From NCBI GenBank assembly GCA_963623075.1, contig CAVFJZ010000005.1, forward strand, positions 7,713-71,712: DNA of 64,000 bases, read 5' to 3'. The position numbers and the translations under genes are program-made. The notes beneath the pieces are model-generated. The model saw nothing but the letters and a program-made list of their open reading frames with translations, made no database searches and was not told the origin of the DNA. Positions 1-64,000 of this stretch are shown in pieces (position 1 is the first letter of the stretch; each line of letters starts with the position of its first letter). The DNA comes from Bacteroidaceae bacterium. Lineage in GTDB: Bacteria; Bacillota; Clostridia; Oscillospirales; Acutalibacteraceae.

Positions 1-1209
1 GACATCCGATGCGGCGTAGAAGTCGGAAAAGATATTACCATTGAAGAATTGAAAGCACAGGGTTACAAAGCCTTCTATCTTGCCATCGGATGTCAAGGCG
101 GAAAGCGCCCGGGCGTTGACAATGACACTGCCAAGGGCACCCATATTGCAGTAGAGTATCTTCGCCATTGCTATGAACACAGGGAAGACACCTTCTCCGG
201 CAACGTAGTGGTTGTCGGCGGCGGTAACGTTGCCATTGACTGTGCCCGCAACGCCCATCGCCTTGGCGCTTCCGATGTGCAGATGTTCTGCTTGGAAGAC
301 CGTGCCACCATGCCGGCTACCAATGAAGAAATCCGCGAAGCCGAAGAAGAAGGCATTCAAGTAAATCCGTCCTGGGGACCAAAAGAAGTTCTGGTCAATG
401 AAGCCGGCCAAGTTACCGGTCTGGTTTTGAAGAAGTGCCTACGCACCATAGATCCTGCCACCAGCGCTTTCTCCCCTGCATATGATGAAAACGAAACCAT
501 GGAAGTTGCCGCAGACAAAATTGTCTTTGCCATTGGTCAGGCCATTGAATGGGGCAGCCTGTTGCAAGGTACCAAGGTTCAGTTCTGGCATGGAAATTAT
601 CCGGTTGCTGACAAATTCACCTATCAGACCGATGACCCTGACATCTTTGTCGGTGGTGACGTATACACCGGTCCCCGTTTCGTCATTGATGCCATTGCGG
701 CCGGTCATGAAGCTGCAGAAAGTCTGCATCGCCATACCCGTCCGGATGCATCCATGACCATTGGACGTGACCGCCGTAACTTCACCCCGCTTAACAAAGA
801 AGATCTGTCCTATCCGTCTTATGACACCGCCGGTCGTCAAGAAGCCGGCATGGACGAATCCATAGATTACAAGATGTCTTACCAAGATGCTCACCTGGAT
901 CTGACCGAAGAGCAAGTCAAAATTGAAACCGGCCGTTGCCTTGGTTGCGGCGCCTCGGTTGTTGATCCACACAAGTGCATCGGTTGCGGTCTTTGCACCA
1001 CCAAGTGTGAATTTGACGCCATTCATTTGGTTCGTGACCATCCGGAATGCACTGATATGCGTCGGGGCGAAGACAAGGTCGGTGGCCTGGTAAGTTATTC
1101 CATTAAGCGTGCCGGAAAAATTATTGCCCACAGCGGTTCGGAAGAAGCCAAAGAAATGGCCAAAAAACGAAAAGCATTCAAGCAAGAACAAAAAGCCGCC
1201 AAGCGCTAA
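1..1209 (+). CDS. FAD/NAD(P)-dependent oxidoreductase, glutamate synthase small-subunit-like, with C-terminal 2x[4Fe-4S] ferredoxin domain (5' end outside window)
   Basis: The frame is open from nt 1. It has a Rossmann motif (VVVVGGGNVAIDCARNAHRLGA) and C-terminal Cys clusters (CLGCGASVVDPHKCIGCGLCTTKCEFDAI). Confidence 0.75.
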   Translation, partial: DIRCGVEVGKDITIEELKAQGYKAFYLAIGCQGGKRPGVDNDTAKGTHIAVEYLRHCYEHREDTFSGNVVVVGGGNVAIDCARNAHRLGASDVQMFCLEDRATMPATNEEIREAEEEGIQVNPSWGPKEVLVNEAGQVTGLVLKKCLRTIDPATSAFSPAYDENETMEVAADKIVFAIGQAIEWGSLLQGTKVQFWHGNYPVADKFTYQTDDPDIFVGGDVYTGPRFVIDAIAAGHEAAESLHRHTRPDASMTIGRDRRNFTPLNKEDLSYPSYDTAGRQEAGMDESIDYKMSYQDAHLDLTEEQVKIETGRCLGCGASVVDPHKCIGCGLCTTKCEFDAIHLVRDHPECTDMRRGEDKVGGLVSYSIKRAGKIIAHSGSEEAKEMAKKRKAFKQEQKAAKR

Positions 1210-1225
1210 TCCCTTAACAAAAGAT

Positions 1226-1265
1226 AAGGAGCAGGTCTCATATGAGACTTGCTCCTTTGTTTTTA
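1226..1265. terminator. Bidirectional rho-independent terminator between convergent genes
   Basis: Hairpin AAGGAGCAGGTCTCA-TA-TGAGACTTGCTCCTT followed by a T-run. Confidence 0.6.
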
Positions 1266-1291
1266 TAATCTGCAGGGCTATATCGCCAGAC

Positions 1292-2146
1292 TTACATAAT
1301 ATTTGTTTTAACTTCAATATTCTTACCGTCAAATTCAGCAAGAACCCCATTGTTGTCTGCCGTAGCATACAGATCTGCTTTTGCAACCCACTTTAGCTTG
1401 GCTCTGACATCAGGATAAATACGGTAATTGCTGTTACAAACAACGGCAATGTTCGGACACAGTGTCTTAATAAATCGGTAAGAGCTGGAAAATACATAAC
1501 CGTGATGCCCTACCTTCAGCAAATCCACTTTACCAATCTTTGGAGCCAAACGCCATTCTTCGCCATCTTTGTTATTTATATCTCCTGCCAAAAATGCTTT
1601 GGTATCTCCAATGGTAAGCAAGGTTCCAACCGAGTTAATGTTTTCTCCAAATTTCAAAAGACGCTTTTTGTAAGCACCGTTGAAAAATTTAATATGGAAG
1701 TCTCCTAAATCGGTTTCTGCTTCATCAAAATTTTCAATGCGTTCCACACCATTAGCCTTCATGGCATCTAGCATCTGATTATAAATTTCCAGATTGTCCC
1801 ATCTAACCCGTTCATAAAGAAAAATATCTTCCGGATGATACGGTTTGACATAGCCCTTTTCCACAACAATGTCCGGATGGTTAATAACGGTGTCAAACCC
1901 GCCGATGTGGTCTGAGTGGCAATGGGTAGCCAGTACAAAATCAAGGTGTACTTTCCCATCTTCTCCGCGAAAATGCTCCAGCAGATAGGCAACCACTTCT
2001 TCTTCATAGCCCTTCATATTCAGGTACGGTTTGTCTGCCGGATAATCATTATCTTCTGCTGCATCTACCATGGCCAAATGACCTTGGCTTTCCAAAATCA
2101 TACAGTCAGAATTCTTCGTATTTAAAAAGTGAATCTTACCTTGCAT
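1292..2146 (-). CDS. MBL-fold metallo-hydrolase (ComEC/Rec2-related beta-lactamase domain)
   Basis: HCHSDHIGG metal-binding motif and a later KVGHHG motif. Overlaps the upstream gene by 11 nt, suggesting an operon. Confidence 0.8.
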   Translation of the reverse strand: MQGKIHFLNTKNSDCMILESQGHLAMVDAAEDNDYPADKPYLNMKGYEEEVVAYLLEHFRGEDGKVHLDFVLATHCHSDHIGGFDTVINHPDIVVEKGYVKPYHPEDIFLYERVRWDNLEIYNQMLDAMKANGVERIENFDEAETDLGDFHIKFFNGAYKKRLLKFGENINSVGTLLTIGDTKAFLAGDINNKDGEEWRLAPKIGKVDLLKVGHHGYVFSSSYRFIKTLCPNIAVVCNSNYRIYPDVRAKLKWVAKADLYATADNNGVLAEFDGKNIEVKTNIM

Positions 2147-2987
2147 TTGCTCCCTCTCCTTTATTCTTCAAATAGTGGTTCAGGATATATTGCGGGATAG
2201 AGTCATTGTTGGAGCATGCCACATGTCCGGCCTTTTGCTGAATAGCCGGACTGGCGGATCCGGAAGCCACTGCCATACCCGCAATGGCAAACATAGAAAG
2301 ATCATTTCTGCTGTCACCGACCGCCATGGTTTGCTCCCATGGAATCTGCAGTTGCTGCGCCAGGGTCAAAAGTGCGTTCCCTTTTGACACGCCCCGCAGC
2401 ATAATTTCAATATTGTTGTCCATGGATGTGGTAAAGGCAAGCTCTTTTTGCCTTTGCAATGCGGCAAAGCACGCTTCCCGCTCCGCCGGATCTGCAAAGA
2501 AAACATTTATGATTTCCGTGCGAGTCAGCGTTCGTGCCTTCCGGCTAAAATCCATCAGCCCAACACGTGTACTTCTGATGACATCCAAATAGTTTGGATC
2601 TATTCGATAATGCGCATAGGACCTATCATTCAATTTATTTGTATCTGTCTTTGGAATACCATCATCATAGGTTTCAATCATAGTATCATACTGTTCCAAA
2701 AGTGACAAAACCATGGACAGTACTTCCGCCGAAAAATATCTGGAAAAGATTACTTTATGCTCTTTCTTGTCATAAACAACGGCACCATCAGAGTACAGAT
2801 AATATCGAATTTCCGGAAAATCCCGTAGTTCCTTCGGAATTTCATAATAGGTTCTGCCGGTGCAAAGCGCAAATTCTACTCCACTGCGTTTCATCTGCCA
2901 AATTGCAGAAAGACTCTTCTTTGCAACATGAGAATGGTCATCTAAGAGTGTGCCATCTAAATCGCACGCAATCAGGGAATAATTCAT
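2136..2987 (-). CDS. Cof-type HAD-IIB family hydrolase (sugar phosphatase-like)
   Basis: N-terminal IACDLDGTLL motif and C-terminal GDSRNDLSMF motif. Confidence 0.8.
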   Translation of the reverse strand: MNYSLIACDLDGTLLDDHSHVAKKSLSAIWQMKRSGVEFALCTGRTYYEIPKELRDFPEIRYYLYSDGAVVYDKKEHKVIFSRYFSAEVLSMVLSLLEQYDTMIETYDDGIPKTDTNKLNDRSYAHYRIDPNYLDVIRSTRVGLMDFSRKARTLTRTEIINVFFADPAEREACFAALQRQKELAFTTSMDNNIEIMLRGVSKGNALLTLAQQLQIPWEQTMAVGDSRNDLSMFAIAGMAVASGSASPAIQQKAGHVACSNNDSIPQYILNHYLKNKGEGANAR

Positions 2988-3595
2988 TCAGTCACTTTCT
3001 TCTTTCTGTGAATAACAAAACGGTTCAGCGGGTAAGTCCAGAGGGTGGGCACTGTCATTACCACAACCTTGGTCAGAAGAACAATGAATACACTGTCATG
3101 CCCGCCATTCTTAATTAAGGTACCAAGGAATGCACCAAACCACGTATTAAAGACAATGGTGCAAAGAACCATAATGGCATATAACACCGTAGACAGCACC
3201 GGATTGGCATCCGCCTTGAATGTCAGCTTCCGGTTCATAATATAAGCTGCCGCATAACCAATGACAGCAGAAATAAAGTAAGAATACATATATCCTTTGT
3301 ATTCAATTCCCAAGAAGGACAAAATGGCATTGTCCGTCACCGGCACCTCGTTCAACGAACGGAAGATAACATACTGCAACAGCCAAAAGACTGCAAGTTC
3401 TAAAACAGAAGTAGAAGCTCCGGTAAAGGTAAATTTAATAAATTTCCAAATTTCGGTATACTTCTCGGCAAACTTCATAACCTTTTCTTTTATAGCATTC
3501 CATTTTTGATCAGATGGTTCACGGCTAAAATCATTGGAAACAACTTCGTAATCTTCGCCATAGATAAAGTCATTGTCTTGGATTACATTTTCCAT
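2984..3595 (-). CDS. GtrA-family membrane protein
   Basis: Four predicted TM helices. GtrA-like start of the domain (KFIKFTFTGASTSVLELAVFWLL). 4-nt overlap with the downstream HAD gene. Confidence 0.7.
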   Translation of the reverse strand: MENVIQDNDFIYGEDYEVVSNDFSREPSDQKWNAIKEKVMKFAEKYTEIWKFIKFTFTGASTSVLELAVFWLLQYVIFRSLNEVPVTDNAILSFLGIEYKGYMYSYFISAVIGYAAAYIMNRKLTFKADANPVLSTVLYAIMVLCTIVFNTWFGAFLGTLIKNGGHDSVFIVLLTKVVVMTVPTLWTYPLNRFVIHRKKKVTE

Positions 3596-3744
3596 AGGAT
3601 CCCTTCCTTTCTTCTTCCTTCAGTATAGGAGTTTCCTTGGAAAGCTCTATCAAATCAAAGTAAAGGGAATGTAAAAATCATGTAAAAAAAGAGGAGCTAC
3701 CAAAAAGGCAGATCCTCTTTTTCATTTTAAAATTCAAGTTGTTA

Positions 3745-4605
3745 TCAAACAATGTTCTTTATGCCTTCGCAAATTTTGCGAGCCACTTGCGGATTGTTCA
3801 TCGTATAAATGTGAAGTCCATCCGTGTCGTTGACAAGAAGGTCAATGACCTGGCTTAAAGCATAGGCCATGCCTGCATCAAAAAGGGCGTCCTTGTTGTC
3901 CTCATATCGATTGATAATTTTCTGGAACCGATCTGGGAAGCTTGCACCGCAAAGGCTAACCATACGCTTCATTTGAGACGCATTAATGACCGGCATGATA
4001 CCCGGAATAACAGGGACATTAATGTCCGCAATGCGGCAGTCATCCACAAAATGATAAAACTGTTTGTTGTCAAAAAACAGCTGCGAAAGCAGCACCTCAG
4101 CTCCGGCATTGACTTTCTTTTTTAAATACCGGATTTCCGTAATGCGGTTTTCTGATTCCGGATGACATTCCGGGTAACAGGCCCCAAGGAAGCAGAAGTC
4201 ATGTTCCGGCTTCAAATAGGAAATGACATCTGATGCATGTTGGAAATCATCTTTTTCCGGCACGTTCGGACGGCGGTCCCCACGAAGTGCCAGCACATTT
4301 TCCAAACCCTCATCTTCTAAGACGTGGGCAAATTCATCAATTTCCTGCTTATCATAGTGTAAACAAGTCAGATGCACTACCGGCTCCACGTGGTACTCAT
4401 ATTTGATTTTCTTAGCCAGCTCTATAGTGCGATTGCCATTGGAACTTCCGCCGGCGCCAAAAGTAACACTGATAAAATCCGGATTCAATTCGCAAAGAAC
4501 TGCTAAGGTATCATCAATGTTTCGGAGTTCGGCGTCTTTCTTGGGCGGAAAAATTTCAAAGGACAACGTTCGCTTTTGATGCTGATAGAGCTCTGAAATT
4601 TTCAT
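3745..4605 (-). CDS. metF: Methylenetetrahydrofolate reductase
   Basis: Typical MetF N-terminus (LSFEIFPPK) and length. Lies downstream of metE. Confidence 0.9.
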   Translation of the reverse strand: MKISELYQHQKRTLSFEIFPPKKDAELRNIDDTLAVLCELNPDFISVTFGAGGSSNGNRTIELAKKIKYEYHVEPVVHLTCLHYDKQEIDEFAHVLEDEGLENVLALRGDRRPNVPEKDDFQHASDVISYLKPEHDFCFLGACYPECHPESENRITEIRYLKKKVNAGAEVLLSQLFFDNKQFYHFVDDCRIADINVPVIPGIMPVINASQMKRMVSLCGASFPDRFQKIINRYEDNKDALFDAGMAYALSQVIDLLVNDTDGLHIYTMNNPQVARKICEGIKNIV

Positions 4606-4655
4606 GTCGTTTACTCTTTTCCTGTTTTATGCGTTACCTAAATTTAGTTTTTTAC

Positions 4656-6926
4656 TTAGGCCTCTTCCCGAATCTGCTTGGCAGCAGCAACCAGGTTACG
4701 AAGGCTGGCATCCGTTTCCGGAACACCGCGCGTCTTCAAGCCGCAGTCCGGATTAACCCAAAGCTTATCCCGTTCAATCTTGGTCAGCATGATATGCAAA
4801 GCTTTCACAATTTCTTCTACAGACGGTACACGCGGTGAGTGAATATCATAAACACCCGGGCCAACTTCTGTTTCAAAATGGTTTTCACGCAGGGAATCCA
4901 AAATCTGCAGGTTGGATCTGGAAGCTTCAAAAGTAATAACATCGGCATCCATGTTGTCAATAGCCGGGATAATATCGGTAAATTCGCTATAGCACATGTG
5001 AGTATGAATTTGGGTTTCCGGTTTGACACCACTGTGGGTCAGTCGGAACGCCGGAATGGCAAAATCAAGATATTCAGAGTACCAGTCAGATTTTCTCAGC
5101 GGCAGCTTTTCACGAAGAGCAGCTTCATCAATCTGGATAACGCGGATGCCATTAGCCTCTAAGTCAAGAACTTCATCGCGGATGGCAAGGGCAATTTGCG
5201 AGATAGACTCACTGATAGAAATATCTTCTCTTGGGAAAGACCAGTTCAGAATGGTAACCGGGCCGGTCAGCATTCCCTTCATTACATGGTCTGTCTGGGA
5301 CTGTGCATAAGCAGACCATTCTACAGTAATAGGACGGTCGCGGGAAACATCGCCCCAAATAATGGGTGGTTTTACGCAGCGAGTACCATAGGACTGTACC
5401 CAAGCTTTTTCCGTGAACAGGAATCCGCCCAGTGCTTCGCCGAAATATTCAACCATGTCGTTTCGTTCATATTCACCGTGAACCAGAACATCCAGTCCAA
5501 TTTCTTCCTGCCAGGCGATGCAGTCCTTAATCTTTTGTTTATTAAATGCCACATACTCTTCCTTGGTAATCTGGCCTTTACGGTACGCAAAACGAGTTTC
5601 TTTTACATCCTTCGTCTGTGGGAAGGAACCAATGGTAGTGGTCGGGAATTCCGGCAGGTTCAACACTTTCTTCTGCAAAGCCTGACGTTCACTCCGTTTT
5701 GGAAGACGCGTGTAATCAGCGTCAGTTACCTTGGACAGACGTTCTGTAACAGCCGGATTGTGGCAATCTCTGTCTCCTGCAAACAGCTTGGCATTTGCAA
5801 CATACAGCGGATTTTCAGCATAACCGGCATCTTCTGCCAAGACTTTCAGCTCTGCAAGTTCAGTCAGTTTTTCTTCTGCAAAAGCAAAGTATGCAGTATA
5901 TTCGGCTGCCAGCTTGGTTTCATGCTTTAAAGTATATGGCACATGCAGAAGGGAGCAAGAAGTGGAAAGCACTACCGGTACGGCCTGTGTATTCAGTGCA
6001 GTTAGTGTCTGCAGGGTCTTTTCATAATGATTCTTCCAAATGTTTTTACCGTTAATTAAACCGGCAAAGAGGAGTTTATCCTGTGGGAAGCCATACTTTT
6101 GCACTAAGGAAAGGGTCTGCTTTCCTTCAATAAAGTCCAGACCAATCCCGGCAAATGGCAAACTAATCAGAGTTTCATAAACGTCTCTGACATCTCCGAA
6201 ATAAGTCTGTACCAGAACCTTCGTGTCCTTGGTAACAGACAGAATAGCTTCATACAGTTTGCGGAACAAAGCAAGGTCTGCTTCATCCATATCACGAACC
6301 AGAGCCGGCTCTTCTACCTGTACCCAGACAATCTGCTTTTCTTCTGCCTTTTTCAGCAAATCCTGATATGCCTGAATGGTGGCGTCTACATAATCTTCCG
6401 TGGTTTTGGTTCCGGTTGTTTTTGCCAATTTCAGCAAGGTATAGGCACCAATAACAATTGGTTTGGTTTCTACACCCAACGCCTTAGCTTCTTCATATTC
6501 ATCAAAGAATTTAGTGCCGGCCAATTTAATTTCAGTAGCATCTTCCAGTTCCGGAACCAGGTAATGGTAGTTGGTATTAAACCATTTCTTCATTGCCAAG
6601 GCCTTTACGTCTCCGGATGTGCCCTGATACCCGCGAGCCATTGCAAAATAAGTATCCAGGGCCGGCAGTTGCAAATCCTGATAACGTTTCGGAACAATAT
6701 TAAACAGAACAGCAGTATCTAAGGTAAGATCATAGAAAGAGAAGTCATTGCTGGAAATGAAGTCAATACCGGCGTCCTTCTGGGTTTGCCAGTGCGTTTT
6801 GCGCAAATCTTTAGCAACCTGCTGCAGTTCCTCTGCACTGATTTCTTTTCTAAAATATTTTTCGGAAGCAAATTTCAGTTCCCGCAGTGTGCCAATGCGC
6901 GGGAATCCGATAACTGATGTTTTCAT
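4656..6926 (-). CDS. metE: Cobalamin-independent methionine synthase (5-methyltetrahydropteroyltriglutamate-homocysteine S-methyltransferase)
   Basis: About 756 aa. Conserved N-terminus [23 protein letters not shown] lies 7 nt upstream of the ATG at 6926. The ORF-track start at 6968 is probably too long. Confidence 0.93.
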
Positions 6927-7104
6927 AGTTGATCCTCCAATTGTCTTAGGTCTTATTTCGTTGTTCATTTTAATAATTTGAAACGCTTTTGCATAATATT
7001 GAAAAGCTCTTGTTAGTTATAATTTAAAACTATAACTTCATGCTGTGTAATTATGTTTGCCTTTAAGAGTTCTTTTCTTCTAGGAGCTCTTTTCTTCTTA
7101 GCCC

Positions 7105-8115
7105 TTATGGGTTGTTTACCACATTAACAGGGTGCCCTTCCATGTAGGCCTGCAGATTGTCGGCAACAATCTGAATCAGGCGGCGTCTGGTCTCTTTAGG
7201 CGTCCAGGCGGAATGTGGTGTAATCTTGCAGTTAGGAATACCTTGCAGCGGACAATCTGCAGGCATTGGCTCCGTGTCCACAACATCCAGGCCGGCTCCG
7301 GCCAGATGTCCGGACAGGAGCGCATCCCGCAGGGCGGGTTCGTCTACAATAGGGCCACGGGCCGTATTGATAAAGAAGGCGCCCTGTTTCATGGCGGCAA
7401 AAAAGTCTTTATTGCAAAGATGCTCCGATTCGGCATTCAACGGGCAGTGAATAGAAACTACGTCAGAGTGCTTCAATAAGGTATCCAGCGTAACAAAGGT
7501 AACATTCTTATCTGCTCTGTTTAAATAACCTTCTTGCTTGGTTACTCCGGCCTTCTCCGCTTCCAGCGCTTTTAGCGCAGAGCGGCTATAGGCCAGCACG
7601 TTCATGCCGAACGCGGTGGCAATTTGCGCCACTTTTTTGCCGATTTGTCCGTAACCGATCAGGCCCATCGTTTTTCCGTCCAGTTCCTCCGTCGGGAAAA
7701 CAAGTGGACTAAAGGTACCGGATTTTGTCCAGCCACCTTCTTGCACAAAGTGGTTATAATCCCCTACTCTGGAATAAAAATCCAGCAAATAGGCAAAGGT
7801 CAGCTGCGCAACAGCATCCGTAGAATACCCCGGCACGTTGGTAACGGTAATCCCGTGTTGATTGCAATAATCCAGATCCACTACATTGTAACCGGTGGCG
7901 TTTACGCCAATGTATTCCAACTTCTTTGCGTCCTTCAACAAATCTTCATCCACAATGGTTTTGTTGACTAAAAGGACTTCTGCATCTTGCAAGGCTGCCT
8001 GTAATTCTGCTTTGCTTGCATGGTCTATAATAATGGTATCCCCTAACTTCGTAATGGGAGACGTATCTGCATCTCCCATAGTTAACGTAAAATGTTCCGG
8101 CATTACAATTTTCAT
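7105..8115 (-). CDS. D-isomer-specific 2-hydroxyacid dehydrogenase (glycerate dehydrogenase-like)
   Basis: NAD-binding motif GLIGYGQIGKKVA. Catalytic-region motifs INTARG and DVVDTEP, then ITPHSAW. Confidence 0.85.
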   Translation of the reverse strand: MKIVMPEHFTLTMGDADTSPITKLGDTIIIDHASKAELQAALQDAEVLLVNKTIVDEDLLKDAKKLEYIGVNATGYNVVDLDYCNQHGITVTNVPGYSTDAVAQLTFAYLLDFYSRVGDYNHFVQEGGWTKSGTFSPLVFPTEELDGKTMGLIGYGQIGKKVAQIATAFGMNVLAYSRSALKALEAEKAGVTKQEGYLNRADKNVTFVTLDTLLKHSDVVSIHCPLNAESEHLCNKDFFAAMKQGAFFINTARGPIVDEPALRDALLSGHLAGAGLDVVDTEPMPADCPLQGIPNCKITPHSAWTPKETRRRLIQIVADNLQAYMEGHPVNVVNNP

Positions 8116-8225
8116 TTGGAGACTCCTTTCGGTATTTTACCGTTTTGATGATACCCCAATTCGGTTTGACACGCAATTGGGCCTTGTTTATAATTGTTAC
8201 ACTTATTTTACTACGGAGGGAATTT

Positions 8226-9497
8226 ATGTTTGTAGATATTGCAAAAATTTCCGTTAAAGCCGGCAACGGCGGCAATGGTGCCGTTGCCTTTCACCGGGAA
8301 AAATATGTTGCCTCCGGTGGGCCGGACGGCGGAGACGGCGGCCGCGGCGGAAACATTGTCTTCCGCGTGGACACGTCGCTTTCCACGTTGGCCGACTTCC
8401 GTTACAAGCGGAAATATTCCGCTTCCAACGGACAGGATGGCCGTGGGAACCGCTGCAACGGTAAAAAAGGGGAAGATTTAGTTATCTGTGTTCCAAAGGG
8501 AACAGTCATTCGTGAAGTGGAATCCGGTGTGGTACTGGCAGACATGTCCACGGAGGAAGACTTTGTGGCTGCCCGCGGCGGCAACGGCGGCTGGGGAAAT
8601 TCTCACTTTGCCACGGCAACCCGTCAGACACCGCGGTTTGCCAAAAACGGAGCACCCGGAGAAGCCTGGGACTTGCAATTGGAATTAAAGTTGCTGGCGG
8701 ATGTCGGCCTACTGGGTTTCCCCTCTGTCGGAAAATCTACACTGATTTCCGTTGTCAGTCAGGCAAAACCGAAGATTGCAGAATATCACTTTACTACCCT
8801 TTCTCCGGTTCTTGGTGTTGTTTCCATGGGGGAAGGCTCTTCTTTCGTCATGGCCGACATTCCGGGCTTAATTGAAGGCGCTGCTGACGGCGTTGGTCTT
8901 GGCCATGAATTTCTGCGCCATGTAGAGCGTTGCCGCCTACTGGTTCATATTGTAGACGTTGCCGGTTCCGAAGGACGGGATCCCATTACAGACTTCAACT
9001 CTATTAATGAAGAGCTGGCCAAGTTTAATCCGGATATGGTCAACCTACCGCAAATTGTAGCCGGCAATAAAATTGATATGGCTTCGGATGAACAGATTGC
9101 AACCTTCCAAAATTATGTAGAAGGACTTGGTTACGAATACTTCAGCATCTGTGCTCCCATTAAGGAAGGCACCAAAGAATTAATGAATGCAGTGGCGGCA
9201 AAGCTGGCCACCCTGCCTCCTATCAAACAATATGAAGCAGAAGAAATTCCGCTGGAAGTCTTGGAAAAGAAGAAAGATCGCGGATTCAAAGTAACCGTAG
9301 AAGATGATATGTATTTTGTGGAAGCAGAATGGCTGATTCCAATTTTGAATCAAATTGATTTGGACGATTATGAATCTTTACAGTATTTGCAGCGCGTCCT
9401 AAACAGCTCCGGCATTAATCAGGAACTGATTGACCGTGGTATTGAAGACGGAGACACCGTCATTCTGTACGATATTGAATTTGAATACGTTTCCTAA
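8226..9497 (+). CDS. obg: GTPase ObgE/CgtA
   Basis: MFVDIAKISVKAGNGGNGAVAFHREK Obg fold, G1 motif GFPSVGKST and an Obg C-terminal domain. GGAGGG RBS before the ATG at 8226. Confidence 0.95.
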   Translation: MFVDIAKISVKAGNGGNGAVAFHREKYVASGGPDGGDGGRGGNIVFRVDTSLSTLADFRYKRKYSASNGQDGRGNRCNGKKGEDLVICVPKGTVIREVESGVVLADMSTEEDFVAARGGNGGWGNSHFATATRQTPRFAKNGAPGEAWDLQLELKLLADVGLLGFPSVGKSTLISVVSQAKPKIAEYHFTTLSPVLGVVSMGEGSSFVMADIPGLIEGAADGVGLGHEFLRHVERCRLLVHIVDVAGSEGRDPITDFNSINEELAKFNPDMVNLPQIVAGNKIDMASDEQIATFQNYVEGLGYEYFSICAPIKEGTKELMNAVAAKLATLPPIKQYEAEEIPLEVLEKKKDRGFKVTVEDDMYFVEAEWLIPILNQIDLDDYESLQYLQRVLNSSGINQELIDRGIEDGDTVILYDIEFEYVS

Positions 9498-9507
9498 AGG
9501 AGCTGTT

Positions 9508-9921
9508 ATGAACCGCTTTTTAGATACGGAGGCAGATCCGAACACACTTTCCATGCTAGACCTGGCTTTTCTTGGAGACACCGTATATGAGCTTTTTGTA
9601 CGGGAAGCCTTGGTTTCTGAGGGAAAGCGTCCCACTGCGGATCTGCACAGCGCCAAAGTTAAATACGTAAATGCGGACGCGCAGCAGGCTGCGGCGGAAT
9701 TACTGGCACCTCTCCTAACGGAGAAGGAGGCCGAAATTTACCGCCGGGGCCGCAACGCCAAAACGCATCATACGCCAAAAAATAAAAGCAGTGCTGCCTA
9801 TCATGCTGCCACCGGCTTTGAGGCCCTGTTCGGGTATCTTTATTTGACCGGTCAGCTGGACCGCCTGCGGGAATTCTTCCAAGCCATTTATCATGGACAA
9901 GAAACTGATTCCCTTGTATAA
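9508..9921 (+). CDS. mrnC: Mini-ribonuclease 3
   Basis: LAFLGDTVYELFVRE motif and about 137 aa. The ATG at 9508 follows an AGGAG site. Confidence 0.85.
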   Translation: MNRFLDTEADPNTLSMLDLAFLGDTVYELFVREALVSEGKRPTADLHSAKVKYVNADAQQAAAELLAPLLTEKEAEIYRRGRNAKTHHTPKNKSSAAYHAATGFEALFGYLYLTGQLDRLREFFQAIYHGQETDSLV

Positions 9922-9980
9922 TATTTCCCGTATTTTAAACATAATTGTTAAGAATAATCCATTTTGGGGGCTAAAACGCT

Positions 9981-10745
9981 ATGTCAGGACATAACAAATG
10001 GAGTACCATTAAGCGCAAAAAGGGTGCTAATGACGCAGCCCGCGCCAAAGTATTCACTAAGATTGGCCGTGAAATTGCCGTTGCTGTAAAGCAGGGCGGT
10101 CCAGACCCTTCTTCCAACTCTAAATTAAAAGACTGCATTGCTAAAGCAAATGCAGCCAACATTCCGAAAGACAACATTGAACGGGCCATCAAAAAAGCCG
10201 CCGGCAGCAATGACGCCGACAACTACATTGAAAACATCTACGAAGGTTATGGCCCGAACGGCATTGCCGTAATTGTAGAAACCCTGACGGATAATAAAAA
10301 CCGTACTGCCGGAGATGTCCGCCATTACTTTGACAAATACGGCGGAAACATGGGCCAGTCCGGTTGTGTTTCTTTCCTGTTTGAACGTTGCGGTGTCATC
10401 TTAATTGACAAAGAAGACGAAGACGAAAATGAAGTAGACGAAGAAAAACTGATGGAAGCCGCACTGGAAGCCGGTGCCGAAGACTTCCTGTCAGATGACG
10501 AAGATGTCTTTGAAATTCGTACCGGTATAAATGACCTTGGCACAGTGCGTGACAATCTGGAATCTGCCGGCTATAAATTCTCTACCGCAGAAGTACAGTA
10601 TGTACCATCTACCTATGTAAAATTAACGGATGAAGAATCCTTAAAGAACATGGCTAAAATGATTGAAATGTTCGAAGATAATGATGACGTTCAGAACGTA
10701 TGGCACAACTGGGAAAACCCGGAAGATGCCGATGCACTTCTGTAA
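9981..10745 (+). CDS. yebC: YebC/PmpR family DNA-binding transcriptional regulator
   Basis: MSGHNKWSTIKRKKGANDAARAKVFTK is the canonical N-terminus. Length is 254 aa. Confidence 0.93.
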   Translation: MSGHNKWSTIKRKKGANDAARAKVFTKIGREIAVAVKQGGPDPSSNSKLKDCIAKANAANIPKDNIERAIKKAAGSNDADNYIENIYEGYGPNGIAVIVETLTDNKNRTAGDVRHYFDKYGGNMGQSGCVSFLFERCGVILIDKEDEDENEVDEEKLMEAALEAGAEDFLSDDEDVFEIRTGINDLGTVRDNLESAGYKFSTAEVQYVPSTYVKLTDEESLKNMAKMIEMFEDNDDVQNVWHNWENPEDADALL

Positions 10746-10748
10746 ATA

Positions 10749-10770
10749 ACCAAACAAAAGGCCCGGGTCA
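10749..10770. repeat. Left arm of a 22/23-nt inverted repeat flanking the island (ACCAAACAAAAGGCCCGGGTCA)
   Basis: It is the reverse complement of 21732-21754 except for one extra T in the right arm. Confidence 0.8.
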
Positions 10771-10839
10771 AAGCCGGAGCGGATAAGGGATAATTTAAAA
10801 ACCATTGTCCATTCGTCTTCAAGCGGGTAAAAAAGAAAC

Positions 10840-10884
10840 AACGGTCACATTGGGAAATCCCCAGAGTGGCCGTTTTTCTTTTTT
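10840..10884. terminator. Hairpin terminator at the end of the R-M/Abi operon
   Basis: AACGGTCACATTGGGA-AA-TCCCCAGAGTGGCCGTT, flanked by an A-run and a T-run. Confidence 0.55.
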
Positions 10885-11776
10885 AGAACAGCCCTTGTAT
10901 TTTTGTCTGTATTAGTCCTGCCGCCAAACTACCTCCAGCATTTATCAAGAAATCCTTTAATCCAACAAGCAGGGCTTTTATTACACTTGGCTTCTTTTCT
11001 TGGGTAATTTTATCTCTGATTTCCGACAGCATTTCCAAGGCGGCGTCTTTATCCTCGCTCTGTAATTGTTCTTGAGAGATAGCGGCTTCAATTTCTGAAA
11101 CAGCTGTGTTTGCTTTATCATACGAAAAAGTCACATTTTCGTTTCCAGAAATTATTTGCATTCCTTTGCTTGGACCATTTATGACATTCGTTGCCCCATA
11201 ATAATTATTGACAGTCTGGGGCATACTTTTCGCCGTTTGTTTTTCCTCATCGCTGAACCGCATTCCTTCACCGAGAACGCCTTCTTCTTCGAGTTTTAGG
11301 GTCCATTCCAAAATAGTGTTTTTAACTTTTTCGACAATGTCCATTACCGAAGCACCGGAAATATGAAGAGCATATCTCATTGGCAAGGGAGAATCGAACA
11401 TCCGATTAAAAAGCTCCAATTGCTCACCAGAAAATTCAGATATCAATTCATTCTCAGCATTTTTGCAAAGAGTAATGATTTCTGAAATGGAATTTGGGAC
11501 TCTTTTCTCGCAGATTGCTTTCTCAAGCTCTGCGTCAGGTATTAAAGTAGGAATCCAGCCCTGATATGGATTGAAAGCCTTTAATACACCTCTGACTTTA
11601 CGATATTCAGGACATGTGTCCTGATTTGGGTAACCATTTAATTCATAAGAAATCCACTGATCAAACTCTTTCAATCCCAGCTTTACAGCAATCACATGAG
11701 CGCGACGAAGTATTTTTACAACATCACACTCTGATGACGTGATTTCATTTTGAAGATCAATAACAATACTGCTCAT
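10883..11776 (-). CDS. AbiTii-domain (abortive infection-like) protein with hydrophobic C-terminal helix
   Basis: The N-terminus (VVKILRRAHVIAVKLGLKEFDQWISYELNGYP...EYRKVRGVLKAFNPYQGWIP) matches my memory of the AbiTii domain pattern. GGAGG RBS overlaps the hsdR stop. Confidence 0.6.
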   Translation of the reverse strand: MSSIVIDLQNEITSSECDVVKILRRAHVIAVKLGLKEFDQWISYELNGYPNQDTCPEYRKVRGVLKAFNPYQGWIPTLIPDAELEKAICEKRVPNSISEIITLCKNAENELISEFSGEQLELFNRMFDSPLPMRYALHISGASVMDIVEKVKNTILEWTLKLEEEGVLGEGMRFSDEEKQTAKSMPQTVNNYYGATNVINGPSKGMQIISGNENVTFSYDKANTAVSEIEAAISQEQLQSEDKDAALEMLSEIRDKITQEKKPSVIKALLVGLKDFLINAGGSLAAGLIQTKIQGLF

Positions 11777-11785
11777 ATTTCCTCC

Positions 11786-14700
11786 TTACGCAGCCACTCT
11801 GTAGCGCGTGTAAACATATTCGTAAATACGCTGGCGGTATTCGGAAATGCTGATTTCGTCATAGCACTCCGGCAGTTCGGCCCAGAGCGTATCGCGGATG
11901 AGATTCTCCACAGCGGCTTTTGTTTCCTGCTTATCTGTCCAGTGATCAAGCTCCGCAATTTTAGCCTTTATCTTTTTCAGAAGGCTTGCAGCCACTTCCT
12001 TGATTTTCTTGATATCCGTCTTGGAGAGATCGTCCCGGAAAAGCATGTCGTACAGCGAAAGCTCCTCATCGCTCTCAAAGCCCTCGCGGACATACCGCTG
12101 TTCTTCCTGATCGAGACTATTGGCCAGATCCATCAGGTCCATAAAGGTTTTCTCAATGGTGGCACGATCCTGCTCACTGTTATAATCAGTGATGATCTGT
12201 TGATACCGCTCATAATAATCAATACGATCCGGATTATTGAAAAGCAGCCGGTCGAGCTTCTGCTGGATGATTTCCTCCAAATCCTTCATTACGAGGTTCT
12301 TTTTCTTCACCTTCGCAAATTCCCGGCGGAGCAAATCAAAGTCGATTGCACTGATGTCAAACCGGCGGGGCTCTTCTTTGACCATCATCGGTGCATCATC
12401 GATCTCCACATATTCGCTGATGATAGAATTAATTTCCACCATCAGATCTGTTGTATCAACGTGACGGCGCTTTTTCTGAAGCTCTCCGTAAATAGCGGCG
12501 ATGGCCTCGTATTCTTTGCGCGTCTGTCCGGTAATATCGTCACGATCCGTGTATTTCATCAAACGGATCAATTCAGATGCGTATGTGGAGAAGGATTTCT
12601 TATCTTCAATAGTACCGCATACGGCATTGGCGGCGGTCTGAAGAAGAGCCAGCTTCATAAAGTCAACTGCGGCCACAAGATCGGCAAGCTCAAAATCGCG
12701 CTCACGGAGGAAGGCTTTCGCCTTTTCAATCGTATCGAGAATACGGGCTATCAGCTCGTCCTTATCAACGGTAGGATCGCCTCCGGGCGTATTTATGTTC
12801 GCGGTGTAATCAGCCAGAGCTTTGCGGAGGGCTTTTACGATGCCAATATAATCGATAATCAAACCGTTACTCTTGCCTTCGTTCACACGGTTTGCACGGG
12901 CAATGGTCTGCATAAGAGTATGTGCCTTCAGCGGCTTGTCGAGATACAGGCAGGACAGGCACTTCACGTCAAAGCCGGTGAGCCACATGGCGCAGACGAA
13001 TACCACCCTAAGCGGATTGGATGCATCTTTGAACTCCTTGTCCAGCTCACGCTTTTCCATTTTCGCCCTGTGATATTTGATATCCAGATCCCATTTTTTG
13101 AAGGTCTGAATCTCATTCTGCTCCTGACTGATCACAACGGCCATTTCCGTTTCTTCCATCCATTTTAGCTTGCGCTCCAGTTCCTGCGCTTCTTGCTGCG
13201 TAGCCGTTTTAATTTTCGCTTTCAGAGCTTTGATTTCTTCTTTCCAGTACGCCTGAACGAAATTATACATACGGACACACGTGACTTTATTGAGGCACAC
13301 GAACATTGCCTTGCCGCTGGTCCACAGGTCGGAATAGTGACCGACAAAATCTTTCGCTATGGATTTCAGGCGAGGTTCCGCCGTCATCAGATGGATTTCC
13401 TTAGCAAATTCCGCTTCGAGCTTATCCTGCTGATCGACGTCGATATCAGCGTTTTCGATGGCGTCAAGTATGCGGTCGGTGATCTCCGGATTATGGAGAT
13501 CGAGTATCTTTTCGCCGCGATTCTCATAGTACAGCGGAACGGTCGCACCGTCCTCCACGGCGCGTTTGAAATCGTAAACAGAGATATAGCCGCCGAAGGT
13601 GCGCGCAGTGATATTGTCGCTGGACAGGAGCGGAGTGCCGGTGAAACCGATACGGGCTGCTGTCGGAAGCAGCTTCATCATGTTGTCGGCAAAGATACCG
13701 TACTGACTGCGGTGCGCTTCATCCGACATAATGATAATATCGTGATCCGGGTAAATCGGCTGTTCGTCCGACCTGTTGAATTTCTGTATCAGCGTGAATA
13801 TGAAGCTCGGATTGCCTTTCAACTTCGTGACGAGGTCACCGCCGCTTGTGGCGATAAACTGTGAGGCTTTCGTTTTACCGAGCAGACCGCAATTTTCAAA
13901 GGTGTCGCTGATCTGCTTGTTCAGTTCATCGCGGTCGGTCAACACCACGATTGTAGGCGATCCGGCAAACTTGCGGCGGATCTTCTGCGCGAGAAATACC
14001 ATAGAATAGCTCTTACCGGAACCTTGAGTATGCCAGAACACGCCCAGTTTGCCGTCGTTGAGCTTCCGTGCCTCGTATGCCTTGACCGCCTCGTTTACAC
14101 CGAGATACTGGTGGTTACGGGCAAGGATTTTTACCGTATTGCCGCCGGAGTGGTCATACAGGATGAAATTCTCCAGCAGATCAAGGAAGTTCTCTTTTTT
14201 GCAGATGCCGCGCAGCATCGTTTCCAAAGCTACGCTGCCTTGCTCTTTTTCGTCAAGGCGCTTCCATTCATGGAAGAATTCATACTTGCTGCCCAGCGTG
14301 CCGACCTTGGCCTCGGTGCCGTTAGACAGTATAAGGAAGGCGTTATAATAGAACAGATGAGGTATCGTATCCTGATAATCGGTATAATTATCATCGTAGG
14401 CGTTCTGTACGTCTACGGTGTTTTTCTTTAATTCCACGAAAAGGAGCGGCAGGCCGTTCACAAAGCCAACGATATCCGTGCGGCGGCGGTAGAGATCGCC
14501 GTGAATCTTCAGTTCTTTGACAGCGAGGAAGTGGTTATTCTCCGGGTGGAGGAAATCGATCACGGCAGCTTTCTTTGTTTCCGTTTTGCCGTCCGGACGC
14601 TTTACTGTCACGGGAATGCCGTCGCGGATTAGGAAATACTTTTCTTCGTTAACCTGAAGGAGCGAGGCTGTGGACAGGCGTTTTTCCAAAACAGCCTGTG

Positions 14701-14923
14701 CTTCAAGAATCTGCGTCTCGGTGATCCAAGGATTGAGCTTTTTCAGGGCAGCACGGAAATATCGCACAAGCAGAATCTCTTTGTACGATTTCCTGCCGAA
14801 GGTGCCATCGTCGCCCAGCACCTCCGTGTTATATGCAAATTTCACTTCCCATTGGAGCTCTTCCCGGAGAAGGTTTCCGGCACTTTCCTGCACAAGTATA
14901 TTTTCTGAATAATCATAGCTCAT
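11786..14923 (-). CDS. hsdR: Type I restriction endonuclease subunit R
   Basis: 1045 aa. Walker A (HTQGSGKS), DEAH box (MSDEAHRSQ) and typical HsdR N- and C-terminal regions. Confidence 0.93.
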   Translation of the reverse strand: MSYDYSENILVQESAGNLLREELQWEVKFAYNTEVLGDDGTFGRKSYKEILLVRYFRAALKKLNPWITETQILEAQAVLEKRLSTASLLQVNEEKYFLIRDGIPVTVKRPDGKTETKKAAVIDFLHPENNHFLAVKELKIHGDLYRRRTDIVGFVNGLPLLFVELKKNTVDVQNAYDDNYTDYQDTIPHLFYYNAFLILSNGTEAKVGTLGSKYEFFHEWKRLDEKEQGSVALETMLRGICKKENFLDLLENFILYDHSGGNTVKILARNHQYLGVNEAVKAYEARKLNDGKLGVFWHTQGSGKSYSMVFLAQKIRRKFAGSPTIVVLTDRDELNKQISDTFENCGLLGKTKASQFIATSGGDLVTKLKGNPSFIFTLIQKFNRSDEQPIYPDHDIIIMSDEAHRSQYGIFADNMMKLLPTAARIGFTGTPLLSSDNITARTFGGYISVYDFKRAVEDGATVPLYYENRGEKILDLHNPEITDRILDAIENADIDVDQQDKLEAEFAKEIHLMTAEPRLKSIAKDFVGHYSDLWTSGKAMFVCLNKVTCVRMYNFVQAYWKEEIKALKAKIKTATQQEAQELERKLKWMEETEMAVVISQEQNEIQTFKKWDLDIKYHRAKMEKRELDKEFKDASNPLRVVFVCAMWLTGFDVKCLSCLYLDKPLKAHTLMQTIARANRVNEGKSNGLIIDYIGIVKALRKALADYTANINTPGGDPTVDKDELIARILDTIEKAKAFLRERDFELADLVAAVDFMKLALLQTAANAVCGTIEDKKSFSTYASELIRLMKYTDRDDITGQTRKEYEAIAAIYGELQKKRRHVDTTDLMVEINSIISEYVEIDDAPMMVKEEPRRFDISAIDFDLLRREFAKVKKKNLVMKDLEEIIQQKLDRLLFNNPDRIDYYERYQQIITDYNSEQDRATIEKTFMDLMDLANSLDQEEQRYVREGFESDEELSLYDMLFRDDLSKTDIKKIKEVAASLLKKIKAKIAELDHWTDKQETKAAVENLIRDTLWAELPECYDEISISEYRQRIYEYVYTRYRVAA

Positions 14924-14934
14924 GCCGCCACCTC

Positions 14935-15780
14935 CTATCCTTCAACAATTTGCTTTTTAAACTCATCAAATGCTTTTTTGCGTTCTACCTGCTCTAATTC
15001 CATAAATGCAAGAAGACACATTTGATAAGTTTCGTCATACCAATGTTCTAATTCCCCCTTGTCAAGTTCGGATACGATTCGTTTATATTTTCCTTTATTT
15101 GAGGGATCAACATTGTTGTGTCGCAAATTCAAATTATTAAAGAGGAAAAACAGATCATCTTTCAAAGAAGATGAGATTTTCTGCAATTCTTTAGATTTTG
15201 CCTCAAGTATCTGGGCAAGTTGCAAAATAATATGTTTTTTCTTTTCAATGTCACCTTTAAGGGCATAATGATCATATTCCAGCACCTTGTATGATAGCTC
15301 TGCCGGAATTAGGTCGCTTTCTGATACAGCAATAGCTACAGGAGATTTTTCAACGAAGATCGTTTTTCCATCATCACTTGCAGATGTATATCCTATGGCT
15401 TCGATCACAAGTCGAATTTGTTCGAGGATAAATGGAATGTTCACTTCCATAGATACAAAGCCGCCATATCCTCCAGAAAAATTAGCCGCTTGCAGGCCGA
15501 AGAGCATATTTTGCAGATATTCACAAAATGAAACCAGATAATCAATATTAAAATCATTTGGCTCTGCTTCGAATTTGAAGCCATACTTTTGATCGAATTC
15601 TTCTATGCTAAGGCACGTCCCACGAAAATAAAAATGTGCAAAATTCTCTCCAAAAACTTCATATAAAGATTTCGTTCTATGATCAATGGCTTCTTGATGT
15701 AATATCGAATACAGCTTACGATACTCTTGTCTGATATCTACGTTGCCTTCCCTTAATACTTGTGCAAAAGACTTCCTCAT
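14935..15780 (-). CDS. Hypothetical protein embedded between hsdS and hsdR (no recognisable motif)
   Basis: 281-aa ORF. GAGGTG RBS lies inside the hsdS 3' end, and the junction with the hsdS stop reads TAAtATG. 11-nt gap to hsdR. Much more AT-rich than its neighbours. Confidence 0.75.
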   Translation of the reverse strand: MRKSFAQVLREGNVDIRQEYRKLYSILHQEAIDHRTKSLYEVFGENFAHFYFRGTCLSIEEFDQKYGFKFEAEPNDFNIDYLVSFCEYLQNMLFGLQAANFSGGYGGFVSMEVNIPFILEQIRLVIEAIGYTSASDDGKTIFVEKSPVAIAVSESDLIPAELSYKVLEYDHYALKGDIEKKKHIILQLAQILEAKSKELQKISSSLKDDLFFLFNNLNLRHNNVDPSNKGKYKRIVSELDKGELEHWYDETYQMCLLAFMELEQVERKKAFDEFKKQIVEG

Positions 15781-15781
15781 A

Positions 15782-16954
15782 TTACACCTCGATTTCGCTG
15801 CTCATCAGCTTGGGAAGCAGACGGTCACGGGCCTGTGCCGCAATTTCATTCTCCCTTTGCAATAACCGTATTCTTTCAAAATATGGGGAGACAATGCCGC
15901 AAAAAGCAGTTAGGACTCCTTCACTCGGGACTCTCAGCACCAATGCGTTTAAATCCTTGGCATAGACATGAGGTTGTGCGGATCCTTTTTGCAGAGAATT
16001 CAGTTTCATCGCATTGGTCTTCAGGAAGCAATAAACAAAAAGCAGGAATGGCGTGCTATTGCTATCAATGTAAGAGCAATCTGAGGCAAAAACATCTATA
16101 TTATAGAGCCTTGTAAAACCTGCATTAGCGCCAGAAGCACTAACCGTTATAACCGGAGCAGTTGTGTTTGCCTTGTTGTGATAATATGCTGGCTCCAATC
16201 CTCCAGCTACGACAGGGATATTTCCATCTGAAACTTGAGCTTTCGTTATTGTTTTTCCACGTTTAAAGACTGCAATATCACCGAGAGTACCATCCGCCCA
16301 TCCTTCCGGCACACCGTCAACGATAGGAGTATCCTCATATCCGGGGAAGCGGAGGTCGACAAACCACTCCTTATATAACCGCTGTGCCGCTTCTTCAAGC
16401 AGTTTGATTTGCTTCTGGTTGTTTTCGATGAGGTTGTCGTAGGCAGCAATAATAGCAGAGATTTTGCATTGCAGTTCGTAATCAGGTATATCAAAGGAAA
16501 ATGATTTTATAGTGTCTAATGTTATGCTTGCTTGATTGGCAGCACCTCTTGCTTCGCCAATTACATGTCCTTTGAAATCATCACAGCGCAATCTGTAATA
16601 CAGAAAATCCCTATCGACTCTTTCATTGGGGATTAGTTTAACTGCATTCTGATTCAATAAAGCTCCATCAAGATAATAAGGCACATGAACGACTTTGCCG
16701 ACAACAGATGCAGGGTTGTACTGCCAAGATCCAACGGTTTGAACAATTATATCTTTCTCGCGTAAAACGAAGTCAGAATAATTGACTCTCTCTCTTTCAG
16801 GATAGTATTTCAAATCTTCATCTGAAATACTGTCTAATGTAAAATTTGATACGCGTACTATTGGTACTCCGGACTCAACATACAAATCACTTTTAAACGC
16901 AAACCCCTTTTTTGTTGATACCAATTCGCCTACAGTAACTCTATTCCAACTCAT
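15782..16954 (-). CDS. hsdS: Type I restriction-modification specificity subunit S
   Basis: Two target-recognition halves separated by a conserved helical spacer (LIENNQKQIKLLEEAAQRLYKEWFVDLRFPG). The terminal helix is RDRLLPKLMS. ATGA overlap with hsdM. Confidence 0.9.
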   Translation of the reverse strand: MSWNRVTVGELVSTKKGFAFKSDLYVESGVPIVRVSNFTLDSISDEDLKYYPERERVNYSDFVLREKDIIVQTVGSWQYNPASVVGKVVHVPYYLDGALLNQNAVKLIPNERVDRDFLYYRLRCDDFKGHVIGEARGAANQASITLDTIKSFSFDIPDYELQCKISAIIAAYDNLIENNQKQIKLLEEAAQRLYKEWFVDLRFPGYEDTPIVDGVPEGWADGTLGDIAVFKRGKTITKAQVSDGNIPVVAGGLEPAYYHNKANTTAPVITVSASGANAGFTRLYNIDVFASDCSYIDSNSTPFLLFVYCFLKTNAMKLNSLQKGSAQPHVYAKDLNALVLRVPSEGVLTAFCGIVSPYFERIRLLQRENEIAAQARDRLLPKLMSSEIEV

Positions 16955-18816
16955 ATCCCCATCTCCTTCATATTCATTGAGATGGTATCCATCAAATCGT
17001 TGGATTCAGCCTGAAGGGACAGAAGTTCACGGTGAATCTCCGCCATACGCTCCGCAAAATCTATACCGTCATCCTCCACGGGAGCGACGCCCACATACGC
17101 GCCGGGTGTGAGCGACCAGCCCTTTTCTTCGATTTCGGCAAGTGAGGCCAGCTTACACAGTCCGAGTACGTCAGTATAAACACCGTCACCGAACTTCTCG
17201 TAGAGCCAGTGTGCTTCCTTGGCAACGTTCAGCATGTTCTCAATGTAGGCGACTCTATCGTCATACTCCTGCTGCACGCTCTTTTTGTCACGCTTCCCGG
17301 CAGCTTCCACTTCGGCTTTTGCGGCCTTTCGTAGTGTGGAGAGCTTTTCCTTCAGCGCAGAAACGATATCGGCAAAGGATTCCTGATATACAGCCTCTTT
17401 CAAATCGTCATTTTCAGCGGCCTCGGCTTCATCGTGCAGATAGTGGTGGTATTCCTGCAGCAGAGCCGTATACTTGTCGGTCTCACCGCGATAAAGCCAT
17501 ACGATGGCGTTCAGGTTTTTAAGCTGCCATTCGCTCCACTCATTCAGCGTTCGGTCCACAACTGTATAGTAATTCCGGGCATCGATGAACAGAACCTTAT
17601 CCCGGATTGCTTCGCCCTTCGCTTTATCGAAAAACCACAGGGAGCAAGGCAGCGATTTCGTATAGAAGAAATTATTACCGACGGAGATCATCACGTCAAC
17701 GTGACCGGTCTTGATGAGCTTTTCCCTGATATCCTTATCCTTGCCCTGACTATCCGTAGCAGAGGATGCCATAACAAAACCGGCGCGGCCATGCTCGTTC
17801 AGATAGGAATAGAAATAGGAGATCCATAGGTAATTGGCGTTGCCGACCTCTTTGTTCTTGTTTACGCTCGGCAGGCCGAACGGAAGACGTCCGGCGTTCT
17901 CGCAGGATTCGGCTTTGACCTTATCTACATTAAACGGAGGATTCGCCATGATGTAGTCACAGCAGCCGTTCAGGTTATGTGCGTCATGATAGAAGGTATT
18001 TGCCTCGTCTCCGGATTTGATAACACCCGTCAGGCCGTGCACCGCCATGTTCATCAGGCAGAGCTGAGCGTTGTACTCCACCTTTTCCTGTCCGTAGAAG
18101 GTCATGGTGCTGTTGGCATTCATACCGGCGGCGTTCACAAAATCTCCGCTCTGTACGAACATACCGCCGCTGCCGCACGCGCAATCGAGAAGAACACCCT
18201 GTTTCGGCTCAATGATGTTTACGATCATTTTTACGAGAGATTTCGGTGTGAAGAACACACCGTCATCAGAGGCGATGTTTTTAGCAAATTTGTTGAGGAA
18301 GTATTCGTAGATGCGCCCGATGATATCGCCGCCGACATCGTCAAGGGCGCTGTTATTGAAAATACGAAGAAGCTCTGCCAGCAGCTCGTCAGAGAAGTCG
18401 GTATAGCTTTTCGGCAAAACACCTGTGAGCTGTTCGCTTTGGTCCTCGATCAGCTGCATGGCGTTGTTGACCACTTCACCGAGACTGTTCATCGGGTGGC
18501 CGTCTTTATTGATAAGTCCTGCCGCCGCGATATTCTCCGGCAGATTGACAAGATACTCGTACTGCGCCTCTTTCGGCAGGAACAGTGCGCTCTTTGCGGA
18601 AAAGTCGCTGGCCTCCACGGGCATTACGCGTCCGCCGCGAGAGGGACGGTCTTTCAATATCTCGGCTTCGACCTTCTTGAAGCGGCTGTACGCATAGCGC
18701 AGAAAGATGAGACCCAGCACGGGCATACAGTATTGATTCGAGGTCAGCTTTGACCCGGCACGAAGGAGATCGGCGGATTCCCACAGTTCCGCTTCCAGTT
18801 TCCGTATGTTAATCAT
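16951..18816 (-). CDS. hsdM: Type I restriction-modification N6-adenine DNA methyltransferase subunit M
   Basis: HsdM N-terminal domain, SAM motif (LLDCACGSGGMF) and catalytic NPPF (IMANPPFNV). Confidence 0.93.
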   Translation of the reverse strand: MINIRKLEAELWESADLLRAGSKLTSNQYCMPVLGLIFLRYAYSRFKKVEAEILKDRPSRGGRVMPVEASDFSAKSALFLPKEAQYEYLVNLPENIAAAGLINKDGHPMNSLGEVVNNAMQLIEDQSEQLTGVLPKSYTDFSDELLAELLRIFNNSALDDVGGDIIGRIYEYFLNKFAKNIASDDGVFFTPKSLVKMIVNIIEPKQGVLLDCACGSGGMFVQSGDFVNAAGMNANSTMTFYGQEKVEYNAQLCLMNMAVHGLTGVIKSGDEANTFYHDAHNLNGCCDYIMANPPFNVDKVKAESCENAGRLPFGLPSVNKNKEVGNANYLWISYFYSYLNEHGRAGFVMASSATDSQGKDKDIREKLIKTGHVDVMISVGNNFFYTKSLPCSLWFFDKAKGEAIRDKVLFIDARNYYTVVDRTLNEWSEWQLKNLNAIVWLYRGETDKYTALLQEYHHYLHDEAEAAENDDLKEAVYQESFADIVSALKEKLSTLRKAAKAEVEAAGKRDKKSVQQEYDDRVAYIENMLNVAKEAHWLYEKFGDGVYTDVLGLCKLASLAEIEEKGWSLTPGAYVGVAPVEDDGIDFAERMAEIHRELLSLQAESNDLMDTISMNMKEMGI

Positions 18817-19039
18817 CCTTTTTCTCTCCTTCCGGGTTATCGGGTATAAACTCCATCATATCGTTGGGGGAGCAGCCCATAGCGTGGCAAATGCTCTCTA
18901 CCTTATCCAAGGCGATGTACTGCCCGTTTTTGATTTTTGTAATTATGTTTGCGGAAATGTTCGCACGGCGCATCAGCTCTGCATTGGAAATATCCCGTTC
19001 GATCATCATATGCATTAGTGGTTTATAACTCACGGCCAT
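18809..19039 (-). CDS. XRE-family helix-turn-helix protein (candidate controller of the R-M operon)
   Basis: 76 aa. HTH region ISNAELMRRANISANIITKIKNGQ. Overlaps the hsdM start by 8 nt. Confidence 0.8.
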   Translation of the reverse strand: MAVSYKPLMHMMIERDISNAELMRRANISANIITKIKNGQYIALDKVESICHAMGCSPNDMMEFIPDNPEGEKKDD

Positions 19040-19072
19040 ATCATCAGACTCCTTATCTCAAATAACTTATTC

Positions 19073-19101
19073 AGTATATCACACTTATGTGAAAAAATCA
19101 A
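19073..19101 (-). promoter_or_regulatory. Sigma-A-type promoter for the XRE-hsdMS-orfX-hsdR-abi operon
   Basis: On the minus strand: TTGATT, a 17-nt spacer, then TGaTATACT (extended -10). It lies about 35 nt upstream of the XRE start. Confidence 0.45.
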
Positions 19102-19143
19102 TAAATATATTTTGAATTTTAGACCTCCGGGAATTTCTCGGAG

Positions 19144-19385
19144 TTTTTTCATTTTCTTTCGTTCAAAATCGCTCCTTTTGTCCAGTGGGTAGTGGAGAGA
19201 AGAAATTTTCGGAAACCGTCAGTTTTGGCCCTCCGCCGAGGCTACCAGATGAGGGAACGAAATTTTTCTTCAAAAAAAGCGGACCACATCGGCTGTTCAT
19301 GACCGGTGGGAAGTGAAGGAAAGATTTTTCTCCGAAAAAGCGGACCACTTGGATGGTTTTCCTCCAGTGGGTATTGAGGACGGGA
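19144..19385. repeat. Four degenerate direct repeats of about 60 bp upstream of the primase gene
   Basis: Units start near 19144, 19206, 19263 and 19325. The shared pattern is TTTTC..GAAA..CGGACCAC..CCAGTGGG.A.TGAGGA. The last two units are the most similar. Confidence 0.55.
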
Positions 19386-19414
19386 TAAGCCCTCCGGAAA
19401 GGATGATCAGAAAT

Positions 19415-20995
19415 ATGTATGAAAAGCTGCCACAGGAATTAAAAGAGCGAGGTGCTTTCTGCCTCTGGAAATATGAGGAGCGTGACGGAAACAGAACCAA
19501 GGTGCCGTACCAGACGAACGGCCTTTGTGCGGATTCCTCAAACAAGGCCACATTCACGGATTACGCAATCGCCGTCAGGCATAGGGCCGCATATGACGGT
19601 ATCGGCATAGGCGTTTTCGGGGACATCTGCGCCATTGACATCGACAGCTGTGTCGAGAACGGCGTGCTGTCGGATATGACCGAGGACATCATCGTCCGGA
19701 TGGATACCTATACGGAATACAGCCCGTCCGGGACCGGCGTGTGGATTCTGTTCAAAGCCTTGCTCCCGGCCTACAACAAGGATCGCTATTACATCAATAA
19801 CCGCCGGATCAAGCTGGAGGTCTATGTGGCCGGGTACACAAGCCGCTTTGTCACCGTTACCGGAAACGCCATCAGCGGCACCGGCATCGAGGAGCGAACA
19901 GACGCTCTGACGGAGGTGCTTGAGAAATATATGCGGAAGGCCGAAAAGCCTGTATCCCGTGTAGCCGCTCCGGGCAGCTATCTCTCCGATGAATCCGTTC
20001 TCCAGAAGGCTTTTGCCTCCAAACAAAGCGAGAAGTTCAAGGCGCTGTGGGACGGCATCATCCCGAAGGGCCAATCGCACAGCGAGGCTGACGCAGCCGT
20101 GTGTGCGATGCTGGCGTTCTGGTGCGGCGGCGATATGGAGCAGATGGACCAGCTGTTCAGGCAATCGGCTCTGATGCGGGATAAGTGGAACCGGGATGAT
20201 TACCGCACGGCCACACTTACCAAGGCCGTGGCGATGTGTACGGAATTTTACAAGCCCGTGGACAGGTCCTCGGCGGCGGACGATTTCAACGACCTCCAGC
20301 AGATCGTGGCCTCGCTCCATCCGGCGGAGAATGACCGATATCCGTGGAACGACATCGGCAACGGCAGATTGTTCGCAGACGTGTTCAAGGCCATCGCCCG
20401 TTTCGTCCCGGAGCGAAAACAGTGGCACATCTATGACGGAACACGCTGGTCTCCGACACCGGCTCTCTGAAGGCGATGGAGCTTTGCAAGGCTCTGGCCG
20501 ATGCGCTCATGCGGTACGCCCTCGATATCCACGATGAGCATAAGCGCAAGAGTTACATCGATTTCTGCCGTAAATGGCAGAGCCGCCATATGCGGATCAC
20601 GATCCTATCCGATGCACAGAGCGTATATCCGATCTCCATGCAGGAGTTCGACAGCGACCGTTTCCTGTTCAACTGCGCTAACGGTACGCTCGATCTCCGC
20701 ACGATGGAGTTCCGGGGCCACAGTGCAGAGGACCGGCCGACCAAGATCACACCCGTGGAATACGATCCCCACGCTTGGAGCGACCGCTACAGCCGATTCA
20801 TAAGCGAGATCATGAGCGGCGATACGGAAAAGGCCAAGTTCCTGCAAAAGGCCCTCGGCTACTCCGTCAGCGGCGATACCCGTTTCGAGTGTATGTTCTT
20901 CCTTTACGGCGAGACCACCCGTAACGGCAAAGGGACGCTGATGGAAAGCATTCTCCGGGTCATGGGCGATTACGGACGAGCCGTCAGGCCGGAGA
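19415..20995 (+). pseudogene. Prim-Pol / P4-family primase-helicase, frameshifted near 20450-20470 and 3'-truncated near 21000
   Basis: AEP motifs (AIDIDSC, YSPSGTG), a PriCT-like segment (SHSEADAAVCAMLAFWCGGD) and a D5_N/P-loop part (FLYGETTRNGKGT). The P-loop part continues in another frame after the TGA at 20468. Confidence 0.75.
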
Positions 20996-20999
20996 CGAT

Positions 21000-21662
21000 T
21001 GCGGCTCAAGGCTGTATCAGGTCCGGCACCGGGGCTGGACGCACGAACAGGAGATTTTCGTCTGCGCCAAGTACCGTAAGCACAAAGGAATGTGTACTCC
21101 GCACCAGATCCACAATGTTCAGGTTGAGGAAATCCTGCTCCGGGAACTGCGGCTCATCACCGCCTACGCTCGTGAGCACGAGGATGATTTCATTCAGCCG
21201 GTCACACGGCACAGCGAAAAAGAACTGACCCGGCAGCTCCGTGACAGCACTCGTGAACTTGCACAGGCAGAGGAGCGCATCGGCAAGTTGGACGGCATAA
21301 TTCAGCGGCTCTACGAGGATAATGTTGAGGGCAAGATCAGCGATGAGCGTTTTGCCAAGCTGTCCGCCTCCTATGAGGCCGAGCAGAATCAGCTGGAAAG
21401 CCGCAAAGTCGAGCTTACCGAGTTCATCGCTGCCTCAAAGGAACAGCGGCTGAACGTGGACTCCTTCCTCGGCATGGTGCGTAAGTACACGGACATAACG
21501 GAACTGACCGCTGAGATCATCCGATCCTTCGTGGAGAAAATCGAGGTCAAGAAACCGGAGAAGGTCCCCGGCACACGCACAAAAAAGCAAACCGTAGTTA
21601 TCTACTGGAATTTCATCGGGGCCGTTGAAATCTCCGTTGAATCGCAAGAAAAGACGGCATAG
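21000..21662 (+). pseudogene. Large serine recombinase, C-terminal fragment only (partial zinc ribbon, coiled coil, DUF4368-like end)
   Basis: The frame reads CGSRLYQVRHRGWTHEQEIFVCAKYRKHKGMCTPHQIHNVQVEEILL...KISDERFAKLSASYEAEQ...ITELTAEIIRSFVEKIEV. No resolvase catalytic domain precedes it. Confidence 0.75.
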
Positions 21663-21696
21663 CCTACATTGCTGTAAACTATGCCGTCTCCTTTTT
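21652..21696 (+). terminator. Terminator after the recombinase fragment
   Basis: AGACGGCATAG-loop-CTATGCCGTCT followed by CCTTTTT. Confidence 0.6.
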
Positions 21697-21731
21697 AGAG
21701 ATTTACACTATCCCTAATCCGCACGGACAAA

Positions 21732-21754
21732 TGACCCGGGCCTTTTTGTTTGGT
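21732..21754. repeat. Right arm of the inverted repeat flanking the island (TGACCCGGGCCTTTTTGTTTGGT)
   Basis: Reverse complement of 10749-10770 with one extra T. Confidence 0.8.
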
Positions 21755-21850
21755 ATATTACCTTGGATGGTTTATAACACCGGTACACATGGGCGATAGG
21801 GCACCGGGTACCAACAAAACTAAATTTAAGTAATGAGGCCTACGCTTTTG

Positions 21851-22195
21851 TTATGCTACAAAGGATGCATCTTGTGCATACGCCTTGCGCTGTGCATTCT
21901 GGTGTGTAGCCTGTTTTCTGGCAGCTTTTCTTTCCTCTGCCGCCTTTAAAGCAGCGGCAGCCCGGCGGTTGGATTCTGCTTCCAAGGCTCTGGCTTCCCG
22001 CTCATCATAAGGAACTTCTTCCACTACAGATTCAGAAGTAACTGTATGCTGCTGTGCTTTCTTTTGTTCTCTTCCGGAGCGAACCATGGCCAAAAGGCGA
22101 TCTTCAAAAGCGATTACTTCTTTTTCATGATAAAAACCATATAACAAAGCGAAGATGGCACCCAATTCTAAAATTACTTTTATGGCAAACGGCAT
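21851..22195 (-). CDS. Small membrane-anchored protein with Ala/Lys/Arg-rich tail
   Basis: One N-terminal TM helix (AIKVILELGAIFALLYGFY). The ATG at 22195 lies 8 nt after GGAGG. Confidence 0.5.
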   Translation of the reverse strand: MPFAIKVILELGAIFALLYGFYHEKEVIAFEDRLLAMVRSGREQKKAQQHTVTSESVVEEVPYDEREARALEAESNRRAAAALKAAEERKAARKQATHQNAQRKAYAQDASFVA

Positions 22196-22448
22196 ATGAA
22201 TTACCTCCAACCGAACATTTGTTTTCTGTCTATGCTTTTATTATACATATCCCTTCTGCAATGTCAACACAAATGTTCTTTTTGAATTTTATTGTGTCCC
22301 AAAATACGGACTTTACAAAGAAAAGAGCTACATCGCCCATGAGCAAAACAGCGTTACAGAAACGAATGGTAACACGATTGTAACTACAAGTCAGAAGGAA
22401 AATCAGGTATAATTAGTTTAGGTTATTCTGTAAATTAAGGAGATCTTT

Positions 22449-24227
22449 ATGTCATACGAAAAATTGTGCATGCGTTGTATGAAAGAGCCGGATAATAACT
22501 TCCAGCAATTTCAGCACGAATGTCCGCACTGCCATTTCCGAGAAGATAAGGCGTCTCAATTACCGCCCTATCTGCCTATGCGTTCCGTTGTCGGAGAAAA
22601 ATATCTGGTAGGTGTGGCACTGGACACGAACGGGGACAGCATTACCTATATGGGCTTTGACATGTTGCAAAAGAAAGCCGTTCTGCTCCACGAATTTTTC
22701 CCGGGTCGGGTGGTTAGTCGCAGTGGCACGGAAAGTCCTTTGGAAGTTCGTAGCGGAAAAGAAACCGAATTTGCCATTTTAAAAGGATCCTTTACGGAAT
22801 TATGGAGTAAATTGCAAAAGATGCAGGGCCTGTCCGCCTTGGTACAGACGCTGGATCTGTTTGAAGACAATAACACTGTTTATGCTGTTTCTGAATATGT
22901 AGATGGTTCTCAGTCTTTACGAGACTATCTGTTAAGCAGTAAAAACGGATACCTTTCTTGGAACGAAGCCCGCGTTATGTTTATGCCGGTATTGTCCACT
23001 TTGGCTAATCTGCATTCCGCAGGCATTATTCACCGAGGCATCTCCCCCGCCACGTTAATGGTTTATCCGGATCATAAGATTCATATTACAGGATTCTGTT
23101 TGCCGGAGACGCGCACCGTTAACAGCGGTCTGGCCACAGAAGTTTATCCGGGTTATACCCCAATTGAACAGCTTGGCCTGCAATCTGCCGCCGGACCATG
23201 GACGGACATTTATTCCTTTGCCGCAGTACTGTATCGTACCCTGACCGGTAAGACCCCGGTGGAAGCCTCCATCCGCATGGAACGAGACACCATGAAAATT
23301 CCGGCCAGCATTGCGGAAACACTTCCGGATCACGTTATTTATGCTCTAATTAATGCATTGCAGGTTTATCCGGAAGACCGTACCCGTTCCATAGACACCT
23401 TCCGTGCCGAACTGGACGGTTCCCGCGTAGCCACCATGGCCAACGAATTCCGCGAAGAAGAAAAAGCACGAAAGCGTCGTATGTATGCCGGCCAGGCCAA
23501 TCCTTACGTTGCCTCTATGGTGGAAGATGACTCTATTTCGGAGGAAGAACAGGAAGAGCCAAGGCCCAAAAAGAAAAATACGGAAGGCAGCCAAACCGCA
23601 AAAATTGTTATTATTACCATTCTTGCCGTGCTTTTGGTCTTTGGACTGATTTTTGGCGGCATTGCAGCCTGCACCAAATATAGCGGCAACACGGATGACG
23701 AAGAGTCTGTGGAAGTTCCTAGCTTCGTTGGACAGACCTTAGATGACGTTCAATCTCAATACGGAGACTCCTTCACCTTCAACGTCAAATATAAGACAGA
23801 TGATACCGCAGAGGCCGGCATTATTCTTGACCAAAGTCCAAGTCAAGGGAATACCATACAAAAGGGCGCCACTATTACGCTAACTGTTTCCAAAGGGACG
23901 GACAAAATTACTATGGTAGACGTCAGGGGCAAGACCTATGAAGAAGCCAAAGCCACATTGGAAGGACTTGGGTTTACCGTTGTTAAAGTAGAAAAGGAAA
24001 ATACCGGGGATAACTCCTCCGGTACGGTTGCTTCTACCGACCTTGTTGTCGGAAAGTCTTATGACAAAGGAGCCCAGTGTCAATTACAAGTATGGGGAGA
24101 GCCGGCAACATCGGAACCTACCAGTTCTGGTGGCCTTCCTTGGGGTGGTGAAGATGATAATTATACCATCTCCACCAGCAGTACAACCGCTCCCGCAAAT
24201 GCAAGCTCTACTTCCGCTTCGGAATAA
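22449..24227 (+). CDS. Zinc-ribbon / Ser-Thr-kinase-like pseudokinase / TM / 2x PASTA protein
   Basis: The kinase fold is recognisable (DIYSFAAVLYRTLTG), but the catalytic motifs are degenerate: HRGISPATL in place of HRDxKPxN and ITGF in place of DFG. N-terminal CxxC...CxxC, a TM helix at about aa 385-407 and two PASTA-like repeats. Confidence 0.8.
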   Translation: MSYEKLCMRCMKEPDNNFQQFQHECPHCHFREDKASQLPPYLPMRSVVGEKYLVGVALDTNGDSITYMGFDMLQKKAVLLHEFFPGRVVSRSGTESPLEVRSGKETEFAILKGSFTELWSKLQKMQGLSALVQTLDLFEDNNTVYAVSEYVDGSQSLRDYLLSSKNGYLSWNEARVMFMPVLSTLANLHSAGIIHRGISPATLMVYPDHKIHITGFCLPETRTVNSGLATEVYPGYTPIEQLGLQSAAGPWTDIYSFAAVLYRTLTGKTPVEASIRMERDTMKIPASIAETLPDHVIYALINALQVYPEDRTRSIDTFRAELDGSRVATMANEFREEEKARKRRMYAGQANPYVASMVEDDSISEEEQEEPRPKKKNTEGSQTAKIVIITILAVLLVFGLIFGGIAACTKYSGNTDDEESVEVPSFVGQTLDDVQSQYGDSFTFNVKYKTDDTAEAGIILDQSPSQGNTIQKGATITLTVSKGTDKITMVDVRGKTYEEAKATLEGLGFTVVKVEKENTGDNSSGTVASTDLVVGKSYDKGAQCQLQVWGEPATSEPTSSGGLPWGGEDDNYTISTSSTTAPANASSTSASE

Positions 24228-24256
24228 GACCCCGGTTACCAGAACAGATTAAAAAA

Positions 24257-24296
24257 GAACAGCTGTTACAGAAAATTTCTGTAACAGCTGTTTTGC
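24257..24296. terminator. Bidirectional terminator between convergent genes
   Basis: Perfect hairpin GAACAGCTGTTACAGAAA-T-TTTCTGTAACAGCTGTT, with an A-run before and a T-run after. Confidence 0.7.
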
Positions 24297-24319
24297 ATTT
24301 TACTTTACTTTTTTGTAAG

Positions 24320-25687
24320 TTACTTTCGTTCTTCCATAGGAATATATTCCTTCGGACTGCCAACATAACGGTAAGCAGGACGAATAATTTTACCATGGGA
24401 AATAATTTCTTCCATGCGATGTGCGCTCCAGCCGGCAATACGGGAAATGGCAAAAATAGGAGTATACAATTCCCGTGGCAAGCCAAGCATGGTATATGCA
24501 AACCCACTATAGAAGTCCACGTTGGCACAAAGGCTCTTCTGACTCTTCGTTTTTGCCTTAACCAGATCCGGTGCCAACCGTTCTACCCGTTCGTACAGAG
24601 CAAATTCTTCCGTCATATCTTTTTCCTGAGACAGTTCTGCCACAATTTTGTGGAAAACTTTGGCACGTGGATCAGACTTGGTATAAACCGCATGTCCGAT
24701 ACCGTAAACCAGTCCACTGCCGTCAAATGCTTCTTTATTCAGAATCTTATTCAGATAAGCGGAAATTTCACGATCATTTTCCCAGTCACTGACGTTGGAC
24801 TTAATGTCTTCCATCATGTTAACTACCTTGATATTGGCGCCACCGTGTCTAGGTCCCTTCAAAGAACCGAGTGCTGCAGCAATGGCACTGTAGGTGTCTG
24901 TACCGGAAGAAGAAACAACGCGCGTGGTAAAGCTGGAGTTATTACCGCCACCGTGTTCTGCGTGAAGCACCAGAGCCAAGTCAAGGGTTCTGGCTTCCAG
25001 TTCCGTAAATTGACTGTCTATGCGCAACATATGCAGCAGGTTTTCTGCAGCAGAGTAATCTTCTTTTGGTGCATGAATGAAGAAAGAATCTCCATCATGA
25101 TAATATTTATAGGTCTGATATCCATAAACTGACAGCTGTGGAAATAAAGCAATCAGTTCCAGACATTGACGCAAGACGTTTTCTACGCTGATGTCATCCG
25201 GAGCATGGTCATAGGAATACAGCGTCAGCACACTTCTGGCAAGCGTATTCATCATGTCCTTGCTGGGTGCCTTCATAATGATATCCCGAACAAAATGCGT
25301 TGGCAGATTTCGGTAGCCGGAGAAGAGTTGCTTGAATTCTTCAAATTCCTGCTCATTTGGCAAAGTTCCAAAAAGCAACAGGTAAACCGCTTCTTCAAAG
25401 GCAAAGCGTTTCTGCGAGGAACGTTCCACTAAATCTTCAATAGCATATCCGCGATATCTTAAAACACCGTCTATTTCCGTATCCACGCCGTCTATCATGG
25501 CATGGCCCTGTACTTCGGAAAGTTCAGTTAAGCCGGTTAAAACGCCCTTTCCGGTGGCGTCACGGAGCCCGCGTTTTACATTGTATTGCAGGTAAAGAGA
25601 TGGGTCAATTTCACTATTGGCAACGGCCAAAGATGCCAGATGCTCAATTTGCGGAGTAATCAAGGAATAATCCTTCGTAAAATCCAT
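24320..25687 (-). CDS. gltA: Citrate synthase
   Basis: 455 aa. Conserved motifs LVLHAEHGGGNNS and GPRHGGAN. Confidence 0.9.
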   Translation of the reverse strand: MDFTKDYSLITPQIEHLASLAVANSEIDPSLYLQYNVKRGLRDATGKGVLTGLTELSEVQGHAMIDGVDTEIDGVLRYRGYAIEDLVERSSQKRFAFEEAVYLLLFGTLPNEQEFEEFKQLFSGYRNLPTHFVRDIIMKAPSKDMMNTLARSVLTLYSYDHAPDDISVENVLRQCLELIALFPQLSVYGYQTYKYYHDGDSFFIHAPKEDYSAAENLLHMLRIDSQFTELEARTLDLALVLHAEHGGGNNSSFTTRVVSSSGTDTYSAIAAALGSLKGPRHGGANIKVVNMMEDIKSNVSDWENDREISAYLNKILNKEAFDGSGLVYGIGHAVYTKSDPRAKVFHKIVAELSQEKDMTEEFALYERVERLAPDLVKAKTKSQKSLCANVDFYSGFAYTMLGLPRELYTPIFAISRIAGWSAHRMEEIISHGKIIRPAYRYVGSPKEYIPMEERK

Positions 25688-25820
25688 CTATCGGCTCCTC
25701 CTTTTCTAAGTTCTATTCTTGGAGCTTCCATGATATCACATTGCACGCCAGTTTTCAATAAAATAGGGGCACCACACGGTGCCCCTTCGCCATTCTGTTT
25801 GGTTTTTCATTTAACCGGCA

Positions 25821-27053
25821 TTAGCCGATATTGCAAAGAATATCCAAATAATCTTCTACCAAGTCCTGATACGCTTCTTTCTTTTGGAACAGGCCCAGGA
25901 AAGCCAAATGATTTCGTTCTTCAATTGGCATTTGGTACCAGACACCGGGACGACAGGTATCCAGATAGTGGAAGCTGGTATATTCTTCCGTGCTGGGTGC
26001 CAGTGCACAGTTGGTTGGCATAAAGCCGTCATTGCACTGATAAACAGGAGTAACCAGCGGTGCATCCGGAAGATAATTCTTAAAGGTACCAATAAACAAG
26101 GAAAGCGGTGCTAAAATGCCGGCTTTTTTGGTAGGAACGGAGAAGTCCAACAGTTTTTCCTTTTTCTTAGTAGTAAACGGATTACCATGGGTTGCCTTCT
26201 TCTTTGGAATATAGTCATTGGCATCCTTGGTAACTTCACCGGTATAAGAAATGTAATAAACATTCGGGTTAATCTTCAGCAGCTTATTCAGCTGTGCCAT
26301 GCCTTCTAAGCCGGCATCAAAGAAGATATTGTCTCTTTTGGCGGTTTCATATTTTTCCAATAAATCCTTATCCAGATTCAGGAACTTGTAGTTGCCGGAG
26401 CCATTCACAGCTACTTCCAGCACATTGCCGTATGGGGTACTTTTCGGTGTATCTTTGACCAATTCTTTAACGCTGGAAACAAGGCTTTTACCGCCCCAAG
26501 CAGCCAACGTCAGAGCCTTGGTGCACCAGGGAATATAATAGTCTGCCGCTTGGAAGAAGGTGGTACCGTCATTGTTGCCGGCAAGGGTTACTATGGCATG
26601 AATATAGTCTCCCATTTGGCCACGGAACAGCGGAGAAATGTCTTCCCCGGTTCTTTGTTCTTTTACGGAGCCATATTCAAGCAAATGTGCCAACAAACGA
26701 ACAACCGGTGCGCCAAAGCCGTAGGCAACTAAACTAATTTTATTGGTGGCGTCCCAATTTTGAAGAAAACCTTCGTAAGTGGCGCCATAGCGTTCTGTGC
26801 CGTAGCGTTCAGAATGGGCCTGACCGTAGTCAACGGTTCCGCCGACAATCTGTGCGTACAATTCACAAGTTCTATCCCAAACGCCGCTGAGACTGCCGAA
26901 GGTGGCAGTATAACATTCCAATCCCTCTTCGCGAATCAGCTGGCTTGCTTTTCCGAAGTATGGCAGTACCTTGCCGAGGCCGTTTTCGCCATAAGCGCAA
27001 AGGCCGGGTACCAAAATAATTGGATATTGATATTTCTTCTCAAGCATTTTCAT
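25821..27053 (-). CDS. Lipase-family alpha/beta-hydrolase homologue lacking a signal peptide and the nucleophile Ser
   Basis: Aligns by eye with staphylococcal/Bacillus-type lipases (PIILVPGL, WDRTCELYAQIVGGTVDYGQAH). The elbow reads LVAYGFGAP instead of GHSMGG. The start may be the ATG at 27047. Confidence 0.7.
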   Translation of the reverse strand: MKMLEKKYQYPIILVPGLCAYGENGLGKVLPYFGKASQLIREEGLECYTATFGSLSGVWDRTCELYAQIVGGTVDYGQAHSERYGTERYGATYEGFLQNWDATNKISLVAYGFGAPVVRLLAHLLEYGSVKEQRTGEDISPLFRGQMGDYIHAIVTLAGNNDGTTFFQAADYYIPWCTKALTLAAWGGKSLVSSVKELVKDTPKSTPYGNVLEVAVNGSGNYKFLNLDKDLLEKYETAKRDNIFFDAGLEGMAQLNKLLKINPNVYYISYTGEVTKDANDYIPKKKATHGNPFTTKKKEKLLDFSVPTKKAGILAPLSLFIGTFKNYLPDAPLVTPVYQCNDGFMPTNCALAPSTEEYTSFHYLDTCRPGVWYQMPIEERNHLAFLGLFQKKEAYQDLVEDYLDILCNIG

Positions 27054-27176
27054 AACCTCCCGTTTTCTCCCATATGACTACATAAAAATATACCATTTAT
27101 GGCAATGGAGTGTCAAACGGTTGCAATGAAAACAAGCCCTGATTATAATAAAGCGAACTTATGAGAAGGAGCGCCT

Positions 27177-28463
27177 ATGAAGGTCTATTTTTACACCCTT
27201 GGTTGCAAAGTAAATCAGTATGAAACCGAGACCATGGCAGAGCAATTTGAGCAGGCCGGTTACACGGTTTCTGCGGACCCGGAAGACTGTGACATTATTG
27301 TGGTTAATTCGTGCACCGTAACCGCCGTCAGTGACCAGAAAACCCGGCAAGCGGTCCGCAGATTCAAGCGGAACCGGCCTACGGGTCTTGTTGTCCTGAC
27401 CGGCTGCATGCCACAGGCCTTTCCGGCGCAGGCGGAAAGCCTTGTGGAAGCAGACATTGTGGTCGGCAACAAGGATCACCGCGGGGTAGTGGCACGCGTA
27501 CAGGAATATTTTGCCAAGAGCATTGGAGACCGCTCTATTAGCATTCTGCCCCATGAAAGCGGAGAACTGTTTGAAAATTTACCCATTAAGAGCTTTGGTG
27601 GCCGCAGCCGCGTCTTTGTCAAGGTGCAGGACGGCTGCAACCGTTTCTGTTCTTATTGTATTATTCCGTATGCCAGAGGGCGCAGCCGTTCCCGCTCCTT
27701 AGAAGACTTAGAAGCGGAACTGCGGCAGATCAAAGCAGCCGGACACAGGGAAGTGGTCCTGGTCGGCATCAACTTCTGCTGTTATGGGCTGGATAACGGG
27801 CACTCCTTTGTAGACCCGATTGCCCTTGCCTGCGGACTGGGCTTTGACCGGGTCCGCATTGGCTCCTTGGAATTTGACAACATTTCGGACGAGGCCATTA
27901 TGGAGCTCAGTAAGCTTCCAAACTTTTGCCCTCAATTCCACATTTCCCTGCAGTCCGGCTGTGACAATACGCTAAAAACCATGAATCGCCACTACACCGC
28001 GGCCGAATACAAAGAGCTCTGCACGAAATTGCGGAGACTCTTCCCGGACGCGGCAATCACCACAGACATCATGGTGGGTTTCCCGGGCGAAACAGAGGAA
28101 GACTTCCTTATTTCCCTCAACTTTGCCAAAGAAATCGGTTTTGAAAAGATTCATGTATTCCCCTACTCTTCCCGCCCGGGAACCAAAGCAGCAGAACTTC
28201 CGCAGCTTTCCAAAGCAGTAAAAACAGACCGCGCGCATCGCATGATTGCCGTAGCGGAAGAGCTCCGCACCGACTACCTTCGCAAGCAGATTGGGAAAGA
28301 AGTAGAAATTCTTGCCGAAGCTTTCCACGAAGACCATTTTACCGGTTACACCAAGAACTACATCCCCGTTCGCGTCACCGCCGACCATTCTTACCAGGAT
28401 CAGTTAGTCACCGTCCGCATTATCGGTTCTAACGCCGACGAATGCTTCGGCGAGTTAGTATAA
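27177..28463 (+). CDS. mtaB: tRNA (t6A37) methylthiotransferase MtaB (radical SAM)
   Basis: MKVYFYTLGCKVNQYETE N-terminus and radical-SAM CxxxCxxC motif (GCNRFCSYCIIP). Confidence 0.85.
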   Translation: MKVYFYTLGCKVNQYETETMAEQFEQAGYTVSADPEDCDIIVVNSCTVTAVSDQKTRQAVRRFKRNRPTGLVVLTGCMPQAFPAQAESLVEADIVVGNKDHRGVVARVQEYFAKSIGDRSISILPHESGELFENLPIKSFGGRSRVFVKVQDGCNRFCSYCIIPYARGRSRSRSLEDLEAELRQIKAAGHREVVLVGINFCCYGLDNGHSFVDPIALACGLGFDRVRIGSLEFDNISDEAIMELSKLPNFCPQFHISLQSGCDNTLKTMNRHYTAAEYKELCTKLRRLFPDAAITTDIMVGFPGETEEDFLISLNFAKEIGFEKIHVFPYSSRPGTKAAELPQLSKAVKTDRAHRMIAVAEELRTDYLRKQIGKEVEILAEAFHEDHFTGYTKNYIPVRVTADHSYQDQLVTVRIIGSNADECFGELV

Positions 28464-28526
28464 ACACCCACAAAGCACTTTTCGTGTCTACTAAAGATAA
28501 AGTTACTCTTTTAAAGTAGGATTTTT

Positions 28527-29234
28527 ATGAAACGCAAAGCCCTCAAAGCCGCATTCCCATATACCATTCCCATTTTTGCGGGATTTTGGTTCCTAGGATT
28601 AGCCTATGGTATTTATATGAATACCGCAGGCTTTTCTTTTGTATATCCCATGCTTATGAGCTTCCTGATTTTTGGCGGCTCCTTGGAATTTGTGGCAGTA
28701 GAAATGTTGTTAAGCCCTTTTGCCCCGTTCCAAGTATTCATTATGAGTTTGCTAATTCAAGCCAGACATTTATTCTATGGCATTTCCATGTTAGACAAAT
28801 ATAGAGGGACCGGCTGGAAAAAATTTTTCCTCATCTTCGGCATGTGCGATGAATCTTTTTCTATTAATTACACTGCTCAAATTCCGGAAGATGTGGATAA
28901 AGGCTGGTTTATGCTTTTTGTAACAGAGCTGAATCGCTTCTATTGGGTATCCGGCGCCACCATCGGTGGCTTGGTCGGATCCCTACTTACCTTTGATACC
29001 ACCGGGATCAGTTTCGTTATGACTGCCATGTTTGTTGTCATTTTCCTGGAGCAGTGGTTAACAGAAAAGAATCATATTGCATCCCTGCTTGGAATTGGCG
29101 TTTCTGTTCTTTGCCTTCTGCTTTTTGGCGCAGACTCCTTCATGGTTCCAACCATGGTCGCCATTATTGTTTTGCTCCTTTTACTACGAAAAAAGTTGCA
29201 ACCGAAAAAGACAGAGGTGGAGCAAAAGCTATGA
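28527..29234 (+). CDS. azlC: AzlC-family branched-chain amino-acid exporter subunit
   Basis: 235-aa polytopic membrane protein, followed by an overlapping azlD-like gene. Confidence 0.85.
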   Translation: MKRKALKAAFPYTIPIFAGFWFLGLAYGIYMNTAGFSFVYPMLMSFLIFGGSLEFVAVEMLLSPFAPFQVFIMSLLIQARHLFYGISMLDKYRGTGWKKFFLIFGMCDESFSINYTAQIPEDVDKGWFMLFVTELNRFYWVSGATIGGLVGSLLTFDTTGISFVMTAMFVVIFLEQWLTEKNHIASLLGIGVSVLCLLLFGADSFMVPTMVAIIVLLLLLRKKLQPKKTEVEQKL

Positions 29235-29566
29235 CTCAGATGACAATTGCACAACAGATCATTACCATTGTTTTATGTATCCTTGGAACCATGACCACAC
29301 GGTTTCTCCCCTTTTTGATTTTCAACGAAAAGCGCACCATTCCTCCCGTTATCCAATATCTTGGCAAACTTCTGCCGGCTGCTGTTTTCGGCCTGCTAGT
29401 AGTGTATTGTTTACGGAATGTCTCCGTACTGCAAGGGAATCATGGTCTACCGGAATTCATTGCAATTTTGGTTACCGGCGCTCTACATATCTGGAAACGG
29501 CAAATGCTTCTTTCTATTGCCGGCGGAACCATTTGCTATATGCTGCTCCTCCATTTTGTTTTCTAA
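29231..29566 (+). CDS. azlD: AzlD-family branched-chain amino-acid transport protein
   Basis: 111-aa hydrophobic protein. ATGA overlap with azlC at 29231. Confidence 0.8.
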   Translation: MTQMTIAQQIITIVLCILGTMTTRFLPFLIFNEKRTIPPVIQYLGKLLPAAVFGLLVVYCLRNVSVLQGNHGLPEFIAILVTGALHIWKRQMLLSIAGGTICYMLLLHFVF

Positions 29567-29605
29567 AAAATATACTGTCCAAGGTAGCCCCTCATATGAC
29601 AGGTT

Positions 29606-29797
29606 TCACATTTTAAGAGAGAACAGCGTGGCGGAAGTCACGCTGTTCACAAGATCATGCAGCACGGCGGGCGTCAGTTCCTGCAAGTCGGGATATTTCT
29701 TCGCCCGGAGGATGAACTGCTTAATGCTGTCGGCTTCGTCCTCCTGCCGGTGCAGAGGGAGACATCCCTTCGTCAGCGACTCCACAGCACAGATACA
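29606..29797 (-). pseudogene. Remnant of a second large serine recombinase (DUF4368-like C-terminal about 60 codons)
   Basis: The minus-strand frame reads ...EDEADSIKQFILRAKKYPDLQELTPAVLHDLVNSV. This parallels SFLGMVRKYTDITELTAEIIRSFVEKIEV of the 21000-21662 fragment. It is followed by the hairpin GAACAGCGTG-8nt-CACGCTGTTC. Confidence 0.5.
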
Positions 29798-30044
29798 TTA
29801 TTTACTTGCCGACGGTATATCAGAAACATATGTTTGAGTCAATAGTTTTAGCAAAAAAGGCCTGAATTTGCAGCGAGTTTCTGAGATGACGAGGAAAGGA
29901 AGAATGCGATTTGAGAGAATAGCAAGCAAATCCGACGGATACCCACACCGGAGAAACAGAGCGTTCCGGCTGACTGCCAAAACGCTCTGTTTTCATTTTT
30001 GGGATAGTCCCAAACCCTTATTTTCGTGAAAAGATTGTAGAAGC

Positions 30045-30833
30045 TCACCAGCTATACTCTGATAACTGGAATGTGTAGGATTCGCCGGGAGTAATGTCAT
30101 AAATCACAACAGAGTCATCCTTGAACTTATCTCCAGCGCTCAGAGAAGATAGGTATATATTACCGGAGTCTACCAGATAACCCGCACTATCATACAGCTT
30201 ATAACTAATCATGTCATACCCGGAATCACTGCTCCCACTCTTCTTTTCTCCGGTAATTGTAATGGTCAACTGCGGAGAATAGTCTTTGTCAAATTCAAAT
30301 TCAGCTCCTTGAATTTGAATCACAGATGCCGTGCCGCCCATGAAGTCCTTCACCTTCAGATCCAGCGGAAATGAATCAAACGTCACTTGAACATCCTCAA
30401 TAGGCAAGCAATACAGGGCATCGCAGTTTACTTCATCAAACCGAACCACGTTTTCCTTGTACACGGTGAAATAAACCTTCCCACTTGCGGACGTTCCGGC
30501 TCTGATCTCAGCGGCAGGGATTCTCACATTGGCAAGATACTGCTCTCCGGCAGCTTGGCTGGTATAATAGCTGAAATCATCAGTAGAAACGGACTTTGTA
30601 CCAGTATAAACCTCTTCATCTTCATCATTTACGATTCGAATGTCGACATCGACATCGGCTGACAGTGGCTTATCATTTTTATCCGCCAAGCCAAAGAAAA
30701 GGCTGTAATCACTTGTTCGCTCGTTATACTGAAAAGACCAGCTTTTCAGTGTTTCAGCACGGGATGCCGACGATCCGCACCCACTTAACAAAAATGCAAT
30801 TACAAGTCCCCACATAAGAAAGAATCGTTTCAT
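30045..30833 (-). CDS. Lipoprotein of unknown function (beta-rich)
   Basis: Signal peptide with lipobox (AFLLSGCGSS). No recognisable catalytic motif. Confidence 0.7.
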   Translation of the reverse strand: MKRFFLMWGLVIAFLLSGCGSSASRAETLKSWSFQYNERTSDYSLFFGLADKNDKPLSADVDVDIRIVNDEDEEVYTGTKSVSTDDFSYYTSQAAGEQYLANVRIPAAEIRAGTSASGKVYFTVYKENVVRFDEVNCDALYCLPIEDVQVTFDSFPLDLKVKDFMGGTASVIQIQGAEFEFDKDYSPQLTITITGEKKSGSSDSGYDMISYKLYDSAGYLVDSGNIYLSSLSAGDKFKDDSVVIYDITPGESYTFQLSEYSW

Positions 30834-31743
30834 TTCCGGTTTTTACATAGCGGTAGACCTCGGCACCGAACGAAACACTGTCACCAACGGCGTACTCTTC
30901 AAAGCCGGATTTGTCCATCCAGACGTGATCCTCTTTATCATCAAACATTGTCCCATCGGTGTACATTCCACTAATGAAGACCCGCTTGAAGCAAATATGT
31001 TTTGGCTTGACTTTCTCAATCTGTCCTTTGAAATGAGACATAACCGCATTGAAAAAGCAGTTTGCAAAGGACAGACGGTGTTTCTTACCCAACGACGCGA
31101 ATTGAACGTCGAGATAATCATTGTAGGAGAATTTCTCTGCTCCAGCAACATTACGCTGGGAAGCTGGATCGAAAAGGATTATCCCACCTTCATCTAATAC
31201 ACGATCCTTTTCTCCATAGTAGAGTGCCAAAAGAGATTCTTCATCTGGATACTTGGCAATCAGCGCGGCTGATTTTTTGAGCCGCTCCTGCCGCTTTTGC
31301 CGTTCACAGCGTTCGCGCTCCTGCTGCTCCGCAAGGATGCGATCCTCTATATGTCTACTTTCGTCTTTTGTCAGCAACGGCGATACATGGTCAATGCAAT
31401 CGTAATCTCCATTTTCCATGCGCGTTTTGAAGCGGGCAAGTATCTCTTTCAGCTCCTGAGCAGACAAATACCTCGCCTTGTCAATAGAGCAGCTATGATA
31501 GCAACCCGTGATTATGTTGCCACGCCCATCACCATACATAATGGCGGTATTCCATGGGCAAAAATAATGCTCTTTCTGGACGAGCCTTCCTCGTTTCAAG
31601 CCCTCCTCAAATTCCGGAAAGACAGCTGGATTGCCACAGCCTTCGTGATCCTCCACCCAAAATCCGGAAGGACCCTTGTCCACGTGTCGGATCATCACAT
31701 TGATTGCATCGACCGTAGCCTTTTTCATTTGCCTGTTATTCAT
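30754..31743 (-). CDS. Hypothetical 329-aa protein (Cys/His-rich N-domain, charged coiled coil, C-terminal beta domain)
   Basis: The ATG at 31743 is preceded by GGAGG. The ORF overlaps the lipoprotein start by 80 nt. No family recognised. Confidence 0.65.
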   Translation of the reverse strand: MNNRQMKKATVDAINVMIRHVDKGPSGFWVEDHEGCGNPAVFPEFEEGLKRGRLVQKEHYFCPWNTAIMYGDGRGNIITGCYHSCSIDKARYLSAQELKEILARFKTRMENGDYDCIDHVSPLLTKDESRHIEDRILAEQQERERCERQKRQERLKKSAALIAKYPDEESLLALYYGEKDRVLDEGGIILFDPASQRNVAGAEKFSYNDYLDVQFASLGKKHRLSFANCFFNAVMSHFKGQIEKVKPKHICFKRVFISGMYTDGTMFDDKEDHVWMDKSGFEEYAVGDSVSFGAEVYRYVKTGNETILSYVGTCNCIFVKWVRIVGIPC

Positions 31744-32265
31744 AACCAAAACCTCCGTTAATAAGTGCCGCCAGACAGCGACCTGACATATTAACATGGG
31801 CTTTTAGAGTATCTATGAAAATTATAGCATGTTTCTTTGTACTTGCCCATCCTACTTGCTTAGTCAGACAAGCAAAAACAGCTTTCAAATATTCAGAGGG
31901 ACAAAATTATCGTTTCAGCAAACTTCTTTCTTATCCTCACAAGGTTTGGTTTAAGTGAGGGATTTCTGACTACTTTTCTGAAAGATGACATCTCAAAAAT
32001 ACCCTTATGAAACAGGCCGAAAATCGGTATTTAACTGACGTATGAGCTGTACTTGTGCAAAGGCATGGATGCATCATTGCCCCTGTTTTTTGCGTTGCTC
32101 ACAGGCAAGCTAATTCCGGATTATCGACCTTAAATCGTACAAAATCCATCCTATCCATCTACCATCAACAAAGGCAACTGCCATATTATTTGTTTTTCAA
32201 AACCTGTTTTATGGACAGCTACCCCGGCGGAGCCCCTTTTAGGAACGTCAACCGCTGTACATAAT

Positions 32266-32555
32266 TGCGCTCATTTTCCCTTAAAGGGGCTGGATTTGCG
32301 GCTTTTTGGACGGGCAAATGCGCTCATTTTAGGTATATTACCTGGAAATGAGCGCAAGCATTTTCTATATTGGAAATTTGTAAAAAAGCGAGAGGCTTTT
32401 CATTGCGCTCATTTTCCCTTGAACGGCTGGATTTGCGGCTTTTTGGGCAGGCAAATGCGCTCATTTTAGGTAGGTTACCTGGAAATGAGCGCAATTATTT
32501 TCCATATTAGAAATTTGTAAAAAGCGAGAGGCTTTTCATTGCGCTCATTTTCTGC
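32266..32555. repeat. Tandem repeat of about 137 bp (2 full units plus a partial third) carrying 5 direct and 2 inverted GCGCTCATTT motifs
   Basis: Unit starts at 32266, 32404 and 32540. Motifs at 32267, 32320, 32405, 32457 and 32541 (direct), and 32346 and 32483 (inverted). Confidence 0.85.
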
Positions 32556-32653
32556 ATTAGAAATTACAGCAAAGAGGCCCCCTTTTATTACAGGCACGCT
32601 ACGGGCACACTACCCATAAGAAGTAGAAAATGAAACGCCGGAACTATGACAAG

Positions 32654-33214
32654 TTAGGTAAACTTCTTGCCGGAAGACCATGCATCGCCAACTTTGTTGC
32701 CTATTACATGGTAAGCATTGTTGAACGGGTCAAAAGTGATAGGAGCCACTTTGCTGACATCCACCTTGTCCTCTGTCAGAACAGATTCATCAACGCTGAC
32801 ATTGACAATTTCACCTTTCATAATGCAGGTTTCCGAATCATAAGAAACCAGCTTGCACTCCATGCAGACAGCCAATTCATTGATGATTGGTGCATCTACA
32901 TGACAGCTCTTGGTGACAGTCATGCCTGCTATTTCCAACTTATTTTTTATCTTATTACCGGTGGCAATGCCAAAATAGTCACACTCGGCCACATGCCCGG
33001 CATCCGCCATACTAACGGTAAATGCGTTTTTCTTTAAAATGTTCTTTGTTGACTTATGGTTTGGAGAAATACACATGGTTACTTCCGTTGCGCCGCTGAT
33101 ACCACACCAGGCAGCATTCATGGCACAAGGGATGTCATTTTCATCATATGAGGCGATGATAAATACCGGTTGCGGGAAGCTATACGGTTTTGCTCCAAAG
33201 TCTTTTCTACTCAT
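32654..33214 (-). CDS. Flavin reductase family protein (FMN-binding split barrel)
   Basis: 186 aa. FPQPVFIIASYDENDIPCAMNAAW is typical of the flavin reductase-like domain. Confidence 0.85.
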   Translation of the reverse strand: MSRKDFGAKPYSFPQPVFIIASYDENDIPCAMNAAWCGISGATEVTMCISPNHKSTKNILKKNAFTVSMADAGHVAECDYFGIATGNKIKNKLEIAGMTVTKSCHVDAPIINELAVCMECKLVSYDSETCIMKGEIVNVSVDESVLTEDKVDVSKVAPITFDPFNNAYHVIGNKVGDAWSSGKKFT

Positions 33215-33245
33215 TTTTATATCCTCCTTTGTTTTAACAACAGTA

Positions 33246-34448
33246 TCAATTAATTGTAATCAATTCGTCAGAAAGCTCTGTGCCGCAGGGAAGGATGCGC
33301 GGAGTAGCAAGGTTATAAAGGTTGGTTGCACGGCATTCGTAGTCAAATACCTGCCTGGCATCCGAGCTAAGTGTACTAATTTGAGCGGATTTGGTAACAA
33401 CGGGAAGACTGGCCGTCTGTTTGGCTACTTTCAGTATTTCCCGGCCGCGTTCGTTGAAGCCGAGGACGCGGATATACGGCACTTCTAATTGATTTACATC
33501 CGCTGTTAAACCAAGGTAAAGTGCCGTTATGATGCGGCGGATCCGGGAATGGGTATACCGTTTGGTCTTAATAATGTCATACAGCTCTTCCAAAGAGGTA
33601 GCTGCTTGAATTGCATTGTAAATTCTGTTTTCCAGTCCTTCGCTGATATCCGGGGCCGCCGCAATGTCCTCGGCGGAAAGCATACGCAGCCGGGACAGGA
33701 TGGCTCGTTCGGATTCGTCCTGCACTACAGGGGCACGACCAACACGCTTTTGCTTTTCAAAGATTTCTATGGAAGCATCTGTCATGTAGTCATAGGCACT
33801 TTTGTCCCCGCGTTCCAAACGGATACGGAGTGCGGAAGCACTGGCAAATTCTCCGGTAATCTTTAGTGCATCGTGCTCCGCTCCGGAACGCGGCAACGGA
33901 CAAAAGTCCATTTTGGATTGCAGCTTCTGTAGTGCTTTTACATATTCCAAGCCTAAAATGTTATTCGGTCCATTTAAAAATGCGGCTTGCTCTGCACCAA
34001 GAAGGGCTTCCACCGCATTTGCTCTGGCAACCGGATAACTAATGCCACCCGCCAGCTCTTCTTTCATGCGCGCATCTGTTGCAGGGTTGCGGAGCGCCTG
34101 CTCTACCAGCAGAAATTGCTGCCGGTCCGTACTTTCAGCGCCAAACTGCAGCAAATCTACACAGCCAAGGGCATTTAGCACCGAAACGCCGCCATAGGCG
34201 AAGCGTTCCGCCGTGGCAACTGCCCACGGCACCGGCAGCTCTACCACTAAGTCTACGCCACCCTGCAAAGCCGCAGCGGCACGGCTGCGCTTGTCCATAA
34301 TGGCAACACTGCCCCGCTGCACAAAGTTTCCGCTCATTACCGCAACAACATGCGTAGCGCCGCCGCTGCGGCACAGTTCAATCATGGCTTCATGTCCCTT
34401 ATGGAATGGATTATATTCTGCAACAATTCCGGTTACTTTCATTTGCAC
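33246..34448 (-). CDS. tmcAL: tRNA(Met) cytidine acetate ligase (UPF0348/YlbM family nucleotidyltransferase)
   Basis: N-terminal GIVAEYNPFHKGH motif and about 400 aa. Confidence 0.85.
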   Translation of the reverse strand: MQMKVTGIVAEYNPFHKGHEAMIELCRSGGATHVVAVMSGNFVQRGSVAIMDKRSRAAAALQGGVDLVVELPVPWAVATAERFAYGGVSVLNALGCVDLLQFGAESTDRQQFLLVEQALRNPATDARMKEELAGGISYPVARANAVEALLGAEQAAFLNGPNNILGLEYVKALQKLQSKMDFCPLPRSGAEHDALKITGEFASASALRIRLERGDKSAYDYMTDASIEIFEKQKRVGRAPVVQDESERAILSRLRMLSAEDIAAAPDISEGLENRIYNAIQAATSLEELYDIIKTKRYTHSRIRRIITALYLGLTADVNQLEVPYIRVLGFNERGREILKVAKQTASLPVVTKSAQISTLSSDARQVFDYECRATNLYNLATPRILPCGTELSDELITIN

Positions 34449-34640
34449 AGGTACTCCTTTGCATTCAAATTTACTTTCTGTCTTCAGTGTACTCTATTTT
34501 GGTGGAAACTGCATCGCAAAAAAGCAACAAGATTGACAAGAAATAAACAGCAAGAACGCCTTGTTTTCAGCCCGTTTCCCCTTTTCTTACGCCCTCCGTT
34601 ATGTTAAAATCAATCGAATTTGAGATAAGGAGTTTTGAAA

Positions 34641-35837
34641 ATGATCATTTTGGTAATTAACTGTGGCAGCTCCTCTTTAAAGTATCAGCTGATCAACATG
34701 GAAGATGAATCTGTCATTGCTAAGGGCATTGTGGAACGCATTGGAATCAGCGGTGGCCACATTAGCAGCAAGACAGCAAGCGGAAAAGCAATAGAATATG
34801 ACAAGGAATTCCCGGATCATACTTCGGCTTTCCTGGAAGTAAAGAAAAACCTGACCGAAGGCGAAGTAAAAGTCATTGACTCTCTGGATGACATCAGTGC
34901 CATCGGTCACCGTATTGTTCAGGGTGGTGCCCTTTATAAGGAAAGCGTTCTGGTTACAGACGAAGTAGAAGCCGGCATTGAATCCCTGGTCGATTTAGCT
35001 CCGCTCCACAATGCGGCTCACCTGCAAGGCATTCGGGCGGCCAAGGCTGTTTTCGGCGAAAGCGTACCGCAGGTTGTTGTTTTTGACAACGCCTTCCACA
35101 GCACCATGCCGCCGAAAGCCTACATTTATCCGTTGCCATATGAATATTATGAAAAGTACCAGGTTCGCCGCTATGGCTTCCACGGTACCTCCCATCGTTT
35201 TGTCAGCGTTCGTCTTGCCAAACTTCATCCGGAATACAAGAAAGTTATTGTTTGCCACCTCGGCAACGGCTCTTCTCTTTCCGCAATCAAAAATGGAAAA
35301 GTCATTGACACCACTATGGGTCTGACCCCGCTGGACGGTTTCATCATGGGCTCCCGTTGCGGCGCCGTTGACCCGTCTGCCATTACTTATATTCAGTCTA
35401 AAGAAGGTCTGAATCCGGAAGAAACTTCCGACATGATGAACAAAAAATCCGGTCTCCTTGGTGTTTCCGGTGTTTCTTCCGATATGCGTGACGTAAAAGC
35501 CGCCGCACAGGCCGGCAATGAACGCGCTCAGCTGGCTCTTGACATCTTTGCTTACCAAATTGCCAAGCTGATTGGTTCTTATTATGTTGCCCTCGGTGGT
35601 TGTGATGCCATCTGCTTCACCGCAGGTATTGGTGAAAATGACTCTACTGCTCGCCTTTCCATCCTGAAACAACTGGAATGCCTTGGCATTTATGTGGATC
35701 AGGCAGTAAACAAGAGCATTCACGGAGAAGAGGCTAAAATTTCCACAGCAGATTCCAAAGTAGATCTTTATGTACTTCCAACCAATGAAGAACTGATGAT
35801 TGCTCGGGACACCAGAGATATTGTTGAAAAACTGTGA
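34641..35837 (+). CDS. ackA: Acetate kinase
   Basis: MIILVINCGSSSLKYQL N-terminus. GGAG lies 9 nt upstream of the ATG at 34641. Confidence 0.95.
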   Translation: MIILVINCGSSSLKYQLINMEDESVIAKGIVERIGISGGHISSKTASGKAIEYDKEFPDHTSAFLEVKKNLTEGEVKVIDSLDDISAIGHRIVQGGALYKESVLVTDEVEAGIESLVDLAPLHNAAHLQGIRAAKAVFGESVPQVVVFDNAFHSTMPPKAYIYPLPYEYYEKYQVRRYGFHGTSHRFVSVRLAKLHPEYKKVIVCHLGNGSSLSAIKNGKVIDTTMGLTPLDGFIMGSRCGAVDPSAITYIQSKEGLNPEETSDMMNKKSGLLGVSGVSSDMRDVKAAAQAGNERAQLALDIFAYQIAKLIGSYYVALGGCDAICFTAGIGENDSTARLSILKQLECLGIYVDQAVNKSIHGEEAKISTADSKVDLYVLPTNEELMIARDTRDIVEKL

Positions 35838-35947
35838 CAAAACAACAAACCTGTATACATTTGCCCAGAAATTGAGTATTATATAGTTGAGGATACACCC
35901 TATCCTTTCTGTGCAGGAGTTTCTTTCAGAAACTCAAAACGCAACGG

Positions 35948-35986
35948 GAAAGGAGCAACTTGGCGGAGTTGCTCCTTTCTTTTTTT
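35948..35986 (+). terminator. ackA rho-independent terminator
   Basis: GAAAGGAGCAACT-TGGCGG-AGTTGCTCCTTTC followed by TTTTTTT. Confidence 0.75.
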
Positions 35987-36341
35987 ATGTCCTTTTGCCC
36001 TCTTATGCCCGGTTAACAGCTCACTAAGCCAACACTTTTCCAATCCATTTTTTGTCAAATGTGCAACTGTTGGTTTGTCAGACGTGTCAAAAAGAAGGTC
36101 GTGTCTTCCCCTCTATTCCGTTCTCCACCAAGCAAAAGCGCCTATCTTTCGCCATTTTTAACCTATGCACCAAATTTCAAGGAAGCAGCGCACCCAGTCT
36201 CCTCCATATTTGTGCACGCCCCAATCTTCACAAATATTCGCACGTTTGTGCTTTCGTTATTTTCCACCCTACAGGAATTAATTAAAAAAGTATAATAACC
36301 CGGTCGAAAGACGAAGCATTTTACGCAAAGGAGCATTTCGT

Positions 36342-37472
36342 ATGAAAAAAATGACAAACCGAATTCTCAGTACCCTTTTAGTTCTTGTACTGATTCTTTC
36401 CTTCAGCACAGTCGGTCTGAGTTCGTTTGCAACCGCCGCAAACACACCATCCACCGCCTCTTGGTTTAATGACAACAAGATTGTATTAAAATCTGGGCAA
36501 TCAATTACCTACAACAAAGACGAAGATGTCATGAAGCAGGAAATCTTTGATACCGTTGTAGACCACGAGCAATCCGTCCTTCCAGAAAATACCAAGTGGG
36601 ACGACTTAAGTTATCTCATTGTGGACTCTGATGTCGGCACCACAACCGTTTACCTCTGCTATGGATATGACATCACTTCTTCTGAATCCGTTACAATTGA
36701 AATTACCAAAGCTTCCATGAAGGTAGATATTCCCTTCTTCAAGAGCATTTATTGTGACGAAAAGCTGTCCAATTACATAACTGTAGCCCCAGATGACGAC
36801 GCCATTTACGCCTATACCATCTTTGCCGGAATTAACAGCTCCGCCAATGTTGGGCTGTATGTAAACCTTCCCCAGCAGATTTCTTCGGTCATCGGCAACG
36901 AATACGTTGGCAAGGTTTGGTCATGGATTGATGACGATGGTTACACCTTGGAAGAACGTCTTGCCGAAGGCATGACCGTAAAGCAGTTCAAAGAATTCCT
37001 GAGCAATGAAACCTTCCTGGGTGCGCTGGAATTTGTCGGCGTGGATACCAGCGGATTCCGATCCGTTTTGAACGTTTTAAATAGCGATTTGGTTTCCTAC
37101 ATTATTGATGACTCCCGCGTTGCCATCGGAGTTCCTAACCGTGCCGGTGCCTATGCTGTAGTTGCCCTTGGTTCTGATAGCAATTATGAGACCGCCATGG
37201 ATTATGGCACTCTGGTTGTAAAGAAGCGTTGGGGTGCAACCCTTCAGTGGAAAGACAATGACCCAACCAAAGGCGCAATTGTAATGTACAACGGCACTGC
37301 CGGTCATATTCAGGACGGTGTAAAGGTTATTTACAGTGGTCTTACCTCTGCAAACAAACCTTATATTTCCACAAAAGCACCTACCGAAGCAGGCAAATAT
37401 GTTGCCTCTGCTTTCTTAGCTGGTGGTAACTACATGGCCCTGCCATTAGTTCAGTCCTTCACCATTTCCTAA
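36342..37472 (+). CDS. Secreted surface protein, paralogue A (MBG/Ig-like C-terminal region)
   Basis: Signal peptide MKKMTNRILSTLLVLVLILSFSTVGLSSFATA. The C-terminal half is closely similar to paralogue B. It ends with ...EAGKYVASAFLAGGNYMALPLVQSFTIS. Confidence 0.8.
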   Translation: MKKMTNRILSTLLVLVLILSFSTVGLSSFATAANTPSTASWFNDNKIVLKSGQSITYNKDEDVMKQEIFDTVVDHEQSVLPENTKWDDLSYLIVDSDVGTTTVYLCYGYDITSSESVTIEITKASMKVDIPFFKSIYCDEKLSNYITVAPDDDAIYAYTIFAGINSSANVGLYVNLPQQISSVIGNEYVGKVWSWIDDDGYTLEERLAEGMTVKQFKEFLSNETFLGALEFVGVDTSGFRSVLNVLNSDLVSYIIDDSRVAIGVPNRAGAYAVVALGSDSNYETAMDYGTLVVKKRWGATLQWKDNDPTKGAIVMYNGTAGHIQDGVKVIYSGLTSANKPYISTKAPTEAGKYVASAFLAGGNYMALPLVQSFTIS

Positions 37473-37813
37473 GGCCATAAAAGGCTAAAACCAACACTTT
37501 TCCAGTCTGTTTTTGGACAAATGTGCAAGTGTTGGTTTGTCAAGAAGGCCACCAAACAGACAGTTGTGATAACCAGGTACAGGCAGCCTAGTTTTTCACC
37601 CTTCAGAAATGGCTATCCTTTGCCCTTCTTTAAGCTTGTATTAAGGAAAACGAACAAGCAAAATCACAAAAATGGCATAACAGCGTGAGTCGTGGCTCTC
37701 ACAAATGCGCGCACATTTGTGTTTTCCCTGCTTTTGCCCTTATTTGAATTAGTTAAAAGACTATAATAAAGCTGTCAAAAGACGGACACACTTTACGCAA
37801 AGGAGCATTTCGT

Positions 37814-38953
37814 ATGAAAAAAATTACAAGAAGAATTATCAGCACAATTTTAGTTCTTGTACTGGTTCTTTCCTTCAACATTGTCGGTCTGAGTTCATTT
37901 GCAGCTTCTGCAAAGTCTGCATCTACGGCATCACTATCCATTGCAAAAATTGTATTAAAATCGAAGCAATCTATTGTCTACAATAAAGATAAGGATGTCA
38001 TGCTACAAGAAATTCTTGACACAGTAGTAGACAAAGACAGCTCTAATTTACCGGAAGATGTCTCTACCGATGACTTCACCTTCACTATGTTTGACCGCAA
38101 TGTAGGAGAAAACAAGCTATTTACCCTTACCTTTAAAGCAAGAGACGGGTATATGGCCACGACTGCATCCGGCACAGTAACCGTTACCAAAGCTACCATG
38201 ACAGTAGACGTTCCCTTCTTCAAGAGCGTTTACTGTGATGAAAAGCTTACTGATTATGTAACCGTAACTCCGGAAGATGACGACATTTACACTTATACCA
38301 TCTTTGCCGGTATTAACAGTTCTGCTGATGTTGGACTGTACGTTGACCTTCCGGAACAGGTTTCTTCCGTTATCAGCAACAAATTGGTTGCTGATGCATG
38401 GAAATTGATTGATAAGGACCACTACACTCTGGAAGAACGCCTTGCAGAAGGTATGACTGTAAAGCAATTCAAGGAATTCCTCAGCAACGAAGCTTTACTG
38501 AAAGCCTTAAATGTTCTGGGCGTTGACACTAGCGGATTTGAAGCTGTTTTAAAGATTTTGAATAGCGATTTAGTATCCACTGTTATTGATGGTTCCCGCA
38601 TTGCCATTGGCACTCCGAACCGTGCCGGCGCTTATGCTGTAGTTGCTGTCGGAACCGGCAAGAATTATGAAACCACACAGGATTATGGCACTCTGGTTGT
38701 AAAGAAGCGTTGGGGTGCAACCCTTCAGTGGAAAGACAATGACCCAACCAAAGGCGCAATTGTAATGTACAACGGCACTGCCGGTCATATTCAGGACGGT
38801 GTAAAGGTTATTTACAGTGGTCTTACCTCTGCAAACAAGCCTTACATCTCCACAACGGCTCCTACAGAAGCAGGCAAATACGTTGCTACTGCATTCTTAG
38901 TTGGTGGTAACTACATGGCACTGCCTTTAGTTCAGTCTTTCACCATTGCCTAA
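37814..38953 (+). CDS. Secreted surface protein, paralogue B
   Basis: Same architecture, leader and RBS (TTACGCAAAGGAGCATTTCGTATGAAAAAAAT) as paralogue A. Confidence 0.8.
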   Translation: MKKITRRIISTILVLVLVLSFNIVGLSSFAASAKSASTASLSIAKIVLKSKQSIVYNKDKDVMLQEILDTVVDKDSSNLPEDVSTDDFTFTMFDRNVGENKLFTLTFKARDGYMATTASGTVTVTKATMTVDVPFFKSVYCDEKLTDYVTVTPEDDDIYTYTIFAGINSSADVGLYVDLPEQVSSVISNKLVADAWKLIDKDHYTLEERLAEGMTVKQFKEFLSNEALLKALNVLGVDTSGFEAVLKILNSDLVSTVIDGSRIAIGTPNRAGAYAVVAVGTGKNYETTQDYGTLVVKKRWGATLQWKDNDPTKGAIVMYNGTAGHIQDGVKVIYSGLTSANKPYISTTAPTEAGKYVATAFLVGGNYMALPLVQSFTIA

Positions 38954-38996
38954 TTTAAAACATCCCATTCAAACAAAAGTAATAAACACACACAGG

Positions 38997-39026
38997 AAGA
39001 GGGCAGCCGAAAGGCTGTCCTTTTTC
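38997..39026 (+). terminator. Terminator after paralogue B
   Basis: GGGCAGCC-GAAA-GGCTGTCC followed by TTTTT. Confidence 0.65.
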
Positions 39027-39134
39027 CTTTCCGTTTTCCAAAAGACTATACTTTCGTATAAAGGAAATTACCGGATAAATTGATACAATGAACAAGTAAG
39101 AATAACCACGTGAAGTTTTTTGGAGGAAAAGCAC

Positions 39135-40256
39135 ATGAAGAAAAAACTATTTGGCATTTTACTTGCTCTTAGCATGATTCTCTGCCTATTCCCCGTTGTG
39201 GCACTGGCAGAAGAAGACGAAAACCCATATCCAAGTCCGGGACAACCGATTTCTCTTAAAATCACTCAAATTGCGGCAACTATAACCGCACCGAAATTGG
39301 GACAAGCTCCGGATTATAACCCGGTCCTTACCGCAGATCAGGAAAATAGCGTAGAATTGGATAGTGTGACCTGGTACAAAATTGCCGTGGAAGACTTTAC
39401 CGGCACGTATGACGATGACTGGGCTTCAATGGAAGAGGACGAAGTCTTTGAAACCGGATATTACTACTCGTCGGACATATATGTGGAGCCGCTAGAAGGA
39501 TATGCCTTTTCAGAATCTATCACCGGCACTATAAATGGATTCCCGCACGATAGCACTTATGGAGACATCTACGCTAGATCCTATGTCTATTTGTCTCATG
39601 TTTTTGATCCGCTATATGAAATTACCACCTATGAAATTCCATTCACCAAGGTGGTAAAGCAAGGCGGAAGCATTGCTCCCGGTCAAGAAACCTTTACTCT
39701 GGAACTTTTTGAAATCAGAGCCGGCGATATAGCTGATTTCCCAGACGTCAGCTACACTGCCACCGTCACCACCAATGGTGCCGGTGAGCAAACCGGAAAG
39801 ATTGTCTTTACCGGACCGGAAGACCAACTCTTAGACATTCTGGTTGAAGGTTTCATGGTTCGTGAGCAAAAGGGTTCTGCAGAAGGTTGGACCTATTCAG
39901 ATGCTGTATGGGGCGCACATGCTATCTTAAGTCGGGACTTTAATTGGCCAGAGTTAAAATTTGATCGGATTGTTTTCTATCCTGCTACTGACGAAAGTGC
40001 CATTACTGACAAGATGACCTTTGAAAACACTTATACCGCCAATCCGGCAGTAGAAGAACCGACAGAAACGCCAACAGAGGCACCAACTACAGCACCAACT
40101 GAGGCACCGAAGCCGGTTAAAAAAGCGAATTCTGTAAAGACAGACGACCCAAACAACTCAAGTAATATTGCGCTTTGGCTTTCGGTACTGTTTGTCGGTG
40201 GCGCAGGACTTGTAAAGATTATCAGCAAAAGGAAAGAACTGGCTGAAAAATATTAA
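39135..40256 (+). CDS. Cell-surface pilin/adhesin-like protein with C-terminal sorting-signal-like tail
   Basis: Signal peptide, then a Spy0128-like pilin-domain signature (IPFTKVVKQGG...TFTLELFEI...MTFENTYTA) and a Pro/Thr/Glu linker. The tail has SVKTD, a hydrophobic helix and KRKELAEKY. Confidence 0.65.
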   Translation: MKKKLFGILLALSMILCLFPVVALAEEDENPYPSPGQPISLKITQIAATITAPKLGQAPDYNPVLTADQENSVELDSVTWYKIAVEDFTGTYDDDWASMEEDEVFETGYYYSSDIYVEPLEGYAFSESITGTINGFPHDSTYGDIYARSYVYLSHVFDPLYEITTYEIPFTKVVKQGGSIAPGQETFTLELFEIRAGDIADFPDVSYTATVTTNGAGEQTGKIVFTGPEDQLLDILVEGFMVREQKGSAEGWTYSDAVWGAHAILSRDFNWPELKFDRIVFYPATDESAITDKMTFENTYTANPAVEEPTETPTEAPTTAPTEAPKPVKKANSVKTDDPNNSSNIALWLSVLFVGGAGLVKIISKRKELAEKY

Positions 40257-40291
40257 TGCCACAAGCGCCCATAAAAAGGACCATCTATAAG

Positions 40292-40324
40292 AAAAGAGGA
40301 CAGCTACTTAGGCTGTCCTCTTTT
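40292..40324. terminator. Bidirectional terminator
   Basis: AAAAGAGGACAGC-TACTTA-GGCTGTCCTCTTTT. Confidence 0.7.
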
Positions 40325-40344
40325 ATATCTTCTTATTTTTATTC

Positions 40345-41724
40345 TTAGCTTTCCGGCTTTCCTGTGGCATCCGGAATGGTATCTGTTTCAAATCCTTCTG
40401 TAGATTCCTTCATGAAAAGAACTTTGACAGTTTGGAAAATTAACTGCAGATCTGTGCTGACAGAGTACTTTTCAATATAGTCTAAATCCAGCTTCAGCTT
40501 ATCATAAGCGGTGGTGTTGTATTTGCCATAAATCTGGGCATACCCGGTTAAGCCGGCCTTTACCTTTAAGCGATATTTGAATTCCGGAATTTCCTCTGTA
40601 TATTTGGCCACGTGTTCCACGCGTTCAGGACGCGGACCGACAACAGACATTTCGCCCTTTAAAATATTGAAGATTTGCGGCATTTCGTCAAAGCGGGTGG
40701 CTCGGATAATCCGGCCCACCTTGGTAATGCGGTCATCGTCATTTTCGGCCGGATGGGCCTTGCCGTCCGCTTCCGCGTCCACAATCATGGAGCGGAACTT
40801 AATAATCCGAAAGACCTTGCCATCTTTGGTAACGCGGTCCTGACGGAAGAATACGGGGCCACCGTCTTCCAGCTTAATGCAAATGGCTACAATGACCATT
40901 AACCAACCGGTTACAATCAAGCCAACTAAAGCAACAATAATATCTATTATCCGTTTAAATACACGCTGTTCAAAAGACAATCCACTGTTGCGGCACAAAT
41001 TTAGCGGCGTATCAAACAAATGCACTTCTTCTGAACCACTTAAAATAATGTCTGACAGCTTTGGAGTAACATAGGTCAGCTTTCCCTGTGCATAACAATA
41101 TTTTAAAATGTCATTGCGCAAAGAGCCCTGGATATCGCAAATAATGGCTCCGTCATATTCGTCTATCCGCTCTTTAATATAATCCAGTCCTTGTTCTACA
41201 TCTATGGCCTGACAGATATGGAACTGATCATCCCGAACAGACATTTTCCGTACCAAGTTAGTGGCGGAGTGATACGAATAAATAACCACCAGATTACGAG
41301 GCGGATACAACTTATTATACAGATAAGAGCCAAGATAAGCCCAAATAATAATAATGCCCATCTGCACAACAAACAGTAATAATAGCGGCACTATGGCCAC
41401 CATTTTACGGGCAATCAGAGACATAACAAAGTACATTACTACATCTACAATGGCGGTAGACAGGCCCTGTGAGTAAACAATATTGCCTACCTTATACTGA
41501 TCTATCTTCAAGGCACCATAAATGCGAGAAAACAGATATTGCAACACAAAGTACAAAACAATAATTAAGTAGTTACCTCTGCGGTCAAAGGCCCAGATAA
41601 TACCGACATTGAAGTACTTAATCCAGGCGTACGCAAAGGCTACCGTCAAGGATGCCAGAATGGAAATAACTAGGAAGAACATGATCATCTTGCGAAATTC
41701 TTCCCGATTTGGTTTCGTCTTCAT
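40345..41724 (-). CDS. Polyprenyl-phosphate hexose-1-phosphate transferase (WbaP/EpsL-type bacterial sugar transferase)
   Basis: N-terminal TM bundle and a C-terminal sugar transferase domain (PVFFRQDRVTKDGKVFRIIKFRSM...DEMPQIFNILKGEMSVVGPRP). Confidence 0.88.
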   Translation of the reverse strand: MKTKPNREEFRKMIMFFLVISILASLTVAFAYAWIKYFNVGIIWAFDRRGNYLIIVLYFVLQYLFSRIYGALKIDQYKVGNIVYSQGLSTAIVDVVMYFVMSLIARKMVAIVPLLLLFVVQMGIIIIWAYLGSYLYNKLYPPRNLVVIYSYHSATNLVRKMSVRDDQFHICQAIDVEQGLDYIKERIDEYDGAIICDIQGSLRNDILKYCYAQGKLTYVTPKLSDIILSGSEEVHLFDTPLNLCRNSGLSFEQRVFKRIIDIIVALVGLIVTGWLMVIVAICIKLEDGGPVFFRQDRVTKDGKVFRIIKFRSMIVDAEADGKAHPAENDDDRITKVGRIIRATRFDEMPQIFNILKGEMSVVGPRPERVEHVAKYTEEIPEFKYRLKVKAGLTGYAQIYGKYNTTAYDKLKLDLDYIEKYSVSTDLQLIFQTVKVLFMKESTEGFETDTIPDATGKPES

Positions 41725-41730
41725 ATTTGT

Positions 41731-42339
41731 TTAACCTCCGTGGCTACAGAATTCACAGCCGCAATAATCTTGGCGATACAGCCCGTGTTCTTTAGAAAGC
41801 ACAATAGAACGTTTGTAGCCGTCTTTCTTCTTAAAGTCTGATGGCAAGAATGGAACTCCGTACTGGTCCCCTAAACGCTGCCCGATGACATTCAGAAGGG
41901 CAGCATTTTTGTAGGGGCTGACGGAAAGCGTGGTGCAGTACCAGTCAAAGCCTCCGGCTTTGGCGTAGATTGCTGCACCGCGCAACCGCTGTTCATAACA
42001 GACATGGCAGCGGTTACCGCCTTCCGGTTCCCGTTCCAAACCTGCAATTTTTTGCAGGTATTCTTCGTGATGATACTCCCCTTCTACAAAGGAAATGGCG
42101 GAACCGGCTGCGTTCATTTCTGTTATGAGCCGCTGCTGCTCTGCCTTGCGGTGGAGATATTCCTCTGCCGGAGCAATGCACGGATTATAGTAAAATACGG
42201 TTAAATTAAACCAGGGTTCCAAATATTCCAGTACGTAACTGGAACAAGGTCCACAGCAACTGTGGAGCAGCAGCCGCGGCTTGTCCGTCAGCCCCGCCAA
42301 CACTTGCTCCAATTGCTTCTGGTAATTTATTTTTTCCAT
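41731..42339 (-). CDS. queH: Epoxyqueuosine reductase QueH
   Basis: LLLHSCCGPCSSYVLEYL motif (DUF208/QueH), 202 aa. Confidence 0.88.
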   Translation of the reverse strand: MEKINYQKQLEQVLAGLTDKPRLLLHSCCGPCSSYVLEYLEPWFNLTVFYYNPCIAPAEEYLHRKAEQQRLITEMNAAGSAISFVEGEYHHEEYLQKIAGLEREPEGGNRCHVCYEQRLRGAAIYAKAGGFDWYCTTLSVSPYKNAALLNVIGQRLGDQYGVPFLPSDFKKKDGYKRSIVLSKEHGLYRQDYCGCEFCSHGG

Positions 42340-43361
42340 TACCCTTTTTCCTCCAGGCTTTTGTACAAAGCCAGCGTAGTAGCCGCTCTTTCCTTCAGTT
42401 TTTCTTTCATTCCCGGAGGATTCAGTATCAGCATTTTGTCCCCAAACTGATTAACCCAGTTCAGGAATCCTTCTGAGTCAGAGGCATGCACCTTTGCCAC
42501 AAACCGATCTCCTTTCCGAAAGGAAATAGGCGTAGTTTGACCAAAGCGATCCTTTACCTCATCCAAGAGCAAATTGCTGCACAGGAGTTCCACCTTAACC
42601 GACTTTCCGGAGAATCCGTTAAAGTTCTGTTCAATGTAATCTACCACATCAAAGCCATCTGTATAATTGCTAAATTCAGCGCAATCCCGTGCAGGCTCCT
42701 CTAAAATTTCCACACCCACAATCCGATCTACCCGAATCTGCATGAAGTTGTCATGAGTTTCTCTGTTGCAAATGGCATAATAACGATCATTAGACCAGAT
42801 TAAAGCATACGGTGTCAAGGTAAATATTCTTTTTTCGCGATGCGGTGCTTCTCCGGACACATAGCGGAACTTATAATAACTCAGCCGTACTTTTTTCTTT
42901 TGGCTGATAGCCTCTGCCAAATCATTAATGTAGTAATATGTCTTACTATTTGTGGTTTTGGTGTTTGCACTAAAGAACACCGACTCCTGTAAGAATTTCT
43001 GATCATAGACACTGAAATCTGACAGAATTTTTTCTGTCAGTGCCGTTGTTTTTTCAGCAGTAATAAATCCGGCAGAGCGAACCGCATCAATCAGCAGCCG
43101 AGCTTCCGGCAATTCAAATTTTCTGGAGCCAAGGAATACACCCTTTTTACCGGAAGAAACTTTTACAATATCATATCCGTATTCCTGCAATGCGCTCAAA
43201 TCTGTATAAATAGATTTTCGTTCTGCCTTAATTCCGGCTCGTTTTACCAACTGTGCAATAATTTTGTCAGAATTCAAAGGATGGCTTTCATCTGTTAAAT
43301 CCTTCAGAATATCCACCAAATATAAGAGTTTCAATTTGGTCTTTCTTTTTTCGTTATTCAT
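42339..43361 (-). CDS. HTH-WYL domain transcriptional regulator
   Basis: N-terminal winged-HTH (KLLYLVDILKDLTDESHPL) and a WYL-type core (LTPYALIWSNDRYYAICN). Confidence 0.8.
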   Translation of the reverse strand: MNNEKRKTKLKLLYLVDILKDLTDESHPLNSDKIIAQLVKRAGIKAERKSIYTDLSALQEYGYDIVKVSSGKKGVFLGSRKFELPEARLLIDAVRSAGFITAEKTTALTEKILSDFSVYDQKFLQESVFFSANTKTTNSKTYYYINDLAEAISQKKKVRLSYYKFRYVSGEAPHREKRIFTLTPYALIWSNDRYYAICNRETHDNFMQIRVDRIVGVEILEEPARDCAEFSNYTDGFDVVDYIEQNFNGFSGKSVKVELLCSNLLLDEVKDRFGQTTPISFRKGDRFVAKVHASDSEGFLNWVNQFGDKMLILNPPGMKEKLKERAATTLALYKSLEEKG

Positions 43362-43472
43362 CCTGTCACCCCCAGATTAATTTACCTATCCTAACTCTAC
43401 CACCACGGAACTTTATTGTCCATTCTTTCGGACATTGCTTTATGTTATAATAGCCACGATGGGAGATTTACT

Positions 43473-44012
43473 ATGTTAGAACAACTACTGGAAAACCTGG
43501 ATACGCAAGAAGACAAACTCAGCTTTACCAAAATCTACAAGAAATACGAACAAATTATTTTGAAGGTTTCCTACAAGTCCTTGGATAACCCTGCATTTTT
43601 AGAAGATTGTATTCAGGAAACGTTTCTTCAACTAATCCCAGTTTATTCTACCTTTCTTGGTTTAAAGGAACCTCAACAGAAGAACTATTTAATTACTATT
43701 TGCAAACGATGTGCTTATAAACTAAACAATAAAGAACCTTCATCTTCTTTAGAAGATGTACCAGAAAAAGAACTGTATCGCTTGGAGGAAGCGTCTTTTA
43801 CCAACTATAGTCAGACAGAATTAGTTATGGTCATTAAGACCTTAAACGAAAAGTACAGTCTTCCGCTTTTATTAAAATATGCAGATGGATATACCAATGC
43901 AGAAATTGCCGAATTACTCGACATTCCCGAAAATTTGGTAGCACAGCGGATCCGCCGCGGAAAAGAAAAGATCCGTCAAATCTTAATAGAAGGTGACTCT
44001 CATGACAGATGA
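43473..44012 (+). CDS. Sigma-70 family (ECF-like) RNA polymerase sigma factor
   Basis: Region 2 (EDCIQETFLQL) and region 4 HTH (YADGYTNAEIAELLDIPENLVAQRIRRGKEKI). GGGAG lies before the ATG at 43473. Confidence 0.8.
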   Translation: MLEQLLENLDTQEDKLSFTKIYKKYEQIILKVSYKSLDNPAFLEDCIQETFLQLIPVYSTFLGLKEPQQKNYLITICKRCAYKLNNKEPSSSLEDVPEKELYRLEEASFTNYSQTELVMVIKTLNEKYSLPLLLKYADGYTNAEIAELLDIPENLVAQRIRRGKEKIRQILIEGDSHDR

Positions 44013-44652
44013 TCTGCTTTTAAGAAAAGCTTGTGTAGAAGCAAAGCACCAATTGTTGGAAGAAGAACTCCAATATCTGAATCAGCAGGCAGATGTGATA
44101 TTGCCTGCGGCCAAGCGAAGAAGAATTTTAAAATCTTTAAGTCAGTTAAATGTACAACAAAAAAAACCTACATCAGTTCAGCATACCACCAGCCTCAAAA
44201 AGAATCTGAAAATGGGGTTGCTGATTGCTGTTCTCTTGGTTTTGTCAACCATTGCCGTTGTTGCCATCTCGCATGACTCTCTCATAATCAGCTTCTCTTC
44301 AACTGCGCAAACAGATTCTGTTGCATCAACTTTTACGCCACCGGATGGATTTGATTTGGCAAAAGAAGAAATGGGTAACACCAAACAAGAAGTCCTCTTC
44401 TTAAATGACAAAAACGAATTCATACGGATTACTACACAAAAAGTCGGACAAGAACATACGTTCAGCGTATCGGACTCTGTTCCCACCCAGATTATGATTG
44501 ACGGACATACCGGATACTATGTTATAGAGGATAATTACATTACTTTGCTCTGGTGCACCGGCCAATATGAACATATTATTTGGGCGCCTTTAACCAGTAA
44601 TTTCACAGTAGATAACGCCATCCAACTTGCTCTCTCCCGAACAGAGAAATAG
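44002..44652 (+). CDS. Anti-sigma factor-like membrane protein with DUF4367-like extracytoplasmic domain
   Basis: Overlaps the sigma gene by 11 nt. One TM helix (LLIAVLLVLSTIAVVAI) and a C-terminal domain typical of clostridial anti-sigma partners. Confidence 0.6.
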   Translation: MTDDLLLRKACVEAKHQLLEEELQYLNQQADVILPAAKRRRILKSLSQLNVQQKKPTSVQHTTSLKKNLKMGLLIAVLLVLSTIAVVAISHDSLIISFSSTAQTDSVASTFTPPDGFDLAKEEMGNTKQEVLFLNDKNEFIRITTQKVGQEHTFSVSDSVPTQIMIDGHTGYYVIEDNYITLLWCTGQYEHIIWAPLTSNFTVDNAIQLALSRTEK

Positions 44653-44711
44653 ACAAAGAAAAGAAGCCGCAATTGCAACGCGAAGTTACAATTGCGGCTT
44701 CTTCGTTTAAT

Positions 44712-45119
44712 CTAATATCCACCGTCTACATATTTCCAGGTAGTATCGATTTTCGTTTTTGCCAAAATAAACATCCAATCCTGACAGGTGGTTCCGGCTT
44801 CAAATGGAGTAAATGGCGGAACTTCATTGGCAACTATAATATTCCCTTTCAAGACCATTATTTTATCATATTTTTCTGTTCCCCAGCTGCCTTTCCTATT
44901 TTTCTTATAAAACTCCTTTGTTGCCTCCTGATCATAATGTAGTCCGTCAAGGCTAAAATAAGATTCATAAAATTTATCTTCTGCCACCTGCTTGGCCTCT
45001 GCAATCTCCATATCAGAATAATTTACCTGCGGTTTGCAAATCAACGCCACAATAGTAACCGCTATTGCCACCACCAAAAAGATAACCAGAAGCAACCGTA
45101 AATAAAACTTTTTCTTCAC
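44712..45119 (-). CDS. Membrane-anchored hypothetical protein
   Basis: N-terminal TM helix. ATGA coupling with the upstream lipoprotein gene. Confidence 0.55.
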   Translation of the reverse strand: MKKKFYLRLLLVIFLVVAIAVTIVALICKPQVNYSDMEIAEAKQVAEDKFYESYFSLDGLHYDQEATKEFYKKNRKGSWGTEKYDKIMVLKGNIIVANEVPPFTPFEAGTTCQDWMFILAKTKIDTTWKYVDGGY

Positions 45120-45424
45120 AAGAAACCCCCTTTACACTTCTGTTCTGGAATTTGCCACTCATGCCCTGTAGAAGGGCACTCTGAAGATGAGTCCTTCTCT
45201 TTACTGGTGATACGTATAAACTCACCTGCATCATTAATCATAACAAGGTCTTGCTCTGCAGTTCTACACTCATCTTTCACAATACTATACCCAGATGGCG
45301 ACGTAAAACTGGCTCGCAAAGAATCTTGGGAAGCTTCCGCTTGACCATCCTTGCAACCAGAAAGATCAAAGAGCAAGGTTACCGTACAAACTAGAAGAAT
45401 TGATGACTTTAGAATTGGCATCAT
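45116..45424 (-). CDS. Small lipoprotein resembling the N-terminal part of a DUF4367 domain (truncated paralogue of 44002-44652)
   Basis: Lipobox FDLSGC. SFTSPSGYSIVKDE...LVMINDAGEFIRITSKE parallels TFTPPDGFDLAKEE...VLFLNDKNEFIRITTQK. Confidence 0.55.
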   Translation of the reverse strand: MMPILKSSILLVCTVTLLFDLSGCKDGQAEASQDSLRASFTSPSGYSIVKDECRTAEQDLVMINDAGEFIRITSKEKDSSSECPSTGHEWQIPEQKCKGGFL

Positions 45425-45442
45425 TTTCTCTTCCTCATCTAG

Positions 45443-46582
45443 TTAATAAACACGAAATGACTTTGGATAATAAGCTCTTTTATTACCAGAATATTCCTTA
45501 GCATAGCGAAATGCATTCGATGTATGTTGAGCAAACTTACCAGAAGATCCATCAACACAGATTACAGTATGATCGTACGTGCCATCTTTATCAAAGTCAA
45601 TCTGCATAACATCACCAGTTTTTATTGCGCTGATTGCAATTTTTGAAACTCTTGGTCCTGGCTGACCGGTTTTCGACGACGTCATGTAATTCCAGTGAGC
45701 TGAGACACCTTCCCAACTAGAACTTCCTCCTCCAGGACCCGCATACCACCCAGTGGAATAACTACTTGTTGTTACCATTCGATAAGAGGAAAAATCTCTA
45801 TAGCTTGATTTTGATCCAAAGCCATAAGAAACAGCCTGTGAAACAAAATTAGTGCAATCTCTGCTACTAGAATAGAACTTTGAATTTCCATTTTTGCAAA
45901 AAGCCTTTGCATAGGCAGCGGCGCGGGCCGCGGAATATGAATAATCCGTATACGGATACGCCATTAAATCATCCGATTCCTTTACCTGTATGTTAGTTGC
46001 TTCAGCATAGTTTTGCTGCACAAGCTCTTTATTAATAGAATCTATATCCAGTACAACCTCTTGAGACAAGGACTTCTCATACAAGATAATATCATCATAA
46101 ACGTGACCAGTTATTTTCCACTGACTCCCTATCTTCTCGAGACTAAATACATTGGTTCCCAATGAAATGAAGATAGGATAGGTAGGCGTTCCTTCTGTTT
46201 CTCCGGAAAGCGTGACAGAAACAACCGCCTTGGTTTTATTGTCATCGAAAGAAATCTCATCAAAATCATAAAACAGGTCGTATTTTTCTCTGGAATCAAC
46301 TTCTTCCGGTGCCGTTTTTGCGATTTGGCTCCATCTATAAACCGTGCCCTCAAGAGACGTTAAATAATTCTTCATTTGAATAGAGTTTGAGTCTATAAGG
46401 TCATCAAAGCTGTCCAATTCAAGAGTTGCCCAAGAATGATAAGAGCGATCATAATATTCTACAATTGTATTTTGTATAGCCTGCTTATCTTGTACTTCAA
46501 CAGAACTTGCATGGACAGAAAGACTCGTCGTTAATAAAAGCAAAAAGGACATAGAAATTGCGCTAATCTTTTTTACCAGCAT
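45443..46582 (-). CDS. Secreted protein with C-terminal putative amidase (NlpC/P60-like Cys-His) domain
   Basis: Signal peptide. DCTNFVSQAVSYGF (Cys) and GTYDHTVICV (His) match the putative amidase domain pattern. Confidence 0.7.
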   Translation of the reverse strand: MLVKKISAISMSFLLLLTTSLSVHASSVEVQDKQAIQNTIVEYYDRSYHSWATLELDSFDDLIDSNSIQMKNYLTSLEGTVYRWSQIAKTAPEEVDSREKYDLFYDFDEISFDDNKTKAVVSVTLSGETEGTPTYPIFISLGTNVFSLEKIGSQWKITGHVYDDIILYEKSLSQEVVLDIDSINKELVQQNYAEATNIQVKESDDLMAYPYTDYSYSAARAAAYAKAFCKNGNSKFYSSSRDCTNFVSQAVSYGFGSKSSYRDFSSYRMVTTSSYSTGWYAGPGGGSSSWEGVSAHWNYMTSSKTGQPGPRVSKIAISAIKTGDVMQIDFDKDGTYDHTVICVDGSSGKFAQHTSNAFRYAKEYSGNKRAYYPKSFRVY

Positions 46583-46786
46583 AAATATCTCCTTGTTTTT
46601 TAAGCAAACAAATTCAATTATTCGTACTTATCATATGATTATAATTAATCCAAAGGAACCACCCCCATCCTAAACATCCTCTATTTATAAAGTGCAAAAG
46701 AAAGGCAATTTTATGACAAGGGAATAACAAAAAATATGCTAAAATATTTTTAGAAATATTTGTAACAAGTGTCAAAGGAGATTTTC

Positions 46787-47320
46787 ATGGAAGTCAGGAA
46801 AGTTCGGTATTTTAGCAAAGCATATCGGGATGTGGGAAAGCTGTATCGCCAGGCATTTCCATTCAATGAAAGAATGCCGGTCTGGCTTTTACGGGCTACT
46901 GCCTATGAAGAAACCACGGAATTACTGGCTTTTTATGATGACGGAGCTTTTCTGGGACTGGCTCATTTAACGCAGGAAGAAGACACCGTCTTTGTCATCT
47001 TTCTTGCCGTAAATCCGGAATTGCGCGGGAAAGGTAACGGTTCCCGCATTTTAGACTTTTTGAAGAGCACTTATGCCGGGCAGGAACTGTGCCTTTGTAT
47101 AGAGCCACTGGACGAATCCGCCAAGAATTATGCCCAGCGAGTCAGTCGCTTACGTTTTTATGAACGTAACGGATTCCATCTGAGCGGTTATCAGGTTTTT
47201 GATCCATCCGGGCAATATGAACTGCTAAGCACCGCTGAGCTTATAGATGTCACCGGAATGGAGCTGATCTTAAAAAAAGGCAGCTTCGGACCGTTCCATT
47301 GCACAATGGAAAAGAAATAA
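46787..47320 (+). CDS. GNAT family N-acetyltransferase
   Basis: Acetyl-CoA motif LAVNPELRGKGNGSRIL. AAGGAG lies before the ATG at 46787. Confidence 0.8.
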   Translation: MEVRKVRYFSKAYRDVGKLYRQAFPFNERMPVWLLRATAYEETTELLAFYDDGAFLGLAHLTQEEDTVFVIFLAVNPELRGKGNGSRILDFLKSTYAGQELCLCIEPLDESAKNYAQRVSRLRFYERNGFHLSGYQVFDPSGQYELLSTAELIDVTGMELILKKGSFGPFHCTMEKK

Positions 47321-47324
47321 CAGA

Positions 47325-47356
47325 AAAGGACACACCTACTTTGGTGTGTCCTTTTT
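47325..47356. terminator. Bidirectional terminator between the GNAT gene and tRNA-Leu
   Basis: AAAGGACACACC-TACTTT-GGTGTGTCCTTT followed by a T-run. Confidence 0.7.
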
Positions 47357-47359
47357 CTT

Positions 47360-47442
47360 TGGTGCGCCCGGCGGGACTTGAACCCGCACACCGAGGTACA
47401 TGCTCCTAAAACATGCGTGTCTGCCAATTTCACCACAGGCGC
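47360..47442 (-). tRNA. tRNA-Leu (anticodon UAG), CCA encoded
   Basis: Hand-folded on the minus strand. Acceptor GCGCCTG/CGGGCGC, anticodon stem CATGT/GCATG with loop TTTAGGA, a long variable arm, T-arm GCGGG-TTCAAGT-CCCGC, and a 3' ACCA. Confidence 0.88.
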
Positions 47443-47455
47443 ATCTGCTGGGATA

Positions 47456-48382
47456 TTATAGCGAAAAATTCTCCGTCACGCAAGACAGAACCCCGTCCTC
47501 TTTCTCAGTTTCTTTAATTGCTTTGTTCAGGCGATTCAGCACTTCTCTTTTGTTGGCGCTCCATGTGGGCGCCAACAGGATGTTCTTGGGGCCGTCCCCG
47601 GTCAGACGATGGATGACAATGTCTTCAGGAAGGGCTTTTAAGATTTCACACACATAGTGGATATAGGTATCTTCGTCTAATGGGGTGATTCTTCCGGCTC
47701 TGTATTCTTCAGCAAAAGTGGTTCCTTCTAAGATATGGAGCAGTTGCAGTTTCAGGCCCCAGGTGCCCTGCCGGCAGGCATATTGCACCGTGGCCTGCAT
47801 GTCATCCAGCGTTTCCCCGGGGAGGCCCAAAATGACGTGGGTTACTACTTTGATGCCGGCGGCGTTCAAGGCATGCACCGCGTCTGCGTAAACTTCGTTT
47901 GGGTAGCCGCGGCGAATGACCCGAACAGAGTCCGGCTTGGTGGTCTGCAGTCCAAGCTCTATCCAGACCGGCTTCTTGGCCCGGAGATCTGTTAACAGTC
48001 CCATTACCTCCGGGCCAAGGCAGTCCGGTCGAGTGGCAATGGAAAGCACGGCCACCTCGGGTCGGTTGACCGCTTCGGTGTAGAGTGCTTTCAAGCGGTC
48101 AAGGTCTCCATAGGTGCCGGTATAACTCTGAAAATAAGCAATATACCGATCCGCATGGGACTTCCCGGCCACGCGGCGCTTGGCAAAGTCCAGTTGTTGA
48201 TCCAGTGGCCAATCCGCAGGGGCCGCAAAGTCCCCGGATCCGCCTTCTGAACAGAAGGCGCACCCGGAAAAGCCAAGGGACCCGTCCCGATTCGGACAGG
48301 TCCCGGCACCGGACAGAGAAAGCTTATACAGCTTTTCTCCGTATTCTTCTTTTAAATACTGACTTAAAGAATAATATTCCAT
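47456..48382 (-). CDS. TIGR01212-family radical SAM protein
   Basis: LSLSGAGTCPNRDGSLGFSGCAFC motif and 308 aa. Confidence 0.88.
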   Translation of the reverse strand: MEYYSLSQYLKEEYGEKLYKLSLSGAGTCPNRDGSLGFSGCAFCSEGGSGDFAAPADWPLDQQLDFAKRRVAGKSHADRYIAYFQSYTGTYGDLDRLKALYTEAVNRPEVAVLSIATRPDCLGPEVMGLLTDLRAKKPVWIELGLQTTKPDSVRVIRRGYPNEVYADAVHALNAAGIKVVTHVILGLPGETLDDMQATVQYACRQGTWGLKLQLLHILEGTTFAEEYRAGRITPLDEDTYIHYVCEILKALPEDIVIHRLTGDGPKNILLAPTWSANKREVLNRLNKAIKETEKEDGVLSCVTENFSL

Positions 48383-48383
48383 G

Positions 48384-49511
48384 TTATTCGTACAGTCTGG
48401 GAACCCGCTGGTTCAAATCACAAGCGAACTCGTAATTGAAGCGTCCGGATAGTTCTCCCAGTTCATCTAATGTAATTTCCTGATCTCCTTGTTTGCCAAT
48501 CAGAACCACTTCGTCCCCAATGGAAACGTGCCTTAATGCGGTAACGTCTACCATACACTGATCCATGGTTACACGACCTAAAATAGGACATTTTGTGCCA
48601 CCGATTAGAACATACCCTTTATTGGAAAGACTACGCGGATAACCGTCTCCGTAGCCAACCGGCACAGTGGCAATAACGGTTCGTTCATTCTTGGTAACGT
48701 AGGTGGATCCGTAGCTTACCGTAAACCCGGGGCCTACCTCTTTAATATGAGAAACATGGCTAATCAAGCTGAGTACCGGTTTCGGTTGAATATATTTGTT
48801 GGAAACTTCATTACTGGGACTAAATCCGTACAGTGTGGCACCAACTCGCACCATATCCAAAAAGCCGTCTTCTTTTTCCATGGTGGCGGCAGAGTTGCAC
48901 ATATGGCGCAAGTGGAAGTGAATTCCCCGATCCTCCAGATCCTTGATAAAATCTAAGAAAATGGCTTCTTGGTGTTCCATGCTGGTTTTATCTTTGCTGT
49001 CTGCCATGGCAAAATGCGTAAATATACCATCTATGTCTACTTGAGGAAGTTCATTAATTTCCAGAATTTGCTGCTTACTTTCCTCCGTTGGTTGGAAGCC
49101 AAGACGGCCCATGCCGGTATCCACTTTAATGTGAATTCGAGCCGTTGTCTGCATGGCAACGGCAATTTCAGAAATACGCTTGGCATCTACCAAGTTGTCT
49201 ACGGTCAGCAAAATGTGATTGGTAATGGCCTCCGGCAGGTCTCGAAAGAAAACATGGCCCAAAACCAAAATGGAGTTTTGCAATCCGGCTTTGCGCAATT
49301 CCATGGCCTCTTCTACGGTGGCAACCGCAAAGCCATAGACGCCTTCTTCATTCAGTGCTTTGGCAACATGCACTGCACCATGACCATAGGCGTCTGTTTT
49401 TACAATGGCCATGACTTTGACCTTGTCACCGACATGGTCCATATTCTGTTTCAGATTATACCGAAGAGCGTTTAAGTCAATTTGTGCGTAGACTCTCATT
49501 GGTTTTAACAT
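48384..49511 (-). CDS. alr: Alanine racemase
   Basis: PLP-lysine region AIVKTDAYGHG and 375 aa. Confidence 0.93.
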   Translation of the reverse strand: MLKPMRVYAQIDLNALRYNLKQNMDHVGDKVKVMAIVKTDAYGHGAVHVAKALNEEGVYGFAVATVEEAMELRKAGLQNSILVLGHVFFRDLPEAITNHILLTVDNLVDAKRISEIAVAMQTTARIHIKVDTGMGRLGFQPTEESKQQILEINELPQVDIDGIFTHFAMADSKDKTSMEHQEAIFLDFIKDLEDRGIHFHLRHMCNSAATMEKEDGFLDMVRVGATLYGFSPSNEVSNKYIQPKPVLSLISHVSHIKEVGPGFTVSYGSTYVTKNERTVIATVPVGYGDGYPRSLSNKGYVLIGGTKCPILGRVTMDQCMVDVTALRHVSIGDEVVLIGKQGDQEITLDELGELSGRFNYEFACDLNQRVPRLYE

Positions 49512-49596
49512 GATACTGCTACTTCCTTTTTTTCCTGGAACTTGTGGTATAATTCTAATCCAGGAAACTTAAAAATACAATACAGGAGGCCGTTTT

Positions 49597-50283
49597 ATGG
49601 AGCAAATTGCGCATATGGAAACCAACCTGTCCGGCAAGTTCGGCGTACCGCGGCAAAGCGGTGTTATTTCCGCTTTGCAAGGACGAATTGTCTTTGAACC
49701 GGCATATCGGAATCCGGATGCCCTGCGCGGTCTGGAAACGTTTTCTCATATTTGGCTGATCTGGCAATTCTCAGAGGCGGTCCGTCCCGGAGAAAAGCCG
49801 CCGGTAACGGTAAGGCCGCCGCGCCTTGGCGGAAACACCCGCATGGGTGTGTTTGCCACCCGCTCCCCCTTCCGGCCAAACAACTTAGGACTAACTGTAG
49901 TAAAAATGGAATCCATTACCTTAGACGGGCCGGAAGGACCGGTCATTACCGTCTCCGGCGTAGATCTGATGGACGGAACGCCTATTTTTGATATCAAGCC
50001 CTATCTGCCGTACGCCGACGTTGTGCCGGACGCCACCGGCGGCTACACCGACACGCTGCCGGATCTGCAATTGCAGGTTGCCTTTCCAGACACCCTGCTG
50101 CAGCAGATTCCGGAGGCCTCTCGGCCGGAGCTGCTTGGCATATTAAAGCACGACCCGCGTCCGCAATATCAGCGAAAGCCGGGTCGTGTATATGGGCTTA
50201 CTTATTTAGGTTATGATATAAAATTCAGCATTGACGATACGGAGCACACGCTTACCGTACTGGAGCTCATTCAGAAAGCGTAA
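49597..50283 (+). CDS. trmO: tRNA (m6t6A37) methyltransferase TrmO/TsaA
   Basis: FGVPRQSG, FSHIWLIW, RSPFRPNNLGL and DGTPIFDIKPY motifs. Confidence 0.85.
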   Translation: MEQIAHMETNLSGKFGVPRQSGVISALQGRIVFEPAYRNPDALRGLETFSHIWLIWQFSEAVRPGEKPPVTVRPPRLGGNTRMGVFATRSPFRPNNLGLTVVKMESITLDGPEGPVITVSGVDLMDGTPIFDIKPYLPYADVVPDATGGYTDTLPDLQLQVAFPDTLLQQIPEASRPELLGILKHDPRPQYQRKPGRVYGLTYLGYDIKFSIDDTEHTLTVLELIQKA

Positions 50284-50299
50284 ATTTATCCGTCCTTAC

Positions 50300-51124
50300 T
50301 TATCCCAACAAACCAAGGCCAAGGAATGCAAAATAAAGGCCATCTTTGTTAACATCTCCGCAAACGCGATCTGCCACCTTTTTTAAGGCAGCGGTTCCGT
50401 TGCCCATGGCAACACCAATGCCTGCATACTGGATCATTTCCATGTCATTGGGGCCATCTCCAAAGGCAATGGTGTTTTCTCGTGTAATTCCAACCTTTTT
50501 CAAATAAGCATCCATACCGGCACTTTTGTCTATACCGGCAAGGGTAATTTCTCCATCACAAAAACGGGACAGCTTAAAACTGGAATCCGTAATTTTAAAA
50601 TATCCGCCCAGATCCTGTTCCACTTGCTCCGACGCTTTACGGCAATTGTAGTAAAGTGCCTTTTCAATGCCGGGCTGAAGCCAAGGCTCTTTTACAAAAT
50701 CTACTGTTCCATAAACCTTTTCGACAGCTTCTGCATTTAATCCTTTTCCACGAAAGAGAGCCATGCCGGCCTCTTCACACCAATCGGCGGAATATAATTT
50801 CTTTTCCGACTGCAGGAAAAACGGCATCCGGTTTTCTTGAAAATACTGCACCATCTGTTTGGTATGTTCTGTTTCAAAAGTGGTAGAATAGACCTGATTT
50901 CCCGCATAATAAACGCTGGAGCCAGCTGCTGTAATCATGCCGTCTACCAAGTCTAAAGGAAACCAACTTTCCATTTGGCATAAGGCACGTCCGGTACAAA
51001 TAACCATCTGATGTCCATTTGTTCTGGCAATTCGAAGTGCTTCTCTTGCCGATTCCGGAAAAACACCGTGATAATCTATCAGTGTTCCATCCACATCTAA
51101 AAAAACAACTTTGTTTTCATTCAT
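50300..51124 (-). CDS. Cof-type HAD-IIB family hydrolase
   Basis: VFLDVDGTL and FGDGPNDMEM motifs. Confidence 0.8.
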   Translation of the reverse strand: MNENKVVFLDVDGTLIDYHGVFPESAREALRIARTNGHQMVICTGRALCQMESWFPLDLVDGMITAAGSSVYYAGNQVYSTTFETEHTKQMVQYFQENRMPFFLQSEKKLYSADWCEEAGMALFRGKGLNAEAVEKVYGTVDFVKEPWLQPGIEKALYYNCRKASEQVEQDLGGYFKITDSSFKLSRFCDGEITLAGIDKSAGMDAYLKKVGITRENTIAFGDGPNDMEMIQYAGIGVAMGNGTAALKKVADRVCGDVNKDGLYFAFLGLGLLG

Positions 51125-51272
51125 AGGGGTCTTTTTTCTCCTTTATCAGAGAATTGCATTTCTGCAATACGGACCCATTATAGCAAATAAGTACGCAGTT
51201 TTGAGCACTTTCTCTTGTCAAGTTTTTAACGTTTCTGGTATACTGAATCGCAGAAAAGAAAGGGGTAAAAAA

Positions 51273-51521
51273 ATGGACAGCATCCTTTATCTTTATGACG
51301 AAGACGGCAATGAAATTGCCTTTGAATTTTTAGATGAAATAGACTACCACGGCGGACAATATGTTGCTTTGCGCCCTACGGAAGGCACCAGCACAGACGA
51401 AGTGCTGATTCTGTTGGTAGAAGGGGACGATTTCTCTTTGGTGGAAAATCCAAAGACTATGCAGGCAGTCTACCAATTGTTCCAAGACTCCCACAAGGAA
51501 GAGTATGATTTCCGAGACTAA
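51273..51521 (+). CDS. DUF1292 domain protein
   Basis: 82-aa acidic protein (LYDEDGNEIAFEFLDEIDYHGGQYVAL). The ATG at 51273 follows AGGGG. Confidence 0.7.
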   Translation: MDSILYLYDEDGNEIAFEFLDEIDYHGGQYVALRPTEGTSTDEVLILLVEGDDFSLVENPKTMQAVYQLFQDSHKEEYDFRD

Positions 51522-51550
51522 ACCCAGGTGATGTAGCCAAACCACATAAT

Positions 51551-51588
51551 AAAAGAGCTCCGGAAGAATCCACTTCCGGAGCTTTTCT
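51551..51588. terminator. Bidirectional terminator
   Basis: AAAAGAGCTCCGGAAG-loop-CTTCCGGAGCTTTT. Confidence 0.65.
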
Positions 51589-51606
51589 TATATTGCCAAA
51601 ACTTGC

Positions 51607-52167
51607 TTATTCCAATGTAATTTCTGCCACCGTTTTGCCATCAAAATCATAAACAGTAAAAGTATTACCGTCTAGGATTGCATAGGTGTTTGGGTTTCCG
51701 CCTTTTGGAATAGAGGTGGAGCCCGGATTTAAGTGATAGAATGTGGTGCCGTTTACGGTAAGCTGCTCCGCTTTTAGTAGGTGGGTATGGCCGTGAAGAA
51801 GTATATCGCCGGAAGAAAGAGGTGGCAAATGTTCTTCGTTGTAAATGTGGCCATGCGTAGCATAAATGGTGTGGCCGTTCAGAGAAAGCAGTGCATAGTC
51901 AGCCATGACGGGAAAGTCCAGCACCATTTGGTCTACTTCGGCTTCGCAGTTGCCGCGGACCGCATAAATTTTGCTTCTGAGCGGATTTAACATGGCAATG
52001 ACTTCTTTGGGAGCATAGTCTTTGGGAAGATCATTGCGAGGGCCGTGGTACAGGATATCCCCCAAAAGGATCAGTCGTGCTGCCCCGCTCTTTTGGAATT
52101 CCTCCAGTGTTTTCCGGCACCAATAGGAAGAGCCGTGGATGTCACTGGCAATAAAATACTTACTCAT
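51607..52167 (-). CDS. yfcE: YfcE-family metallophosphoesterase
   Basis: ASDIHGS, GDILYHGPRN, GNCE and GHTH motifs. Confidence 0.85.
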   Translation of the reverse strand: MSKYFIASDIHGSSYWCRKTLEEFQKSGAARLILLGDILYHGPRNDLPKDYAPKEVIAMLNPLRSKIYAVRGNCEAEVDQMVLDFPVMADYALLSLNGHTIYATHGHIYNEEHLPPLSSGDILLHGHTHLLKAEQLTVNGTTFYHLNPGSTSIPKGGNPNTYAILDGNTFTVYDFDGKTVAEITLE

Positions 52168-52191
52168 GCGGATGTCCTTTCGGTTTCTTCT

Positions 52192-52620
52192 TTACAGATT
52201 TTTCAGATCTTCGTCTGTGTAGAAGGTAATGTCCAGTGGCTCCAAGGCCTTTTTGGCACCTTCTGTGTCATTGACCTTGATGGCAATAGAAGCACCGCTG
52301 CCGCCTAAAGACAAGCCATACATATAGGAAATGTTAATGCCGGCAGAACTAATGGCACGCAAAACGCCTTCCAAAGAACCAACTACATGCGGAATGTTAA
52401 CGGCAATAACCTCTGTGGTTTTAGAGGAGATTCCGTGATCCTTCAGCACCATCTGTGCCTTGTCTACATCATTGACTAACAGGCGAAGAATGCCATATTG
52501 AGAAGTATCTGCCAGGCTGACAGAGCAAACATTAATATCTGCATTTTTCAGGATACTGAACACTTCCAGTACTCGTCCTTCGCGGTTTTCCAGAAAAACA
52601 GAAAGTTGCTTTACAAACAT
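52192..52620 (-). CDS. ACT domain-containing protein
   Basis: Two ACT-like halves. The usual partner of phenylacetate-CoA ligase-like genes. Confidence 0.8.
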   Translation of the reverse strand: MFVKQLSVFLENREGRVLEVFSILKNADINVCSVSLADTSQYGILRLLVNDVDKAQMVLKDHGISSKTTEVIAVNIPHVVGSLEGVLRAISSAGINISYMYGLSLGGSGASIAIKVNDTEGAKKALEPLDITFYTDEDLKNL

Positions 52621-52634
52621 AAGAGAACCTCCTT

Positions 52635-53933
52635 TTAATACAGTTTGCGTTTATCTAATACATGCTTGGTTTTACCTTGGGAATGTTCCAGGGTGTTCGG
52701 TTCTACCAAACGCACCTGAACATTCAGGCCAATAGCAGTCTTCAAAACATGTTTTACCTTTTCGGTCAGACGTTCCAGATCGGCAATTTCGTCGGAGAAG
52801 AAGTGTTCGTCCAATTCTACAGCTACTTCCATTACATCCTGATCATTCACTCGGTCTACCGTAATGAAATAATTCGGGGTCATGCCATCAATGGTAAGTA
52901 AGGCAGCTTCTACCTGAGACGGGAATACGTTAACACCCTTAATAATAAGCATGTCGTCAGAACGACCTTTGAAACGCTGAATACGGGCGCAGGTGCGGCC
53001 ACAGGTGCAGGTTTCATAAGCCAAAGAGGTAAGATCCTTGGTCCGGTAACGGATCATTGGCATACCTTCCTTTGTCAGTGTGGTAATAACCAGCTCCCCT
53101 TCTTGACCTTCCGGAAGCACTTCTCCGGTTACCGGGTCAATAATTTCCGGCAGGAAGTGGTCTTCCCAAATATGTAACCCTGCATGTGCCGGACAGTCGG
53201 TAGCAACGCCGGGCCCGATAATTTCAGTTAATCCGTAAATGTCATAACAATGAATGTTCAGTTTAGCTTCCAATCTGGCACGCATTTCATCTGTCCATGG
53301 TTCTGCACCGCAGATGGCATATTTCAGCGCAATCTTGTCCAATAAGCCTTCCCGCTCCAACGCTTCGGCAACATGCAAAAGGTAAGATGGAGTGCAGGCA
53401 ATGGCTGTTGCCTGACAGTCAATCAGCATGTCTATTGTTTTTTGCGTGTTGCCGGTAGAAACCGGAAGAACCAGAGCGCCCAGCTTTTCTCCGCCGTAAT
53501 GGGCACCCAGGCCGCCGGTAAAGAGGCCATAACCATAGCCAACCAGCAGAACATCGTCCTTTGTCAGTCCGGCCATGGCAAGACATCTGGCCACTACTTC
53601 AGACCAAACGTCAATGTCATGCTTGGTATAAACGGCAATTTTAGATTTACCGGTGGTACCGCTGGACGCATGCAAACGAACCCATTCACTTTTCGGCGCA
53701 GCAGCCATCCCAAAAGGATAGGCTTCCCGTAAATCTATGTAGGTGGTAAACGGAAGTTTGCTCAAATCCTCTACTCCGTGAATATCATCCGGCGTCAGAC
53801 CTTTTTCTTCCATTTTTTTGCGATATGCCGGTACATTGTCATACTCCCGTTTCACGGTTTCTATCAGCCGCTGACTTTGTAATTGTTTCAGCTCTTCCCG
53901 TGGAAGGGTTTCCATTTTTTCGTTGAAGTACAT
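52635..53933 (-). CDS. Phenylacetate-CoA ligase family protein
   Basis: AMP-binding motif SSGTTGKSK and PaaK-type length (432 aa). Confidence 0.88.
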   Translation of the reverse strand: MYFNEKMETLPREELKQLQSQRLIETVKREYDNVPAYRKKMEEKGLTPDDIHGVEDLSKLPFTTYIDLREAYPFGMAAAPKSEWVRLHASSGTTGKSKIAVYTKHDIDVWSEVVARCLAMAGLTKDDVLLVGYGYGLFTGGLGAHYGGEKLGALVLPVSTGNTQKTIDMLIDCQATAIACTPSYLLHVAEALEREGLLDKIALKYAICGAEPWTDEMRARLEAKLNIHCYDIYGLTEIIGPGVATDCPAHAGLHIWEDHFLPEIIDPVTGEVLPEGQEGELVITTLTKEGMPMIRYRTKDLTSLAYETCTCGRTCARIQRFKGRSDDMLIIKGVNVFPSQVEAALLTIDGMTPNYFITVDRVNDQDVMEVAVELDEHFFSDEIADLERLTEKVKHVLKTAIGLNVQVRLVEPNTLEHSQGKTKHVLDKRKLY

Positions 53934-53961
53934 AATGCTTTCCTCATTTTGGTTTTTTGCT

Positions 53962-53999
53962 ATTTTTTAAAAAGAAAGGCGGATCATCAGATCCGCCTT
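53962..53999 (-). terminator. fba terminator
   Basis: On the minus strand: AAGGCGGATC-TGAT-GATCCGCCTT followed by TCTTTTT. Confidence 0.65.
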
Positions 54000-54014
54000 G
54001 TTTGATGCTTAGGC

Positions 54015-54878
54015 TCAGGCTTTTCCTGCGCAGCCGAAGACTTCCATTTTGTACTTAACCATATCAACAATGGCCTGACAACCGGGAGCCAGCAGCTTAC
54101 GAGGGTCAAAGCCCTTTCCTTCTTGGTCTTTACCTTCTTCAATATACTTACGGGTAGCAGCGGCAAATACCAACTGGCATTCCGTATTTACATTGACCTT
54201 GCAAACGCCCATGGAAATGGCCTTTTGTACCATTTCATCCGGAATTCCGGAACCGCCGTGCAGTACCAGAGGCACGCCCGGAACAGCCTTCGTAATGTTT
54301 TCCAGAACGTCAAAGCGAAGTCCCGGCCAACCTTCCGGATAAACGCCGTGGATGTTACCGATACCGGCAGCCAGCATATCTACGCCAAGATCAGCAATCA
54401 GCTTGCATTCTGCAGGATCTGCGCATTCGCCCATGCCGACAACGCCGTCTTCTTCACCGCCAATAGCGCCAACTTCTGCTTCCAGAGAAATGCCTCTGGA
54501 TTTGCAAATTTCAGCAAGCTCTTTGGTCTTGGCAAAGTTTTCTTCAATAGGAAGAGCAGAACCGTCAAACATAATGGAAGAGAAACCTGCTTCCAGGCAT
54601 TCTTTTGCAGCATCATAGGTACCGTGGTCCAGATGAAGGGCAACCGGAACGGTAATGTTCTGGTAGTCCATGCAGTGTTCCACCATATCTACTACGTTTT
54701 TGAACCCATCCATGTATTTACCGGCGCCGGCAGATACCTGAATGATAACTGGCGATTTAGCTTCTTCGCAACCTTGCAGAACAGCTTTAATCCATTCCAG
54801 ATTGTTGATGTTGATTGCGCCAATGGCATAGTGGCCATCTCTGGCAGCAGTAATCATTTCTTTTGCAGATACTAACAT
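54015..54878 (-). CDS. fba: Class II fructose-bisphosphate aldolase
   Basis: MLVSAKEMITAARDGHYAIGAININN N-terminus. LHLDHG and LVLHGGSG motifs. AAAGGAG lies before the ATG at 54878. Confidence 0.93.
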   Translation of the reverse strand: MLVSAKEMITAARDGHYAIGAININNLEWIKAVLQGCEEAKSPVIIQVSAGAGKYMDGFKNVVDMVEHCMDYQNITVPVALHLDHGTYDAAKECLEAGFSSIMFDGSALPIEENFAKTKELAEICKSRGISLEAEVGAIGGEEDGVVGMGECADPAECKLIADLGVDMLAAGIGNIHGVYPEGWPGLRFDVLENITKAVPGVPLVLHGGSGIPDEMVQKAISMGVCKVNVNTECQLVFAAATRKYIEEGKDQEGKGFDPRKLLAPGCQAIVDMVKYKMEVFGCAGKA

Positions 54879-54985
54879 AGGTGTTTCTCCTTTACAGAAG
54901 TCTTTTTTCTTACGGTGTATATTATGCATTGGCGAAAGCTAACTTGCAAGGAAAACCACCGTTTTTTCTCAGTTGTTCATCTTTC

Positions 54986-55885
54986 TTAGTTATTTACTTT
55001 ATGATGCACCATGTAAGAGTCCTTGGTCATGGCCTTGAAGGTATATCCATTTGCCTGACCATATTGAATAATCTTTTCCACAGCCTTTACGCTGTTTGCC
55101 TTAGTATCATGCTGCAAGACAACAGAAACCTGATGTTTCTTCATGCCGTTGATAACATTATTGGCAATGGTGTCTACCGAATAATTCTTTCCGGAAGCGT
55201 CTTCACTGCTTACGTTCCAGTCTGTATAAAGGTAGCCCTTCTGTGTTACGGAATTCGTCAACTTGGTCATGATGCCGTTGTTATACTTTTTGGATACCGT
55301 GTTGGAGCTACCACCGGGGAACCGAAGTAAATACGCCTTTTGTCCGGTCTGTTTTTGAATGATATCATTCATTTTGTTCAAATCTTCAAAATAGGCATCT
55401 TCACTGGCATAAATTTTGGCATAGTCATGGCTGTAGCTGTGAATGGCTACGGTATGGCCTTTCTGCGCTTCAACAGCAATCATATTTTCATACTTGCTAA
55501 ACTGATGCGTTACAAAGAAGGTAGCCTTTACATTGTACTTATCCAATGTGTTTAACAGATCCTGTGTATATGGACCGGGGCCATCATCAAACGTTAAATA
55601 AACCACTTTGCCGGAGCCGTCAGAAGGACCCGGTTCATTGGAACCCGCCTTGGTTGTTTCAGCAGGAGCTGTGGTTGTGGTTGTTGTGGTGGTTGTGGTT
55701 GTAGTAGTGGTAGTAGTTGTTGTTGTTGTGGATGTGGTGCTGGAGCTGGAAGACGATGTAGAATTTTTTGCTTGTGTGCTCTGTCTTCCTATTACTTCTT
55801 TGCCAACAATGACCAAAGCAAGGACAACAACCAGTACAGCTGCAACAATACCGATGATTTTTTTCGTATCTGTATTTTTCTTCAT
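54986..55885 (-). CDS. Polysaccharide deacetylase (CE4/NodB) with N-terminal TM anchor and poly-Ser/Thr linker
   Basis: NodB motifs (TFDDGPGPYT and HSYSH). The linker is S5-T about 27. Confidence 0.85.
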   Translation of the reverse strand: MKKNTDTKKIIGIVAAVLVVVLALVIVGKEVIGRQSTQAKNSTSSSSSSTTSTTTTTTTTTTTTTTTTTTTTAPAETTKAGSNEPGPSDGSGKVVYLTFDDGPGPYTQDLLNTLDKYNVKATFFVTHQFSKYENMIAVEAQKGHTVAIHSYSHDYAKIYASEDAYFEDLNKMNDIIQKQTGQKAYLLRFPGGSSNTVSKKYNNGIMTKLTNSVTQKGYLYTDWNVSSEDASGKNYSVDTIANNVINGMKKHQVSVVLQHDTKANSVKAVEKIIQYGQANGYTFKAMTKDSYMVHHKVNN

Positions 55886-56043
55886 AGGAAAACCCCCTGT
55901 TCCTATTTTTTCTGCGGTTTAAGTATAACACCCATGCCAAAAAAAAGAAGTTACGATTGGTTACAAAGACAAAAAGAAACAGACTATAATGAAGTTGGCT
56001 GAAATCGTATTTGTTCAAAATCAAATAACGAAGGGAGAAAATA

Positions 56044-57999
56044 ATGAAAAAACCGATTAGTGTCCTGTTGGCACTGGTCTTAATGCTGTCTGTCACAAGC
56101 ATTGCGGCCGCTGCAACAGGCAAAAACAAGACGTATTCAGGCAAAATCACTTACACAGACGGAGAATATGATTACACCTACACGGATGACTATTTCTCCG
56201 GAGACGGATATCAATATGACAACGACGTTGCTATTGTCTGTTCTTATCTGGCTTATTGCGCACAAAACAGCACCGGTACCACCCACGAAACCTATGATTC
56301 CAATGCCCGCGCCTTTTTAACGGAATGCGGGTACAAGAACATCGAATTCAATGAAGCCTACGTCACTAAACCGGAACGTGATACTTATGGCGTCGGCATT
56401 GCTTCCAAAGAGACCAAAATCAACGGAAAAACGTATACTCTCCTTGCCATTGTACAGCGTGGCGCCGGGTATGAAGCAGAGTGGGGATCCAATGTAAAAA
56501 TTGGTACCGAAGGGGACCACCAAGGCTTTGCAGAGGCCGGAGACATTGCCTATCGTTTCTTATTGGACTATCTGAAACGGCACACGGAAATTAAAGGCAA
56601 TCTGAAAATCTGGACCTGCGGGCACAGCAGAGGCGGCGCTGCCACGAATATTATGGTCAGCAAAATTGACCGTTTGCTGAGCCAAGGCGGCACTTTGCGC
56701 AAAGGGGTTACGTTAAAAGGAAAAGATATTTATTGCTATACTTTGGAATCCCCGCTTTGTGCAGATGCCAAAGACGCAAAGGCCAATGCAAAAATTTACG
56801 CCAATATTCATAACATCATTTTCCGCGGCGATTTAGTCACTTACGTTGCCCCATCCAACATGGGCTTCTCCAGGTATGGTATTGACTACTATCTGCCGGC
56901 AGCCGGAGATAAGAACTTTGAAAAATACCACAAAGCGTGTTTGGACAAGTGCCCGGATGACTCCAACTGGGGACTTCGGAAACAGTTCCTTGGAAAATTC
57001 CAACCGGTTACCGTTACCCCAAACGGCACCATGGACAATCTTATCCAACGAAGTAATAACACTTCGGAAACGCAATATACCTTTTTAAACCGCGCCATGC
57101 CAACACTTGCCACCGCCCTTGGCGGACGGGACGGGTTCCAGGATTTGGAAGACGGTTTATACGAACTGCTTGGCACACTGACTTATATTATCAGCAGTGA
57201 CGGCACCTATGCAGACGTGCTGGAAGACTTCATACGAAAAGTACAAGAAGATGCTCCGCAGATCTTCTTCCATCTATACTACGGAAACACAGACAGTGTA
57301 ATCAGCCAGTTGGAAGAGCTCTTGAACCAGTCCCTGCAAGACAAGGGCGGTGCAACGTATAATGCTGACGAAGTGCACGACTTATTAAATGGTGCTGTTA
57401 AGACCATCCTTCCACTGGCGCAGGCCTGCCCGGATGAAGTGGCAACTCTGCTTTGCAACATCTACAGCATCCTGCTGAACCACTTTATTCAGTATGACAC
57501 CGGATATCTGTATGTCCTTCCGGAAGATTATCTTGCAACTCATAATTCCGCAACCGCACTGCCGTTAACGGATGTGGAAAAGGGAGACACCTATTACAAA
57601 GCTATTTCCTATACTTATAAGAACAACCTGATGATCGGTTGCGGAAGCCAGTTCTTCCCGGAGCAGGATCTGCGCAAAGCCGAGCTGGCCGTTGTTCTGT
57701 ACCGTCTGGCCGGCATGCCGGACGTAGACGTATCCAACATCAAATGGTCTGACATTACCGAACTGAATACCAGTTTGACCGTTCGTAAGGCCATTGTATG
57801 GGCCGCCGAACAAGGATATGTTTCGCCTGCTTCCTCTACCAGATATTCTAAATTTGACAGTGCCTCCGTCCGGCTTGCTACCAGCGGTCTAACGGCCGTG
57901 CTCGGCAAAGATATTGGGGCGACAGGCAACACCATCAAAACAGCGGGTACCATTTCCCGCGGGGAACTGGCACAGCTTCTGTATGATGCTCGTGCCTGA
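56044..57999 (+). CDS. Secreted alpha/beta-hydrolase (lipase class 3-like, GHSRG) with C-terminal SLH domains
   Basis: Signal peptide, nucleophile elbow TCGHSRGGA, and SLH-like repeats (DVEKGDTYYKAISYTYKNNLMIG...AELAVVLYRLAG). Confidence 0.7.
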   Translation: MKKPISVLLALVLMLSVTSIAAAATGKNKTYSGKITYTDGEYDYTYTDDYFSGDGYQYDNDVAIVCSYLAYCAQNSTGTTHETYDSNARAFLTECGYKNIEFNEAYVTKPERDTYGVGIASKETKINGKTYTLLAIVQRGAGYEAEWGSNVKIGTEGDHQGFAEAGDIAYRFLLDYLKRHTEIKGNLKIWTCGHSRGGAATNIMVSKIDRLLSQGGTLRKGVTLKGKDIYCYTLESPLCADAKDAKANAKIYANIHNIIFRGDLVTYVAPSNMGFSRYGIDYYLPAAGDKNFEKYHKACLDKCPDDSNWGLRKQFLGKFQPVTVTPNGTMDNLIQRSNNTSETQYTFLNRAMPTLATALGGRDGFQDLEDGLYELLGTLTYIISSDGTYADVLEDFIRKVQEDAPQIFFHLYYGNTDSVISQLEELLNQSLQDKGGATYNADEVHDLLNGAVKTILPLAQACPDEVATLLCNIYSILLNHFIQYDTGYLYVLPEDYLATHNSATALPLTDVEKGDTYYKAISYTYKNNLMIGCGSQFFPEQDLRKAELAVVLYRLAGMPDVDVSNIKWSDITELNTSLTVRKAIVWAAEQGYVSPASSTRYSKFDSASVRLATSGLTAVLGKDIGATGNTIKTAGTISRGELAQLLYDARA

Positions 58000-58047
58000 C
58001 GCCCCCACCCGCTTTTTACTATGAATTTTTTTGAAAGGAGCCATTTT

Positions 58048-59751
58048 ATGGCAAAAGCAAAATACGATAACAGCTGGTTTAAAGACCTGGTAGTTTACCA
58101 AATTTGGTGCCGCTCTTTTAAAGACAGTAACGGAGATGGCATTGGAGACTTAAACGGGGTTCTGGAAGAACTGGATTACATTAAGTCCCTAGGCGTAAAC
58201 TGCATCTGGTTTTCCCCGATTTACCCTTCTCCAAATGCAGACTACGGATATGACATTTCTGACTACCGTAACATCCACAAAGACTTTGGTGACTTAACTA
58301 CCTTCCAAAAGCTTTTGGACGAAGCGCATAAGCGGGATATGAAAGTAGTCATGGACTTAGTTGTTAACCACTCTTCTGACGAACACGAATGGTTCAAAGA
58401 GGGCGCCAAATCCAAAGATAACCCTTACCATGATTACTACTTCTGGCGGGACGGCCGTGGCGGCAATTCCAAAAACGGCACCAATCCCCCGAACAACTGG
58501 GTTTCCATGTTTGAAGGCGGCGCTTGGGAATATAACAAGGAGTTAGACCAATATTACCTGCATGTTTTTTCCAAAAAACAACCGGATTTGAACATGGACA
58601 ACCCGAAGGTCCGGGAAGAAGTCAAAGACATTATGCGCTTCTGGTTGGATATGGGTGTTGACGGCTTCCGGGAAGATGTTATCACCTTCATTTCCAAAAA
58701 AGAGGGCTTGCCGGACGGTTTTCCGCTCCCCATTGCCTGTGGCATAGAACACTACAATAAGGGACCGCATATTCATGAATATGTAGACGAATTCCGAAAT
58801 GACGTTATTAATCAGTATGATTGTTTTGTAGTAGCTGAATCGCCCATGACCAATGCCAAAAGTGCGCTGGAATTCACCGCAGGGGAAGACAGAGCCTTTG
58901 ATATCATGATCAGCTTTGACCACATGACGGCAGACTGCATTGCCACAGATACCATTCATATTCCGTTTTCCCTGCGCAGAATGAAGAAAGCGTTCTCCAG
59001 CTGGCAGTATAAAATGGCCCAAGGTGGTGCATGGAATGCACTTTACATTGAAAACCATGACCACCCACGTATCATTTCTCGGTATGGGTCGGAAAAATAC
59101 TGGAAAGAATCCGGAAAAATGCTGGCCACCATGTGTTACATGCAATCCGGAACTGCCTTTGTTTATCAGGGGCAGGAACTGGGTATGACGAATATCAAGC
59201 TGAAAAAGCTGGAAGATTTCAAGGACGTAGTTACCTTTAACAACGCCAAGCTTTTCAAGAAATTCGGCCTTGGCTGGTTAACACTGAAAGTAACCAACAA
59301 AACAACGCGGGAAAATGCTCGCACACCGGTTCAATGGTCTCGGGAAAAGAACGCCGGCTTCACCACCGGAACACCGTGGTTCTTTGTCAATCAAAACTAT
59401 AAGAAGGGCGTAAACCGGGCAGACGAAGAAAAAGATCCGGATTCCATCCTGCATTACTATCGGAAGTTGTTCCAAATCCGCCAGGCCGACAAAGAACTGT
59501 TTGTTCATGGTGCCTACAAGGAATTTTATCCAAGAAGCCGCAAAATTTATTGTTATGAACGCACCTGCAAAGGACGTCGTGCACTGGTTATTTGCTCCTT
59601 CTCCAAGCACAAGGTAAAATTCAAGGCACCAAAGGGATATCGGCTGACCGACGGCAAACTGATTTTGCAGAATTATGACAAAGCACCGGCCTCTGCTAAG
59701 ACCTGTAAACTGCGCCCCTATGAATGTCGTGTTTATCTTTATGAATCCTAA
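58048..59751 (+). CDS. GH13 alpha-glucosidase / oligo-1,6-glucosidase
   Basis: YQIWCRSFKDSNGDGIGDLNG, DLVVNHSSDEH, GVDGFREDV and ENHDHPR motifs. AAGGAG lies before the ATG at 58048. Confidence 0.9.
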   Translation: MAKAKYDNSWFKDLVVYQIWCRSFKDSNGDGIGDLNGVLEELDYIKSLGVNCIWFSPIYPSPNADYGYDISDYRNIHKDFGDLTTFQKLLDEAHKRDMKVVMDLVVNHSSDEHEWFKEGAKSKDNPYHDYYFWRDGRGGNSKNGTNPPNNWVSMFEGGAWEYNKELDQYYLHVFSKKQPDLNMDNPKVREEVKDIMRFWLDMGVDGFREDVITFISKKEGLPDGFPLPIACGIEHYNKGPHIHEYVDEFRNDVINQYDCFVVAESPMTNAKSALEFTAGEDRAFDIMISFDHMTADCIATDTIHIPFSLRRMKKAFSSWQYKMAQGGAWNALYIENHDHPRIISRYGSEKYWKESGKMLATMCYMQSGTAFVYQGQELGMTNIKLKKLEDFKDVVTFNNAKLFKKFGLGWLTLKVTNKTTRENARTPVQWSREKNAGFTTGTPWFFVNQNYKKGVNRADEEKDPDSILHYYRKLFQIRQADKELFVHGAYKEFYPRSRKIYCYERTCKGRRALVICSFSKHKVKFKAPKGYRLTDGKLILQNYDKAPASAKTCKLRPYECRVYLYES

Positions 59752-59834
59752 GAAAGAGCAAAGAAAAAAGATTGCTTTTTCTAAGGCTAAGTGTTATATT
59801 ATTTCACTGTAACGACTAAAGGAGAGGTGCAACT

Positions 59835-60089
59835 ATGCCTAACATTAAATCTGCTAAGAAACGTGTACTTGTAAACCAGACCAAAGCACAAAGAAACAAG
59901 TCCACCAATTCCGCACTCAAGACCGCCATTAAAAAGGCCAACATCGCCATTGAAACTGATGCTGCAGATAAGGAAGAACTTGTTAAGGCAGCCGTAAAGA
60001 AAATTGACCAGGCTCAGGCCAAGGGCATTCTTCATAAGAACAATGCTGCTCGCAAAAAGTCTGCTCTGATGACTAAGGTTGCAAAATAA
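59835..60089 (+). CDS. rpsT: 30S ribosomal protein S20
   Basis: MPNIKSAKKRV N-terminus, 84 aa. Confidence 0.95.
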   Translation: MPNIKSAKKRVLVNQTKAQRNKSTNSALKTAIKKANIAIETDAADKEELVKAAVKKIDQAQAKGILHKNNAARKKSALMTKVAK

Positions 60090-60111
60090 GCACGCGTTGA
60101 AAAGCAAAAGC

Positions 60112-60146
60112 AAACCGGTGTTCCGTTTGGAACACCGGTTTTTTCT
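60112..60146 (+). terminator. rpsT terminator
   Basis: AAACCGGTGTTCC-GTTT-GGAACACCGGTTT followed by a T-run. Confidence 0.75.
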
Positions 60147-60153
60147 TGTTTGA

Positions 60154-60882
60154 TTAACTTTCAGCAACTGAATTACTGGTGGTATTCGATTTAAAAACAG
60201 AATACCGGTTTAAATCCACGTTGCCTTCTATTCCCTGAATAGTACCACTATCCGTATATTGCCAAATATCATATGCCATTGGCAGATAGGCCGGCATGGT
60301 AGTACTGTAGGCTGCCACCCAAAAAGAATAACTTTTTAATTCGCTTACATTCAAATTATTGGTAAAGAAGCTGGCGTTGGAATATACTCCTGCACGATAT
60401 CCGGCTGCTTCAATGGTTTCACAAAAAGCTTTCACCACAGCAGTCCGTTCTTCTTTCGTCAGGTTATCCGCGCGGCCTTTGCCACCGGTACCGGTATCCT
60501 CTACGTCAATGTAGATAGGCAATTGGCATTCCCGCCCATCTACCATTTTCAAAGCTAAGTTTGCTTCTTGTACAGCCTCCTCCGGCGTAGTTGCCTGGGA
60601 ATAATAGTAAACCCCACGGTCTATGTTCAGCCGCCCACAGGCAGAGAAGTTATGATTAAACCGTTCATCTTCTTTTAGATTGCCATTGTCCCAGGTGGTA
60701 ACGCCTGCGCGGATAATGGCAAACTCTGTCCTATCATATTTCACTTCAATCCAATTAATAAAGCCTTGATGAGAGGACACGTCTATACCACAAGGCGTAT
60801 TTTGCTGGTACCGATAAACGGTAGTCCAGACCATAATACAAACCAAAATTAAAAGCAGAGGTCTTCCCACCAGCTTAAACAC
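60154..60882 (-). CDS. GH25 family lysozyme (muramidase) with N-terminal TM anchor
   Basis: GIDVSSHQG start of the GH25 barrel and DVED catalytic region. The annotated GTG start may be too short (see findings). Confidence 0.85.
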   Translation of the reverse strand: MFKLVGRPLLLILVCIMVWTTVYRYQQNTPCGIDVSSHQGFINWIEVKYDRTEFAIIRAGVTTWDNGNLKEDERFNHNFSACGRLNIDRGVYYYSQATTPEEAVQEANLALKMVDGRECQLPIYIDVEDTGTGGKGRADNLTKEERTAVVKAFCETIEAAGYRAGVYSNASFFTNNLNVSELKSYSFWVAAYSTTMPAYLPMAYDIWQYTDSGTIQGIEGNVDLNRYSVFKSNTTSNSVAES

Positions 60883-61173
60883 CGTTTTGTGACTATTTAA
60901 AAATTGCCACCACTTTTGTTGCCGGATCTTTTTCCGGAAGGCATTCCATTTTTTCTTCCAAGTCCCTGCTGATTTCCGTTTCCTATTTTTCTGCGTCCGC
61001 TGCGAATAGGTAAGTTTTTTTGTCAGTCTTTTTCTGGCCAGTGGTCTCCCCTCCTTTCCTATTTTGATTCTTTCCGGTTTTTCATTATATAGGATAATTC
61101 TTAAAAAACTATAAATAGAATAAACAGACGGGCCCCGACCAATTGGACGGAGCCCGAAGTCATGATGCTATCT

Positions 61174-62094
61174 TTATTTGATGTTGTTCGGATAAACCCC
61201 GTCTGCAACCAATTTTTGGAAAGCTTCCTTCACAATATATTTATCTTCCTGATAGGTAACCCCAAACCACTTATCTTTGGTAGGCAATACTTCTACGTCT
61301 GCCTTGCCTTCCTTTACATAGTTTCCAATGACAATAGGAACCAGATATTCGGCCTTCAAATTGCCTTCCGGCAGGTTTTTCAGGAAATCCTTAAAGCCTT
61401 CTTCCAAAGAATCAATATATTCCGGGGGACAGCCCCACATATTCATAGAACAAAGGGTATCGTCCGGGAAATAATTAATGTCGTCTCCGTTGCGCAGCGC
61501 AGCTCTACCATTAATTTTTTCAATGTCAGAAGTTTCATCCAATTGGGTCAAGAAATTACCGTCTGCCTTACATACGCCGCGAGTTACGCCACCTTGCTCA
61601 GAAAGGGTATTCTTCAGTTGGAAGCCGGCCATACACAAATGCAGCTTTCCATCTGCCGCATACGCCTTTCCGCTTTCTAAAAATTCGTGAATCAGGCGGA
61701 AGCCTTCTTTGCCATAGTAGTCATCTGCATTAATAATGGCAAATGGTTCATTTACAATGCCTTTGCAGGCAAGAATGGCTTGACCGGTTCCCCAAGGCTT
61801 TGTGCGCTGTCCGGGAGTAAAGCCATCCGGCAGATTGTCCAGTTCCTGATAGGCGTAAGCCACTTCAATCTTCTTGGCAATCCGGTCTCCAATAACTTCT
61901 CTGAAATCAGCATCCAGATCCTTGCGGATAATGAAAACAATTTTATTAAAACCGGCTTCTATGGCATCGTGGCAGGAATAATCAATAATAAGCTCTCCGC
62001 TTGGGCCAACCGGTTCCATCTGTTTAATGCCTTTTCCAAAGCGACTGCCGATTCCTGCAGCCATAACAACCAGTGTTGTTTTCATTTTTTCCAC
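61174..62094 (-). CDS. Sugar-phosphate nucleotidyltransferase family protein
   Basis: N-terminal LVVMAAGIGSRFG signature of the NTP-transferase fold. Confidence 0.75.
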   Translation of the reverse strand: MEKMKTTLVVMAAGIGSRFGKGIKQMEPVGPSGELIIDYSCHDAIEAGFNKIVFIIRKDLDADFREVIGDRIAKKIEVAYAYQELDNLPDGFTPGQRTKPWGTGQAILACKGIVNEPFAIINADDYYGKEGFRLIHEFLESGKAYAADGKLHLCMAGFQLKNTLSEQGGVTRGVCKADGNFLTQLDETSDIEKINGRAALRNGDDINYFPDDTLCSMNMWGCPPEYIDSLEEGFKDFLKNLPEGNLKAEYLVPIVIGNYVKEGKADVEVLPTKDKWFGVTYQEDKYIVKEAFQKLVADGVYPNNIK

Positions 62095-62866
62095 CTTTCT
62101 TTTTCTTAAGGGATTCTTCGTATTTAGCCACTGCTTCGTCTATGGTGCCGTCAAATACCAGTTTCCCGTTTTTAATATAAATACCCCTCTTGCAGAACTG
62201 CTTGGCAGTGCCGGCGCTGTGGGTAACTAAAAGTAAAGTTACGTTTTCTTCTGCAATCAGCTTGTTGACCTTATCTAAACATTTCTTCTTGAAATTTGCA
62301 TCTCCAACGGAAAGGGCTTCATCCACAATCAGGATTTCCGGCCGTACATTAGAGTTAATTGCAAAACCAAGTCGTGCTTTCATACCGCTGGAATAGGAGC
62401 GAACCGGCTGATCCATGTATTCGCCAATGTCGGCGAATTCAATAATTTCCGGTTCCAGGCTTTCAATTTCATCCTTTTCCAGGCCCAGTGTGGTTCCGCG
62501 AAGGTAAATATTTTCCCGTCCGGTCATTTCCGGTTCAAAGCCTGCGGTTAATTCCAGCAGGGCTGAAACACGGCCCCGAACCATAATTTCACCTTCTGTC
62601 GGAAAGCAAACGCCGGTAATCATCTTTAAAATGGTAGACTTTCCGGCGCCGTTACTGCCAACTAAAGCAACTGCCTCGCCAGGCATAACGCTAAAGCTGA
62701 CATGATCTATAGCGTCTTTTGTTTTGACTTTTAAATGTTTAAAAAAGATACTTAAGAGCCGTTGCTTGTTACCGGAATACAGCTTATACCGTTTGGAGAC
62801 ATCCCGAAATTCAATAATGGGTTGTCCCGGTTGCAAGATCTGTTCTTCTTTCTTTTTCTTTGCCAT
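62024..62866 (-). CDS. ABC transporter ATP-binding protein, polysaccharide/teichoic-acid export type (TagH/Wzt-like)
   Basis: Walker A GSNGAGKST, signature YSSGMKARL and Walker B ILIVDEAL. Confidence 0.88.
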   Translation of the reverse strand: MAKKKKEEQILQPGQPIIEFRDVSKRYKLYSGNKQRLLSIFFKHLKVKTKDAIDHVSFSVMPGEAVALVGSNGAGKSTILKMITGVCFPTEGEIMVRGRVSALLELTAGFEPEMTGRENIYLRGTTLGLEKDEIESLEPEIIEFADIGEYMDQPVRSYSSGMKARLGFAINSNVRPEILIVDEALSVGDANFKKKCLDKVNKLIAEENVTLLLVTHSAGTAKQFCKRGIYIKNGKLVFDGTIDEAVAKYEESLKKKKGGKNENNTGCYGCRNRQSLWKRH

Positions 62867-62881
62867 AGTGCGGGATCCTCC

Positions 62882-63700
62882 TTACAGTACATCCGGAATT
62901 TCCTTGCGCAAGCGTTTGTAGCTCCAAACAGCAAGGAAGAGCATAATGAACAGTTCCACCAGAAAAGCCAAAAGCTGACGTGGATGTTCCCAGAACCAGT
63001 AAGATCCCATAAAGGAATGGCGGATACCGTAAACCAAATAGGTAATTGGATTCAGCTTCAGAATAATTTGAATTACAGGACTCGTTATTGTTTCTACATT
63101 AAAGAGGATACCGGACCCCCAAAGCAAAGCAAATACAAGAGATTTTACCAATTGAGAGAAGTCCTGTGAAATGGCGGAAACCGGTCCCGCAAATAAGGAC
63201 CAAGCTGTAAACATAACAAACGACAGGAACAAGAATAACGGAATCTGCAGCCAATATATATTCGGCATATAGCCGCGAATGGGATGCAGAATGCAAACCA
63301 CTACAATCAGGACCATATTTACAGAGAAATTAGAAAGGCTGACAATAGTTGGAATGGTAGATACCGGATAATGCATTTTGGTAATCAAGTACCGATATTT
63401 CCGCATACAGTCTGTGCCACGGTTTAACATGTCTGAAATATAAAACCACGGCACCAAACCGTCTATCAGCCAGAGAAAATAATCATAATTTGTCATGCCT
63501 TTGTCAGCACGAAGTCCGATGGTCATGGCAAACCAATAAATAAAAATGGTAATAACCGGTTTGATAACGGCCCAAGACCAGCCAAGGGCCGATCCACGGT
63601 AGGTACGAATTAAATCCGATTTTGCCATTTTCAAGGTTTGTTCTTTATAGTCAGAATGATCTGTTATGATCTCTTTGATGGTTGTCAAATATCCGCTCAT
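62882..63700 (-). CDS. ABC-2 type transporter permease (TagG/Wzm-like)
   Basis: Six predicted TM helices. Lies directly upstream of the ATPase gene. Confidence 0.85.
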   Translation of the reverse strand: MSGYLTTIKEIITDHSDYKEQTLKMAKSDLIRTYRGSALGWSWAVIKPVITIFIYWFAMTIGLRADKGMTNYDYFLWLIDGLVPWFYISDMLNRGTDCMRKYRYLITKMHYPVSTIPTIVSLSNFSVNMVLIVVVCILHPIRGYMPNIYWLQIPLFLFLSFVMFTAWSLFAGPVSAISQDFSQLVKSLVFALLWGSGILFNVETITSPVIQIILKLNPITYLVYGIRHSFMGSYWFWEHPRQLLAFLVELFIMLFLAVWSYKRLRKEIPDVL

Positions 63701-63913
63701 TCACTACCCTCTCGTTCTTTCCATAGATGTTTGTATTTTACCACGGATAAGAAAGCATAGCAAATAATGAAACTGTAACCTTCCTTTTAAGTTCATTTAA
63801 GTTGCGGCCTTTATAGTTAAGACAAGCTCAACGGGACTTCTCCCCCCGCTGAGTTGGAAGGAAAAAAGTAGAAACCCCATAACTCGCTTTTTTAATTTCA
63901 TTTCTCCTATTTC

Positions 63914-63954
63914 AAAAGGGAAAGCCCGGACTAAGGTCCGGGCTTTTCCCTTTT
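63914..63954. terminator. Strong symmetric hairpin, probable terminator of a gene beyond the window edge
   Basis: AAAAGGGAAAGCCCGGAC-TAAG-GTCCGGGCTTTTCCCTTTT. Confidence 0.55.
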
Positions 63955-64000
63955 CTGCTTTTTGCGTTTTTAGCCAAACTTTGTCAAAAAATAAGTGGAT

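Follow-up and report, generated by a model that had tools for sequence, protein, structure and literature searches.

We asked whether the type I restriction-modification (R-M) operon of a gut Clostridia bacterium serves as a chassis for exchangeable genes, and what the two genes that it carries in addition to hsdM, hsdS and hsdR might do. The window, that is, the whole stretch of 64,000 nucleotides that was analysed, contains an intact six-gene operon spanning 19039-10883. A sequence-only reading of this DNA had proposed the gene order XRE-hsdM-hsdS-orfX-hsdR-abi, which was borne out by the ORF map and by domain searches. The features of the operon and its surroundings are as follows.

19313-21662, plus strand: mobile-element remnant with prim-pol-like (NrS-1 HBD) and D5_N genes and a DUF4368 recombinase fragment
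19073-19101, minus strand: promoter-like site TTGATT-17 nt-TATACT with a TG-extended -10 (9/12 plus TG)
19079-19092, minus strand: palindrome TCACAtaagTGTGA (TCACA-N4-TGTGA) between the -35 and -10 hexamers, candidate XRE operator
18809-19039, minus strand: XRE/HTH_26 small regulator, 76 aa (ORF call; HTH_26, 1.1e-16)
16951-18816, minus strand: hsdM, type I N6-adenine methyltransferase subunit, 621 aa (N6_Mtase, 3.8e-70; HsdM_N, 1e-13)
15782-16954, minus strand: hsdS, specificity subunit, 390 aa (two Methylase_S domains)
14935-15780, minus strand: orfX, passenger in the hsdS-hsdR slot, 281 aa (uncharacterised family)
11786-14923, minus strand: hsdR, restriction/translocase subunit, 1045 aa (HSDR_N, SWI2_SNF2, T1R_D3)
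10883-11776, minus strand: abi, passenger after hsdR, 297 aa (AbiTii, PF18864, 4e-46)
10828-10885, minus strand: intrinsic terminator hairpin with A and U runs on each side, a bidirectional form (by folding)

The remnant adjoins the operon and has a GC content of 0.55-0.59, and the whole island is bordered by housekeeping genes, with the end of yebC at 10745 and the start of a PASTA kinase gene at 22449. The tight junctions described in the earlier reading were all reproduced when ORFs and sequence were checked: the XRE stop and the hsdM start overlap by 8 nt (ATGATTAA), ATGA is common to the hsdM end and the hsdS start, TAAtATG spans the hsdS/orfX junction, 11 nt separate orfX from hsdR, and 9 nt separate hsdR from abi, with AAGGAGG leading into the hsdR stop. 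All six genes have a GGAG-type Shine-Dalgarno sequence 5-11 nt 5' of the start. The single upstream promoter-like site and the single terminator at the operon end, which had also been claimed, are present. The terminator is a strong hairpin after abi (-28.4 kcal/mol, z = -3.77) that overlaps the abi stop codon. Promoter-like sites occur in the region at chance frequency (14 found, 14.7 expected in shuffles), so the promoter is assigned by its position: upstream of the operon, it occupies the one intergenic region of any size. Further such sites lie within the operon on the coding strand, again at chance frequency and including one inside orfX at 15254-15227, and these could give separate transcripts. 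None of the RNA runs searched contains the operon sequence; those listed as 'RNA?' gave 23-29 kb contigs of a ~92%-identical relative, which are uninformative on transcription here. A single transcript would cover the operon, starting from the proposed promoter (19101-19073) and ending at the terminator, at about 10830.

The R-M core has all the domains and motifs of a type I system in HsdM, HsdS and HsdR. HsdM matches the PADLOC MTase_I model (5.9e-291), and its catalytic and SAM-binding motifs, NPPF (MANPPFN) and DCACGSGG (DCACGSGGM), can be read in the sequence. HsdR matches TIGR00348 (1.4e-145; 486 bits against a 284-bit cut-off) and the Pfam models HSDR_N (1.8e-39), SWI2_SNF2 (7.9e-69) and T1R_D3 (4.5e-20), as well as ResIII, and it carries the nuclease motif D...ELK (D...VELKK) and helicase motif II, DEAH (MSDEAHRSQ). 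HsdM2S would methylate, and R2M2S would restrict, a bipartite target set by the two target-recognition domains (TRDs) of HsdS. Their boundaries were set by the breaks in homology to the related loci L001, L003, L081 and X1.

About 16450-16945, minus strand: hsdS TRD1
16298-16449, minus strand: hsdS central conserved region
15833-16297, minus strand: hsdS TRD2
15782-15832, minus strand: hsdS conserved C-terminal stretch

Compared with L001, L003 and L081, both TRDs differ and homology is kept only in the central and C-terminal regions. Compared with the X1/X2 contigs, TRD1 alone is replaced and TRD2 is about 96% identical. This agrees with the proposal that one TRD, the AT-rich half of hsdS, had been swapped.

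That proposal had been drawn from hand counts of base composition (~52% GC in hsdR, 30-35% in orfX, 40-43% in abi), which are close to the computed values. The GC mosaic is real: hsdM (GC 0.513, GC3 0.63) and hsdR (GC 0.492, GC3 0.60) stand against orfX (GC 0.357, GC3 0.31) and abi (GC 0.390, GC3 0.34), and within hsdS the GC is 0.369 in TRD1, 0.507 in the central region and 0.430 in TRD2. The window as a whole has a GC of 0.454, and what deviates upwards from this mean is the hsdM/hsdR backbone together with the adjacent prim-pol remnant. In 30 of 31 loci, orfX has a lower GC3 than the flanking R-M genes. Low GC is thus a trait of the orfX family and does not mark orfX as a newcomer to this locus.

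Comparison with relatives supports the idea of passengers better than composition alone. We define slot 1 as running from the hsdS stop to the hsdR start and slot 2 from the hsdR stop to the terminator; both differ in content among operons that are otherwise 80-97% identical. In L081, whose backbone is 86-88% identical, an Mrr-like (Mrr_cat) gene lies exactly at the orfX position, and homology breaks at the hsdS stop and at the hsdR ATG. The X1/X2 contigs have a 1161-nt insert in slot 1, where the window has 860 nt; L022, L029, L032, L033 and L039 carry orfX plus further genes, and in L087 and L095 the slot is empty. Slot 2 is occupied by abi in the window and in L081, where homology runs through the terminator as far as 10814. 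L003 (R. bromii ATCC 27255) has a CAP12/Pycsar-TIR gene there, L004 has a Schlafen-like gene (SLFN_AlbA_2), and L002 has the terminator alone. In a second type I backbone (L010/L182), orfX and Abi alternate in one slot in different genomes.

orfX also differs from the backbone in how closely it matches its relatives. The gene is 100% identical in L001 (backbone 96-97%) and 97% identical in L003 (backbone 89-93%), and it is 99% identical in L002, where hsdM and hsdR are just 69-81% identical. The near-identical tract begins near the hsdS stop and ends some 40 nt inside hsdR. This combination of a near-identical gene and diverged backbones points to a recent transfer of orfX as a cassette, and the cargo of the slots is exchanged by recombination in the conserved flanks. 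Taken together, we consider it moderately probable that a horizontally acquired type I R-M operon acts here as a chassis with two cargo slots, with the steps of regulation and passenger autonomy described below.

The company kept by the two passenger families bears on whether they would act with the R-M enzyme or apart from it. Linkage to R-M genes, whose consistent absence from homologous operons would have refuted the earlier reading, is recurrent. orfX adjoins type I or type III R-M genes in 39/80 genomic loci, 29 of them with type I genes and 10 with type III or N6_N4 methylase genes, and of 61 informative Abi loci, 28 lie within type I operons. The position of orfX is always 3' of hsdS or 5' of mod, in settings that include two type I gene orders, type III mod/res and positions next to GmrSD or TIR genes. 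For the remaining 41 orfX loci, no R-M gene was detected within 4 genes, and the neighbours are heterogeneous, some of them housekeeping genes. Abi is alone in 33/61 metagenome loci; of 114 plasmid records with a match, three were inspected, and Abi is alone in each of them. Defence-type neighbours comprise TIR, Mrr, GmrSD and ImmA/DUF4411 genes.

Such embedding would also be expected if one or both passengers were guards of the PrrC type, bound in an inactive state by the type I enzyme and freed as suicide effectors when a phage protein such as Ocr, ArdA or Stp, which counter restriction, disables that enzyme. PrrC/EcoprrI is a precedent (PMC3710099), and the frequency of type I embedding is far above expectation for an unrelated gene, although a background rate was not computed. 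The junctions likewise suggest tight translational coupling, with orfX starting 1-13 nt after hsdS and Abi starting 9-14 nt after hsdR or overlapping its end. However, both families are also found away from hsd genes and, where type I genes are present, in two or more unrelated gene orders. orfX is found with type III systems as well, and specific contact with so varied a set of partners is unlikely. Neither passenger has the ABC-ATPase plus HEPN architecture of PrrC/RloC. We regard a guard role as unlikely. Under the account that we prefer, both passengers would be autonomous, second-line defence genes that share the regulation and mobility of the operon and act independently of the R-M enzyme, as argued by the occurrence of both families without R-M genes and in different R-M backbones.

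In the Abi protein, residues 3-185 form an N-terminal AbiTii alpha+beta domain, residues 190-214 a disordered linker and residues 219-296 a C-terminal bundle of four helices. The match to PF18864 covers residues 3-185 at 158 bits against a 27.6-bit cut-off, and the PADLOC models AbiTii (4.7e-49) and AbiTi (2.6e-10, residues 196-292) are both matched. A separate AbiTi partner gene was not found, and abi directly precedes the terminator. An AbiTii-HEPN fusion of the c2405 or Ymh type (Anantharaman 2013) was rejected: its C-terminal bundle has no Rx4-6H and no conserved His, there is no His after H137, residues 196-297 contain only one Arg, and an Rx4-6H-type motif is not conserved among 37 Abi homologues. 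Foldseek with the C-terminal bundle returned only generic helical bundles, with no significant PDB or RNase-like match. We propose that the AbiTii-like protein would sense infection by its N-terminal domain and act by the predicted C-terminal bundle.

The orfX family comprises at least 1,246 clusters at 50% identity, with hosts in Clostridia, Treponema, Bacteroides, Collinsella and Methanocorpusculum. No Pfam, NCBIfam, PADLOC or PHROG model matched orfX, PADLOC-DB v2.0.0, including the PDC models of that release, gave 0 families at E <= 0.01, and its fold had no counterpart among PDB and viral (BFVD) structures. About 20 polar residues are near-invariant across the family, and the best-conserved motifs are YNH...KG and NNLNIRHNN; the (near-)invariant positions include Y169, H171, K181, N215, R220-H221-N222-N223, E245, Y248 and D249. 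The cluster of invariant His, Arg, Lys, Tyr, Asn, Glu and Asp suggests that orfX is probably an enzyme, and it would be a single-gene effector. A HEPN domain was rejected, as R220 and H221 are adjacent with no His 4-6 residues downstream and Foldseek retrieved no HEPN structure. orfX has no GmrSD or ABC-ATPase domain either, nor any other domain, motif or fold that would tie it to a known defence mechanism.

One specific chemistry was suggested by a marginal match of a C-terminal helix to the integron MazG structures 2Q73/2Q5Z (E = 0.024, profile A2 only). This helix bears the invariant E245-x3-D249, and another helix carries E87-x3-N91. As a diverged all-alpha nucleotide pyrophosphohydrolase (MazG-like), orfX would deplete the pools of (modified) dNTPs or sanitise them, and in this way would back up R-M against phages whose DNA is modified. 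The match is gone, however, with profile A1, built from the closer family; Foldseek with the predicted structure (pLDDT 86.6) gave no MazG or other fold at E < 0.05, and the YNH...KG and NNLNIRHNN motifs have no MazG counterpart. We consider this activity highly improbable.

orfX could instead have no role in defence. It might serve R-M as an accessory or regulatory factor, for example in the alleviation of restriction or in the assembly or establishment of the system, or else be a selfish or neutral cassette that is carried along at a recombination hotspot. Such a role is in keeping with the lack of similarity to any defence family or nuclease/NADase fold searched, with the absence of orfX from GenBank phage records and PLSDB plasmids, and with its position after hsdS or before mod, plausible for a stoichiometric accessory. 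Yet near-identical operons hold the Mrr-like gene, another gene or nothing in its place, so orfX is dispensable for the R-M enzyme, a recognised Abi-type gene takes its place in the L010/L182 backbone, and the conservation of its polar residues over so many clusters argues for a function under selection, probably an enzymatic one. We judge a role outside defence to be quite improbable. A reasonable reading of its genomic context is that orfX is a candidate phage-defence gene. More tentatively, we suggest that it could found a new, widespread single-gene anti-phage family with a novel fold and chemistry, carried as an AT-rich cassette of type I and type III operons. Less conventionally still, it may sense the failure of restriction in general.

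The first gene of the operon raises the question of regulation. The XRE protein weakly matches the PADLOC Control_protein model (2e-4), and its sole match at E <= 0.01 in a PDB sequence search is the VanU-like 3TYR, with no similarity to RptR detected in that search. The XRE gene is likewise coupled to hsdM in L081 and in L. iners L087. As a single 5+5 palindrome, TCACAtaagTGTGA is a candidate operator for XRE autorepression; it is conserved in L001, which says little because that region is 96% identical overall. The XRE protein would bind this site and repress its own operon promoter, resembling RptR or the controller (C) proteins. C genes normally precede the endonuclease gene in type II R-M systems. 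The likeness to them lies in a small lambda-cI-like HTH gene that is coupled to the first R-M gene and has a palindrome in its own promoter; unlike them, the XRE gene precedes the hsdM of a type I system.

The closest parallel in layout is RptR-RMS-DarTG2-M48 (RRDM) of EPEC E2348/69 (PMC12255303). Both loci have a DNA-binding regulator of ~76-79 aa just upstream of hsdM, a passenger between hsdS and hsdR and a further gene after hsdR, and both were horizontally acquired. In the RRDM study, too, the position between hsdS and hsdR is described as a probable recombination hotspot for defence systems (PMC12255303). Unlike RRDM, the regulator here is XRE/HTH_26, like RptR in layout only, and the cargo is orfX and an AbiTii-like gene instead of DarTG2 and an M48 peptidase. 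In place of TAGCTA repeats there is the single TCACA-N4-TGTGA palindrome: the promoter region 19040-19200 has no TAGCTA, TAGATA or TATCTA hexamer and no direct repeats of RptR-type hexamer sites, and its sole variant hexamer is TATATA at 19105-19110, in an AT-rich stretch immediately 5' of the -35. The host is a gut Clostridia bacterium and not a gammaproteobacterium, and the present locus is known from its sequence.

Defence genes embedded in type I operons, among them PrrC, DarTG2/RptR and TgvAB, are already known and have been sought by 'guilt-by-embedding' (PMC3710099; PMC12255303; PMC11411939; bioRxiv 10.1101/2024.01.29.577857), and they are typically second-line or complementary defences (PMC3710099; PMC11411939; bioRxiv 10.1101/2024.01.29.577857). 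As in PrrC/EcoprrI, the Campylobacter rlo genes, TgvAB of Vibrio VPI-2 and the PDC candidates, a same-strand gene lies between hsdS and hsdR and the cargo varies among related operons; unlike those genes, orfX also rides in type III operons. With the latent anticodon nucleases PrrC and RloC the passengers have embedding in common, but no ATPase or HEPN domain. AbiTii-domain proteins have been reported in operons with R-M systems (PMC3710099). Like lactococcal AbiT (abiTi plus abiTii; PF18864; PMC3710099, PMC13064643), Abi has a clear AbiTii domain and an AbiTi-model segment, fused here in one polypeptide and divided there between two genes; its C-terminal domain differs from the AbiTii-HEPN fusions (Anantharaman et al.) in having no Arg/His HEPN motif.

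The locus illustrates with unusual clarity how type I R-M operons in nature act as a chassis for defence genes. Two sharply delimited positions in near-identical backbones are occupied by orfX or by Mrr-like, AbiTii-like, TIR or Schlafen-like genes, and the orfX cassette appears to be caught in recent transfer between diverged backbones. The coupling of XRE to hsdM would extend the idea of a dedicated type I repressor, as in RptR, to Firmicutes with an apparently unrelated regulator. Finally, the large orfX family is nominated for phage-defence assays in gut anaerobes, a group with few validated defence systems; should orfX prove to be a defence gene, it is likely to work by a new mechanism.

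The operon comprises six ORFs on the minus strand, with signals at both ends, as follows.

Features of the operon, with base composition (window GC 0.454)
19101-19073, minus strand: promoter-like site with an extended -10 (TG), TTGATT-17-TATACT
19079-19092: palindrome TCACAtaagTGTGA, read from the sequence between the two promoter hexamers
19039-10883, minus strand: six ORFs from ORF calling, namely
XRE, minus strand, 76 aa
hsdM, minus strand, 621 aa; GC 0.513, GC3 0.63
hsdS, minus strand, 390 aa; GC 0.369 in target-recognition domain 1 (TRD1), 0.507 in the central region, 0.430 in TRD2
orfX, minus strand, 281 aa; GC 0.357, GC3 0.31
hsdR, minus strand, 1045 aa; GC 0.492, GC3 0.60
abi, minus strand, 297 aa; GC 0.390, GC3 0.34
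3' of abi: hairpin with A and U runs on its flanks; -28.4 kcal/mol, z = -3.8 by folding

The tight gene junctions described in the sequence-only reading were all recovered: XRE overlaps hsdM by 8 nt, ATGA is common to hsdM and hsdS, the hsdS/orfX junction reads TAAtATG, and gaps of 11 nt and 9 nt precede hsdR and abi, with AAGGAGG abutting the hsdR stop. A GGAG-type ribosome-binding site is present at each of the six start codons. Five of the six gene identities were confirmed with Pfam, PADLOC and NCBIfam, orfX being the exception, and the catalytic motifs of HsdM (NPPF, DCACGSGG) and HsdR (D..ELK, DEAH) are intact in the sequence. Neither additional hsdS copies nor an inverton were found within the window.

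The terminator proposed for the operon end was supported by the hairpin downstream of abi. Promoter-like matches occur in the region at chance frequency (14 found vs 14.7 expected), and therefore it is only position that supports the site at 19101-19073. The palindrome within it is a candidate XRE operator. The plus strand, opposite the operon, has a terminator-like hairpin a little upstream of the -35 hexamer, with CTCCGGGAATTTCTCGGAG and then TTTTTT (19125-19143); it could shield the operon against read-through in the leftward or rightward direction or, alternatively, could be a palindrome to which a protein binds. Run searches gave only contigs of a ~92% identical relative and DNA metagenomes, and no RNA run with the operon sequence; co-transcription of the six genes is therefore inferred from their arrangement. 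The relative's contigs (X1 and X2) came from two runs flagged 'RNA?'. They are 23-29 kb long, have flat depth and span the whole related operon (aligned to window 10700-19300); they behave like assembled DNA, the label being wrong, and carry no transcript information.

The operon was compared at the nucleotide level with relatives reached by way of their orfX or Abi homologues; slot 1 runs from the hsdS stop to the hsdR start, and slot 2 from the hsdR stop to the terminator. L001 has 96-97% identity between 19192 and the hsdS start, across the central region of hsdS, and again from the C-terminal end of hsdS over orfX and hsdR, with homology breaking off exactly at the hsdR stop. L081, an Oscillospiraceae MAG, is 86-88% identical over XRE, hsdM, the conserved parts of hsdS, hsdR and the terminator, and its abi is 85% identical; in place of orfX it has a 192-aa Mrr_cat gene, which fills the interval from the hsdS stop to the hsdR ATG. 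X1 and X2, about 92% identical to the window operon, diverge from it at 11781 and 19168 and have a different insert, of 1161 nt, in slot 1. They also differ in TRD1, the AT-rich domain, and have the same TRD2, in agreement with the earlier proposal that one TRD had been replaced. In further relatives, slot 1 holds orfX with one to four more genes, or is empty. Slot 2 also varies in content.

Content of slot 2
Window and L081: abi
L003 (Ruminococcus bromii ATCC 27255, with the gene order XRE-hsdMS-orfX-hsdR-TIR), 9964-11268: 435-aa protein with a C-terminal CAP12/Pycsar TIR effector domain (PF10137, 1.8e-37)
L004: Schlafen/AlbA_2 protein
L002: terminator only

Both passenger types can also occupy one position: in the backbone hsdR-hsdM-hsdS-slot-ImmA/IrrE-DUF4411, 78-82% identical between the loci L010 (8001-10516) and L182 (6001-8571), the slot after hsdS contains orfX in L010 and an AbiTii-like gene in L182, followed by HTH-Peptidase_M78 (ImmA/IrrE) and then DUF4411/PIN.

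Nucleotide identity to the window
L001: orfX 100%, backbone 96-97%
L002: orfX 99%, backbone 69-81%
L003: orfX 97%, backbone 89-93%

The near-identical tract in L002 runs from ~15790 to ~14880 and consists of orfX and the first ~40 nt of hsdR; outside it, L002 diverges by 20-40%. Such a pattern is characteristic of a recombination patch, by which the cassette appears to have moved between diverged operons, and it points to recent exchange.

The base-composition mosaic, earlier estimated by hand, is real on computation: hsdM and hsdR are GC-rich, and orfX, abi and hsdS TRD1 are AT-rich. Within the island, deviation from the window mean is seen in the GC-rich parts as much as in the AT-rich passengers. 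AT-richness is a trait of the orfX family, because in 30 of 31 loci orfX has a lower GC3 than its R-M neighbours (hsdM/hsdR or mod/res; mean difference 0.19), and this holds whatever the host GC (loci among L001-L080). It may reflect a common pool of AT-rich donors, silencing, or selection that keeps expression low.

The island is bounded by yebC and a PASTA-kinase gene and also contains a mobile-element remnant of GC 0.55-0.59 (19313-21662), with a prim-pol-like ORF (NrS-1 HBD domain), a D5_N fragment and an overlapping DUF4368 fragment (serine-recombinase C-terminal). In L. iners (L089), too, the XRE-hsdMSR-Abi operon is adjoined by a DUF4368 fragment. The interval that separates the R-M promoter from the prim-pol-like gene contains a periodic unit of ~61 nt with core CCAGTGGGTAGTG, in three to four copies at spacings of 121 and 61 nt (19176-19400). 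These repeats resemble iterons or a replication-origin-like site belonging to the decayed element, and homology of the R-M module ends in this region (19192 in L001, 19168 in X1). Elsewhere in the window, a second low-GC stretch (42339-46582, GC 0.35-0.40) carries genes for a WYL-WCX regulator, an ECF-type sigma factor with DUF4367, and Amidase_6; it adjoins the window's only tRNA gene (47363-47442) and is a possible further island.

By profile search of 1.84 billion representatives, orfX was placed in a family of at least 1,246 clusters (E <= 1e-3), whose named members are all 'hypothetical protein'. No match to orfX was found in Pfam, PADLOC, NCBIfam or PHROGs, nor by sequence in the PDB, and the only Pfam hits among 77 diverse members were artefacts of fusion or ORF calling that involve pieces of HsdS, HsdM or HsdR_N. 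The confident AlphaFold model (pLDDT 86.6, pTM 0.72) is all-alpha with one hairpin, and Foldseek against the PDB and BFVD returned nothing below E = 0.05 (TM about 0.15). About 20 polar residues are near-invariant across the family, including Y169, H171, K181, N215, R220-H221-N222-N223, E245, Y248 and D249, which suggests a putative enzyme. A HEPN reading of 'RHNN' was ruled out by the lack of a downstream His, and a marginal MazG profile match was lost with a closer-family profile.

Within four genes of orfX, hsd genes were found in 29 of 80 species-level genome loci, in the orders M-S-X-R and R-M-S-X; in 18 of the 29, orfX lies directly 3' of hsdS (gaps of 1-13 nt). Type III mod/res or N6_N4 methylase genes are near it in 10 more, some with the order SNF2-DUF4391-orfX-mod-res, and the other loci place it among GmrSD, TIR, type II R-M, integrase or unrelated genes. 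No obligatory partner outside R-M was found, non-R-M neighbour clusters having <=7 members each. Most hosts are Clostridia; Treponema, Bacteroides, Collinsella, Deferribacteraceae and Methanocorpusculum account for some. GenBank phage records and PLSDB plasmids contained no homologues. Outside an intact R-M operon, orfX also lies 1-6 kb from an AbiTii-like gene that is 43% identical to abi (L027 and L041), and in L027 an hsdR 3' fragment directly follows the Abi gene.

The abi product begins with an AbiTii domain (residues 3-185), which a disordered linker joins to a four-helix bundle at the C-terminus; this bundle fits the PADLOC AbiTi model, and the protein is therefore a fusion of both lactococcal AbiT modules. 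Unlike the AbiTii-HEPN fusions of Anantharaman et al., it has no Arg/His motif; a HEPN/RNase effector was thus ruled out. Its fold had no PDB match, and Foldseek of the model gave generic helical bundles only. Three AbiTii-domain homologues (P0281, P0335, P0367) are labelled 'ABC transporter substrate-binding protein' in NCBI, which looks like a propagated misannotation. Among 61 informative metagenome loci, Abi is directly 3' of hsdR in 19, elsewhere in a type I operon in 9, and without a nearby hsd gene in 33. Single-homologue look-ups found the order XRE-hsdMSR-Abi in Lactobacillus iners as well as other lineages; further copies stand alone and adjoin OLD-like or SMODS/SLATT genes. Distant homologues occur in 114 plasmid records; all three inspected stand alone.

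Because both passengers have many different partners and are also found alone, a PrrC-like guard model for them is less likely. The best-supported reading of the sequence is a type I R-M operon that was acquired horizontally, is apparently autoregulated and has two slots for cargo; both would contain autonomous second-line defence genes that use the R-M operon's promoter and mobility. Embedding of genes in R-M operons is already known, from PrrC and HEPN genes (PMC3710099), TgvAB (PMC11411939), the RptR-RMS-DarTG2-M48 island, whose regulator/slot/tail layout the window operon shares (PMC12255303), and a 'guilt-by-embedding' survey (bioRxiv 10.1101/2024.01.29.577857). The novelty of this operon lies in the specific genes it carries. 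The sequence evidence suggesting cassette exchange at this operon is unusually clear, and orfX represents an uncharacterised, widespread family outside the PADLOC models, with a putative role in defence.
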